From positions 1-45,128 of the IMG/VR virus record IMGVR_UViG_3300030117_003909: DNA of 45,128 bases, one strand, 5' to 3'. This document shows positions 1-45,128 of the stretch, piece by piece (within the stretch, counting starts at the first letter, position 1; every line of letters starts with the position of its first letter). A program made the translations under genes and the position numbers. This stretch comes from a virus. Taxonomy: Duplodnaviria; Caudoviricetes. The notes under the pieces are model-generated. The model worked only from the letters and a program-made list of their open reading frames with translations. It was not told where the DNA came from and did not search any database.

Positions 1-91
1 GCAGACGTGCGAGCGCGCGAAAAGGAGGCCATCGCAAGCGACCTTGCCGTGGTAGAGAAAGCGTTTACTGACGACCCAACAACGACCCTGG
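1..91. repeat. Terminal direct repeat of the contig (identical to 45038-45128); assembly overlap of a circular or circularly permuted genome
   Basis: GCAGACGTGC...GACCCTGG occurs at both ends, and the ORF starting at 44012 continues in frame into 1..1227. Confidence 0.95.
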
Positions 92-1227
92 ACAATCTTC
101 GCAAGCAGCACCCCGACGAGGTGCGTCGTCTAGGGACTAGCGAAGAAGGTCGCGACATGCTCCGCAAGCTGACGACCGCCCAAGGCAAACAGGAAGCGGC
201 TGCGCTCTACGTCGGGCTGCAATACGCCGAGCACACGCAAGACTACGAGGAGATCAAGAACAGGTTCCCGCTGGACAAGAAGGGTGTGCCGCAGAACCTG
301 CACCAGCTGGTCGGCTTGACCAACGAGCAGCGCGGCACTGCAATCGACCTTATCCGGCGAGCTCACGGTCTGGAGCCCAACGACAAGGGACGGCTGCGGA
401 AAGGCGACCTGGTTAAGGCCCGGCTCGGCGGCTCGGTGTGGGCGCACGTCAACGGCGATCTAGCACAGCCGCTCGATCCGATGGTCGTCGACGACATGGT
501 TCGCGAGATGAACCGCGACCTGAGCCCTGACAAGCTCGGCCGCGAGCCCACAGCTGACGACGAGCGCAACTGGCTGGAGTCTCAGCTGCGCGAGGGCACT
601 TACCGCTACAGCGACGAAACGGTCGTGCCGCGCGCGGCGTTGCGTAGCTTAAAGCCAGGGATCCTCGCCGGCGTCAAAGGGCTCACCGTCGCCGGCAAGC
701 TGCACCCGACCGACATCAGCATGTCGGTGCGGGGGCACCTCGTTATGATTGCCGAGCAGCAGCTGAAGAAGAGCAACCAGGGACAAGCGCCGTCGCGGCG
801 GCAGGCGGCGCAACGGGCCGAAGCGCTGTGGCTGCAGCTGGGTAGCCCGACTACGTTGGCGGAGGCTAAGAAAGCGGCGGCGGAATACCAAGGCGGCAGC
901 CGCGATTTGATCGGGTCCAACCTGCGGAAGTATCAGGTCGCTGACATGCTTTCGGCTGCTGGCGACGTCGAAGCGCTGGAGATCGCAACGCTGGCCACAC
1001 CGCAAGCGCGCGCCGCGCTAGCGCGCGAGATGGCCGAGCTTCGCCTACGTGCCGAGCTCGGACCAGACGCGGTGGATGAAACCCGTGTCGAAACTGTCAT
1101 GCGCCGACTGTTGCGCGGAGCTCAGGCTTACCGCAACGCCAAGGCAGATCCTGTGACGCCCGAACCGGTGAGCGCAAAGCAGCAAGATATGATCCGAGAG
1201 CAGCAGAAGACTCCGTTCAACTGGTAA
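1..1227 (+). CDS. C-terminal part of an internal virion/ejection protein (T7 gp15-position); full gene 44012..45037 + 1..1227, about 750 aa
   Basis: Same frame across the junction; helical, A/E/R-rich; lies between the small ejection protein and the giant ejection protein. Confidence 0.7.
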   Translation, partial: ADVRAREKEAIASDLAVVEKAFTDDPTTTLDNLRKQHPDEVRRLGTSEEGRDMLRKLTTAQGKQEAAALYVGLQYAEHTQDYEEIKNRFPLDKKGVPQNLHQLVGLTNEQRGTAIDLIRRAHGLEPNDKGRLRKGDLVKARLGGSVWAHVNGDLAQPLDPMVVDDMVREMNRDLSPDKLGREPTADDERNWLESQLREGTYRYSDETVVPRAALRSLKPGILAGVKGLTVAGKLHPTDISMSVRGHLVMIAEQQLKKSNQGQAPSRRQAAQRAEALWLQLGSPTTLAEAKKAAAEYQGGSRDLIGSNLRKYQVADMLSAAGDVEALEIATLATPQARAALAREMAELRLRAELGPDAVDETRVETVMRRLLRGAQAYRNAKADPVTPEPVSAKQQDMIREQQKTPFNW

Positions 1228-1228
1228 G

Positions 1229-4200
1229 ATGACCGACTTCTCCAACTTCGCGCGCTACTCGCAGCAGCCTAAGAACCCGTTTGACCCCGGCTACGTCGGC
1301 TCCTGGCCGGTCGACCCTGCCGGCATCCAGGGCCCCGAGATCGAGGTCTCGCCCGCGCTGCAGCTGATGTTCGAGCGCGAGCAGATGGCGAAGGACCGCG
1401 CGCTAATCGAACAGCTGCGTGCGATGCCGGAGCAGGACGTCGAACAGATGGCCGAGGCCGAAGGGTTGAGCATCGAGCTTGGGCTCGACGCCGAGACCGT
1501 CCGCGCAAACATCAAGAACGCGCGCCGCCTGCTGGCCGTGCAGCAGATGCAGGAAGCCAAGACTGCAGAGAACTACCCGATTCTCTGGCGTCAGATGCAA
1601 GACCCTACCTTCGCTGCGCTGGCGCTTGACGACTTCGACAAGCTGTCCTGGCTTGAGCAGTGGTCGGCTGGTTGGGAGTCGGCGAACATCATGGAGGAGC
1701 TCGCCGCAGCAGCTAACAAGCTGCGCGACCAAGGCGGCACGTTCCGCACCGAGGCAGAGAAAGAGAACTACATGCGCCTGGCGAAGCGCATGGAAGACCT
1801 CGGGCACGTCGACACCTTCTGGGGCATGACTGGCCAGACGATTTCCCAAATGGCGATTTGGGAAACTGGCGTCGCGATCGGCGCGTCGATCGGCGCAGCC
1901 TTCATTCCGCCGGCGGCGCCGGCGCTGGTGCCGATTGCGATTGGCTTGGCCGGCGCCGTGCCCGCGGCCTACCACACCTACGAGCTCGAAGGCGGCCTGG
2001 CCTACCAGCAATACAAAGAAGCCGGCATCGCCGAAGACGTCGCGCGCCGGAACTCACACGCTGCCGGTCTGATCAACGCTGCTATCGAGATGGGCACGTT
2101 GGCGTTCTTTGCCAAGCCGTTTGGCGCCGCAACTCGCAACCTGGCTAACCGCACCGGGCTGACCCGGCGCTTGCTTGGTAACGCGCTTGATAGCCGGACG
2201 GCTACGCGTGCGTGGCGCAAGACCGTAGGCCGCGGCTTGATGTCGCTGGGATCGGAGCTCGGGCAAGAAGTGTCGCAAGAGAACGTGACGGCGCTCTTTG
2301 AATACTTCGGCAAGAAGACGACAGAAGCTCGCGACCAGATGAACGAGGTGATGTCGAACGCCGTGATTAACATGCCTGGCGGTGGGCGTGTCGTGAAGGA
2401 AGACGGCAAAGTGCGCGTGACGCCGGACGTCTTCAAGCGCGTTACCGGGCGGCCGGTCGAGTTCCTTGACTCTGACGGCATGATCACACTTGAAGGCGAC
2501 GTCGCGAAGCGAATGCTCGAAGACGTCCGCGAGATCTTCCCGATCGAGACCGCGCTCAACGACGAGACGTTCTTGTCCGACATGTGGGAGCTTTCGACGG
2601 CGACCGCGGGGCAAGCCATTATGGGCGTTGGCCTGGTCAGCCAGTTCGGCCCAACGCTGCAGCACTTCTCAGAAATGAAGCGCGTGCGGCACGCGAAGGA
2701 GCAGCAGACGGCGTATCAAGAAGTGAAGGAGAACCTGAAGGACAGCAAGCTGCGACAGCGCAGCAGCAGCCGGATGGTCATGCTTCTTCGCAAGCACTGG
2801 CGCGGCACCAAAATGGGCGAGGTGCACATTCCGCGCGCGGAGTTTACCAAGGCGCTCGACGACACCGGGCTGACCGTCGAGGAAGTCGAGGAGGTGTTCC
2901 CCGGTCTAACTGAGCAGCTAGACAAGTCGGAAGAACAGCAGCCGACGGTCGTGCTGGACGGTGCCAAGTTCTTCGGCGAGGTCGCTGAGACCGAGCTCCA
3001 AGACCGACTGTTCGAGCACATCAAGCCGAGCGCAAACGACTACACGATCGCCGAGTCGAAGGCGATGAAGGAGCGGATCGACGCCGAGGCCAAGCGCCTG
3101 CGCGAAGGCATGAAAGCCGCCGACGGTTTGCGCGACCAGGTCGACGTCGACACCGAGCAACTCTTCGAAAAGCTCACGCAGAACGCGCTCGACGCCGGCG
3201 TGCGGAACAAGCAAACCGCACGCGACTCGGCAGCGCTCGCGGTCGCCGGTCTTCGCGTCCGAGCCGAGCACGCCTCGATGGCTAAGGGCACGCTGGTGCT
3301 GCCGTCACAGCTGCTCGCCGACATGGGCATCGACGCCGACAACCTGGTGATCGCCAAGCCCGAGGACTACGACGTCAAGACGGTGTTCCGCCAGTTCGCC
3401 GGCACCCGGTCGGAGACCGCCGACATGCCCGCGTTTGAGCAGGCCGTGCAGATGGCCGAAGCCGGCGCGAGCGCGGACGAGATCTACGAGGCCACTGGGT
3501 GGTTTGTCGGCCCTGAAGGCAAGCCGCGCTACGAGATCAACGACAAGGACGCCGACGTGTTCGAGGATGAAATCCCTGAAGCGAACGGAGAGTCCGTCAA
3601 TCTCAAAGACGTGTTCTACCACCCTGAACTTTTCGCGGCCTACCCACAACTCAAGTCGATGCAGTTCCGCGTCGTCGACAGAGAAGAATCCAACCGCGTG
3701 TTCGACGGCAACGAGAGCGTCGGCGGTTGGTATGACGAAGAGAAAAACGAGATCGTCCACGTCGTGGAGGATGACTCTCCGGCAAGCATGCCGGCGGGCG
3801 GTCAACTACGCAGGACGTTCCTGCACGAGGTGCAGCATGCGATTCAAGAGATCGAAGGCTTCGCCGGCGGCACGCCGGGCGGCGCTAATCGTTTCGCTTT
3901 CCTCGACCGCAAGTCGGACAACTACATGCGGACGGAAATGCACTTCGAGGCGGAAGTGCGAAAGTTCTGGGACACGTTTTTAGGCGTAGACGCGGACAAC
4001 CCGACCAAGATGGGCGAGGCACTAAGCACCAGCGACTTCCAAACGCTCGCCTACTTTGCCGATCTTCAGATCCAGCGTGAGATCCTGACGCGCAAAGAAG
4101 AGAACATGCGCCGCGAAGGCGAGAACGAGGGGCTGATCGACGAGGTAGTAGAAGAGCGCAAGGAAATAGAAGAGTCGATCAACAGGACCCTAGAGGACAT

Positions 4201-7200
4201 CGGCAACCGGGAGATAGAGATCGACAGGGCCCCGGTGCCGTTGCCTGCTCACTACGAAGCGTTTGTCGTGGCAAGGCGCGAGCTCAACATGCTGCTCGAT
4301 CGCATCTTCAAGGAAGACCCCGACGATCTGTATATGCGGACGGCGGGCGAAGCCGAAGCCCGGCTGACCGAGCTCCGCGGCTCGTATACGCCGGAGATGC
4401 GCCGGGCCATACCTTACGACAAGGGTCTGCTCTTGCTTGAAGGCGAAGAGGTTGATGGCCCGCGCGATCGCGCCAACCTCGTTTTCTTCATGCAAGGCAC
4501 CCAGCGGCAGGTTCAGTTCGCGCCGGCGACGTCGACGAAGTTCCGGCAAGTCTTGACGACGACCGTGCCGACGGGCAAGGCCGGCGAGGCAGCGGACCCG
4601 ACCGACGTGCAGCTGCCGCTGAAGGAGCGCGCCATGTCAGGCAGCGCCAAGCAGCAGCAGACCAACGTCAACCTGTTTTCCGCGCGTGAAGCTACGCAGA
4701 CAAAGAGCGGGAAAGCCGTTACTCAGCGCACCTACGACGGCGTGGTCGTTACCGGCGACACGCTCGACGAGCAGGCCGAGTCGATTATCGGGCACATGGT
4801 CCGCAACCTGCACGCGCTGTTCGACGCCGTGCCGCCTGAGATCCGGCTCCGTAGCCGGCTCTGGTATGACGGGGCAAACCGCATGGCGCAGGAGTTTGCG
4901 TCGCGCTACGGCATCTCGCTGCCTCAAGCTGCAGGCATGCTCGCGGTCATGTCGCCGCAAGCGGACTGGCGCATGAACGTCAGCTACGTCGAACGCGTGC
5001 TCGACGCAATGACGCACTTCTCCAACGAGCAGCTGACGCCCGAGATGGACGCTTGGGCCGCTGAATGGGTGAAGGGGTCGGCAGCCAATGAAGCGCTCTA
5101 CGCTGAGATGAAGGGCAAGACCCTGAGCCAGCTGCAGGGTAAGCGCGGGGCGCAAGCGCTTTGGATCCGTGCGTTCGACCAGTTCAACAACAGCAAAGCG
5201 TTTCGCGAGATCGCGCCGGAAGGCGACCTCTTGTCGTTCGTGCAGACAGGCAAGGGGGAAGACCTTAAGATCGGCTGGAAGAGCCTCGGCGCAACAATGA
5301 ACGCGCTCGCGGTCTACGAGGATATCTCGAACCTGCACCTGGCGCTCGGCGATCAGCACAAGGTCCGCAACTTCTACCACAACATCCTCGACCCGAACTC
5401 GGACATCCCGTTCGTTACGGCCGACACGCACCAGGTCGCAGCTAACTTGCTGCTTCCGCTAGGCGGTAACGCCTACGAAGTGTCCCACAACCTGGCCGGT
5501 TCTGGCACGGCTACTGACGGCAAGCTCGGGCTTAAGGGAACCTACTGGCTCTACCACGAAGCCGTAAAGCGCGCCGCGGAAGCACGCGGCGTGCTGCCTC
5601 GCGAGATGCAGTCCATTTCCTGGGAGGCTGTTCGTGGTATCTTTACCCCAGCGATGAAGCGCGACAAGGCGTTCGTCGCCGAGGTTCGCGACACCTGGAA
5701 CCGTCACGAGTCGGGAGAACTCACCCATGCCCAAGCAGTCGAAGAAATCTTCAAGCGCGCGCAAGCCCGCGGCGGCGACCTCGCCGGCCCCTTCTGGACA
5801 AAGATTGCCCCCGGTTCTGGCGGAGCTATCACGGATGGGCATCGCACCTACCGTAGCGAACGTCCGATCCCTGGTGACGCCGGAGACGTTGTCCGAGGAC
5901 CAGAGCAGCGAGGAGGCAGAGCAGATGCTGGCGTCGATGTTCAACAAGAAGGGGCAGCTGAGACCGCACCTACGCGCGCAGATGAGCTCGCAGGCAACCG
6001 CGGAGTAGCCCGGCTATTCCCGCCGCCGGGCCCGGTGCGGGCGCCGGCCGGCACGATGCAGGCAACGCGCGTCGGCGGCGCCGGCCGCACGACGCTTCGT
6101 CAGGGTGGGCTACCGCAGACCGAGACGCCGGAGTTCCGCGCGTGGTTTGGCGACAGCAAGGTCGTCGACGAGAACGGCCAGCCGCGAAGGGTCTACCACG
6201 GCAGCGCTCGTAGCTTCGATCGGTTTGACATTCTGAAGGCGACAGACGCTGAGGGCATGGAACGCGGCATGGGCTGGGGGCCGCGCAAGTTCTACTTTGC
6301 CGACACGGGCGAGGCAGCTAGTAGCAGCGCCGAGTTCGCGCAAATGACGGGCCGAGGCGACGCGCCGCAAGTCTACCCTGTCTACTTATCCGTCCAGAAA
6401 CCAATCAGCGCAGACGTCTACGCCAAGCGAGCGCAAGAGAAAATGGACGCGGGGGCGTCGCGTGCCGAGGCGTTTAGTCAGCTTGACGCTGAGGTCCGTG
6501 CTGAAGGGTTTGACGGGATCGTGGACGATGTCAGCGGGGGCATCGCAGTATTTGAGCCAACGCAGATTAAATCCGCTACCGGTAACCAGGGCACGTTCGA
6601 CCCCAACGACCCGAGCATGCTGCGCCAGCAGGGCGGCGAAGTGCGCGGCGAGTTCGACCCCGAGTCGATGCAGATCATTCTCGGGAAGAAGCACGACCCG
6701 ACCACGATGGTGCACGAGCTCGCGCACTTCTTCTTTGAGCTCGACACCAAGATGGCGCTTGCCGGCGTCGCCAGCCCGCAGCAGCTGCGGGACATGGAGA
6801 CTATTCTCGACGAGCTTGGTGAAGGCGAGTTTAGCAGTCTTGAAGACTACCTAACGTCGGGCCTTGAGAAGCGCCGCAAGCTGCACGAGAAGGTCGCCTA
6901 CAACTTCGAGACCTACATGTTCGAGGGCAAGGCGCCGAACGCTGCGCTCAAGGACGTGTTTCGCCGGATGTCTAAGTGGATGGTGCGGATCTACCGCCAA
7001 GTCCGCGACGTCATCGCAGCGAACTACTACGCCGAGACGTTTGACGAAGCGACAGGCAAGGGGGCCCAGCTGCCGGCGCTGACCGACGACGTCCGTAACG
7101 TGTTCGACCGGTGGCTCGCCGCCGACGAGGAGATCGAGATCCGCCTCCGTGAAGAGGCCATCGGCCGGCTGCTGCGTGCGGACCAGACCGACGACCTAGA

Positions 7201-10200
7201 CGAGCTCGACAAGATCCTGCTGCAGGAGATCGTGTTTGAGCACGAGCACGAGGCAAAGGAGAAGCTCCGCGAGGTGCTGCTCTCTGAGCTCAAGAAGCTC
7301 CGCACTATGCGCGGCCGGATGATGCGGAAGGCGCAGCGCGAAAGCCGCGCCGAGCGCCGGAAGCGCGAAGCTGAAGAGCGCCAGCGGATCGCCAGCGGTG
7401 ATCGCCTCGGCCGGCTGCTGCACTTTATGAGCACGGGCGAACTCCTGAACGCTGACGGCACCGTCGACCGCTCGTCGCTGCAGGCACGGCTCGAAGGCGC
7501 GCTCAACCGTTTGTATCTCTTGATGAAGGAGCAGACGGCGAACAAGCAAGAGCTCGCCGACCGCCAGGCAGCGCTCGACGCAACTATTACGGACTCGGCT
7601 ACCCAGATCGCCGACCAGCGCAAGGGCATTGCCGAGGTGCGCGCCGGGCTTCGGCTCTTGCGTAAGGCGGGCGGCGACCAGTCAACCCGCATCGACGAAA
7701 GCCTGGACTACATCCGCACGGCAGAGTCAAAGATCGAAGGGCTAGAGAAGGCTCGCAAGGCGGCGCGCGAAGAACTCAAGGCGATGCGCGGCGAGATCAA
7801 GCGCGTCGACAAGGCGATCGAGAAGGCGAAGAAGAGCGTCGCCGTCGCGCAGCGCGGCGCCGAGGGTGTGAAGGGCAAGCGCCTACGCATGTTCTTGACC
7901 GACGACCCCCGAGTGCCGGAGCAATACCGGACGACCGACCCCGACAAGGCCGAGATCGTCGACGTCGAGCGCTTCGCCAGGCAGAACGGCTTCGGCTCTG
8001 CCGACGTGATGTTCGATGCGATGCGCCGGCAAATGATCGGCGAGAAGAAGCAGGCTGTCGAGGTCGAAGCTGGTGGCGTCAAGTATCGCCTGCCTGGCGA
8101 CCCCGCCGGCGAGGCTTTGCAGGACATGGTGAACGATCGCACCGACGAGCGCATGCTTGCCGAAGTGCCGCACCTGGCCGACCCCGCGCAGATGCAGTTC
8201 GAGATCGACGCGGCTATGACGAACGAAGCAATCATCCGGCTGCGCGCGGCCGAGCTTCGCATGATGGAGAAGCAGCCGCTCTCCGAGCGTCGCCGCACAC
8301 AAGAGATGGTGCGGGTGGCGCGCGAGGTTGCACGCGTCGACGTCGGCAAGCTGACAACGCGAGAACTGTTTGGCCGCAAGAACTTGGTTCGCAAGTTTAC
8401 CCAGCAGGCCCAGGCGTCAGAGCGCCTGGCCGCGGCCAACCGCGGCGACGTCGAGGCCATGGCCAAGCACCAACGCACCGCGCTCTACTTCCGCGCCATG
8501 GCAGAGCAGGCTACGGACGCTCGCAACGCGATCGAGAAGCAGTCGAACAAGCTGCAGAAGCGCCTGCGGTTCCAGCCGCGAAGCGGCAAAGCGGAAGACC
8601 AACTGGCCAAGTCCTACGGCGGCGCCGTCGTCGAGACTGCGCGTCAGATGCTGGACATGATCGGCGTCGAAGTCGGCTCCGGCGTTCGCAACCAGGGTCC
8701 TGCCTGGCAAGACTTGCCAGAAGACTCGCCCGAACGACAGATGCTGGAGCAGGCCGACAGCGACATGCGTATGGTCGTCTCGACCGATGGCCAGCTGATG
8801 GATCAGTCCGTCGAGCAGGCCATGGAGTCGCTCGAATACGTCGAAGGCGTGCTGATGCAGGGCAAGTGGGCTCGCATGTTTGAGCTCGAAGGCAAGGTCG
8901 CCGAGCTCGACGACATCATCCGGCAGCTGCGCGAGCAGGTTGAAGCGGAGATGACGCCTAAGCGTTCGCGCAAGGCGCCGACGACGGCGCGCGAAAAGAT
9001 TAAGGGCAAGATCCGCCAGTGGAACTACAACACCCAGCGGACTGAGCAGCTGCTCTACGCGCTCGACGGCGACCAGCAAGGTCTGCTGTCTCAGCTGATC
9101 TTCGTCCCCCTTCGCAACGCGGAAGACCAGGTCGAGATCCACCTGGCGGCCGTGATCGAAAAGCTGGCCCCGTTACTGCAGACCGTGCGCGACGAGGTCG
9201 GGTCGAACCGAGACTTGAGCCGGCCCGTTGCGACCGGCGTAGACGCCACAGGAGAGCCTCTGCTGCGCGATCGCAGCAAGCAGACCCAGGACGCCGACGT
9301 GCTGGAGAACGGCAAGCTGGACGTCCTGGGGATGCTCCTGCACTGCGGCAACGAATCGAACCTCCGCCGGCTGTTGCTTGGCTTCGGCTGGGCCGAGCTT
9401 CGGCCGGACGGCAGCATTAACTCCGCGCGTTGGTGGGAGCAGGTGCGCCAGTGGGAAGAGGCCGGCGTGATCACCGCTGCCGACTGGGAGTTCTGCCAGG
9501 GCGTCTGGGACATCTACGAAGACGAGCTCTTGCCGATGACGCAGCAGGCGCACGTCGACATGCTCGGGCGCCGGATGTCGCTAGTGGATAAGGGCATGCC
9601 GATCCTCAAGACGCGCACCATGGCAGACGGGACCGTCGTTAACGTCGCCGGCGGCTACGTGCCAGCGGGTCGCGATCCGCAGCTGCGCTCGCCGAAGGGT
9701 GAGCGGAACGAGCAAGACACGCTACTCGGGTTCCAGCGCTCGATCGCCACGATCAACAAGGGCCACACCAAAGACCGCGTCGACGAGGACGACCCGGATC
9801 CGCTGGACATCAACCCCATCAACCAGATCCTGCACTTCCGGCAGTCGATCATCTTCGCGCAGATGGGGCCGGCGCATAAGAAGGTTGCGACCCTGCTCCG
9901 CAACGACGAGTTCTCGAAGCTGCTGGAGCGCATGGCGCCCGGCATCTACAAGAACGTGCTCGATCCGCTGATGGAGACCGCCGCTACCCTGTCGAGCACG
10001 CTGGTTGCCGCGCGCGGAGCCGACATGCTCGACGGCCTCGACTTCGTCGACAAGCTGCGCTCGAACTACGGCGCCGCTGCAATGTTCGGCAACGTAGTTA
10101 ACTCGCTGCAGGGCATGACCGGCGTGCTGCTCGCTGGCATGTCCGGCCAGGTCAAGTGGCGCTACCTGGCCGAGGGCATGGGCAGCGGGCACACCAAGTC

Positions 10201-11143
10201 CGAGATCTACAAGGTCTCTCCCTTTATGGCGGCCAGGCACAAGCTCGGCGTGTCTGCGTTCGAGATGCAGCAGCAGGTGCTGTCACTGGTCGAGACCGGC
10301 AAGTTCCAGTCCGTTAAAGAAGCCCAGCGCTGGCTAGCCAAGAACACCTATTGGATGCAGGAGATCATCCAGAAGCCTGTCGACCTGATCGTCTGGCGCG
10401 GGGCCTACGCGCAAGCTATCGACCAGGGCAAGGGCGAACGCGAAGCGATCAACGCAGCCGACGGTGCCGTGCGCCGGACGCAAGCCGACACGGCTGTGAC
10501 GTCCATGGCTAAGGTCGAAAAGGGCGGCCGCTTTGCCAAGATGTGGACGCAGTTCCTGTCCTGGTTCCTGTCCCTCGGCTCGATGCGCGCGTCGGCTATG
10601 CGCCGAGCTTCGCTGCAAAAGCGGGCTGACGACGGCACGCGCGCGGCGTGGGTGCTGCGCGTGATCATGTCGAAAGAAGCCATGGCTGGTTTCTTCACGC
10701 TCTACATCGGCGAGCTCATCGCGACGGCGCTGCGCGGCGACGAGGAAGACAAGGACGCGACCGATACCTGGCTGGTCGACCCGTTGCTGATGACCGCGCT
10801 AGCTATCCCGCGAGCGCTTGGCCCCGTCGGCGCGTTCGCCGGCACGGTCGCCGCGCAGGGCATCCCGCTCGTAGTGCCTGAGCTTTCGCGCGGGCTCGAG
10901 TATCAGCAACGAATGCCGGACCCGGCAGCGATTGCCATCATTAACCAGATCGGACGAACAGCGCGGAACTTGTTGGCCGACGATGCTGATCGTAGCGACG
11001 TGCTCGACGCGCTTGAGCTAGCGGCAAAGATTGTCGGCATCCCGCTGCACGTCGTAACGCAGCGCGCTCGTCGCGGCTTTAACCTCTTCGACGAAGAGAA
11101 GGTCGAGCCGCAAGGCGTATCGGTAATCACGGGGCGCCGCTGA
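1229..11143 (+). CDS. Giant (3304 aa) internal virion/ejection polyvalent protein (T7 gp16/BPP-1 Bbp10 position): LPD23 + zincin metallopeptidase, HhH-glycosylase-like domain, ART-PolyVal ADP-ribosyltransferase, second HExxH domain, helical C-terminus
   Basis: IYEATGWFVGPEGKPRYEIND (LPD23-like); LHEVQHAIQEIEGF..GEAEAR; WYDGA..KVRNFYHNI..TADTH..QSISW; TPEFRAWFGDSKVVDENGQPRRVYHG..VYPVYL..GFDGI..VFEPTQIKSATGNQGTFDP; VHELAH; hydrophobic Gly/Ala segments near both ends; last gene of the virion block. Confidence 0.85.
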   Translation: MTDFSNFARYSQQPKNPFDPGYVGSWPVDPAGIQGPEIEVSPALQLMFEREQMAKDRALIEQLRAMPEQDVEQMAEAEGLSIELGLDAETVRANIKNARRLLAVQQMQEAKTAENYPILWRQMQDPTFAALALDDFDKLSWLEQWSAGWESANIMEELAAAANKLRDQGGTFRTEAEKENYMRLAKRMEDLGHVDTFWGMTGQTISQMAIWETGVAIGASIGAAFIPPAAPALVPIAIGLAGAVPAAYHTYELEGGLAYQQYKEAGIAEDVARRNSHAAGLINAAIEMGTLAFFAKPFGAATRNLANRTGLTRRLLGNALDSRTATRAWRKTVGRGLMSLGSELGQEVSQENVTALFEYFGKKTTEARDQMNEVMSNAVINMPGGGRVVKEDGKVRVTPDVFKRVTGRPVEFLDSDGMITLEGDVAKRMLEDVREIFPIETALNDETFLSDMWELSTATAGQAIMGVGLVSQFGPTLQHFSEMKRVRHAKEQQTAYQEVKENLKDSKLRQRSSSRMVMLLRKHWRGTKMGEVHIPRAEFTKALDDTGLTVEEVEEVFPGLTEQLDKSEEQQPTVVLDGAKFFGEVAETELQDRLFEHIKPSANDYTIAESKAMKERIDAEAKRLREGMKAADGLRDQVDVDTEQLFEKLTQNALDAGVRNKQTARDSAALAVAGLRVRAEHASMAKGTLVLPSQLLADMGIDADNLVIAKPEDYDVKTVFRQFAGTRSETADMPAFEQAVQMAEAGASADEIYEATGWFVGPEGKPRYEINDKDADVFEDEIPEANGESVNLKDVFYHPELFAAYPQLKSMQFRVVDREESNRVFDGNESVGGWYDEEKNEIVHVVEDDSPASMPAGGQLRRTFLHEVQHAIQEIEGFAGGTPGGANRFAFLDRKSDNYMRTEMHFEAEVRKFWDTFLGVDADNPTKMGEALSTSDFQTLAYFADLQIQREILTRKEENMRREGENEGLIDEVVEERKEIEESINRTLEDIGNREIEIDRAPVPLPAHYEAFVVARRELNMLLDRIFKEDPDDLYMRTAGEAEARLTELRGSYTPEMRRAIPYDKGLLLLEGEEVDGPRDRANLVFFMQGTQRQVQFAPATSTKFRQVLTTTVPTGKAGEAADPTDVQLPLKERAMSGSAKQQQTNVNLFSAREATQTKSGKAVTQRTYDGVVVTGDTLDEQAESIIGHMVRNLHALFDAVPPEIRLRSRLWYDGANRMAQEFASRYGISLPQAAGMLAVMSPQADWRMNVSYVERVLDAMTHFSNEQLTPEMDAWAAEWVKGSAANEALYAEMKGKTLSQLQGKRGAQALWIRAFDQFNNSKAFREIAPEGDLLSFVQTGKGEDLKIGWKSLGATMNALAVYEDISNLHLALGDQHKVRNFYHNILDPNSDIPFVTADTHQVAANLLLPLGGNAYEVSHNLAGSGTATDGKLGLKGTYWLYHEAVKRAAEARGVLPREMQSISWEAVRGIFTPAMKRDKAFVAEVRDTWNRHESGELTHAQAVEEIFKRAQARGGDLAGPFWTKIAPGSGGAITDGHRTYRSERPIPGDAGDVVRGPEQRGGRADAGVDVQQEGAAETAPTRADELAGNRGVARLFPPPGPVRAPAGTMQATRVGGAGRTTLRQGGLPQTETPEFRAWFGDSKVVDENGQPRRVYHGSARSFDRFDILKATDAEGMERGMGWGPRKFYFADTGEAASSSAEFAQMTGRGDAPQVYPVYLSVQKPISADVYAKRAQEKMDAGASRAEAFSQLDAEVRAEGFDGIVDDVSGGIAVFEPTQIKSATGNQGTFDPNDPSMLRQQGGEVRGEFDPESMQIILGKKHDPTTMVHELAHFFFELDTKMALAGVASPQQLRDMETILDELGEGEFSSLEDYLTSGLEKRRKLHEKVAYNFETYMFEGKAPNAALKDVFRRMSKWMVRIYRQVRDVIAANYYAETFDEATGKGAQLPALTDDVRNVFDRWLAADEEIEIRLREEAIGRLLRADQTDDLDELDKILLQEIVFEHEHEAKEKLREVLLSELKKLRTMRGRMMRKAQRESRAERRKREAEERQRIASGDRLGRLLHFMSTGELLNADGTVDRSSLQARLEGALNRLYLLMKEQTANKQELADRQAALDATITDSATQIADQRKGIAEVRAGLRLLRKAGGDQSTRIDESLDYIRTAESKIEGLEKARKAAREELKAMRGEIKRVDKAIEKAKKSVAVAQRGAEGVKGKRLRMFLTDDPRVPEQYRTTDPDKAEIVDVERFARQNGFGSADVMFDAMRRQMIGEKKQAVEVEAGGVKYRLPGDPAGEALQDMVNDRTDERMLAEVPHLADPAQMQFEIDAAMTNEAIIRLRAAELRMMEKQPLSERRRTQEMVRVAREVARVDVGKLTTRELFGRKNLVRKFTQQAQASERLAAANRGDVEAMAKHQRTALYFRAMAEQATDARNAIEKQSNKLQKRLRFQPRSGKAEDQLAKSYGGAVVETARQMLDMIGVEVGSGVRNQGPAWQDLPEDSPERQMLEQADSDMRMVVSTDGQLMDQSVEQAMESLEYVEGVLMQGKWARMFELEGKVAELDDIIRQLREQVEAEMTPKRSRKAPTTAREKIKGKIRQWNYNTQRTEQLLYALDGDQQGLLSQLIFVPLRNAEDQVEIHLAAVIEKLAPLLQTVRDEVGSNRDLSRPVATGVDATGEPLLRDRSKQTQDADVLENGKLDVLGMLLHCGNESNLRRLLLGFGWAELRPDGSINSARWWEQVRQWEEAGVITAADWEFCQGVWDIYEDELLPMTQQAHVDMLGRRMSLVDKGMPILKTRTMADGTVVNVAGGYVPAGRDPQLRSPKGERNEQDTLLGFQRSIATINKGHTKDRVDEDDPDPLDINPINQILHFRQSIIFAQMGPAHKKVATLLRNDEFSKLLERMAPGIYKNVLDPLMETAATLSSTLVAARGADMLDGLDFVDKLRSNYGAAAMFGNVVNSLQGMTGVLLAGMSGQVKWRYLAEGMGSGHTKSEIYKVSPFMAARHKLGVSAFEMQQQVLSLVETGKFQSVKEAQRWLAKNTYWMQEIIQKPVDLIVWRGAYAQAIDQGKGEREAINAADGAVRRTQADTAVTSMAKVEKGGRFAKMWTQFLSWFLSLGSMRASAMRRASLQKRADDGTRAAWVLRVIMSKEAMAGFFTLYIGELIATALRGDEEDKDATDTWLVDPLLMTALAIPRALGPVGAFAGTVAAQGIPLVVPELSRGLEYQQRMPDPAAIAIINQIGRTARNLLADDADRSDVLDALELAAKIVGIPLHVVTQRARRGFNLFDEEKVEPQGVSVITGRR
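5727..6008 (+). CDS. Putative nested (overprinted, +1 frame) 93-aa gene inside the giant ejection gene; candidate inhibitor/antitoxin
   Basis: GGGAG at 5713-5717 before ATG 5727 (also GGAG 5822-5825 before ATG 5835); GC-rich third codon positions switch from the main frame to this frame over 5835-6008. Confidence 0.6.
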   Translation: MPKQSKKSSSARKPAAATSPAPSGQRLPPVLAELSRMGIAPTVANVRSLVTPETLSEDQSSEEAEQMLASMFNKKGQLRPHLRAQMSSQATAE

Positions 11144-11144
11144 G

Positions 11145-11612
11145 ATGAAAGCCAGCCTGCTACTTACACTCTTGGCGCTAGCCGGCTGCACTAAGCGCAC
11201 GACCGTGACGGCGTCAGCGCCCGCACCGCTGCCGCAATACGAGCAAGAACTTGTCGGCTTGCTCTACGGCAGCACAAGCTACGGCGGCTTCACCGTGCGC
11301 TTAGAGTTTGAGCCAAGCGCGGCCGGCTTGCGCGCCGTGCTGACACGAGTCGACGACGGCCTGGTCGTCGAGTTCGACGTGCACTCTGAGTTCTTCCCGT
11401 TCAGCTACGCGCTACCAGCTTACCTGGTGCTGACGCCGCGAGAGCCGTGGGTGTGGCAGCCTTACGCGCCGGCGTCGCTAGCTGCATATTCACCGCTGCT
11501 GCTTGACTGCTACCTCTACACCGGCGGCGGAAACCACTGGCCCCCGTCTGCGCTTGATAATTTCAGCCAGACAAACCCGATCCAAACGTTTCTGTTTTAT
11601 CGGCTCGACTAG
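11145..11612 (+). CDS. Predicted lipoprotein of unknown function
   Basis: N-terminal MKASLLLTLLALAG-C lipobox; ATG 1 nt after the upstream stop. Confidence 0.65.
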   Translation: MKASLLLTLLALAGCTKRTTVTASAPAPLPQYEQELVGLLYGSTSYGGFTVRLEFEPSAAGLRAVLTRVDDGLVVEFDVHSEFFPFSYALPAYLVLTPREPWVWQPYAPASLAAYSPLLLDCYLYTGGGNHWPPSALDNFSQTNPIQTFLFYRLD

Positions 11613-11869
11613 AGCAGCGCCCAATCAGATTCTAGCCAGCGCCGGACAGTGCCAGGCTTTAACCCCGTCATGCGGGTGAAACCCTTGACCAGGCGCGCTT
11701 GGATGTGGGGTAGCGGTCGGTGCTTCCCGCCCATCAGCGAGTAAAAGTGAGCGCGAGAGATGCCTATGTCGCGAGCCATCGAGCTCCGGCTTTTTGGTGG
11801 CTCTGTCTCGATGCGGTTGTAGACGGCGGCCCGGTCGACGAGCTCGGCAAACTTGGTGGTCGTGTTCAT
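11609..11869 (-). CDS. XRE/Cro-like helix-turn-helix protein
   Basis: SRSSMARDIGISRAHFYSLMGGKHRP HTH pattern; ATGA coupling to the polymerase stop. Confidence 0.7.
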   Translation of the reverse strand: MNTTTKFAELVDRAAVYNRIETEPPKSRSSMARDIGISRAHFYSLMGGKHRPLPHIQARLVKGFTRMTGLKPGTVRRWLESDWALL

Positions 11870-13881
11870 CCTTGGAATCGGCGGCCTCGGTATCCCTCAG
11901 CAACAAGCGGGAGGCCATCCGCCCAGGCTGGTAGTGTGCAAATTAAACGCTCAAACTCTTCGACGTCGCCGGTGCCCGCGGGCACCTCGGTAGCGATCGA
12001 GTCGTGAACGTGTAGGACGGGGAGGTAGATAGTGCCGCGCAGCTTGAGCAACGCGTGCGCCAGGCAGTCGCGCGCGACCGCTTGGGTTACGTTTTCGGCC
12101 AGCTTACCGCCGTAGGTTTCTTCCTCGCGCATGCCTGCTGGACCCGCAGCGAGGAACGTGATAGCCGGCACTTCAAACGTCTTGTGCTCGACTGTTCCGT
12201 TCTCTCGGACGACAGGCACGACCTTCTCGCTGACCTCGACGCGGGGGTGGTGATACCACAAGTGGCGCCCGCTCGGCAGCCGAATGGTTACCGCGGACCC
12301 GGTGTGCGAAATGGCTAACGGACCTACGCGCACGCAGCCGCCATCCTCGACGACGCGGCGGACGCCCGACTCCAGGTCGAACCAGAAATCGACGACGTTT
12401 CGGTTCGCTTTACGCCATGCCTGCTGGATGCGGCGCGCTTCTTTGAGCTCTAGCGGCACACCCCATGCTTCTGCGGTGGTCGCGAACTTGAGCGGCCCCA
12501 TGCCGTATCCAAGCGCAAGCTCCTGCACTTTGCCCAGCTGGCGGTTGTCGCTGCCGATGTTCTTTGCAGCGCGCACGTAGATGTCGATGTCGTCGCGGAA
12601 CAGGTCGAGCTTGCTTTCGTCGCCGGCCAGCCACGGTAGGACGCGAGCTTCAATAGCTGAGTAGTCCGCAGCGATGAGGTCACTACCAGGCGGAGCGCAG
12701 ACTAGCGAGCGCAGGCTCTGCGACAGGGCGTCAAGCGGCGCCCACAAAACGTCCAGCGCGTCGAGGTCGACGTCGTCGATGGCTTGACCGCACAGGTCTT
12801 GCACTGCGCGCGGCCGTCGATCTTTCCGTAGGTTGTGCAGCTGCAGCACGCGTGAGCTCCAGCGGCCCGTGTGCGCGGCGTGGTATGCGAACAGACCACG
12901 AGCCCGGCCGTCACCAGACAACACGTCAGGAAGCCGCTTGAGCTTGGCTAGGGACGTCAGCTTGCCGGTCTCCTGCCGGATCTCGCAGACCTCACGCACG
13001 TCGGCCGGTAGGTCGTCACGCTCTAGCAGCTTTTCGATTGCGGCCTTGTCAACGCTGTCGGTCTCCCCGACCAAACCTTTAGAAAAAAGCCAGCGACGAA
13101 ACGCGGGGTGACCCTTAACGCCCCCGAGCTCTCCTCCCGTGAGCGCTTGAACCCGCGCGACTAGCTGTCGCTCGCGCTTCGCCGCCAGCTGCGACATCGC
13201 ACGAGCGCGATCCGCGTCGATGTAGACGCCGCGCTCGTTGATGTCCTGATCGCACCGCCACACCAGGAACTCCGTCGGAGTCAGCGCCGGCAGGCGGTAA
13301 TAAGCAGTCGCCGTCGTGATCACGTCCATGGCGCAGTAGCGCTCAAGACGTCCGACGTTTTCTGGTGTCTCGTGTGGGCGCCGCCAGCCGCCACCAGGCA
13401 AAGGCTCCGTCAGTGTCATGCGCTTCATCAAGCGCGCACCTTGGCGGTCTTTCTTAAGCACCTCGTCCCCGACAGCTAGCATGGCGTGGTCTAGCTTGGC
13501 GGGCAGCGACGACGAGACAGCGTTCGCTTGGGCGTCGCGCCATTGCTCAGGCTCGATGGCCGGCCACCCATAATGAGGCTCTAGGATATGCCTGTGGATC
13601 GCGCGTTCGAAGCCGACGTTCCAGCAGACAACACGGCCGCCGCGCTCGATGAACCGTTCGATGCGCCCCGGCAAACGGGCGCCGGGGCGCCAGGCGTCGA
13701 TCTCCCCGTCAGCGGCGCCGCCAGCTGCACCGACACGGTGCACACACATCATTGCCAGGTAGACGTGCGTGCTGTCGTGCTCGGCGTAGACGTCAGCGGT
13801 GACGTTGCGGATGTCGAGAAACGAGGCCGTCTCGACGTCGAGCACTAGCCAATCGTTGACGGGATCGAGTTCGTAAGCCAT
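11866..13881 (-). CDS. polA: Family A DNA polymerase with 3'-5' exonuclease (APSE/BPP-1 type)
   Basis: LDVET exo I; HTGRWSS; motif A AADYSAIEARV; motif B RQLGKVQELALGYG; ENVTQAVARD; motif C HVHDS; ATG at 13881 preferred over TTG at 13908. Confidence 0.93.
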   Translation of the reverse strand: MAYELDPVNDWLVLDVETASFLDIRNVTADVYAEHDSTHVYLAMMCVHRVGAAGGAADGEIDAWRPGARLPGRIERFIERGGRVVCWNVGFERAIHRHILEPHYGWPAIEPEQWRDAQANAVSSSLPAKLDHAMLAVGDEVLKKDRQGARLMKRMTLTEPLPGGGWRRPHETPENVGRLERYCAMDVITTATAYYRLPALTPTEFLVWRCDQDINERGVYIDADRARAMSQLAAKRERQLVARVQALTGGELGGVKGHPAFRRWLFSKGLVGETDSVDKAAIEKLLERDDLPADVREVCEIRQETGKLTSLAKLKRLPDVLSGDGRARGLFAYHAAHTGRWSSRVLQLHNLRKDRRPRAVQDLCGQAIDDVDLDALDVLWAPLDALSQSLRSLVCAPPGSDLIAADYSAIEARVLPWLAGDESKLDLFRDDIDIYVRAAKNIGSDNRQLGKVQELALGYGMGPLKFATTAEAWGVPLELKEARRIQQAWRKANRNVVDFWFDLESGVRRVVEDGGCVRVGPLAISHTGSAVTIRLPSGRHLWYHHPRVEVSEKVVPVVRENGTVEHKTFEVPAITFLAAGPAGMREEETYGGKLAENVTQAVARDCLAHALLKLRGTIYLPVLHVHDSIATEVPAGTGDVEEFERLICTLPAWADGLPLVAEGYRGRRFQG

Positions 13882-13884
13882 GGG

Positions 13885-13976
13885 AAAAAGGCGGCGGGGG
13901 CCGGTCAAACACGCGGGGGATAGGGATGGTCAGCGTGCCAGCTTTAGAGCTAACCGCAGCTGGAACCCCCGCCGCC
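13885..13976 (-). ncRNA. Candidate structured RNA/attenuator (three-way junction plus U-tract) between the SSB and polymerase genes
   Basis: Minus strand: GGCGGCGGGGG/CCCCCGCCGCC closing stem, inner stems CCAGCU/AGCUGG and CACGC/GCGUG, followed by UUUUU. Confidence 0.45.
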
Positions 13977-13983
13977 AGGTGGA

Positions 13984-14616
13984 TCAGAACAAGTCGTTAC
14001 CTTCGTCGTCAGAAGCCGCGTCACCCGCGGCCTTGAGTTCTTCGGGCAGCTTGAGTTCGAGCTTGTCGCCAAAGCCTTCCTTGGCTGACTTCTTGCCCCC
14101 GCCCAAGCGGTCGCCGTCGGCAACGAACATCACGTTGTCAAGTGAGACGAGGCAGAGCTTGCCGCCCTTCTTCGACTCCCATGCAAGTAGGGTCAGCTGG
14201 AACCGACACCAGCAGCCAGCGTATACCTTTTCAGGGTCGATGATGTCGTTAAAATCCTTGTCAACGACGTTCGGCCGCTCCTTCGACCAGCTGTTGACGA
14301 AGTGCCAGTCCGCGAACTGGTCCTTGAACCACTTGTTTTCGGAGCACTTCTTAAGCGGGAGCTTCGCCATCTCCATGGCGGACATCTCGGACTTCCAATC
14401 GTCGCCAAACTTAGCCGCCATCGCCTTCGACATCGCGTCGGCAATCTTCTTGGCGTCGCCGGTGCTCGGCGGGATCAGCAGCACGCACTCGTAGCGGTCG
14501 CGCTCTGCTTGACGGGTGCCGTCCTGGTCCTTCATCTCCCGCTTCTTAAACAAGTAGGGGAAGCTGATACGGACGGGGTCGGTGACGATCTGGATACGGG
14601 TTACTTCAGTAGCCAT
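13984..14616 (-). CDS. Single-stranded DNA-binding protein (DUF2815, T7 gp2.5-like)
   Basis: VRISFPYLFK, VYAGCWCR, LDNVMFVADGDRLGGG, acidic tail ending DDEGNDLF; ATG at 14616. Confidence 0.88.
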   Translation of the reverse strand: MATEVTRIQIVTDPVRISFPYLFKKREMKDQDGTRQAERDRYECVLLIPPSTGDAKKIADAMSKAMAAKFGDDWKSEMSAMEMAKLPLKKCSENKWFKDQFADWHFVNSWSKERPNVVDKDFNDIIDPEKVYAGCWCRFQLTLLAWESKKGGKLCLVSLDNVMFVADGDRLGGGKKSAKEGFGDKLELKLPEELKAAGDAASDDEGNDLF

Positions 14617-14632
14617 TTTTGCGTAGGATTCA

Positions 14633-15757
14633 CTAAGGGTTAAAAGACGTCGGCGAGATCTCCGGCCGACGATCGGAGACAGGGACCAGCAGCGTTCCGC
14701 GTGCTGGCTTGTGCGTGTAACTGGCGACACTAGCTTTCGCTTGCTTCTTGGTCATGCCCGCAGCGGCCAGCCGGCGTTCGGCTTCGGCAGGGCTGACCAG
14801 TTTGGTCGCCAAGGGGTCAACGCCGAGGCCTCGCAGGTGCTCCTCGGCGACCTGCTCGTCGCTGAAAGATCGGAGCCCGACCTTCTGCACCAGCTTCAAT
14901 CCTGGGTAGCCCTTGCCCATCTCAGCCCGCTTGCGGGCGTAAGCCTCCAGGTCGTCGAGCCAGCGCTTGACGTCTGAAGCCGCTAGGAGGATCTCTGCGA
15001 CGCGTTCGTCGGTCAGCGTGTCCGGGGCAGGTCGAGCGCCGAACGCCTCCTGAGCGGCCGCTAGGCGCGCCTCACGCCGTGCGTGACACGTCGCCTTAAC
15101 AGGGCAGAACATGCAGTGGTCGCCAGCCTGGAACTTCGGAGCAATATGCGTGCTGACCGCGGCGGTCGTGACGGCGTCGATCACCTGGTCAAGCTCGGCG
15201 CGTTTGTAGGTGTGCTCGCGCCAGGCTTCGCCTTGGTGATGGCGCGGCTGCACGACAGCGGTCGTGATCTGCTCGACGTTGTCCGCATCCCAGGTGCGAA
15301 CCGCAGCGCCGGCGTAGATCGCCAGCTGCACCGAGTCGGCGGCGACGTAAACACCAGCGCCCATCTTCAAATCGACAACGGTTAAATGCTTGCCGTCAGC
15401 CGACAGGATCGCGGCGTCAGCTGTGCCCCAGATCTCGTCCGTCAGGCGCACGCGCTGCTCGGCGACGATCGTGCCACCGTGCAGGTCACGCGCGAACCGA
15501 ACAGCGTCGAGGTAAGTTTGGATGTGGCCGGCCGTCTCCGCGTCGATCGCAAAACGATCGCACTCGGAGCGGCGGCCGATGTAGACGTCTGCGTCGCACT
15601 CGTTGTCGAGCGACAGCGCAGCCACCAGGTGGCAGAACGTGCCGAAGTCTGCAGCTTCCGACGATTCGTCGGGTGCGCCAACGCACGCCTGCGGCGACGC
15701 CGTGCAAACCATCCAGCGGTGCGCGCTGGATGGCGATAGCTTGGCGTGGGCAGCCAT
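14633..15757 (-). CDS. PD-(D/E)XK Cas4-like exonuclease (DUF2800)
   Basis: HAKLSPSSAHRWMVC, EQRV..WGTADA..VVDLKMG, QLAIYA, GDHCMFCP..C; adjacent to SSB and PolA as in BPP-1/APSE. Confidence 0.88.
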   Translation of the reverse strand: MAAHAKLSPSSAHRWMVCTASPQACVGAPDESSEAADFGTFCHLVAALSLDNECDADVYIGRRSECDRFAIDAETAGHIQTYLDAVRFARDLHGGTIVAEQRVRLTDEIWGTADAAILSADGKHLTVVDLKMGAGVYVAADSVQLAIYAGAAVRTWDADNVEQITTAVVQPRHHQGEAWREHTYKRAELDQVIDAVTTAAVSTHIAPKFQAGDHCMFCPVKATCHARREARLAAAQEAFGARPAPDTLTDERVAEILLAASDVKRWLDDLEAYARKRAEMGKGYPGLKLVQKVGLRSFSDEQVAEEHLRGLGVDPLATKLVSPAEAERRLAAAGMTKKQAKASVASYTHKPARGTLLVPVSDRRPEISPTSFNP

Positions 15758-16194
15758 CAGATAAGCTCCGTCCCTTTGTCGCCAGCCAGCTGGTCGAGAA
15801 CCGCACGGAACTTCGCCAGGTCGTCGTCGCTGGCGTCCTGCAGGCGCGGCAGCTGCGCGGCCTTCAACGCGTCGCGAAGCTCGGGCATACCGTGCTCGGC
15901 GGCGAACGAACGCAGGTCGAGTTCGATCTGCTTACGATCCTCGACGACAGGTGCGGGCGCCGCCTCGGGTTGTTCCTTCTTCGGCGCGGCCTTCTTGGTC
16001 GCCTTCTTGCGCGCCTTCTTCGGCGCCGGCTTTGCTTCTTCAGCCTTAGCCGCGGCGTTCTCTGCGGCAGACGCCTCAGCTACTGCGGCGGCGTCCAGCG
16101 GGGCGAGCTCTACGCCGTCGCGGCCGGAGATGAACGCGAACACGCGCGCCAGTTCGTCAGGGGATTCAGGAGAGATGTTTATCGAGATCTTCAT
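15757..16194 (-). CDS. Hypothetical protein with Lys/Ala/Pro-rich linker (usual neighbour of DUF2800)
   Basis: 145-aa ORF, PAPKKARKKATKKAAPKK segment, coupled to the downstream gene, first gene after the promoter at 16220-16247. Confidence 0.7.
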   Translation of the reverse strand: MKISINISPESPDELARVFAFISGRDGVELAPLDAAAVAEASAAENAAAKAEEAKPAPKKARKKATKKAAPKKEQPEAAPAPVVEDRKQIELDLRSFAAEHGMPELRDALKAAQLPRLQDASDDDLAKFRAVLDQLAGDKGTELI

Positions 16195-16219
16195 AGCTGT
16201 CTGATGGGTTAGGGGCAGG

Positions 16220-16247
16220 ACTGTAGGAACCTGCCCGGCGGTGTCAA
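16220..16247 (-). promoter_or_regulatory. Sigma70-type promoter TTGACA-N16-TACAGT with an inverted repeat around the -10
   Basis: -35 at 16242-16247, -10 at 16220-16225; GGGCAGG..CCTGCCC dyad at 16213-16236. Confidence 0.7.
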
Positions 16248-16453
16248 GAACGGAGAGAAATGCCCAGCCGTTTAAAGTGCTGGACGGTGTTGGTTGTGTT
16301 GCGGCCGTTGCCGGCGGCCAGCGCGATACGGGCGCTGCCGTCGGGGGCCAAGGCGATAACGTGCGAACCCTTGCGGGAACTGGTGAAGCGCCAGCCGAGC
16401 CGGCCTAGCTCCTTCATCCAGCGGCGCACGGTGCGGTGGTCGTTGCTGTTCAT
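16244..16453 (-). CDS. HicA-like (dsRBD-fold) small protein
   Basis: MKELGRLGWRFTSSRKGSHVIALAPDG resembles the HicA L..GW....GSH pattern; ATGA overlap at 16450-16453. Confidence 0.6.
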   Translation of the reverse strand: MNSNDHRTVRRWMKELGRLGWRFTSSRKGSHVIALAPDGSARIALAAGNGRNTTNTVQHFKRLGISLRS

Positions 16454-16863
16454 CGGTCCACCTGCTCGGGCTCGGCCGCACGGGTGTAGAGAGCCGCCGG
16501 ACGGGTGTTGAGAGCCTTCAGCGCCTCGCCCAACAGCTGCTGGTGCCAGCGCGGGTTGTAGCCGAACTCGCGTTCTTTCTTCAGCCACGCGCGATACCCC
16601 TCCCCCAGGCCCTCCGTGGATACCCCGTGCTCCTCGGCCCATGCGTCAGCCTTTTCGCCGGGCTCGATCAACGACTTGTGCCGCAGCTTGCGGACCTCGT
16701 CGAGCATGTTCGCGTTGTGGAGCAGGACGCGCGCGATTTCGTCGGCCGCAGCGGAGACGTTGCCGTGCTGCTGCACGTAAGCGCACAGCGCGACGACCAG
16801 CCGCGTGCAGAGGGTGGACGTGGGGAGCGGGAACATATTGGCTTCGTTCATCAGGGTCTTCAT
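16450..16863 (-). CDS. Hypothetical protein
   Basis: 137-aa ORF with ATGA coupling at both ends. Confidence 0.7.
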   Translation of the reverse strand: MKTLMNEANMFPLPTSTLCTRLVVALCAYVQQHGNVSAAADEIARVLLHNANMLDEVRKLRHKSLIEPGEKADAWAEEHGVSTEGLGEGYRAWLKKEREFGYNPRWHQQLLGEALKALNTRPAALYTRAAEPEQVDR

Positions 16864-18188
16864 GCTGTCTCCAGGGCTGCAATCATGGCGGTCTTGTTGA
16901 CCAAGGCTTCGGTAATGATCTGGTCGATCGAGTCGGCCAGCTGTAGGTATCGGACCAGCACCGGGTGCTGCTGGCCGATGCGGTGGATGCGCTTCTCGGC
17001 TTGGATGTTGGTGCCAGGCACCCAGTCGGTCTCGACGAACACGGCGTTCGTGCTCGCGGTCAGCGTGATGCCGACGGACGCGGCCGTCAGCTGGCAGATG
17101 ATGACGCGCGACGTCGTCTGCTGCTGGAACCGATCGACGGCAGCTTGCCGCGCGTCGGGCCCGACGCCGCCGTGAATCTGCTCGACGCCGTAGTCGGCCA
17201 GCGCGCCGGCTAGCTCCTCGATCACGCCGCGGTGCTGCGCGAACACGACGACCTTACCCATGCCGGAGTCAAGCTCCTCGCGCAGCCACTCGGCAGCTAG
17301 CTCGGTCTTGAGTTCGCCGCACAGCCTGCGGTAGGTGCTGAAGCTGTCGGACTGCTGGAAGACCTGCAATAGCTCGTCGCCGTCGAGCTTCCGCACGTCG
17401 GTGCGTAGCTCCTCGGACATCCGGTCCAGCAGGTCCGTCAGCGGCGCCATCTGCTTCCTGGTGGGTTTGGGTAGGTCAACGGTAGCTCGACGCATCGCCG
17501 GGAGATCGCCCAGCACAGCGGCTTGTAGGCGCCTCAGCGAGCAGCTGTCGATGATGTCGCGAAGCTCGGCGGTGTTCTTAGCACCGACGATCTTCCGGCC
17601 GAAGCGCGTCTCCTCGAACTCGCAGTAGCGCTGAACGAACGCGTAGTTCGAGATCAGCCGGCCGTTGTGCGTCATGCGCTCGGGTGCCAGGTGCAGCAGG
17701 TGCGTCCAGACCTCCGACGGGTTGTTCGGCACGAGCGTGCCGGTCAGCAGCCAGAGGTGCTCGGCGCGCTTGGCGATGCCGACGCCGCCGTAGAGGTTGA
17801 CGGTGCGCGCGGACTCGTGGTTCTTGAAATGGTGCGCCTCGTCAACGACCACGACATCCCAGTCCTGGCCGGCCAGCTGCTCGACGACCTTGTTGCGTCG
17901 GCTGATCAACGACGTCGGGCAGACAACCACCGACACGTCGGGATCGACCTTGGCGCTGCCGGTCTTAAGCCGCTGGAAGCTGGCCCACGGCGCCCACATG
18001 CTTAGCTCGCGCTCCCAGTTGGGCACGACGACCAGCGGCACGATCAGCAGCGTGCGCTTGGCCTGCAGGCGGTTGATAGCTTCGAGAGCTTGCGCCGTCT
18101 TGCCCAGCCCCGGCTCGTCGAGCAGGGCTGCGCGCTTGCGGCTGGCGAGGAACTCGATGCCAGCTAGCTGGTAGTGAAAAGGCTTCAT
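16860..18188 (-). CDS. SNF2-family helicase
   Basis: YQ..G, DEPGLGKT, DEAH, LTGT..PN, GITLT, QAEKRIHRIGQ; start ATG at 18188. Confidence 0.92.
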   Translation of the reverse strand: MKPFHYQLAGIEFLASRKRAALLDEPGLGKTAQALEAINRLQAKRTLLIVPLVVVPNWERELSMWAPWASFQRLKTGSAKVDPDVSVVVCPTSLISRRNKVVEQLAGQDWDVVVVDEAHHFKNHESARTVNLYGGVGIAKRAEHLWLLTGTLVPNNPSEVWTHLLHLAPERMTHNGRLISNYAFVQRYCEFEETRFGRKIVGAKNTAELRDIIDSCSLRRLQAAVLGDLPAMRRATVDLPKPTRKQMAPLTDLLDRMSEELRTDVRKLDGDELLQVFQQSDSFSTYRRLCGELKTELAAEWLREELDSGMGKVVVFAQHRGVIEELAGALADYGVEQIHGGVGPDARQAAVDRFQQQTTSRVIICQLTAASVGITLTASTNAVFVETDWVPGTNIQAEKRIHRIGQQHPVLVRYLQLADSIDQIITEALVNKTAMIAALETA

Positions 18189-18322
18189 CGGGCTAGCTCC
18201 GTGGCCCACAGTAAGAAGTCCCAGAACCACACCGGGCTGGTGATCAGCAGCACGATGGCGACGCATGCGCCGTAGAGCTCCATCTGATCCATGCCGGACA
18301 GCGGCTTGTCGTCGTTGCTCAT
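18185..18322 (-). CDS. 45-aa single-TM microprotein (not in ORF track)
   Basis: MSNDDKPLSGMDQMELYGACVAIVLLITSPVWFWDFLLWATELAR; ATGA overlaps with both neighbours. Confidence 0.65.
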   Translation of the reverse strand: MSNDDKPLSGMDQMELYGACVAIVLLITSPVWFWDFLLWATELAR

Positions 18323-18588
18323 AGCAGCGCCTCCGCGATAGCTGCGGCGCGGGTCTTGCCCTGGCCCTCGACGCCGTTCCAGTAGACGCCCTCGGCGTCA
18401 ACAGACGCCACGACCTGCGCGCGCCAACGCGCAGCTGGCGGCACCTTGACGTCGGGGTCAACGAGCGCGTCGTGCTCGACGCGCCAGACGGCCAGCCACT
18501 GGCCGTCGCGGCGGATCAGATCGGCGCCGGGTCGGGTGACCCGGCAAGACTGCAGGATGAACTGCCGTTGTTTCTGCGTGAGTCTCAT
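18319..18588 (-). CDS. Hypothetical protein
   Basis: 89 aa, GGAGG RBS, ATGA coupling. Confidence 0.7.
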   Translation of the reverse strand: MRLTQKQRQFILQSCRVTRPGADLIRRDGQWLAVWRVEHDALVDPDVKVPPAARWRAQVVASVDAEGVYWNGVEGQGKTRAAAIAEALL

Positions 18589-18851
18589 ACTGCCTCCCAG
18601 TCGGGCATCTCGACCTTGCCCTGGTCGTCGCGGATTGTGACGTCGCCGTCAGCGATGTTGGACGCGTCGATCATCAACAGGATGCGCTGCGTAGCGTCCT
18701 CGGCATCGACCGAGCCGATGCACCAGACCTTGCGCCAGCTGCCGAAGCTGGCCGCGTGCAGCAGCTGCTCAGCTGTCGTCTGGTTAGACGCCAGCACGAT
18801 CGCGCGGTCGCACTCGAACACGCCCTCGAACTCGTAGAGGTGCAACATCAC
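18585..18851 (-). CDS. Hypothetical protein (MLHLYEFEG...)
   Basis: GGAGG RBS at 18856-18860; GTGA overlap with the upstream stop (ATG at 18848 is an alternative start). Confidence 0.65.
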   Translation of the reverse strand: MMLHLYEFEGVFECDRAIVLASNQTTAEQLLHAASFGSWRKVWCIGSVDAEDATQRILLMIDASNIADGDVTIRDDQGKVEMPDWEAV

Positions 18852-19237
18852 AGCACCTCCGGTTGGGCGGGGCGGTAGGGCGTGTGAACGATGTAAGCGT
18901 TCGTCCAGCTGCGGCTGCCCGTGCGGAACGAGGCCACGCGAACGTGGCCGCGCGGCGACAGCGAGTAGCGTTGCAGGCAACGGCGGTCGCCGCGACCGCC
19001 AGCTACGCGACCGATGCTGTAGACGAACCGGCGACCGCCGCGCAGCAGCTGCTTCAGCTGCGCTTCGTGTTCCCAGGTGTCTGCGGCGTCGCGCGTCGGG
19101 TTGTAGGCTTCCGCGCTGTCCAGCACCATGACGAAGTGCCGGCGGGTCGGGTAGGCGCGCCACAGCTTCAGGTAGTGAACGACGTTGTGCGCCTGCTCGT
19201 CGGCGCGGCGCTTGAGTTCGGAGTAGCTAGGCATCAC
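18848..19237 (-). CDS. Hypothetical basic protein
   Basis: 129 aa, GGAGG RBS, coupled to neighbours. Confidence 0.65.
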   Translation of the reverse strand: MMPSYSELKRRADEQAHNVVHYLKLWRAYPTRRHFVMVLDSAEAYNPTRDAADTWEHEAQLKQLLRGGRRFVYSIGRVAGGRGDRRCLQRYSLSPRGHVRVASFRTGSRSWTNAYIVHTPYRPAQPEVL

Positions 19238-19965
19238 AGCGCCTCCTTCGCCGCCGCGTCGGCGGCGTCAGCTGCGCTGGTGTCACCCCAGGGCAAGCCG
19301 AACTTGCCGGCGCAGATCGGCCCGTAGCCGACCGTGCGGCTGCGCTTGTCGGACAGGGCGCGGCCGCAGAAGCAGCAGCTGCCCGTGGCGACGCCGTGCT
19401 GCCCGGCGACCTTGGCCGGGTCAGCTGCAAGGTCGCGCAGCAGCTGCAGCACGATCGGCGTGCAGCTGCGGCTCGCGGTGAACTGGCCGTCGAGGCCGAT
19501 CCGGCCGAACCAGGTGTTGTCGCCGTAGGGGCGGCCGTCGGTCACGTTGACCGTCTTGACGGGGCCAAGCTCGCCGCTGCGCCGGCCGAGGCGCAGCTGC
19601 ACTTGCTGGCCGTCACGCTCCAGCACGATGCGCGGGGCGCGCTTCTGCGCGTCAGCTGCGCGCTCCAGCATGGCCACGACGGGCTGCAAGTCGGCGTCAA
19701 GCTCGACGCGCGGAGCGCGCGGCGTGATGGCCTCTGTCGCCAGCTTGTGCACCCAAGCAGCTTGCTTGTTGCTCGGGCCGCGCACGCTCTCGACGGCGCT
19801 GACCAGCGACGTGGCGAACGCGTTGTCGAGCCCGCGCAGGACGTCGCACGCCTCAGCGAGCGAGGCGAACGGGGTGTCGAACTCGACCGCCGTCCCGTCG
19901 CGCTTGAAGACGCGCAGCGGGGTGGTAGGGCGGCCGTTGAATCTATCGTCGGTGTATTGGGTCAT
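19234..19965 (-). CDS. DUF6011-type zinc-binding protein
   Basis: C-terminal CCFCGRALSDKRSRTVGYGPICA; ATG at 19965 just downstream of a promoter. Confidence 0.75.
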   Translation of the reverse strand: MTQYTDDRFNGRPTTPLRVFKRDGTAVEFDTPFASLAEACDVLRGLDNAFATSLVSAVESVRGPSNKQAAWVHKLATEAITPRAPRVELDADLQPVVAMLERAADAQKRAPRIVLERDGQQVQLRLGRRSGELGPVKTVNVTDGRPYGDNTWFGRIGLDGQFTASRSCTPIVLQLLRDLAADPAKVAGQHGVATGSCCFCGRALSDKRSRTVGYGPICAGKFGLPWGDTSAADAADAAAKEAL

Positions 19966-19993
19966 AACTGAATCAGAAGTGAGTGAGCAGAAA

Positions 19994-20021
19994 AGTGTAG
20001 GGTGGTGTCTGGGGGTGTCAA
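19994..20021 (-). promoter_or_regulatory. Sigma70-type promoter TTGACA-N16-TACACT
   Basis: -35 at 20016-20021 and -10 at 19994-19999, in an intergenic gap. Confidence 0.75.
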
Positions 20022-20029
20022 GCGCCGGC

Positions 20030-21307
20030 TTAGTTTTCGTCGCGCTCCATCGCCCACAGCTGGTCGTAAAGGTCAGCCAGCAGGTTCGGGACCTTGTCGA
20101 TGGCGGCATCATCGGCGTGCTCCGCCGGGTCGATCAGTTCGGCCAGCGTCTGGCCCGTGGACGCCTGGACGGCGTCCAGCGCGTCGTAGGCGCGCTGCAG
20201 CAGCTGCTGCGTAGCTCGCGCAGCTGCGCCAGCGTCAGCGGCCGTCTGCAGCTGGTCGAGGTATGCCTGCACGCTCTCGCCGGTCAGCTTCGAGCCGTCG
20301 AGGTTGCACGCGACGGTCGCGCCCTGCAGCTGCTGCATGCGCTCGTCAAGCTCGGCTAGCTCGGCTTGAAGCTCGTGCTTGCGCTTGTCGGCGGCCTTGA
20401 GTTGTTGCGCCAGCTGCTCGCCAGCTGCGTCGGATTCTGGCGCAGCTGCGTCGCCAGCTGCGTCGGATTCTGGCGCAGCTGCGTCGGATTCTGGCGCAGC
20501 TGCGTCAAGCTCGCCGTTCGCAGCTGCGGTCTTGATGGCCTTGACGGTGCCGTCGAGCGCCGCATTGCACGCCTCGGCGACCGCGGCCTTGTAAGCGCGC
20601 TGCAGCTGGCGCGTGCGGAACGTCAGCGTTTCGTAGCACCAGGCGTCGGCAAGCGAGTTGACGCAGTTGTCGGGGAAGATGCGGCTCGGGAGGGCGCGCC
20701 GGTCAACGCCTGCGACGCTCGCAGCGTGCTCGACGACCGTGCTGTGGAGGCGGAAGCCGCCCGTCAGCGGCGCGGCGCGCTGCAGCGCGTTGCGGACGCC
20801 GGCGAGGAACTTGTAAAGCTGCGCGGTGCTGCGCTGCTCGGTGAGCTTGTTGCTGTTGAGCATGTCGCAGACGTGCTTCGGCAGCTTGAGCGGCTCCTCG
20901 CCGTGGTCGAAGATCGCGTCGTTGATCAGCAGGGTAGCGCGGCCAGCTGCGGCGATCAGTTCGGCGCGCTCGGCGAAGTCGCGAGCGAACTTGGCCCGCA
21001 GGTAGCGCTTGATGAGGCCGTAGGGGAGGCGCTCGTTCTCGCAGTGCCACAGCGCGCTGTGCGTCCGGCAAACGGCATGCCCCTGGTCGGCAGCGGCATG
21101 CGAGTGCGCGGCGCCAGGCGTCGCCTCGGCAACCATCACGGACTCGGCGACGACGTCGCCACTGTAGGTCGCGCAATGCTTCTCCAGCAGTTCGAACAGC
21201 GTGGGGAAGTTTCTAGCGATGGTCTGCAGGTCGTCGCTGGCGTTGTCGAGGTTGAAGTCGGCGCGCCGGCGGGCGTTGGTGAAGATGTAGCGGTGTGAGT
21301 TGGCCAT
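20030..21307 (-). CDS. Early protein: degenerate NADAR/YbiA-like N-terminal domain, AAAPESD repeats and coiled coil
   Basis: NFPT..ATPGAA..W..IKRYLRAKF..RAELIAAAGRATLL.ND..LYKFLAGVRNAL parallels YbiA; AGGAG RBS. Confidence 0.6.
   Translation of the reverse strand: MANSHRYIFTNARRRADFNLDNASDDLQTIARNFPTLFELLEKHCATYSGDVVAESVMVAEATPGAAHSHAAADQGHAVCRTHSALWHCENERLPYGLIKRYLRAKFARDFAERAELIAAAGRATLLINDAIFDHGEEPLKLPKHVCDMLNSNKLTEQRSTAQLYKFLAGVRNALQRAAPLTGGFRLHSTVVEHAASVAGVDRRALPSRIFPDNCVNSLADAWCYETLTFRTRQLQRAYKAAVAEACNAALDGTVKAIKTAAANGELDAAAPESDAAAPESDAAGDAAAPESDAAGEQLAQQLKAADKRKHELQAELAELDERMQQLQGATVACNLDGSKLTGESVQAYLDQLQTAADAGAAARATQQLLQRAYDALDAVQASTGQTLAELIDPAEHADDAAIDKVPNLLADLYDQLWAMERDEN
20410..20506. 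repeat. 21-bp tandem repeats GCAGCTGCGTCGGATTCTGGC (about 3 copies plus partials)
   Basis: Read directly; encodes AAAPESD on the minus strand. Confidence 0.9.
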
Positions 21308-21331
21308 GGGATCAGTCTCCTAGGAAGTAAG

Positions 21332-21463
21332 TTAGAGGGATTCGATGATGGAAGGACAGGTGCACTCGTCGCAGGTCCATTGGCCGGCGATTTTGTAGAG
21401 GGTCTGGGAGTTGGTCTCCTCCCAGTGAATGCCGCAGTGTTCGCAGTGTTCGGTGTCGTTCAT
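21332..21463 (-). CDS. 43-aa zinc-finger microprotein (not in ORF track)
   Basis: MNDTEHCEHCGIHWEETNSQTLYKIAGQWTCDECTCPSIIESL; two CxxC motifs; first ORF after the leftward promoter. Confidence 0.6.
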   Translation of the reverse strand: MNDTEHCEHCGIHWEETNSQTLYKIAGQWTCDECTCPSIIESL

Positions 21464-21529
21464 GGTTCTAGTCTCGTGTGAAAGGGGCCGCGCTGGTTTG
21501 TTCTCTGTCGTTGTCGGCCGTTGGCCACA

Positions 21530-21590
21530 ACGTTAAGCAGTTGTCGGACGATGTCCACACCTGTCTGAAGTTTTTGCAAAGTTTTTTTCG
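21530..21590 (-). promoter_or_regulatory. Putative major leftward early promoter TGGACA-N16-TAACGT with upstream A-tracts (UP-like)
   Basis: Unusually AT-rich patch in the divergent intergenic region; same 16-nt spacing as the other two leftward promoters. Confidence 0.5.
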
Positions 21591-21630
21591 ATCAGCTGTC
21601 GGGGTAGTCTGGCACGTTCGCCCGTAAATG

Positions 21631-21666
21631 ACGCCGGCCGCGGGGGTGCACTCCCGCGGCCGGCGT
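21631..21666. promoter_or_regulatory. Strong GC-rich inverted repeat upstream of the primase RBS
   Basis: ACGCCGGCCGCGGG-GGTGCACT-CCCGCGGCCGGCGT, 14-bp perfect stem. Confidence 0.6.
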
Positions 21667-21688
21667 AGCCCTCCACGAAGGAGAACCA

Positions 21689-23878
21689 ATGACTGCGGAA
21701 CAGAATAGCACTACCGGTGGTAGTCGCAAAGGCCCGAGGCTCGACATATTGCCTCGAATCACGACCGACGATGTTGACCGTGTCGCGCGCAATAGCCCGC
21801 GAGAGCTCCGCAGCCGGCGGGTCTGGGTCTGCGCCGACCGCAGTCCGGTGGCGCGCGCAGACGGCCGCACGGTTAGCTCGAAGGCGCCGCTGAGCTTGCA
21901 CGGCTACGCCGGCGGTGCAGCTAGCTCGACGGACCCGGCGACCTGGATGACGTTCGCTGAGGCCTGCGCGTTCGCACTAGCTGACGACCGCGTGGCGTGC
22001 CTCGGCGTGATGATCGACGGCCAGGACCTGGTCGCGGTTGACTACGACCACGTGATCGGCGCCGGCGACCGGCTGCTCGACGGCGCGCGCCAGATGCTCA
22101 AGCGCATGCCGCCGACATACACCGAGCGCTCGCCTGGTCGCGACGGTGTGCACCAGATCTATGCAGGCGTGCTGCCAACAAACTGGCGTAGCTCGTCGCG
22201 CAATGCGTTCGGCAACGGCGCGCACCTCGAGTGCTACACGAGCGGTCGCTACCTGACGGTGACGGGCGACGTGGTCGGCGACACCGCGCGCGAGTGGAGT
22301 TCGCTGCGCGCGGACGATCCGCCGGCGCCGCTCGCCGAGCTACTGCGACGACCCGAGCGCGAGTCAAGCTCGACGTCGGAGGTGCCGCGCACGATCCGTG
22401 AGGTGCAGCATATGCTGGGCCAGATCGACGCTACCCCGCACGACAGCTGGATCGCAGCTGGCATGGCTTGCTTCAAGCTCGGCACGCCGTTCGAGGTCTG
22501 GGATGAATGGAGCGCGACCGCGCCGAACTACAACGCAGACGACGCCGAGAAGCGCTGGAACAGCTTTGCAGTTGACCCGCCCGAACACCGGCCAGGATGG
22601 GGCACGTTGTGCGAGCTAGCTGGCGACGACGCGACGTCTCCGCCGCCGTTGCGCGCGGACTGGCACGACGTGCAGATGCCCGCCGAGATGCCAGAATCGC
22701 GCGCAGCTGCAACGGATTTCGGGCTCGAATTGCGCGCAGCTGCAACAGATTCGGGCCCAGAATCTGGCGCAGCTGCAACGGATTCTGTGCCTCTCTACAT
22801 GGATGGCGCGGCCTATCGCGCCTGGATGGGGGCCGCTGAGTTCGCCGTTCAGGGGTTCCTACCGCGGCGTGGTTTGGTGCAGCTGTTCGGCAAACCAGGC
22901 GCCGGCAAGAGCCTGGTCGCGCTGTCTCTGGCCATGGCGGTGGCGTGCGGAGAGAGCAGCTGGCACGGCATGCCGGTGCACCTGCACGGGGCGGTCGCGG
23001 TGATGGTCGGCGAGGACGGTAGCGGTGTAGCTGCGCGCTTTGCAGCTGAGTGCTCGATCCGCGGCATCGACCCGGCGATGGTGCCGGTCGTGTTCAGCAC
23101 GTCGCCGACGCAGCTGCTCGACACGGCGCAGATGCAGGCGCACGCGCAGGCCATCGTTGACGCGCTCGGCGCGGCGCCTGTGCTGATCCTGGTTGACACG
23201 TTCGCGACGAACTACGGCCGCGGATCGGAGGACAGCACCGAGGACATGAGCGCGGCCATGGCGAACGCTGGCGCGCTGCAGCGTGCGTTCCGATGCCTGG
23301 TCGGGTTTGTGCACCACAGCGGCCAGGACAAGGACACGCGCGGCCGTGGCAACAGCGCGTTCCTCGCTGCAGTTGACGCCGAGTTCCGCATCTCGCAGGT
23401 GCCTGGCGGGGGCGGCAAACAGAGCGCAGCTGAGGCGTTCGGCGAGGCGCCGCAGGAGCCGTGGAAGAGGACCGGTGACCTGGTCAAGGTGCAGCCGGTC
23501 AAGTGCAAGAATTGGCAGCGGCTGCCGGCCATCAGCTTCGAGATATGCAGCGTCGAGCTTGGGCTCGATCAGCACGGCGAGATGGAGACCGGCGGCGTGG
23601 TCGTGCCGTGGGCTGAGCGCAGCGACCCTGACGTGGTGCCTGAGCCCATGCAGGCGGTGGTCGAGGAGGTGCTGGTCGCGATCGAGCGCGGCGCCCGTTC
23701 GACTGAGCTTGAGGGCGTAGCTTGCGGTGAACTGACGCAGGCGCAGTGGCGCATGCTGTGGCGTGATCTGCAGGCTACGGACTGTCTGAACTTGGTTGAG
23801 GTGGCCGGCACCGGGAGGCACCAGCGTCTGAAGCTGACCGAACACGGCCGCAAGTGGCTTGAGGGGCGCATTCTGTGA
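21689..23878 (+). CDS. Primase-helicase: AEP primase-polymerase, PriCT-2-like domain and AAA_25/RepA-like helicase
   Basis: SSTDPATWMTF, VAVDYD, ERSPGRDGVH, ECYTSGRYLTVTG; W..AGMA..WDEWS; GKPGAGKS, ILVDTF, FVHHSG..RGRGNSA; AAGGAG RBS. Confidence 0.9.
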   Translation: MTAEQNSTTGGSRKGPRLDILPRITTDDVDRVARNSPRELRSRRVWVCADRSPVARADGRTVSSKAPLSLHGYAGGAASSTDPATWMTFAEACAFALADDRVACLGVMIDGQDLVAVDYDHVIGAGDRLLDGARQMLKRMPPTYTERSPGRDGVHQIYAGVLPTNWRSSSRNAFGNGAHLECYTSGRYLTVTGDVVGDTAREWSSLRADDPPAPLAELLRRPERESSSTSEVPRTIREVQHMLGQIDATPHDSWIAAGMACFKLGTPFEVWDEWSATAPNYNADDAEKRWNSFAVDPPEHRPGWGTLCELAGDDATSPPPLRADWHDVQMPAEMPESRAAATDFGLELRAAATDSGPESGAAATDSVPLYMDGAAYRAWMGAAEFAVQGFLPRRGLVQLFGKPGAGKSLVALSLAMAVACGESSWHGMPVHLHGAVAVMVGEDGSGVAARFAAECSIRGIDPAMVPVVFSTSPTQLLDTAQMQAHAQAIVDALGAAPVLILVDTFATNYGRGSEDSTEDMSAAMANAGALQRAFRCLVGFVHHSGQDKDTRGRGNSAFLAAVDAEFRISQVPGGGGKQSAAEAFGEAPQEPWKRTGDLVKVQPVKCKNWQRLPAISFEICSVELGLDQHGEMETGGVVVPWAERSDPDVVPEPMQAVVEEVLVAIERGARSTELEGVACGELTQAQWRMLWRDLQATDCLNLVEVAGTGRHQRLKLTEHGRKWLEGRIL
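22691..22787. repeat. Three 33-bp dyad-symmetric repeats in the primase linker
   Basis: GCAGCTGC centres at 22703, 22736 and 22769, each flanked by GAATY..N4 and N4..GATTY. Confidence 0.85.
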
Positions 23879-23896
23879 TGCTCCAGACCTGTCTGA

Positions 23897-24090
23897 TTGT
23901 CGCCCGTCACGGGCGAGGGTGGTGGGGGCCCAGTTTGTCGCCCGTCACGGGCGAGGATGAGGTTTGTCGCCTGTTTTGCTGCAAGCTCACGGGCGACAAG
24001 GTGTTGTCGCCCGTCACGGGCGACAACGGGCTACAGCTGGGGCCGTTAGGTCGTAGCCCGTTGACGGGCGACGGTTCTACAGAACCGTCG
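23897..24090. repeat. Cluster of repeated palindromes TTGTCGCCCG-TCA-CGGGCGA(CAA) plus two further hairpins; candidate replication origin
   Basis: Copies at 23897-23916, 23935-23954, 23964-23999 (interrupted) and 24003-24027; AACGGGCTAC/GTAGCCCGTT at 24025-24062; CGACGGTTCT/AGAACCGTCG at 24069-24090. Confidence 0.85.
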
Positions 24091-24130
24091 TCTAGGGCAC
24101 GACGGCGACGCTGCGAGGAGGATCAGACAC

Positions 24131-24490
24131 GTGCAGGTTGAACTGGACTGGCCGCCGCGCGCGTGCATGCCGAACAGCGGCGCGCACGTGCACGCGCGGA
24201 CGCGCGAGCGGCGCCGACAACGGCGCGCAGCTGCAGGTGCCGCTCTCGTCGCCTCTGAGCTACCACCAGGGCCGCTAGCGGTGCAGCTGGTGTTCACACC
24301 GCCTGACCGCCGCCGGCGCGACCTGGACAACCTCATCGCCGCGTGCAAGGGTGCGCTCGACGGCGTGTTCGAGGCCAACGGCCGTGACGACGCTGACGTG
24401 CAGCTGCTAGCTGGCCGCTGGTCTGGTGACGTGCGCCGGCCAGGTTCGGTGCTGGTTACGGTCGAGCCAATGGTAGACTGGGGCCCATGA
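24131..24490 (+). CDS. rusA: RusA-like Holliday junction resolvase
   Basis: WPP...PN, FTPPDRRRRDLDNL..CKGALDG..DD; GAGGAGG RBS. Confidence 0.85.
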   Translation: MQVELDWPPRACMPNSGAHVHARTRERRRQRRAAAGAALVASELPPGPLAVQLVFTPPDRRRRDLDNLIAACKGALDGVFEANGRDDADVQLLAGRWSGDVRRPGSVLVTVEPMVDWGP

Positions 24491-24708
24491 ACCGCTGCCG
24501 AACCTGCCGCTTCTACGACGTCCTGGCTGAAGAGCCTGGCACGGGGTTCTGTCGTCGCCACCCACCGGTGCCGGCGCTGGAGCCCGCGCCGCGCGCGTCG
24601 CTCGACTCGGGCAGCATCGTCACCGCCTGGCCGCTCGTTGACGAGGAGGACTGGTGTGGCGAGCAGGTCAACCGCGCGTGGCCCGTCGAGCCGGAGGCGC
24701 GGCGATGA
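24487..24708 (+). CDS. Small Cys-rich phage protein
   Basis: CRTCRF..GFCRRHPP..WP.V..EDWCGE; ATGA coupling. Confidence 0.7.
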   Translation: MNRCRTCRFYDVLAEEPGTGFCRRHPPVPALEPAPRASLDSGSIVTAWPLVDEEDWCGEQVNRAWPVEPEARR

Positions 24709-24839
24709 GGCGCCGCGGCCGTGACTGGTGGGATGAGCGCGAGCCGCAGGGCCTGCTGATCGCGCTGGTCGTGTCGCTGCTCGTGTGGCTCGTGCTGATC
24801 ATCTGCGCGGTGCTCGTGGTCGGGAGCTTCGATGGCTGA
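24705..24839 (+). CDS. 44-aa single-TM microprotein
   Basis: MRRRGRDWW..GLLIALVVSLLVWLVLIICAVLVVG; GGAGG RBS, ATGA overlap. Confidence 0.6.
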   Translation: MRRRGRDWWDEREPQGLLIALVVSLLVWLVLIICAVLVVGSFDG

Positions 24840-25038
24840 CGGCCGCCAATCACAGGAGCGCCACCCGCGCGCGAAGGTCAGCGATGACGTCGTGCGCCAG
24901 GCGCGCGACCTGCGCGAGGTGCACGGGCTCACGTTCCGCCAGGTCGCCGCGCAGCTGGGGCAGCCATACGAGACCGTGCGGAAGTGGCTGCGCTACACGC
25001 GACGGCCGTATCTACGACAACAGGAGCGGCCGCAGTGA
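24832..25038 (+). CDS. Small HTH DNA-binding protein
   Basis: ERHPRAKVSDD.V..R..GLTFRQVAAQLGQPYETVRKWL. Confidence 0.7.
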   Translation: MADGRQSQERHPRAKVSDDVVRQARDLREVHGLTFRQVAAQLGQPYETVRKWLRYTRRPYLRQQERPQ

Positions 25039-25502
25039 GTCGCAAGTATGCAATGACAGTCAAAGAAGCAGCAGAGCTAGTGATCGCCCGCGTCGCGCGC
25101 GGCGTCCGCATCGACCACGCGTGCAAGAACGTCGGCGACTTCGGCGGCTTCACGAAGCTCAAGTTCCGCGCAGCGCTGCGCCGGCACCCCGAGCTACTCG
25201 ACGCCTACCGCCAGGCGCGCGAGGACTACGTGCGTGAGCAGGCCGACGAGGTCATCGCGCTCGCCGACGAACTGGAGTTCGCGACCGACGCGCTGCAGGT
25301 GCGCGCGATGGAAGCGCGCATCAAGGCCAGGCAGTGGGCAGCTGAGCGGCTGCTCGACGACTACCAGCCCAAGACCAAGACCGAGCACAGCGGCGCCGCG
25401 TCGCTGCAGGTCATCACCGGCGTGCCACGAGCGCCCGAGCAAGTGAAGGAGGCCGAGCATCGTGTGCTGCCCGAGCCCGACGACATCGAGGATCTGCTAT
25501 GA
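25035..25502 (+). CDS. terS: Terminase small subunit
   Basis: YRQARE..ADEVIALAD..RIKARQWAAERL..Y..EHSG pattern; GTGA start overlap with AGGAG RBS; upstream of TerL. Confidence 0.78.
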   Translation: MSRKYAMTVKEAAELVIARVARGVRIDHACKNVGDFGGFTKLKFRAALRRHPELLDAYRQAREDYVREQADEVIALADELEFATDALQVRAMEARIKARQWAAERLLDDYQPKTKTEHSGAASLQVITGVPRAPEQVKEAEHRVLPEPDDIEDLL

Positions 25503-25693
25503 GCTACACGTCCTGCAAGTTCTACAACCTGGCCGGCGACTACGTCGGCGACGCGCTGGTCGCCGACGAGGCCGACGTCGCCCTGGCCGGCGACAAGGCC
25601 TACATCCGCGCCACGGTCTACAACCCCGAGGAAGAGGGGCAGTTCGCCGAGGTCGAGGCCCCGCAGGTGTCCATGACCTACGTGCCGCAATGA
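25499..25693 (+). CDS. Small acidic hypothetical protein
   Basis: 64 aa, ATGA coupling on both sides. Confidence 0.65.
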   Translation: MSYTSCKFYNLAGDYVGDALVADEADVALAGDKAYIRATVYNPEEEGQFAEVEAPQVSMTYVPQ

Positions 25694-26010
25694 CCTACGA
25701 AGACACTCACTGCAAGCACGGCCACGAGTGGACCGAAGCAAACACCTACCACTACCTCGACAAGCACGGCCGGCATCGGCGCAAGTGTCGCGCGTGCACG
25801 CTGCGCCGGCTCGGCGAGAAGCGCCTAAACATCGGCAAGCTGCGTAAGGTGATGAGGGTGAACGAAGGCGGCGACAACCGCGAGAACGACGTGACCGAGT
25901 GCATGCGCGTGAACAAGCTGATCCACCTACAAGAGGAGCTTGACCGCGAGACGCGCACCTGGCTCCGTCCCGAGATACAAGCCGAGATAGACAAACTCAA
26001 ATGCGACTAA
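25690..26010 (+). CDS. Protein with a zinc-binding motif of the type found beside phage HNH nucleases
   Basis: THCKHGHEWTEANTY..RRKCRAC; ATG at 25690. Confidence 0.65.
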   Translation: MTYEDTHCKHGHEWTEANTYHYLDKHGRHRRKCRACTLRRLGEKRLNIGKLRKVMRVNEGGDNRENDVTECMRVNKLIHLQEELDRETRTWLRPEIQAEIDKLKCD

Positions 26011-27374
26011 CGATCCCCTACGAGCCGCGCGACTGGCAGCGCGAGGCGCACACGCGCATGCGACGCTTCAACGTGCTGGTCCTGCACCGGCGCGCGGGCA
26101 AGACCGAGCTAGCCATGATGGAGCTACTCGACCGCGCGATGACGTTCGCGCAGCCGCTGGGCGTGTTCGTCTACGTGGCGCCGCAGCTGAAGCAGGCGAA
26201 GGCGGTCGCGTGGGCCAGGCTCAAGCAGATCGTCGCACCGCTCGTGCAGACCGGGCACGTCACAATCAACGAGTCGGAACTGTCAATCTCGCTCAAGCAC
26301 AACGGCGCGCTGATCCGGCTGTTCGGCGCCGACAACCCCGACGCTCTCCGTGGTCTGCGTCTCGACTTCGCCGTGCTCGACGAAGTCGCGCAGATGAAGC
26401 CTGAGCTATGGTTCGAGGTCTGCCGGCCGGCGCTCGCAGACCGTGAAGGCGGCGCGCTGTTCATCGGCACCGTCAAGCGCGTTGACCTGTTCAGCCAGAT
26501 CTACCACGTCGGGCTCGAACGCATGAACAACGGCGACGACTGGTATGTCGGGCTCTGGACCTGCTACGAGACCGAAGGCCTGTCGGCCCGCGAAATCGAA
26601 GAGATGCGCGACACGATGTCTGAGCAAGCCTTTGCCCGTGAGATGCTCTGCGACTTCTCGGCGCAAGGCGACGACCAGCTGATCTCGTTGAACGACGTGC
26701 AGCTATCGGGCGCGCGCACCTACGCGCCCGGCGACCTGGCCGCGTCGCCGGTCGTGCTCGGCGTCGATGGCGCCCGGTTCGGCAACGACCGCTCGGTGAT
26801 CGTGCGGCGCAAGGGCCTGCAGATGTTCCAGCCAATCGTGATGCGGAACCTCGACAACATGCAGCTGGCCGCGCGCGTCACGCAAGAGATCGAGCAGCAC
26901 AAGCCGCACGCCGTGTTCGTTGACGCCGCAGACACGGGCGTGATCGATCGCCTGCGCCAGCTGCACTACTCGGTCACCGAGGTGCCGTTCGGCGGTAAGG
27001 CGGCCAAGGAGGAGCTCTACATCAACAAGCGCACCGAGATGTGGTTCAAGCTACGGGACTGGCTCGCCGCCGGCGGCGCGATCCACGACGAGCTAACGCT
27101 CAAGCAAGAGCTAGCTACGCCGGTCTACGAGTTCGACGCGCGCGGCCGCTACAAGCTAGAGTCTAAGGACGACATCCGCGCCCGCCTGCCAGAAGCCGGG
27201 TCGCCCGACATCGGTGACGCGCTGGCGCTTACGTTCGCTGCCGACCTGCCCCCGCCCAACGTCCACGTCGATTACGACCCGACGCACCCGTTCGCACCCC
27301 CGGTAGCGCAACGCCCGCGCAACGAAGGCCGTAGGGGTAGCTACCACCCGATGGAGCACTGGCGCAAGCGCTAA
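26001..27374 (+). CDS. terL: Terminase large subunit
   Basis: HRRAGKT, YVAP..QAK, GADNPDALRG, LDEVAQM, FIGT, LGVDGARFGND, SPDIGDALALTFA. Confidence 0.95.
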   Translation: MRLTIPYEPRDWQREAHTRMRRFNVLVLHRRAGKTELAMMELLDRAMTFAQPLGVFVYVAPQLKQAKAVAWARLKQIVAPLVQTGHVTINESELSISLKHNGALIRLFGADNPDALRGLRLDFAVLDEVAQMKPELWFEVCRPALADREGGALFIGTVKRVDLFSQIYHVGLERMNNGDDWYVGLWTCYETEGLSAREIEEMRDTMSEQAFAREMLCDFSAQGDDQLISLNDVQLSGARTYAPGDLAASPVVLGVDGARFGNDRSVIVRRKGLQMFQPIVMRNLDNMQLAARVTQEIEQHKPHAVFVDAADTGVIDRLRQLHYSVTEVPFGGKAAKEELYINKRTEMWFKLRDWLAAGGAIHDELTLKQELATPVYEFDARGRYKLESKDDIRARLPEAGSPDIGDALALTFAADLPPPNVHVDYDPTHPFAPPVAQRPRNEGRRGSYHPMEHWRKR

Positions 27375-27407
27375 GGGGCCCAGGGCTGACGCGCGCTGTG
27401 GCAGCCT
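27373..27407 (+). promoter_or_regulatory. Putative late-promoter motif, copy 1: AAGGGGCCCAGG-N14-TGGCAGCCT
   Basis: Same 12-mer and spacing as 32960-32994; an in-frame GTG follows at 27416. Confidence 0.45.
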
Positions 27408-27415
27408 GGGCCTCT

Positions 27416-27862
27416 GTGGATGTCCGTATCGACAAGCTAAGGTGTTGCGACATGCAAGAGGAGGGCGCCGCTCTCCTCGAAGCAAACGCCCTGGAGACAG
27501 GGCACCGCGAACTCAACATCGAGTGGGGTAGCTACTACCGCGCAGAAGCTCGGCACAACCTGCTGATGTTCGGTGCTTGGCATGACGATTGTCTCGTCGG
27601 CTACGTCCTTGGGTTCTACCTAGACACGCACCCACAGCATTCCGGTTGGTCTTACGTGCACGTCGACGCTTTGTTTGTGCACCCCGATTACCGGAGCACG
27701 TCTGCGTGCAGTCAGCTGATGTCGGCGATGAGCCGCGCGGCTAAAAGCACACGCGCACAGTCGGTGCTGTGGGCAGCTAAGGTCGACACCGGGTTCGAGC
27801 GCGCGCTCGACGGGCAAGACCGATTCAAGAAAGTCGAAACGATCTACGAGGAGCAACTCTAA
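27416..27862 (+). CDS. GNAT-family acetyltransferase
   Basis: LVGY, DALFVHPDYRS..L motif A; start uncertain (27398, 27416 or 27452). Confidence 0.78.
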   Translation: MDVRIDKLRCCDMQEEGAALLEANALETGHRELNIEWGSYYRAEARHNLLMFGAWHDDCLVGYVLGFYLDTHPQHSGWSYVHVDALFVHPDYRSTSACSQLMSAMSRAAKSTRAQSVLWAAKVDTGFERALDGQDRFKKVETIYEEQL

Positions 27863-28194
27863 TGGGTATCGGAGCAGGAACCGCGGCGCTTATCTCTGCC
27901 GCTGTCGGCGCAGCAACTGCAGGCACGTCAATGGTCTTGCAAAAGAAAGCGGCCGATGAAGCAGAAGGGCGGCGGCAAGACGACAAAGCCGCTGCAGAGT
28001 CAGCCATGATCTCGCAAAAGCGCGAAGACGCCATGACAGACGCAGCGGCCGAGCGCGACGAGTTTGACGCGGCCGCGTTGCTTGAAGCTGAGCAAGATCC
28101 GGCAGGCACGATGAACCGCACGCGTTTGAGCGGCGCCGGTGGCGTCGACCCAGAGCAAATGCGTCTAGGCACCGCAGCCTTGCTAGGAGAGTAA
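27862..28194 (+). CDS. Small virion/assembly protein preceding the portal (T7 gp7.3-like position)
   Basis: MG start with Gly/Ala-rich N-terminus; C-terminal T.L.G.GGV..L..LGTAALLG. Confidence 0.65.
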   Translation: MGIGAGTAALISAAVGAATAGTSMVLQKKAADEAEGRRQDDKAAAESAMISQKREDAMTDAAAERDEFDAAALLEAEQDPAGTMNRTRLSGAGGVDPEQMRLGTAALLGE

Positions 28195-28197
28195 TCT

Positions 28198-29892
28198 ATG
28201 GTCGCAGCCGCCGAGCAACGGAACAAGAGCGGGCAGACCCTGGTCCAGCAAATGCAGGATCGGTGGCACCGCCTCGACACCATCTTCAGTTCGTGGAAGA
28301 GCCACGGCCAAGAGATCTCGCGCAACTACTTGCCGTGGTCGGGTCGGTTCTGGGTCGAAGACCGGAACGAAGGCGGTATGCGGAACCAGGACATTATCGA
28401 CAACACGCCGCAGCGCGCGATCCAGATCCTGTCCGCGGGGTTGACCGCGGGCGCGAGCTCGCCGGCGCGGCCGTGGTTCCGCATGGGCGTGCGCGACCCT
28501 GAGCTCGCGCGCAAGCACGACATTCGCGTGTTCCTTGATGACGTTACAAACATCATCCTGCGGACGTTCTCTGGCTCTAACGTTTACCGAGCGCTGCAGC
28601 AGATCTATACGGACTGCCCGCTCTACGGCACGGCCGCGGCGATCCTCGTGCCGCACCCGACGCGCACCGTGCACATGCACGTCTTGCCGTTCGGCCAGTT
28701 CCGCGCGGCGTCAGGTCCTGACGGTGACGTGCAGACGCTTTACCGCGAGATGGAGATGTCGGTCGCGCAGGTCGTGCGCGAGTTCGGGATCGACAAGGTC
28801 AGCGAGCGAGTTCGCACGCTCGCGCACAACGGCGGTCAGGACGAGCCTGTCACCGTGCGCCACGCGATCGAGCCGCGCATGGACCGTGACTTCAGGGCAA
28901 GCGATAACCAGAACATGCCGTGGCGGTCGGTCTACTGGGAGGTCGCACAGCAGCCCGACAGCAGTAGCAAGGTGCTGCGCGAGTCTGGCTTTAACCGTTT
29001 CCCTGCGGTGGTTCCGCGCTGGTCGCTGATTCCTGGCGACGACTACGGCAGCGGACCCGGCATGAACGGGCTCGGCGACGTGATCCAGCTGCAGCAGGAG
29101 CAGTATCGCAAGAGTCAGATGATCGACTTTGCGTCTGACCCGGCGATGATCTTACCGTCGGACATGAAGAACCAGGAAGTCGACCTGGCGCCTGGCGGCA
29201 AGAACTACACCGACGCGACCGGCGCGAACCGGGGCGGCCCGCTGTGGCAGGTAGGTCAGCAGCTGCAACCGTTGCTGCTCGACATCCAAGACGTGCGGCA
29301 GCGCATTAACAGCTGCTGGTTCGCAGACATGTTCCTGATGATCGCGAACACCGATAAGAACATGACGGCAACTGAGGTTGCCGAGCGGCACGAAGAGAAA
29401 CTACTCATGCTCGGGCCGGCGCTCGAAAGACTGCACAATGAACTTTTAGAGCCGCTCGTCAACCTCACCTTTAACTACTTGCTTGAAGCTGGCGAGCTTC
29501 CGCCAATCCCTGAAGAGCTTGTCGGAGGTAATGTCGAAATCGAGTTTGTCTCGATGCTGGCGCAGACGCAGCGCGCGGTTGGCGCGAAGAGCATTGACCG
29601 GTTTATGGCGACGGCCGGCGCGGCCGCGCAGATGAAGCCGGAAATCCTTGACCGGCTAAACGCTGACGAGTTTGTCGAAGACTTGGCCGACCGGCTGGGC
29701 GTCCCGATCCGCATGCTTGTTTCGCGCGAAGACGCTGACGAGCTCCGCGAGGCGCGTAACCAAATGCAAGCTGCCCAGGCGCAAGCCGAGATGGGTCAGC
29801 AACAGGCCGGCGTCGCTAGTGAGCTTGCGAAAGCGCAGTCCATGGCTCCGGCGCCTCCCGAGCAACAGTTTACGCAGGTGGCAGGTAGCTGA
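28198..29892 (+). CDS. Portal (head-tail connector) protein, T7 gp8/Bbp21-like
   Basis: LSAGL..SSPARPWF, SNVY, YGSGPG, MTATEVAERHEEKLLMLGP.LERL..ELL.PL. Confidence 0.95.
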   Translation: MVAAAEQRNKSGQTLVQQMQDRWHRLDTIFSSWKSHGQEISRNYLPWSGRFWVEDRNEGGMRNQDIIDNTPQRAIQILSAGLTAGASSPARPWFRMGVRDPELARKHDIRVFLDDVTNIILRTFSGSNVYRALQQIYTDCPLYGTAAAILVPHPTRTVHMHVLPFGQFRAASGPDGDVQTLYREMEMSVAQVVREFGIDKVSERVRTLAHNGGQDEPVTVRHAIEPRMDRDFRASDNQNMPWRSVYWEVAQQPDSSSKVLRESGFNRFPAVVPRWSLIPGDDYGSGPGMNGLGDVIQLQQEQYRKSQMIDFASDPAMILPSDMKNQEVDLAPGGKNYTDATGANRGGPLWQVGQQLQPLLLDIQDVRQRINSCWFADMFLMIANTDKNMTATEVAERHEEKLLMLGPALERLHNELLEPLVNLTFNYLLEAGELPPIPEELVGGNVEIEFVSMLAQTQRAVGAKSIDRFMATAGAAAQMKPEILDRLNADEFVEDLADRLGVPIRMLVSREDADELREARNQMQAAQAQAEMGQQQAGVASELAKAQSMAPAPPEQQFTQVAGS

Positions 29893-31439
29893 TGAAACGT
29901 AACAGGGAAGGCAGCTTCGGTAGGCACCCACAGCCGAACGAAGGCCGCGGCGCTTCCCCTGTCGACCAGGCCGGCTCCTTGCCTATTGTCGGCCCAGAGC
30001 TTCGCCGGCACGTGCGACGGGCTGGGTTTGCTACTGAGCTTGGCGAACTGCAAGACGTCGATCTGACGACAGTAGAACCTACTGACGGCCAGGCCCTGGT
30101 CTACGACGCTACGAACGACGTCTGGGAGCCGGCCAACAACCTGGTCAGCGGTAGCCTGACCGGGCTTGGTCTCACCGCTACGGCTGCGCGTTTGATCGGC
30201 AACGCGCAATCGAGCCCGTCTTCGGGCGCCGTCGAAGAGATTCAGCTAGGCAACGGGCTGGCGTTCACCACAGGCCCGTCAACGCTAGGCGTCCCTAGCG
30301 GCGGCATTGGCACTACCCAGATTTCATCTGACGCGATCACCACCGACAAGATCAACGCGCAAGCAGTCACGGCAGCCAAGATCGCGAACACCACGATCAC
30401 GGCTACGCAGATCGCAAACACTACGATCACGGCTACGCAGATCGCGAACACCACGATCACGGCTACGCAGATCGCCGACAATACGATCACCAAGGTGAAA
30501 ATGACGGACTGCTCCGTCGACACCGACGAGCTCTGCGCCGACGCAGTCACCAGCGCCAAGATCGAAGACGACGCCGTGGCTAACGAGCACATCGCCGCTG
30601 ACGCGGTGCAGGCAACGCAGATCGCGGCGAACGCGGTAACTACTGCCAAGATTAACGCGGACGCGGTTACGTCGGCCAAGATCGCCGACGATGCGGTAGA
30701 CAGCGAGCACATCGCAGACAGCGCGGTGACCAGCGCATTGCTAGCGGATGGCGCAGTGACCACGGCCAAGATTACCGACGGGGCTGTGACCGCCGACAAG
30801 ATGGCGGCAACAACGATCACCAGTGGCAAGATTGCTTCGTCTGCTATCACGTCTACGCTGCTAGCAAGTTCCGCTGTCGAGACTGCGAAGATCGCTGACG
30901 ACGCGGTGACCGAGGCCAAGCTAGCCAACACGCATGTCCTGCGAGCAGACCGGCAAGTAGGCAACCCCTACGCCACGCTGAGCACCACGACGATCACGCA
31001 GTGGTATTCGTTTACGATCCCTGGCAACACACTGGCGACCCGCAACGTGCGCGTAGTAGCTCACGGCACGCTCAAGCAGAACAGCGGCAGCGGGCAAAAC
31101 TTTAGGGCCGTCGTGCGCTTGGGCGGCACCGACATCCACGAGGCGGCGGGCAGCATCTCAGACGACGCCGACGACGCGATCTGGCGCATGGAGCTCGAAC
31201 TGTCTTACCGGGCGTCGGGCGCTCAGTTCGTCAGCGGAACGTGGCGCGTGTCCGGCCAATACAACTCATCAGACGGCATCTCCAACATCTTTGGCATCAC
31301 CAAGGATGGTATCTGGGGTAACGACGCAATCGCTAAAACTGACAGCGGCGACCTAGCCTTGTCGTTCCACCAGAAGTGGGACACCTCGACAACCAACAGC
31401 GATTTCAAGGTCTACGCCGTGGCGGTGGAATATGTCTGA
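29892..31439 (+). CDS. Fibre-like structural protein with about 20 decapeptide repeats (V/I-T-x-x-K/Q-I-A-D/N) and a beta-rich tip
   Basis: L.ELQDVD..TDGQALVYD...W motif, repeat shaft at about 30310-30930, C-terminal beta domain. Confidence 0.75.
   Translation: MKRNREGSFGRHPQPNEGRGASPVDQAGSLPIVGPELRRHVRRAGFATELGELQDVDLTTVEPTDGQALVYDATNDVWEPANNLVSGSLTGLGLTATAARLIGNAQSSPSSGAVEEIQLGNGLAFTTGPSTLGVPSGGIGTTQISSDAITTDKINAQAVTAAKIANTTITATQIANTTITATQIANTTITATQIADNTITKVKMTDCSVDTDELCADAVTSAKIEDDAVANEHIAADAVQATQIAANAVTTAKINADAVTSAKIADDAVDSEHIADSAVTSALLADGAVTTAKITDGAVTADKMAATTITSGKIASSAITSTLLASSAVETAKIADDAVTEAKLANTHVLRADRQVGNPYATLSTTTITQWYSFTIPGNTLATRNVRVVAHGTLKQNSGSGQNFRAVVRLGGTDIHEAAGSISDDADDAIWRMELELSYRASGAQFVSGTWRVSGQYNSSDGISNIFGITKDGIWGNDAIAKTDSGDLALSFHQKWDTSTTNSDFKVYAVAVEYV
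30380..30490 (+). repeat. Near-perfect 30-bp tandem repeat (about 3.7 copies) encoding IANTTITATQ
   Basis: GATCGCGAACACCACGATCACGGCTACGCA repeated. Confidence 0.9.
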
Positions 31440-31674
31440 GGTCAACGGCAACGGCTGGGACGAATACCGGCGCTTGGTTATGGACAGCATCGACAGGCTT
31501 ACCGCCGAGATCCGTGAAGAGCGCAACAACTTCAAAGGCGAGATGCGAGAGCTTTACTCTCGACTGTTTGACATCGAGAAGAAAATAGCGTCGCTTGAAG
31601 TGCGCTGCGGCCTAGCGGGATTGCTAGGCGGTGCCATTCCGGTGACGGCAGCACTATTGACGAAATACCTATGA
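31432..31674 (+). CDS. Coiled-coil protein with C-terminal hydrophobic segment (XhlA/holin-like architecture)
   Basis: Heptad region followed by GLAGLLGGAIPVTAALL. Confidence 0.55.
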   Translation: MSEVNGNGWDEYRRLVMDSIDRLTAEIREERNNFKGEMRELYSRLFDIEKKIASLEVRCGLAGLLGGAIPVTAALLTKYL

Positions 31675-31681
31675 GCTAGCC

Positions 31682-32194
31682 ATGGCATCAGAGCATGACG
31701 ACTTCCCCGACAACAATTCGAGCAAGGGCCAAACGTTCATCGTGAAAGACGAACGTGCAGCTCTGAAGATGAAGCGCGAAGAGACCAAGGAGGCTCAAGC
31801 GCGCTACAAGGCAATCGTCGAACGCGAGCGAGCCGAGAAGAAGGCCGAGCGCGAAATGCGTCGCGAAGAGATCCAACTTGAGCTCGCCCGCATCAAGCTG
31901 AACACGTCAGCGACTGAGGCTGCGAGACTCAACCTTGCCAAGACGACGCCGTTTATCTTGTGCATTCTCATCGGCGGGTTCATCGTCATGCTTGGCACAG
32001 GCGCAATTCCCGACGAGTCGGTCTCTGTTGCATCAGCCCTGCTGACTCTCCTGGTCACAGGGTTAATGGCCAATCTCCGAAGTATTATTTCCGAGGGTAG
32101 CCCGCAAGATGAACCAAACGGCAACGGTCACGACCCGAAGCCAAAGCCGCCCGCCAAGAAACCAGACACCCCTAAACCCAAGGACACCAAATGA
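31682..32194 (+). CDS. Membrane protein (coiled coil plus two TM helices), possible holin
   Basis: PFILCILIGGFIVMLG and VASALLTLLVTGLMA; charged tail. Confidence 0.6.
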   Translation: MASEHDDFPDNNSSKGQTFIVKDERAALKMKREETKEAQARYKAIVERERAEKKAEREMRREEIQLELARIKLNTSATEAARLNLAKTTPFILCILIGGFIVMLGTGAIPDESVSVASALLTLLVTGLMANLRSIISEGSPQDEPNGNGHDPKPKPPAKKPDTPKPKDTK

Positions 32195-32421
32195 AGAAGT
32201 TCTGTGCCGTAGCAGCCCTCGCGCTGTTCTCAGGGTGCGAAGGCATCAGCGTTGCCGACGCATACGTCGAGGCTGACCGCCTCACCTACGACGCCATCGC
32301 TCCCCACTACCAGCAGTATCTGGAAGCGGACGAGAAGATCGGCGATGCAAACAAGGCGGCGCGTATCCGCCTGCTGAAGTCTTGGAAGATGCGTATCGAC
32401 GCGAACACGAAAGCAAAATGA
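32191..32421 (+). CDS. Small lipoprotein
   Basis: MKKFCAVAALALFSG-C lipobox; ATGA coupling. Confidence 0.7.
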   Translation: MKKFCAVAALALFSGCEGISVADAYVEADRLTYDAIAPHYQQYLEADEKIGDANKAARIRLLKSWKMRIDANTKAK

Positions 32422-32699
32422 GCGACATGACTCCCGACGTCTCTGCCTTGGTTGACACCCTCAAGGCACAGGTTACTGCTCCTGAGAAGCAGGAAATGCT
32501 TGAGGCGATTGCCGCCGACGGCGGGCGCCTAGCCATGCTGGCCCTTACGGACCCAGCAGCAGCCGAAGCCGAGGTGCTGGTCGTCAAAGCGACGGTCGCA
32601 AACCTGGGCCAAGCCGAAGCTGCCATGGCTGTCCAAGCTGTCACCGACTGGGTCACCGACACGGTTGGCCGGGTCATGTCTAAGGCACTACCTGTCTAG
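32418..32699 (+). CDS. Small helical hypothetical protein
   Basis: ATGA coupling at 32418. Confidence 0.65.
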   Translation: MSDMTPDVSALVDTLKAQVTAPEKQEMLEAIAADGGRLAMLALTDPAAAEAEVLVVKATVANLGQAEAAMAVQAVTDWVTDTVGRVMSKALPV

Positions 32700-32707
32700 G
32701 AGGAACC

Positions 32708-32827
32708 ATGCCATACAAGTCAAGCGATTACGGGCGCCGCAAGGCGCCAGCTAAGAAGGCCGGCGGCAGGAAGATGGGTAAGAAGGCGGTCAAGAAGACG
32801 GCAAAGAAGACGGCCAAGAAGCGATGA
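32708..32827 (+). CDS. 39-aa Lys-rich histone-H1-like microprotein (not in ORF track)
   Basis: MPYKSSDYGRRKAPAKKAGGRKMGKKAVKKTAKKTAKKR; AGGAGG RBS; ATGA coupling to the next ORF. Confidence 0.75.
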   Translation: MPYKSSDYGRRKAPAKKAGGRKMGKKAVKKTAKKTAKKR

Positions 32828-32991
32828 AATGCCTTTGCGGCACTGAGCTTACCTGGGGCGGAGACCACTCAGACGAGCACGACACCGAGTGGGCTTTTGA
32901 ATCCAACTACCACTGCCAGGCCTGCGGCCGGGCAGTGATGGTCTACCACCCGGCTAACGAAGGGGCCCAGGCAAACACGGAGCCGTGCTAG
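32824..32991 (+). CDS. 55-aa zinc-ribbon microprotein (not in ORF track)
   Basis: MKCLCGTELTWGGDH..SNYHCQACG..V.VY. Confidence 0.7.
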   Translation: MKCLCGTELTWGGDHSDEHDTEWAFESNYHCQACGRAVMVYHPANEGAQANTEPC

Positions 32992-32994
32992 CTT
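32960..32994 (+). promoter_or_regulatory. Putative late-promoter motif, copy 2: AAGGGGCCCAGG-N14-TGCTAGCTT
   Basis: Extended -10-like TGnTAGCTT, with a GTG start 7 nt later, upstream of the head genes. Confidence 0.5.
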
Positions 32995-33001
32995 CCGCCC
33001 C

Positions 33002-33304
33002 GTGCCTGGGCTGAAGACTAAGTCGCAAATCGAAACGGATCGCGCAATCGCTACTCAGCGAGGCCGCGCCCGTGCCGGTCTTGAAGACGAAGACTTCGTC
33101 AGGTTCATGCGCGCAGAGTGGGGTCGTCGCATCGTAGCGCGACTCCTCAAGCGCGGTCGCGACCGCTCCAAGAACTTCGATACGCACAGCTTGACGATGG
33201 CTCGTCATGTTGGCGTCGCGGACTTCGTGCAAGCGGAACTCGTCGATCGCATCTTTGAGCTCTGCCCCGAAACGTATGCCACCATGATACGGGAGAACCC
33301 GTGA
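33002..33304 (+). CDS. Bbp19-like head-module protein
   Basis: D..FM..EWGRRIV.RLL..F..M..G..PETY.TM..E, directly before the scaffold. Confidence 0.7.
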   Translation: MPGLKTKSQIETDRAIATQRGRARAGLEDEDFVRFMRAEWGRRIVARLLKRGRDRSKNFDTHSLTMARHVGVADFVQAELVDRIFELCPETYATMIRENP

Positions 33305-33987
33305 CCGAAACCCAAGAGACCGCCACCCCCGAGCTTCAAGAAGGGACGCCGGCTCCAGCAGAAACCCAAACCGAGGTGACCGAGCAGAGCTCAGTCAGTC
33401 TTGTCGAGGGCGAAGCTGACCAGCAGACGACCGACCAGTCGACGCCAGTTTCTGCAGAGCCTAGCTCTGAAGAACCGGCGCCCGTCGCCCCTGAAGGAGC
33501 ACCCGAAGTCTACGAGCAGTTTTCGACACCTGAAGGCGTCGACTCGTTAGACAAGGATGTCCTCGCTACTTTTGAGTCGACGGCCAAAGAACTGAACCTG
33601 CCACAAGACAAGGCTCAGTCTTTGATCGACTCTGTCGCCCCGCGCATTGCGGAGCGTCAGAAAGAGGCCCTCCAAGCACAGGTGCAAACCTGGGCGAACG
33701 AGGTGGCGTCCGATCCTGAGATCGGGAGGGACAAGCTCGAAGAAAGTGTCGGGCTTGCGCGCAAGGCATACCGCCTGGGAGCCTCTCCAGAACTGCAGTC
33801 GCTGCTAAAGGCGTCCGGCTTGGACGTTCACCCCGAGATGGTGCGGATGTTCCGCTACTTCGGGAATCGCTTAGGCGAGGACAAGGTCGTAACCGGCGGT
33901 GATTCGCCGCCGGCTAGCGCAGTAACAGGGGACGTCTTCAACGACCCTGGACCCACGATGGACCGCCTTTACGGCAAAAAGAAGTAG
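33301..33987 (+). CDS. Capsid scaffolding/assembly protein
   Basis: Acidic/Pro-rich N-terminus, APEVYE.F..PEG, AKELNLPQDKAQ.L, SGL..HPEMVR.F..G..L.ED, LYG; precedes the MCP. Confidence 0.85.
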   Translation: MTETQETATPELQEGTPAPAETQTEVTEQSSVSLVEGEADQQTTDQSTPVSAEPSSEEPAPVAPEGAPEVYEQFSTPEGVDSLDKDVLATFESTAKELNLPQDKAQSLIDSVAPRIAERQKEALQAQVQTWANEVASDPEIGRDKLEESVGLARKAYRLGASPELQSLLKASGLDVHPEMVRMFRYFGNRLGEDKVVTGGDSPPASAVTGDVFNDPGPTMDRLYGKKK

Positions 33988-33996
33988 TAAGCAGAT

Positions 33997-35043
33997 ATGG
34001 CAACCCTTCCAACTACCAACCTCACGTTGGCCGACTGGGCCAAGCGTCGCGATCCAGACGGCGGCATGGCCGACATCGCGAACATCCTGTCGCAGTCGAA
34101 CGAGATCCTCGACGACGGCGTCTTCAAGATGGCCAACGGCCCGACGTCACACCGCGTGACCGTCGCGACCGGCCTGCCAGACGTCTACTGGCGCCAGGTC
34201 AACCAAGGTATCTACCCGAGCCACGGCACCACGGCTCAGATCGACGAAGGCATCGGCATGCTGGAGTCGCGTTCTGAGGTCGACATCGCCCTGGCGAAGC
34301 TGGAAGACGACGAGCGCGCGCTGCGCCTGTCGGAAGCTCGCATGCGCCTTGAGGCCATGAACCAGCAGATGGCGACCACCATGTTCTACGGGAACACGGC
34401 CGCCAACCCCGAAAAGTTCATGGGCATCGCCCCACGCTACTCGTCGCTGTCGGCGGGCAACGCGCAGAACATCTTCGACGCTGGCGGCACCGGTTCCGAC
34501 AACACGTCGATTTACCTCATGGGTTGGTCGGATGAGACCTGCCACTTCATCTTCCCGAAGGGCAGCGGCGCTGGCCTGGAACAGAAGGATCTCGGCGAGC
34601 AGACGGTCGACGTTTACTCGGCGGCCGACGGCACCGGCACCTACACCGGTAAGATGCAGGCGCTCGTCGACTGGTTCTGCTGGAAGCTGGGCCTGGTCGT
34701 CAAGGACTGGCGCTACGCCGCTCGCATCTGCAACGTCGACGTCAGCGAGCTCTCTGACTTCTCAGGGGCGCAACAGCTTACCGACTACGGCACGATGATC
34801 ATCCACCGCATGGCGGAGGCGATCTACCGCATCCCGAACTTGGGCATGTGCAAGCCGGCGTTCTACATGAACCGCACGGCTCACGCCGCGCTGTCGCGTA
34901 TGGCGATGGAGAAGCAATCCTCGGTGCTGGGCATCGAGCAAGGTCTGTCGAGCTTCGGCACGGCACGTCAATACCTGTCCTTCATGGGCATCCCGATCCG
35001 TCGCTGTGACGCGATCATCAACGCCGAAGCTCGCGTGGTCTAA
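33997..35043 (+). CDS. Major capsid protein, BPP-1 Bbp17-like
   Basis: LTLADWAKR.DPDG..I.N.LSQ.NEIL.D, TGLP..WR..NQG, F.GIAPRY, DWRY..RI.N.D, F.GIPIRR.DAI.N.EARV. Confidence 0.93.
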   Translation: MATLPTTNLTLADWAKRRDPDGGMADIANILSQSNEILDDGVFKMANGPTSHRVTVATGLPDVYWRQVNQGIYPSHGTTAQIDEGIGMLESRSEVDIALAKLEDDERALRLSEARMRLEAMNQQMATTMFYGNTAANPEKFMGIAPRYSSLSAGNAQNIFDAGGTGSDNTSIYLMGWSDETCHFIFPKGSGAGLEQKDLGEQTVDVYSAADGTGTYTGKMQALVDWFCWKLGLVVKDWRYAARICNVDVSELSDFSGAQQLTDYGTMIIHRMAEAIYRIPNLGMCKPAFYMNRTAHAALSRMAMEKQSSVLGIEQGLSSFGTARQYLSFMGIPIRRCDAIINAEARVV

Positions 35044-35054
35044 GGAGGACTATC

Positions 35055-35591
35055 ATGGCTTTTCTTGACATCAGCTTGAACTTCACCAAGTCCAACGATT
35101 GGGACTTGGGCGCCGACTTGGGGGCGTCTGACACGGAGTATGCCCCCGACGTCATCACCCTGCCGGGGGACACCCAGTCTTGGGACGACTTCGGCGCGGG
35201 GCAGGACTTGGTCGTAGCGATCAACGTCACCGAATCGTTTGCTTCTTCCGGCGACCCGACGTGCCAGTTCGAGGTCGGTCTGGCGACCAACAACGCAGGC
35301 GGTAGCTTCTACTCGCTCGGGCTTAGTCGGGCCTTTACTAAGGCCCAGCTGACTGCCCAAGGGGACACCGGGATCTTGAACCCGGCGGTAGCTAACCTGT
35401 TTATGATCCCGATCAAGCCGCTGGATCTCGACCTCGACGGCACTCCCAACGGCAAGTTTATCTCGCTTCGCGCGGTGAACGCTGTCAGCACGGCGTTCAC
35501 CGCCGGCAAGGTGCAGGCGTGGTTGACGATGAGCAAGGGCACCGGCGTGCAGAACCTGAAGCACTTCCACGAGTCGGGCTTCACCGTCTAA
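35055..35591 (+). CDS. Capsid cement/decoration protein paralogue 1 (divergent Bbp16-like)
   Basis: D.GAGQDL.V.I.VTE.F..G..T.QF.V..FTAGKVQAWL; AAGGAGG RBS; directly after the MCP. Confidence 0.7.
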   Translation: MAFLDISLNFTKSNDWDLGADLGASDTEYAPDVITLPGDTQSWDDFGAGQDLVVAINVTESFASSGDPTCQFEVGLATNNAGGSFYSLGLSRAFTKAQLTAQGDTGILNPAVANLFMIPIKPLDLDLDGTPNGKFISLRAVNAVSTAFTAGKVQAWLTMSKGTGVQNLKHFHESGFTV

Positions 35592-35597
35592 CCCCTA

Positions 35598-35619
35598 GCG
35601 GGCCGCTTCGGCGGCCCGC
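35598..35619 (+). other. Stable hairpin with C(UUCG)G tetraloop between the cement genes (no U-tract)
   Basis: GCGGGCCGC-TTCG-GCGGCCCGC. Confidence 0.75.
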
Positions 35620-35634
35620 CCATCAGGAGGCATC

Positions 35635-36132
35635 ATGCTTATCGAACACAACTGGCGCTTGTCGGAAGAGCAAGCGATTACGGCAACGGCGAACTCGACG
35701 AACGTAATCGACCTCGAAGACGTGCGCGATCTCGGCGAGGGCGCGCCCCTCTACGTGCACACGCAAATCGTGGGCGCCGACTTCAGCGACAGTTCCGGCA
35801 CGGACGCTACGCTCACCATTACGGGGGTCGTGGCTGACAACACGGGACTGACTACCAACGCAGAAGAGATCATCCTCGGCCCGGCGCTTGCGCTGGCTAA
35901 CCTGACTCTTTACTCGCAATACTTCTTTCCGCTGCGCTCCTACCGTTTTGGCGAAGACCTTACGATCTACGCGCACGACGGGACGCCGACAAGCGTCCTG
36001 AACGGTCGGCGCTACTTCGGGCTGAAGTATACGGTCGCCAGTGGTCCGTTTGACGCTGGTAAGCTCACGACGAAGCTAACGCTTGACCAGAGCACTACTC
36101 CGCGGGTCTACCCGGCCAGCACTTCAACCTAA
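35635..36132 (+). CDS. Capsid cement protein paralogue 2 (Bbp16-like)
   Basis: LSEEQAITATANSTNVIDL..RDLG.G..RRYFGLKYTVASGPFDAGK..YP matches the Bbp16 pattern; AGGAGG RBS. Confidence 0.82.
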   Translation: MLIEHNWRLSEEQAITATANSTNVIDLEDVRDLGEGAPLYVHTQIVGADFSDSSGTDATLTITGVVADNTGLTTNAEEIILGPALALANLTLYSQYFFPLRSYRFGEDLTIYAHDGTPTSVLNGRRYFGLKYTVASGPFDAGKLTTKLTLDQSTTPRVYPASTST

Positions 36133-36141
36133 TCTGCAGCC

Positions 36142-36348
36142 ATGTCAAACCAGAAACGTCGCGTGCGCGCGCTCAAAAAAGTCTACGTCGGCAACGTCTT
36201 TCACAACGAAGGAGCCGAGTTTGTCTACGACGGCCCAGCTAACGCAAACCTGTTTCTGGAGCTCGAAGCCGGCGACACCACCCCGGTGACGTCGAACGTG
36301 CCGCGCGCGGAAACGAGCGCGGAGCCCGAAATCGACGACGTGTTGTAG
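36142..36348 (+). CDS. Small protein at the end of the head operon
   Basis: 68 aa, followed by a terminator. Confidence 0.7.
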   Translation: MSNQKRRVRALKKVYVGNVFHNEGAEFVYDGPANANLFLELEAGDTTPVTSNVPRAETSAEPEIDDVL

Positions 36349-36378
36349 CAGATTGTTCGTGTGAGAGAGTGAGTTGAT

Positions 36379-36414
36379 AGCCCTGTCGCCGCCCTCGCGG
36401 GGGCAGGGCTTTTT
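36379..36414 (+). terminator. Rho-independent terminator after the head genes
   Basis: AGCCCTGTC..CCGC-CCTC-GCGG..GGCAGGGCT followed by TTTT. Confidence 0.75.
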
Positions 36415-36426
36415 ACATAAAGCATC

Positions 36427-39400
36427 ATGGTTGACTACACACTAGTGCTGGAGCTCGGGTCGTCGAACGCTGCGCCGCTCGGGGACATTCAAGGTTGGGA
36501 AGACGCACACCCCGAGCTCGCTGTGCGGTCACCTGGCATCGACCGCTCGCGCGCGAAGCAGGTCAGCGCTGGCAGCTACCGCGACGACTTCACGCTAGCC
36601 GCGACGTTCAAAGGCGGCCCGCAATCTGACGTCTACGGCACTACGATCAACGGGACGTGGCAGACGGTCAACCTGCGCGGCGTTGCATCTGACGCTGTTC
36701 GCGTCGCGACGTTCTACAACCCGAGCTCGACGCTCCAAACTCCAACGGCTCACGCACGCAACGTGCCGGGCACCTACAGCGTCGTCGCCGCGACTAGCGA
36801 AACACAGCCCAACAAGGGCGTCGAGTTTGCTACTAACTTCATCGTCCAGGCAGGCCGGATGGCTAGCGATAACGCGGCCAAGATCAGCGCCGTGTCTGGC
36901 ACCGCAGGCAACCAGACGCTGACGACAGCCGAAGCGCACGGCCTGGTTGTGAACGACATTGTAGTGTTTAAGCTGTTGAACTCGATGAATGTCGCAGTAG
37001 ACGACGGGCCCTACAAGATTACGAACGTAGGCTCTACGACTACGTTCAAAATGTCCAAGTGGCCAAGCGGAACCTCGGTGGCCGAGTTGGTGCTCGGCTC
37101 GTCAAGACAGGCGCGAGTTTACAAGGTCAACAACACGGCGTCCCCGTTCTTGATCACGCGCAAGCGCACGGGCTCGACGCACACCTACGCACCGACCGGC
37201 CTTGGCTCTGACTACGGCGGCCGCTTGGTTGTCGATCCGCCGTTCACGCCCGCGCCTGACGACAACGAGGAGTTCACCGTCGACCTGCGATTGCAGCGGG
37301 CACCTGCCGACGCTAACGACCCGCTCGTGCTCGACGCCTACCTGGGCGGCTTCGTCCGCAACAACCCTGCGTTATCGGCGGTTTCTACGCTTCGGACTTC
37401 TACGTCAAGCAGCTTCAAAATGTTGCACTCGCCAAAGCAGCCGCTTCGGCAAGGTCGAGCGTTCACCCTCGACACGTCGGCGTCCGCGTCGTGGCCTTAC
37501 ACAGCGGCCTTGCCCGACAAGATGCAGCTGCTGACCAAGGGCACGCCCGACGGCGGTAGCCCTAACACGGGAACAGACGACGAGTGGTATGTGGTAAACG
37601 AGCACTCGCTAGCGAACTGGCTGACGGTTGGCGACGCCGTGGTCGTTCACGACCTAGGCGACCTGTTCCCTAGCGACGAATGGAATGACGGGCAGACCTA
37701 CTACATCAAAACCGTAAACAGCACCAGCAGTGCGTCGACTAGCTACATCCAACTAGCTGCAACTCCCGGCGGCACGGCTATCAGCTACACCATCGACGGC
37801 ACGCCAGAGACAATGGGCATTTCGCCCTACAAGGAGACCCGCTATCCGATCCGCCAGCCTGTCGCGCTCGTCCCCGCAGCGCACACCGCAACGCAAGGCA
37901 CAAGTGACCGGCTCACGGTTGCCGTCGACCAAGAGTTCTGCGTCGGCGAGCGGATCAAGATCAGCTACGCCACAGGCGACGGGCCGACCAACGCGACCGC
38001 CGGCAGCGACTACTACGTTAAAGCTGTCGACTCAGCAACGACTCCAGGTGCCGAGCTCCTGACGTTGACCACCAACTCCAACACGTCTGCAGGGTCGGCT
38101 CTCAGCATTACGTGGGGCGGTCAAGCGCCAATCGTCGAGCGGCTTGATGCCTACTCGACGTGGCTCTTCGCAAGCACGCGTGACGGTGCCGAGGTCACGA
38201 CGACGACGCACAGCTTGACGACGCTAACGTGGACCGACGCCGACCGCTTTGCCGGGTCGATCGCTGGCTTGCGAATCCGCTGCACGTCAGGAGCTAACGT
38301 GGGCCAGTGGAAGCACGGCAAGCACGTAAGCTACGACAGTTCGACCGGCCTGACGCAGGTTCACTTCGACGGTGATTGGTCAAGCACGCCAACGGTCGAC
38401 GACGTGTTCGTCATCGAGCCGACGCCCGTAGGCTCTGACGACCGGCCCTACGAGAAGTTCTGCCAACTGCTGCCCTGGGCACCCTTTGAGGGCCGAGCTC
38501 GCGGTAGCGTCGAAGCTGGCCTGTCTACGGTGACGATCGCGCACGGAACAACGACTTCGGCGATCACAGCGGTCGGCTTGTCTGCGCCTGACCGGTCAGC
38601 GGTCAAGTTCTACACGACGGGCACGCTGCCCAACGGCTTGACGCCTGGCAAGACTTACTACGTCAGCAAGGGGTCGGGCACGTCAGCGGAGATCACCACG
38701 ACCTATGGCGGGACTAGCGCCATGCAGACGTCGGCGTCGGGCAGCGGCACGCACTACGCCGAGGTGGTTGACAACGATAACGGGTTTAACCCGCACCCGC
38801 CTGGCTTTAACTACCCTGGCCAATTCTCGATCCCGCGTCGCTACATGCCGTTCGACGGCTACGTGCAAGGGTCGTTCTACGGCGAGCAGACGTCGCAACA
38901 GTCCGCCGGGATCAGCGCCGGGATGCAGCTGGCGTTTGACCTGCACAGCCACACTGGCCGGCGCTCGCTCTACGCCCCGTTGGCTTTCGAGAAGACGACG
39001 CTGAAACACCGCGAAGTGCACGCCGACGGCACAGGTGCTGTGTTCGGATGGTCCGACCTAAACCAGCAACTCAGCTGGGCGCCTGGTGAGACCAACGGTT
39101 GCTTCGCGCGCTTGCTCGACATGCTTGACGGCATCAAGCTGGCGCTGACGGAAGAGAGCTCGACCATTGCCGATGTCGTGGTCCACTTTAACCAGGGCGA
39201 AGAAGACGCCGGCGTCGAGTATCTCGCGAACAACTACCGCAAGAACTTGCACCAGTTTAAAGCCGCCGTCCGCCAGGCGCTCTACGACCGCGGGCTCTCG
39301 CCGGTCAAGCCGGAGCGCATCAAGTGGTTGCAAGCCACAATCCCGACGGACGTGCCGCCGCGATCGGACCAGTCTACTACGACCCGCTGGCCCTACGCGT

Positions 39401-40254
39401 CGACGGTCAACACCGCGATCGAGGCCGAGGCGCTAGCTGACGACTACAGCCGGTCGCTTACGGGCACGGACCTAGAGTCGCACGCTGACCGCACGGTCTT
39501 CAGCGACAACGCTGCAGCTGACGAGGAGCACTACCACGGCACGCAGATGGACTTACTTGGCCAGCGCGCGTTCACGGCGTTTAAGGCGCTAGAGCGTAGC
39601 GGCTACAGCGAGACCGAGGTCTGCAACATGGCGCTGTCTTACCTCGGCGAGCCTGGCCGGCTAACCAACGTCGACACCGACACGTCGCGCGAGGCCGAGC
39701 TCTGCCGGCAGTTCCTGGCTGTCGCGCGCGACGAGCTACTAGAGCGACATGCCTGGGACTTCGCGCTGCGCTCCGTCTCGCCGACGAAGCGCACGGCGTC
39801 TCCGCGTGTCGACTACAAGTATGCCTACGACTACCCCGACAACGTCGCCAGCGTGCTGAGCCTGGTGCGGTCGGACGTCGACTACAACTACAAGACGATG
39901 GGCACGACCGGCCAGCACGACTACACGGTCGAGCTCGACGACAACGGCGACCGCGTGCTGCTTACGGACCTGAACGACGCGCTGATGCTCTACGTCGCCA
40001 AGGTCACCGACCCGACAAAGTGGAGCACCGTCTTCACCTCGGCGCTCGCCTGGCGCCTGGTCTTCCACCTGGCCGGCGCCATTCTCAAGGGTGAAGAAGG
40101 ATCGAAGAAAGCCGCGGCCGCAGCGCAGATGGCAGAGAACGTCTTGCGAACTGCGACTAAGCACGACAGCGACCACAAGCGCGACGTCGACATCAGCAAT
40201 CACGTCCCCGTATTCCTGCGCCACCGCAGCAACCCAGGCAACTACCGTCGATGA
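36427..40254 (+). CDS. Tail adaptor (tail tubular protein A, T7 gp11-like; about 39601-40254) fused C-terminally to an SGNH/SASA-type esterase interrupted by about 800 aa of beta-rich modules
   Basis: C-terminal SETEVCNMALSYLG..EAELC..ARD.LL..H.W.FA..Y.YAY.YP..F..ALAW.L; esterase blocks LGSSNA (36457), FNQGEED (39187-39207), DEEH (39520). Confidence 0.8.
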   Translation: MVDYTLVLELGSSNAAPLGDIQGWEDAHPELAVRSPGIDRSRAKQVSAGSYRDDFTLAATFKGGPQSDVYGTTINGTWQTVNLRGVASDAVRVATFYNPSSTLQTPTAHARNVPGTYSVVAATSETQPNKGVEFATNFIVQAGRMASDNAAKISAVSGTAGNQTLTTAEAHGLVVNDIVVFKLLNSMNVAVDDGPYKITNVGSTTTFKMSKWPSGTSVAELVLGSSRQARVYKVNNTASPFLITRKRTGSTHTYAPTGLGSDYGGRLVVDPPFTPAPDDNEEFTVDLRLQRAPADANDPLVLDAYLGGFVRNNPALSAVSTLRTSTSSSFKMLHSPKQPLRQGRAFTLDTSASASWPYTAALPDKMQLLTKGTPDGGSPNTGTDDEWYVVNEHSLANWLTVGDAVVVHDLGDLFPSDEWNDGQTYYIKTVNSTSSASTSYIQLAATPGGTAISYTIDGTPETMGISPYKETRYPIRQPVALVPAAHTATQGTSDRLTVAVDQEFCVGERIKISYATGDGPTNATAGSDYYVKAVDSATTPGAELLTLTTNSNTSAGSALSITWGGQAPIVERLDAYSTWLFASTRDGAEVTTTTHSLTTLTWTDADRFAGSIAGLRIRCTSGANVGQWKHGKHVSYDSSTGLTQVHFDGDWSSTPTVDDVFVIEPTPVGSDDRPYEKFCQLLPWAPFEGRARGSVEAGLSTVTIAHGTTTSAITAVGLSAPDRSAVKFYTTGTLPNGLTPGKTYYVSKGSGTSAEITTTYGGTSAMQTSASGSGTHYAEVVDNDNGFNPHPPGFNYPGQFSIPRRYMPFDGYVQGSFYGEQTSQQSAGISAGMQLAFDLHSHTGRRSLYAPLAFEKTTLKHREVHADGTGAVFGWSDLNQQLSWAPGETNGCFARLLDMLDGIKLALTEESSTIADVVVHFNQGEEDAGVEYLANNYRKNLHQFKAAVRQALYDRGLSPVKPERIKWLQATIPTDVPPRSDQSTTTRWPYASTVNTAIEAEALADDYSRSLTGTDLESHADRTVFSDNAAADEEHYHGTQMDLLGQRAFTAFKALERSGYSETEVCNMALSYLGEPGRLTNVDTDTSREAELCRQFLAVARDELLERHAWDFALRSVSPTKRTASPRVDYKYAYDYPDNVASVLSLVRSDVDYNYKTMGTTGQHDYTVELDDNGDRVLLTDLNDALMLYVAKVTDPTKWSTVFTSALAWRLVFHLAGAILKGEEGSKKAAAAAQMAENVLRTATKHDSDHKRDVDISNHVPVFLRHRSNPGNYRR

Positions 40255-43200
40255 ACACTCGGACAGTCCAGCTTTCGTTTGCGGGCGGCGAGATCTCTCC
40301 CGAGCTCTACGGTCGCCCCGACGCAACGCAATACCGGACAGGGGCTGCCCAGCTTAAAAACTGGGTCGTCAAGCCGCAGGGGCCCGCGCGCACGCGGCCG
40401 GGGTTCCGGCACGTCGCTACGTCCGCAGCGACAAACGCGCCGCGGATGGTGCCGTTTATCTACTCGACAGGTCAGAGCTTGGCGCTTGAGATCAGCCGCA
40501 ACGCCTCTGGCAAGTCAGTCGTCCGTTTCTTCACTCAAGGCGCCCCTCTGCTGTGGGCGGTTCCGTTTAACCTGGGCTCGGCTACGGTCGCGGTCGACAC
40601 CGCAGCCGACACGCTGACCGGGCTAGAGCGCCACGAGTATACGAAAGACACGCAAGTAAAGGTGCTGGCAGCTGACGGCGCGACGCTCCCGACCGGGATC
40701 AGCGGCGGAACAACCTACTACGCGCACGGGAGCTCGACCACGTTCACCGCGCGCCGGTTCCAGCTGCACACGTCGTCTGGCGGGAGTAGCTTGCTAAACA
40801 TCTCAGGCACCGGCTCGGGCTACATCCGTGCGTTTAAGAGTGTCGACTTACCTGCCGCGTGGGCCGCGTCGACGGCTTACGCGGTTGGCGATTTGATCTA
40901 CTGGCAGGGTGGGGGTGGCGTAAACCAAGGCGTGTTCTGGTGCGCGGAAGCGCACACGTCGTCAGGCACCGACCCGCTCGACGCCGGCGCGGCCAAGTGG
41001 CACCGCCAGCCAGACGACGGCGCTCTCGAATGCGTGCTTCCCGTGAGCTACGCACAGGCTGATCTCGACAAGCTGGTGTGGCGCCAGAACGGCGACGTGT
41101 TGACTTTGGCAAACAACGCCGGCACATACGCGCTGGTTGAAATCCAACGTGCGGGCGCCACGTCGTGGAAGACCGTGCTAGTGTCGCTCGGTTCCTCGTT
41201 AACCGCCCCGACCATCAGCAGCGTTGTCTCTGACCGCGGCTCTTCAGTTTTTATTAAAGAGGTCGGAACCTGGGGCAGCGATAGTCGGTGCTTCACGGGC
41301 ACTGCGCCTGGCGTAGCTGTGGGCGACGTTATCTACGTCGAAGCTATCGACCAAACAGGCACATCGTCGGCTAACCACCACGAGCTCGTGCACCCACTAA
41401 CCGGTGCGCGAACTGATTGGGTTGCCGGGAGCTACATTGTTAATCGCATCCAAGGCAATTCGATTGGTCTTCGCGATCTTACCGGCAGGCGCTTGGAGAA
41501 GGCGTCTGGTGGCAGCAGCGACAAGCTCGACATCACGGCCAACTTCTACTACAGCAGTTCGACCGTCGACACGACGCAAAAATACAAAGTGACGGCGCTT
41601 GATGACGACGGGCGTGAATCGCTAGCGTCAGCTGAGGGCACTGGCACTAACGTGCTGGAAGTTAACGGGGCCGCCAACACCGTTAACTGGAGCGCAATTA
41701 CCGGAGCCAACCGCTACCGGGTCTACAAGAAAGAGAACGGGTTGTTCGGCTACATCGGGGAGTCGGACACGACGTCGTTCGAGGACGACAACATCGCGCC
41801 GGACCTCGGGCGGACTCCGCCGATCACCGACACTTCGATCACCGGGTCGAACTACCCAGCGGCCGTAGGCGGCCACGAGCAGCGCTTGTTCTTGGCGTCA
41901 ACGTCTAGCAACCCCCAAACAGTCTGGGGCTCGAAGACAGGCAGCGAGCTCGATTTCACGTTCACGCTTCCGGTCCAAGACGATAACCGGCTTAAACTCG
42001 TGCTGGACTCCAACCAGGCGCAGACCGTCCGCCACATCCTGGGGATGCGCGATCTGATTCTGCTAACCCTGTCCGGCGAGTTCCGCGTGCGCGCGACCGA
42101 CGACGGCGCGCTGGCTCCGTCGACGGTGTTCGCGCGTCAGGAAGGCTATGACGGCGCGAACAACGCGCAGCCGGCGGCCATCTCTAACCACGTCGTCTAC
42201 TGCGCCGCGCGTGGGGGTCACGTCCGCAAGCTAGCTTACGAAGCGCGTCGCGCGGCGTTCGAGTCGCTAAGCGTAAGTCTGCGAGCTCCGCACCTGTTCG
42301 ACGATTTCGAGGTCACCGACTTTGGCGCGGGCAAGGCTCCGTTCCCCTGCGTCTGGGCGTGCTCGTCAAGCGGCAAGCTGCTTGGCCTCACGTTCGTGCC
42401 GGAAGAGCAGGTCGAAGGCTGGCACCAGCACGAGACGACGGGCACGTTTGAGTCGATCGCAGTAGTCCCCGAAGACGACGAGGACGTGGTCTATGCGTCT
42501 GTGAAGCACACCAACAGCAGCGGTGCCACGGTCTACACCGTAGAGCGCATGCAAGAGTTCGCCGTCTCTGACATCAAGCAAGCGGCCTGCTTGGACGCGC
42601 ACACGTCGACCTACTCGACAGCCGCAGCGCCCTACACCGCTGGCGTGCGGGTAGACGCTACTAGCCTGGCGGTCGGCGCAGCCGTCACGTTGACCGGGCG
42701 CACCACCGCTGACTCAAGCACCGAGACGGTGTTCGACAGCCAAGACGTCGGCCGTGAAGTGCACTTGACAAGCGGCACTACGACTTACCGCGTGCAGGTA
42801 ACCGGCTTTACTAGCGACGCGTCCGTCTCGGGCCTGCTGCTAGACGCCTTGCCGGCCAGCCTAGCCGGCTCGACCTTTGCGTCGGGCAGCTGGCGCTTCG
42901 CGAGCTCGCGCGTCTACGTGCCGGCCTGGCAGGCGGGCACGTCGTGCGCGGTCGTTGCGGATTCGGTCGAGGCCACGGCTGCAACGGCCGTAGCTAGCGC
43001 GCACGACACGGACCTAGCCTACGTTGACCTGGCGTCGCCTGGCCTCAACGTGCACGTTGGCCTGGCCTACACCTGCGACCTGCAGACGCTGCCAATTGCG
43101 ATCCAGGTCGAGGGCCTGGGCACTGGCCGAGAAAAGAACATCGACAAGGCGTGGCTGCGACTCTACGAAGCCGCCGGCCTGGCCGTGGGCCCTGACGCCG

Positions 43201-43373
43201 ACAACCTTCAACCGGTCACTGACGCGCAAGACAGCGCGACTCTGGCGACCGGCGAGAAGCGCACTTTGGTGACAGGGAAATGGACCGAAGACGGGCAGCT
43301 TCTAGTGCGGCAAGCAAAGCCCTTTCCTGCAACTGTCGTGTCGCTTGCGGCGCGTGTATCTTTCGGAGATTAA
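40251..43373 (+). CDS. Tail nozzle (tail tubular protein B, T7 gp12-like) with inserted modules including a CBM5/12-like domain
   Basis: QLSFAGGEISPELYGR.D..Y..G...N..V.PQG..RPG, YP.AV..EQRL, QTVW.S..G, GWHQH.T.G, VHVGL.Y; insert WAASTAYAVGDL...WC..AHTS..P..W. Confidence 0.9.
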   Translation: MNTRTVQLSFAGGEISPELYGRPDATQYRTGAAQLKNWVVKPQGPARTRPGFRHVATSAATNAPRMVPFIYSTGQSLALEISRNASGKSVVRFFTQGAPLLWAVPFNLGSATVAVDTAADTLTGLERHEYTKDTQVKVLAADGATLPTGISGGTTYYAHGSSTTFTARRFQLHTSSGGSSLLNISGTGSGYIRAFKSVDLPAAWAASTAYAVGDLIYWQGGGGVNQGVFWCAEAHTSSGTDPLDAGAAKWHRQPDDGALECVLPVSYAQADLDKLVWRQNGDVLTLANNAGTYALVEIQRAGATSWKTVLVSLGSSLTAPTISSVVSDRGSSVFIKEVGTWGSDSRCFTGTAPGVAVGDVIYVEAIDQTGTSSANHHELVHPLTGARTDWVAGSYIVNRIQGNSIGLRDLTGRRLEKASGGSSDKLDITANFYYSSSTVDTTQKYKVTALDDDGRESLASAEGTGTNVLEVNGAANTVNWSAITGANRYRVYKKENGLFGYIGESDTTSFEDDNIAPDLGRTPPITDTSITGSNYPAAVGGHEQRLFLASTSSNPQTVWGSKTGSELDFTFTLPVQDDNRLKLVLDSNQAQTVRHILGMRDLILLTLSGEFRVRATDDGALAPSTVFARQEGYDGANNAQPAAISNHVVYCAARGGHVRKLAYEARRAAFESLSVSLRAPHLFDDFEVTDFGAGKAPFPCVWACSSSGKLLGLTFVPEEQVEGWHQHETTGTFESIAVVPEDDEDVVYASVKHTNSSGATVYTVERMQEFAVSDIKQAACLDAHTSTYSTAAAPYTAGVRVDATSLAVGAAVTLTGRTTADSSTETVFDSQDVGREVHLTSGTTTYRVQVTGFTSDASVSGLLLDALPASLAGSTFASGSWRFASSRVYVPAWQAGTSCAVVADSVEATAATAVASAHDTDLAYVDLASPGLNVHVGLAYTCDLQTLPIAIQVEGLGTGREKNIDKAWLRLYEAAGLAVGPDADNLQPVTDAQDSATLATGEKRTLVTGKWTEDGQLLVRQAKPFPATVVSLAARVSFGD

Positions 43374-44015
43374 ATGGCTGGCATTCTTTACGACCCGTTC
43401 AACGACCCGCAAGTTGGTCTGCCAGGCGTCAACCTTAACTTGTCGGCTGGCGACGACATGGCAGAGGCCAAGTGGAACAAGACCGTCGGCAAGACTCTTG
43501 CTATCGGGGCTGTTGGGCTCCAGGCAGTGGCTGGATTCTTTGCCGCCCAGACCAAGCAGCAAACGCTTAAAGGTAAAGCGCTCGACGCCGAGTTCGCAGG
43601 CACTCAGCTAGACATGCAAGCGAGCGACTTTGAGCAGCAAGCGCTCATGATGATTTCCGCAGGCAACGCCGAGGTCTCGCGGCGCGGTATGCAAGCCGGG
43701 CAAGAGCGAGCTCGTGCAGTAGTCAACTCAGCGCGCCGTGGCGTAGTGGCTGCCGCCGGGAGCTCGGCCGAGGTGCGGGCGTCGATGGAGCTTGTTCGCA
43801 AAATGGAAGCGCGGACGATCCGCACTAACGCACGGCGACAAGCGCAACAGGCGCGGCGCTCGGCGCTCAACGCTCGTATGCGCGCCCGCGCGTCTCGCAC
43901 TACAGCCGCCAACCTTCGCGGCGCAGCAAACGCCATTAACCCCGGCCTGATAGCGCTCGGCGGTGCCGCGCAAACGGGCCTGCAAGCGTCTACCGCTTTC
44001 ATGAAAATCAAATGA
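43374..44015 (+). CDS. Small internal virion/ejection protein (T7 gp14-like)
   Basis: Ala/Gln-rich, A..GV....GS...V motif, position directly after the nozzle. Confidence 0.75.
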   Translation: MAGILYDPFNDPQVGLPGVNLNLSAGDDMAEAKWNKTVGKTLAIGAVGLQAVAGFFAAQTKQQTLKGKALDAEFAGTQLDMQASDFEQQALMMISAGNAEVSRRGMQAGQERARAVVNSARRGVVAAAGSSAEVRASMELVRKMEARTIRTNARRQAQQARRSALNARMRARASRTTAANLRGAANAINPGLIALGGAAQTGLQASTAFMKIK

Positions 44016-45128
44016 TTCGCATACCAGGCGTGCAAGAGACGGCACCGAGCACCGTCTCTCTTCAAGCTCCGCTGGGGCAGCAAGTGCAGCAAAACGAAGG
44101 CCTAGAAATGCTAGGTCAGACGGCGTCGATGACGGGCCGGCAAGCTACGCGCTTTGCCGCGCTTGGCCAGCAGGGCATGCGAAACGCGCGCGTGTCGAAA
44201 GCTAAAGAAGGCCAGACTCGTGCGGCGCAGAAGATTAAAGAACTGCTAGAAGGTCGAGAAAACGGTTACCTGCTCAAGAAAGGTGCGGCCGCGCGCGACG
44301 GCATTGGCGACCTAGAGAAAGCACTCGACGCCGAATACAAAAAGATCGCCGGGGCTTTTGACGACGACGAAACGCGCAAGATGTTTGAGGAGGCTGTCGC
44401 TCTCGACTTTACTCGCGCGAAGACCGCCGCCGGCATCCACTGGTCGAAACAATCGCAGGTCGCAAACGCGGCGCAAAGCAAGGTGCGCTACGGGCAACAC
44501 AAGGCTGACATCGCCGCCGGCGATTGGGGCGCGCGGGTCGACCTGCGCGACGAGATTAACGAATACGGCCAGATCGTCGGGCTGTCGCCAGAGCAACGCG
44601 ACCAGCTTTACAACGACACGCTGTCCGAGGCTGAGAGCAGCTACGTCTCGACGTTAATGGATGAGGGCGATCTCGACGCTGCCGAGCGCGAGCTCGAAAA
44701 GCACGGACCTAGGATCGAACGCGCGCAACGCGCTTCGCTCGGCAAGCGTCTTCGGCAAGAGAGGAAATCGGAGGCTGCGCTGGACGAGACCAAGAAGCGC
44801 AACGCCAAGGCACAGTCTGCGGTGTTCAAGCTCATAGATCGCTACGCCGTCGACGAGGATCAAGCCAGGATCGACCAGTTCCTGGGGCTGCCGCGTGACG
44901 AGCTGTCCGGTGCGGAGCGTCATTCAAAAATCCTTGCCGACCTAGAGCAGCAGCGGCGCGACAACATCGACGATCCGACCAAGGGTCTTAGCGCTGAGGA
45001 ATACATTACGGCGCGGACGTTCTTGTCGAACGAGATGGCAGACGTGCGAGCGCGCGAAAAGGAGGCCATCGCAAGCGACCTTGCCGTGGTAGAGAAAGCG
45101 TTTACTGACGACCCAACAACGACCCTGG
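44012..45128 (+). CDS. N-terminal part of an internal virion/ejection protein (continues across the junction to 1227)
   Basis: ATGA overlap at 44012; MIRIPGVQETAP...; open to the end of the window and in frame with position 1. Confidence 0.75.
   Translation, partial: MIRIPGVQETAPSTVSLQAPLGQQVQQNEGLEMLGQTASMTGRQATRFAALGQQGMRNARVSKAKEGQTRAAQKIKELLEGRENGYLLKKGAAARDGIGDLEKALDAEYKKIAGAFDDDETRKMFEEAVALDFTRAKTAAGIHWSKQSQVANAAQSKVRYGQHKADIAAGDWGARVDLRDEINEYGQIVGLSPEQRDQLYNDTLSEAESSYVSTLMDEGDLDAAERELEKHGPRIERAQRASLGKRLRQERKSEAALDETKKRNAKAQSAVFKLIDRYAVDEDQARIDQFLGLPRDELSGAERHSKILADLEQQRRDNIDDPTKGLSAEEYITARTFLSNEMADVRAREKEAIASDLAVVEKAFTDDPTTTL
45038..45128. repeat. Terminal direct repeat (copy of 1-91)
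   Basis: Exact match read directly. Confidence 0.95.

Follow-up and report, generated by a model that had tools for sequence, protein, structure and literature searches.

Head-tail adaptors are usually regarded as small rings with a structural role, and the search for receptor-binding enzymes is directed at fibres and spikes. In roseophage R4C, the adaptor bears an N-terminal Ig domain at the ring periphery, a neck domain that its authors regarded as unlikely to act in adsorption (PMC10276861). In phage DEV, an esterase-bearing fibre is collared round the adaptor (PMC11445570). Lactococcal 936 neck-passage proteins are reported to place sugar-binding CBMs at the neck (PMC6669499), and hydrolytic activity has been reported for a T7-type adaptor itself, KP32 TTPA (PMC5440376). 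Active SGNH receptor-binding proteins constitute a further precedent, the G7C and epsilon15 esterases being de-O-acetylating enzymes.

The window analysed here, a stretch of 45,128 nucleotides from an uncultured marine phage, encodes a protein (P0001, Table 1) with an adaptor domain at its C-terminal end and an esterase-like domain at its N-terminal end. This fusion had been proposed in a sequence-only reading, and the adaptor was indeed located at residues 1061-1256, which match phrog_394 (E 1e-35, positions 3-179 of 190) and the Carin-1 connector 8CK1_E (E 5e-12, positions 3-186). The homology covers the whole domain of about 200 aa, which is present here as part of a 1,275-aa fusion and not in its stand-alone form. 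The gene lies in the slot between capsid and nozzle and encodes the sole adaptor of the genome.

Table 1. Features of the esterase-adaptor gene and its neighbours in the 45,128-nt window.
Feature	Positions	Strand	Residues	Basis or remark
Separate fibre-like gene after portal	29892..31439	+	515 aa	phrog_892 tail fiber, E 7e-42
Esterase-adaptor fusion ORF (P0001)	36427..40254	+	1,275 aa	Open throughout; homologues
SASA block I, G11-S12-S13-N14	36457..36468	+	11-14	Alignment; Ser13 predicted nucleophile, Ser12 replaces family Gln
Second core segment	36679..36780	+	85-118	Weak local score; colinear order of four segments
Insertion 1, all-beta in model, most variable part	36781..38421	+	~119-665	Model, alignment
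Beta repeat module (~70 aa)	37612..37827	+	396-467	E 5e-13
Beta repeat module (envelope)	37918..38238	+	498-604	E 2e-10
Third core segment, LLPWxPxEG	38422..38499	+	666-691	Colinear segments
Insertion 2, one beta repeat module	38566..38775	+	714-783	Module search
C-terminal half of SGNH/SASA domain	38770..39594	+	782-1056	Profile and structure matches
Block II equivalent, AFEKTT, without Gly	38983..39000	+		Motif analogy
Block III, QGEED (SASA QGE motif), intact	39193..39207	+	923-927	Q 73, G 75, E 75 of 76
Block V, D1032-E-E-H1035, intact	39520..39531	+	1032-1035	H in 72/76 rows
Head-tail adaptor domain (Bbp14 / Carin-1 connector / phrog_394)	39607..40251	+		Homology; genome's only adaptor
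Tail nozzle gene (phrog_376)	40251..43373	+	1,040 aa	Profile match
Beta module copy in nozzle	40620-40880	+	124-210	Same beta module as in fusion

The neck-ring protein and the large esterase-type domain form one genuine fusion. Nothing was found in favour of an assembly chimera, or of a stop-codon error joining two genes, and an artefact of this kind, whose probability is negligible, was refuted by bridging contigs and fused homologues. The junction at about 39600 is spanned by single contigs from three other studies (X2, 39187-41500; X3, 35968-41500; X4, 39013-40069), in addition to X1, possibly the source of the window itself. The same adaptor is present in all 13 close homologues (1,114-1,426 aa), and 133 distinct homologues have the same junction type. 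Among 82 sequences, which include redundant loci, 71 were fused and without a separate adaptor frame, while the nine esterase-only frames were all cut by contig ends. Up to four distant homologues (P0102, P0178, P0205 and P0213) may stand alone. In the search for a host, two scans of GTDB genome contigs found no relative. An 'Ilumatobacteraceae' MAG label on one homologue was rejected as a host clue, since it belongs to just one binned contig of 11.8 kb.

Near the junction, in-frame starts are limited to ATG 39547 (residue 1041) and ATG 39628 (residue 1068, within the adaptor). Neither has a Shine-Dalgarno-like motif, in agreement with the earlier claim that the adaptor has no start or ribosome-binding site of its own, although this absence is a weak argument because the gene's own start lacks such a motif too. 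These starts bear on the idea of a delivery device, in which the arm would be cleaved, or a short adaptor made from an internal start, leaving a mixed or bare ring and an esterase that is free or in few copies. The first ATG stands 20 residues ahead of the adaptor; the linker is a few residues only, so that twelve 115-kDa arms may be crowded; and model confidence drops to 63-70 at residues 1061-1075, where the modelled chain was cut. However, residue 1041 is a variable hydrophobic position inside the last esterase helix and is not preceded by a ribosome-binding motif, all five tail types retain the fusion, and a conserved cleavage motif was not seen among them. A delivery device is thus considered improbable.

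In the AlphaFold model of the protein (pLDDT 86.9, pTM 0.85), residues 3-1056 are predicted to rejoin into one SASA/CE6 SGNH domain, which aligns to 1ZMB with a Z of 24.4 and an rmsd of 2.1 A (224/284 residues). Further matches of the model were 2APJ (Z 23.5), NanS (Z 21.8), the Pan3 tailspike (Z 21.7) and G7C (Z 11.8), and Foldseek was concordant with the SASA/CE6 assignment. The proposal of a split esterase, with motifs far apart in sequence coming together in one SGNH domain, is therefore sustained at the level of the predicted model. Because the domain is split, P0001 scored low against Pfam PF03629 (17.7 bits vs a gathering threshold of 24.8), which was passed by five of the 13 close homologues. 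The core segment at residues 85-118 is retained in minimal forms of 550 aa.

The inserts, of about 550 and 90 aa, sit between blocks I and II. Insertion 1 is 18-60% identical to its homologues, vs 39-81% for the C-terminal half of the esterase. The repeated beta modules described earlier between the split motifs were recovered at three places (Table 1), and inserts of the family contain from zero to six copies, each of about 70 aa. As to fold or ligand of the module, the best ESM Atlas score (0.83) and an E1_FCCH cluster (0.81) gave leads only. Weak matches of relatives to an endosialidase beta-barrel are likewise a lead only.

The catalytic motifs were present where the first reading had put them, namely LGSSNA at residues 10-15 (Ser13 at 36463-36465), QGEED and the DxxH of block V. 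In the model, Ser13 comes after strand E3-11. Family rows have Gln at the preceding position of block I in 72 of 76 cases and a Ser equivalent to Ser13 in 63 of 76. The Ser12 codon of P0001 is identical in contigs of four runs (X2, X5, X8 and X12), and the changes near block I are synonymous. Block II, which was positioned by motif analogy and not from coordinates, mostly reads xxGG(T/S)S or xxDG(T/S)x in the family, where P0001 has E855-K856. Across the alignment Ser and His decay together. His is kept in all 63 rows that bear the Ser, and all four His losses, which fall in three separate lineages, are among the 12 Ser losses; the block-II Gly is missing in 10 of the 12 Ser-less rows vs 7 of the 63 Ser-bearing rows (present in 56). 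Ser and His are both present in 183 of the 199 homologues with a readable block I, and pseudo-enzymes, which several relatives plainly are, persist in at least four lineages.

The block-I Gln next to the Ser is the inverted-oxyanion-hole residue of SASA enzymes, and substitution of these oxyanion residues abolishes activity (PMC9487903). As this Gln is replaced by Ser and the block-II Gly is missing, P0001 is likely a weak enzyme or a binding-only protein, and the de-acetylation suggested earlier is doubtful for it. It may still be active, since Ser, Asp, His and QGE are kept and the changes around block I are synonymous. A fuller version of the first reading takes the protein as a fully active de-acetylase, with its twelve arms as the principal means of receptor binding in place of tail fibres. 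For full activity speak the intact Ser13, Asp1032, His1035 and QGE, the fold rejoined in the predicted model, and SGNH enzymes such as SpOatA, which work with a two-part oxyanion hole (PMC9487903); the two oxyanion-hole changes stand against it. For fibre replacement, no fibre gene is annotated after the nozzle in this genome, but the separate 515-aa fibre-like gene is present elsewhere in it, and the replacement is unproven. Full activity combined with fibre replacement is, in our view, unlikely.

Since the fused adaptor is the only one of the genome and known adaptors are dodecameric, the ring of P0001 likely bears up to 12 covalent arms. The earlier claim of up to 12 appendages built into the adaptor thus gained support from the sole adaptor gene, while their number comes from the known dodecamers.

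At least 237 homologous sequences were collected, and 227 of 237 have one of five C-terminal tails: Bbp14-type (133), DnaT_2/Ad1 (45), SU10-type (30), gpW-like (10) or an unassigned tail (9). In other aquatic phages, the esterase domain is therefore joined to neck proteins of at least four different families. The Bbp14-type and SU10-type tails are adaptors of podoviruses, and the DnaT_2/Ad1 and gpW-like tails are adaptors of long-tailed phages. The first reading missed that the architecture is not confined to podoviruses. Such genes are annotated as 'DnaT-like', 'tail protein' or hypothetical.

All 10 pairwise profile-profile comparisons of the five tail families gave probabilities of at most 1%. 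The Bbp14-type and SU10-type tails can be aligned colinearly along 161 columns and are probably homologous, though remotely; the tail families are for this reason called different, not unrelated. The label 'gpW-like' is based on PHROGs 118, 2545 and 5774 (the first of which, phrog_118, we take to be gpW), on 8GTD_M, whose core these tails match with an E of 0.004, and on the gene slot; Pfam gpW gave no match to the 76-aa tails. The 159-aa tail of some relatives reached an hhalign probability of 0.1% with Mu gp36 and gave a low-confidence helical model (best Z 5.6), its gene slot being compatible with Mu gp36.

On the esterase tree, tail type changes seven times vs a minimum of three, and the AU test rejects a single clade for the Ad1, gpW-like and Bbp14-type tails. 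A recombination signal was also seen at the junction, with P0002 at 81% in the esterase and 66% in the adaptor, and P0007 at 65% and 90%. These features mark the esterase as a portable module of the neck, newly described here. In 50,697 cultured phage records, tblastn found nothing for the C-terminal half of the esterase, the 159-aa tail or P0226, and for P0001, P0223 and P0106 no match reached 80% coverage of the query; among the 25 matches listed for each of the latter three, only the adaptor part was matched. The adaptor-esterase fusion was not found in a literature search that covered mostly freely available papers.

Taken together, we propose, with a probability of about 60%, that in this phage the sole adaptor, fused behind a domain with a predicted SASA/CE6 fold, forms up to 12 outward arms that likely grip an O-acetylated sugar of the host surface, with de-acetylation probably weak or absent. 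The adaptor domain would polymerise under the portal as usual, with the arm pointing outward from its N-terminus, and the inserts, lying beside the active-site loops, would extend the binding surface and make it more diverse. Most members of the family, having Gln-Ser, QGE and His intact, would de-O-acetylate capsule, O-antigen or exopolysaccharide, while several lineages, likely including that of P0001, would have eroded in the direction of pure binding. As an N-terminal cassette, the module would spread from phage to phage through recombination where esterase and adaptor meet. A wider form of the proposal is rated slightly better than even: that varied 12-fold adaptors repeatedly acquired a SASA cassette at their N-termini, giving a twelve-armed collar independent of the tail tip, adjusted as 70-aa modules are gained and lost in accordion fashion and switched between enzyme and adhesin through decay.

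Long-tailed members have their neck at a great distance from the tail tip, which counts against a receptor role. The collar might instead serve as a brace between portal vertex and capsid, or stick virions to acetylated polysaccharide of gels, biofilms or particles in water. Its occurrence on such distant necks, the persistence of the pseudo-enzymes and the adaptor extension of R4C, which touches the capsid and was interpreted as a stabilising element (PMC10276861), are consistent with this. Nevertheless, the catalytic set is kept in the great majority of homologues, variability is much greater in the insert than in the core, as in receptor-binding proteins, and a 1,050-aa domain would be costly for bracing, so that a bracing or sticking collar also seems rather unlikely. 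For the host-sugar collar proposed here, a glycan-esterase-type domain built into adaptors of podoviruses and long-tailed phages would mean a neck-level step of host contact that annotation has missed, and a testable site for acetyl-glycan-recognising enzymes of many aquatic phages. With intact as well as decayed active sites among its members, the family allows one to test directly whether de-acetylation is needed or binding is enough. Adaptor N-termini are also suggested to tolerate cargo of 350-1,290 residues at up to 12 copies, and would, if so, be a useful display site.

Compared with known systems, the C-terminal 200 aa are homologous (29-33% identity) to the Carin-1 connector (8CK1_E), BPP-1 Bbp14, the epsilon15 tail protein and phrog_394. 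These podovirus adaptors share the gene slot of P0001, between capsid/Bbp16-like genes and nozzle, but among the cultured records listed the match is confined to the adaptor part, which in P0001 is preceded by 1,060 aa. The predicted fold of the N-terminal domain resembles the SASA/CE6 esterases (1ZMB of C. acetobutylicum, 2APJ At4g34215, 3PT5 NanS of E. coli; PF03629) with Z of 21.8-24.4, and the G-x-S-N, QGE and DxxH motifs are common to both; P0001 differs in being split by its two inserts, in its oxyanion residue and in being fused to a virion ring. Neither the 936 accessory neck protein nor KP32 TTPA, whose reported activity comes without an added domain, is an SGNH cassette on an adaptor. 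The SGNH tailspikes and fibres (G7C gp63.1, epsilon15 gp20 petal, Pan3 tailspike 9VYH, Klebsiella prophage RBPs) display the same type of fold on the virion, and the epsilon15 petal likewise has a beta-barrel inserted in its SGNH domain. They are, however, separate trimers docked on the tail, whereas the arm of P0001 would be monomeric and covalent in a 12-fold ring. P0001 does not match this type, in which a trimeric spike of its own carries the tail-docking domain at the N-terminus: its esterase strand starts at residue 3 and its adaptor lies at the end. The R4C adaptor (8GTD_M) shares with P0001 an N-terminal accessory domain at the ring periphery, and its core matches the gpW-like tails, but this domain is a 106-aa Ig-like one without an enzyme fold (PMC10276861). 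The gp53 collar of the N4-like phage DEV, like P0001, sets a carbohydrate-esterase-like domain round the head-tail adaptor (PMC11445570); in DEV it is a separate trimeric fibre, bound non-covalently with a 15:12 mismatch, whereas in P0001 the domain is part of the adaptor chain itself.

The gene for P0001, the esterase-adaptor fusion protein, reads through its 1,275 codons without interruption. Residues 1061-1256 match phrog_394 (E 1e-35), the Carin-1 connector 8CK1_E (E 5e-12) and BPP-1 Bbp14 (31%), in agreement with the sequence-only reading, which had placed an adaptor at the C-terminus; the esterase motifs also lie where it had put them. P0001 holds the only adaptor-like frame of the genome. 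The 45,128-base contig is that of a BPP-1/Carin-1-like podovirus, as indicated by its gene set: terminase, portal, scaffold, GP7-type capsid, two Bbp16-like genes, nozzle and a 3,304-aa polyvalent protein. It also carries an acetyl-adding GNAT gene alongside the acetyl-esterase fold. The runs examined that contain the contig (X1-X5, X8, X12) are metagenomes of marine or seawater origin. An assembly artefact near 39600 could have produced the fusion, but the junction is crossed unbroken by contigs from three other studies, and the adaptor is present in 13/13 homologues. SASA is matched by all 13 (five exceeding the Pfam cut-off), and the seven differences listed between runs near block I, the first SGNH/SASA motif, all read as synonymous.

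Coordinates of the features discussed (window positions unless a relative's locus, L, is named)
Feature	Position	Strand	Observation
Polyvalent protein	1229-11143	+	LPD22, LPD23, two DUF7178, ART-PolyVal; slot of injected internal virion protein
425-aa ORF	20030-21307	-	Four near-tandem AAAPESD repeats; no match in Pfam or PHROG
GNAT acetyltransferase	27398-27862	+	Between terminase and portal; similar-sized gene in corresponding slot of L015 and L055
Fibre-like gene	29892-31439		
Two Bbp16-like cement genes	35055-36132	+	In tandem
196-base stretch, second Bbp16-like gene	35771-35968		Swapped for different sequence in X2, X3
P0001	36427-40254	+	Esterase-adaptor fusion
Four small indels, net zero	37677-37773		Inside beta module, X2-X4 contigs; either locally divergent patch or short compensated frameshift
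Nozzle	40251-43373	+	1,040 aa vs 712-position profile; residues 124-210, same beta module as P0001
159-aa-tail gene	L012:10001-12391		After unknown 450-aa gene that follows capsid
159-aa-tail gene	L047:9918-12305		As for L012
Partial protein	L016:9359-10873		Continued by P0151

An AlphaFold2 model of P0001 residues 1-1075, based on an alignment of 76 sequences (pLDDT 86.9, pTM 0.85), was compared against 48,161 PDB chains. Residues 3 to 1056 align to the CE6 esterase 1ZMB (Z 24.4, 2.1 A, 224/284), followed by 2APJ (Z 23.5), NanS (21.8) and the Pan3 tailspike (21.7); the same proteins took the top ranks in Foldseek. Because of this alignment, a single domain is predicted, made up of the N-terminal strand bearing Ser13, the putative nucleophile, and the C-terminal half, as the proposed split esterase implied. 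When a profile was built from the shortest relatives (some 335 aa ahead of the tail, the adaptor-type domain), it mapped onto P0001 as four segments in the same order, 2-32, 85-118, 666-691 and 782-1055; taken singly, the first three score weakly. The main inserts therefore span roughly 119-665 and 692-781 and separate block I from block II. The repeated beta modules noticed earlier correspond to a module of about 70 aa with three copies in P0001 and one in the nozzle. Over 102 sequences it occurs 0-6 times per protein, and copy number follows protein length (r 0.94). Nozzles adjoining fusions with SU10-type tails reach up to 1,170-1,580 aa.

The esterase module is portable across adaptor families. 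Profile A2, built without any tail sequence, retrieved 72 proteins, and an exhaustive search gave 923 matches, of which 150 were listed. The pool held 255 distinct sequences, near-copies and some fragments included, and 237 reach the end of the esterase C-terminal half. Among the matches listed, these 237 fell into tail clusters of 133 (Bbp14-type), 45, 30, 10 and 9 members, plus 10 others. The 45-member cluster, among the matches listed, consists of DnaT_2/phrog_477 Ad1 adaptors, whose fusion genes in L014 and L045 belong to long-tailed phages and stand between the capsid gene and the head-closure/tail genes. The 30 SU10-type tails (PF24175 matched by 7/17 scanned, five at or above its cut-off) are encoded between the capsid and a large nozzle-like gene. 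The ten 76-aa, gpW-like tails matched PHROGs head-tail adaptor families in 7/7 scanned and resemble the R4C adaptor 8GTD_M (E 0.004); their gene lies between terminase and portal. The nine remaining clustered proteins have a helical 159-aa tail and a gene in the neck-gene slot; we read the head gene order of the L012 and L047 phages as Mu-like. The others comprise one 180-aa tail, two tandem-SASA proteins of seemingly cellular origin, three fragments and four proteins without evident adaptor. These four (P0102, P0178, P0205, P0213) are distant split esterases from which the adaptor may be absent; they may represent ancestral stand-alone forms, split genes or fragments. The helical-looking 180-aa tail of P0151 matched none of the five tail types and is possibly a sixth adaptor family.

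On an esterase tree of 444 columns and 76 rows with four tail types (SU10 forms left out), tail type changes seven times against a minimum of three. With 16 near-identical or long-branch rows omitted, AU tests rejected a single clade for Ad1 (p 9e-119), gpW-like (2e-25) and Bbp14-type tails (3.5e-5). Since this was a quick, unrooted, single-model tree, no donor or order of tail switches is claimed. The adaptor allele also switches among close relatives: P0002 has the esterase nearest to that of P0001 (81%) and an adaptor at 66%, whereas P0007 has 65% and 90%, respectively.

Across the 76 rows, Gln12, the family oxyanion residue, and His are each kept in 72, Ser13 in 63 and QGE in 73-75, and members are probably mostly enzymes. 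All four His losses fall within the 12 Ser-loss rows, and the block-II Gly is absent from 10/12 Ser-less vs 7/63 Ser-bearing rows, these rows being related and representing about four lineages, so that Fisher p values exaggerate the association. This concerted decay supports a shared active site. The pseudo-esterase lineages (P0075-P0082, P0012, L007, L015, L062) have N, D, L, E or G in place of Ser and retain the 1,000-1,350-aa fusion; by these residues, arms are kept without catalysis in some relatives. In P0001 itself, Ser, Asp, His and QGE are intact, Ser replaces Gln12 (codon identical in four other runs) and block II has Glu-Lys; in its sister P0002, Glu-Lys is shared and position 12 is Gly. 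In SASA enzymes this Gln is described as the defining oxyanion residue, whose substitution reportedly abrogates activity (PMC9487903), likewise Gln18 of NanS (PMC9063846). From the two changes we infer a weak or binding-only site in P0001, which is not certain because a reduced oxyanion hole is enough for some SGNH enzymes. De-acetylation by P0001, as first proposed, is thus disfavoured.

We propose that the adaptor domain of P0001 would form a dodecamer under the portal, as reported for its homologues (PMC13730344), and that every subunit would bear, at its N-terminus, a protruding arm of esterase fold, comparable to the Ig domain that the R4C adaptor is described to project (PMC10276861). 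By analogy with the G7C, Klebsiella and epsilon15 esterase spikes (PMC13123978; bioRxiv 10.64898/2026.07.31.742079), the arms may bind surface polysaccharide and, in intact members, also strip its O-acetyl groups. Against a receptor role count the distance of the neck from the tip in long-tailed members and the preference of the R4C authors for stabilisation as the role of the Ig domain (PMC10276861). The suggestion that the arms replace fibres is weakened by the fibre-like gene of this genome.

No covalent esterase-adaptor fusion was found in 50,697 cultured-phage records, or in the literature searched (supplements and most closed journals outside its scope); the passages of PMC13317679 and PMC12724387 consulted do not bear on enzyme-carrying adaptors. 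Among BFVD proteins, two from uncultured viruses, A0A516LTA4 and A0A516LMG1, are strong matches. Taken together, the fusion is real and widespread in uncultured aquatic phages, and is a new architecture from parts already known. Activity has been reported for a bare T7-type adaptor (PMC5440376). Lactococcal phages are described as having neck CBMs (PMC6669499), and the Peru-2 virion esterase as separate and unresolved (bioRxiv 10.64898/2026.06.25.734500). Functionally, the DEV gp53 collar comes closest, although the esterase-bearing fibre around the DEV adaptor is reported to be a separate protein (PMC11445570).
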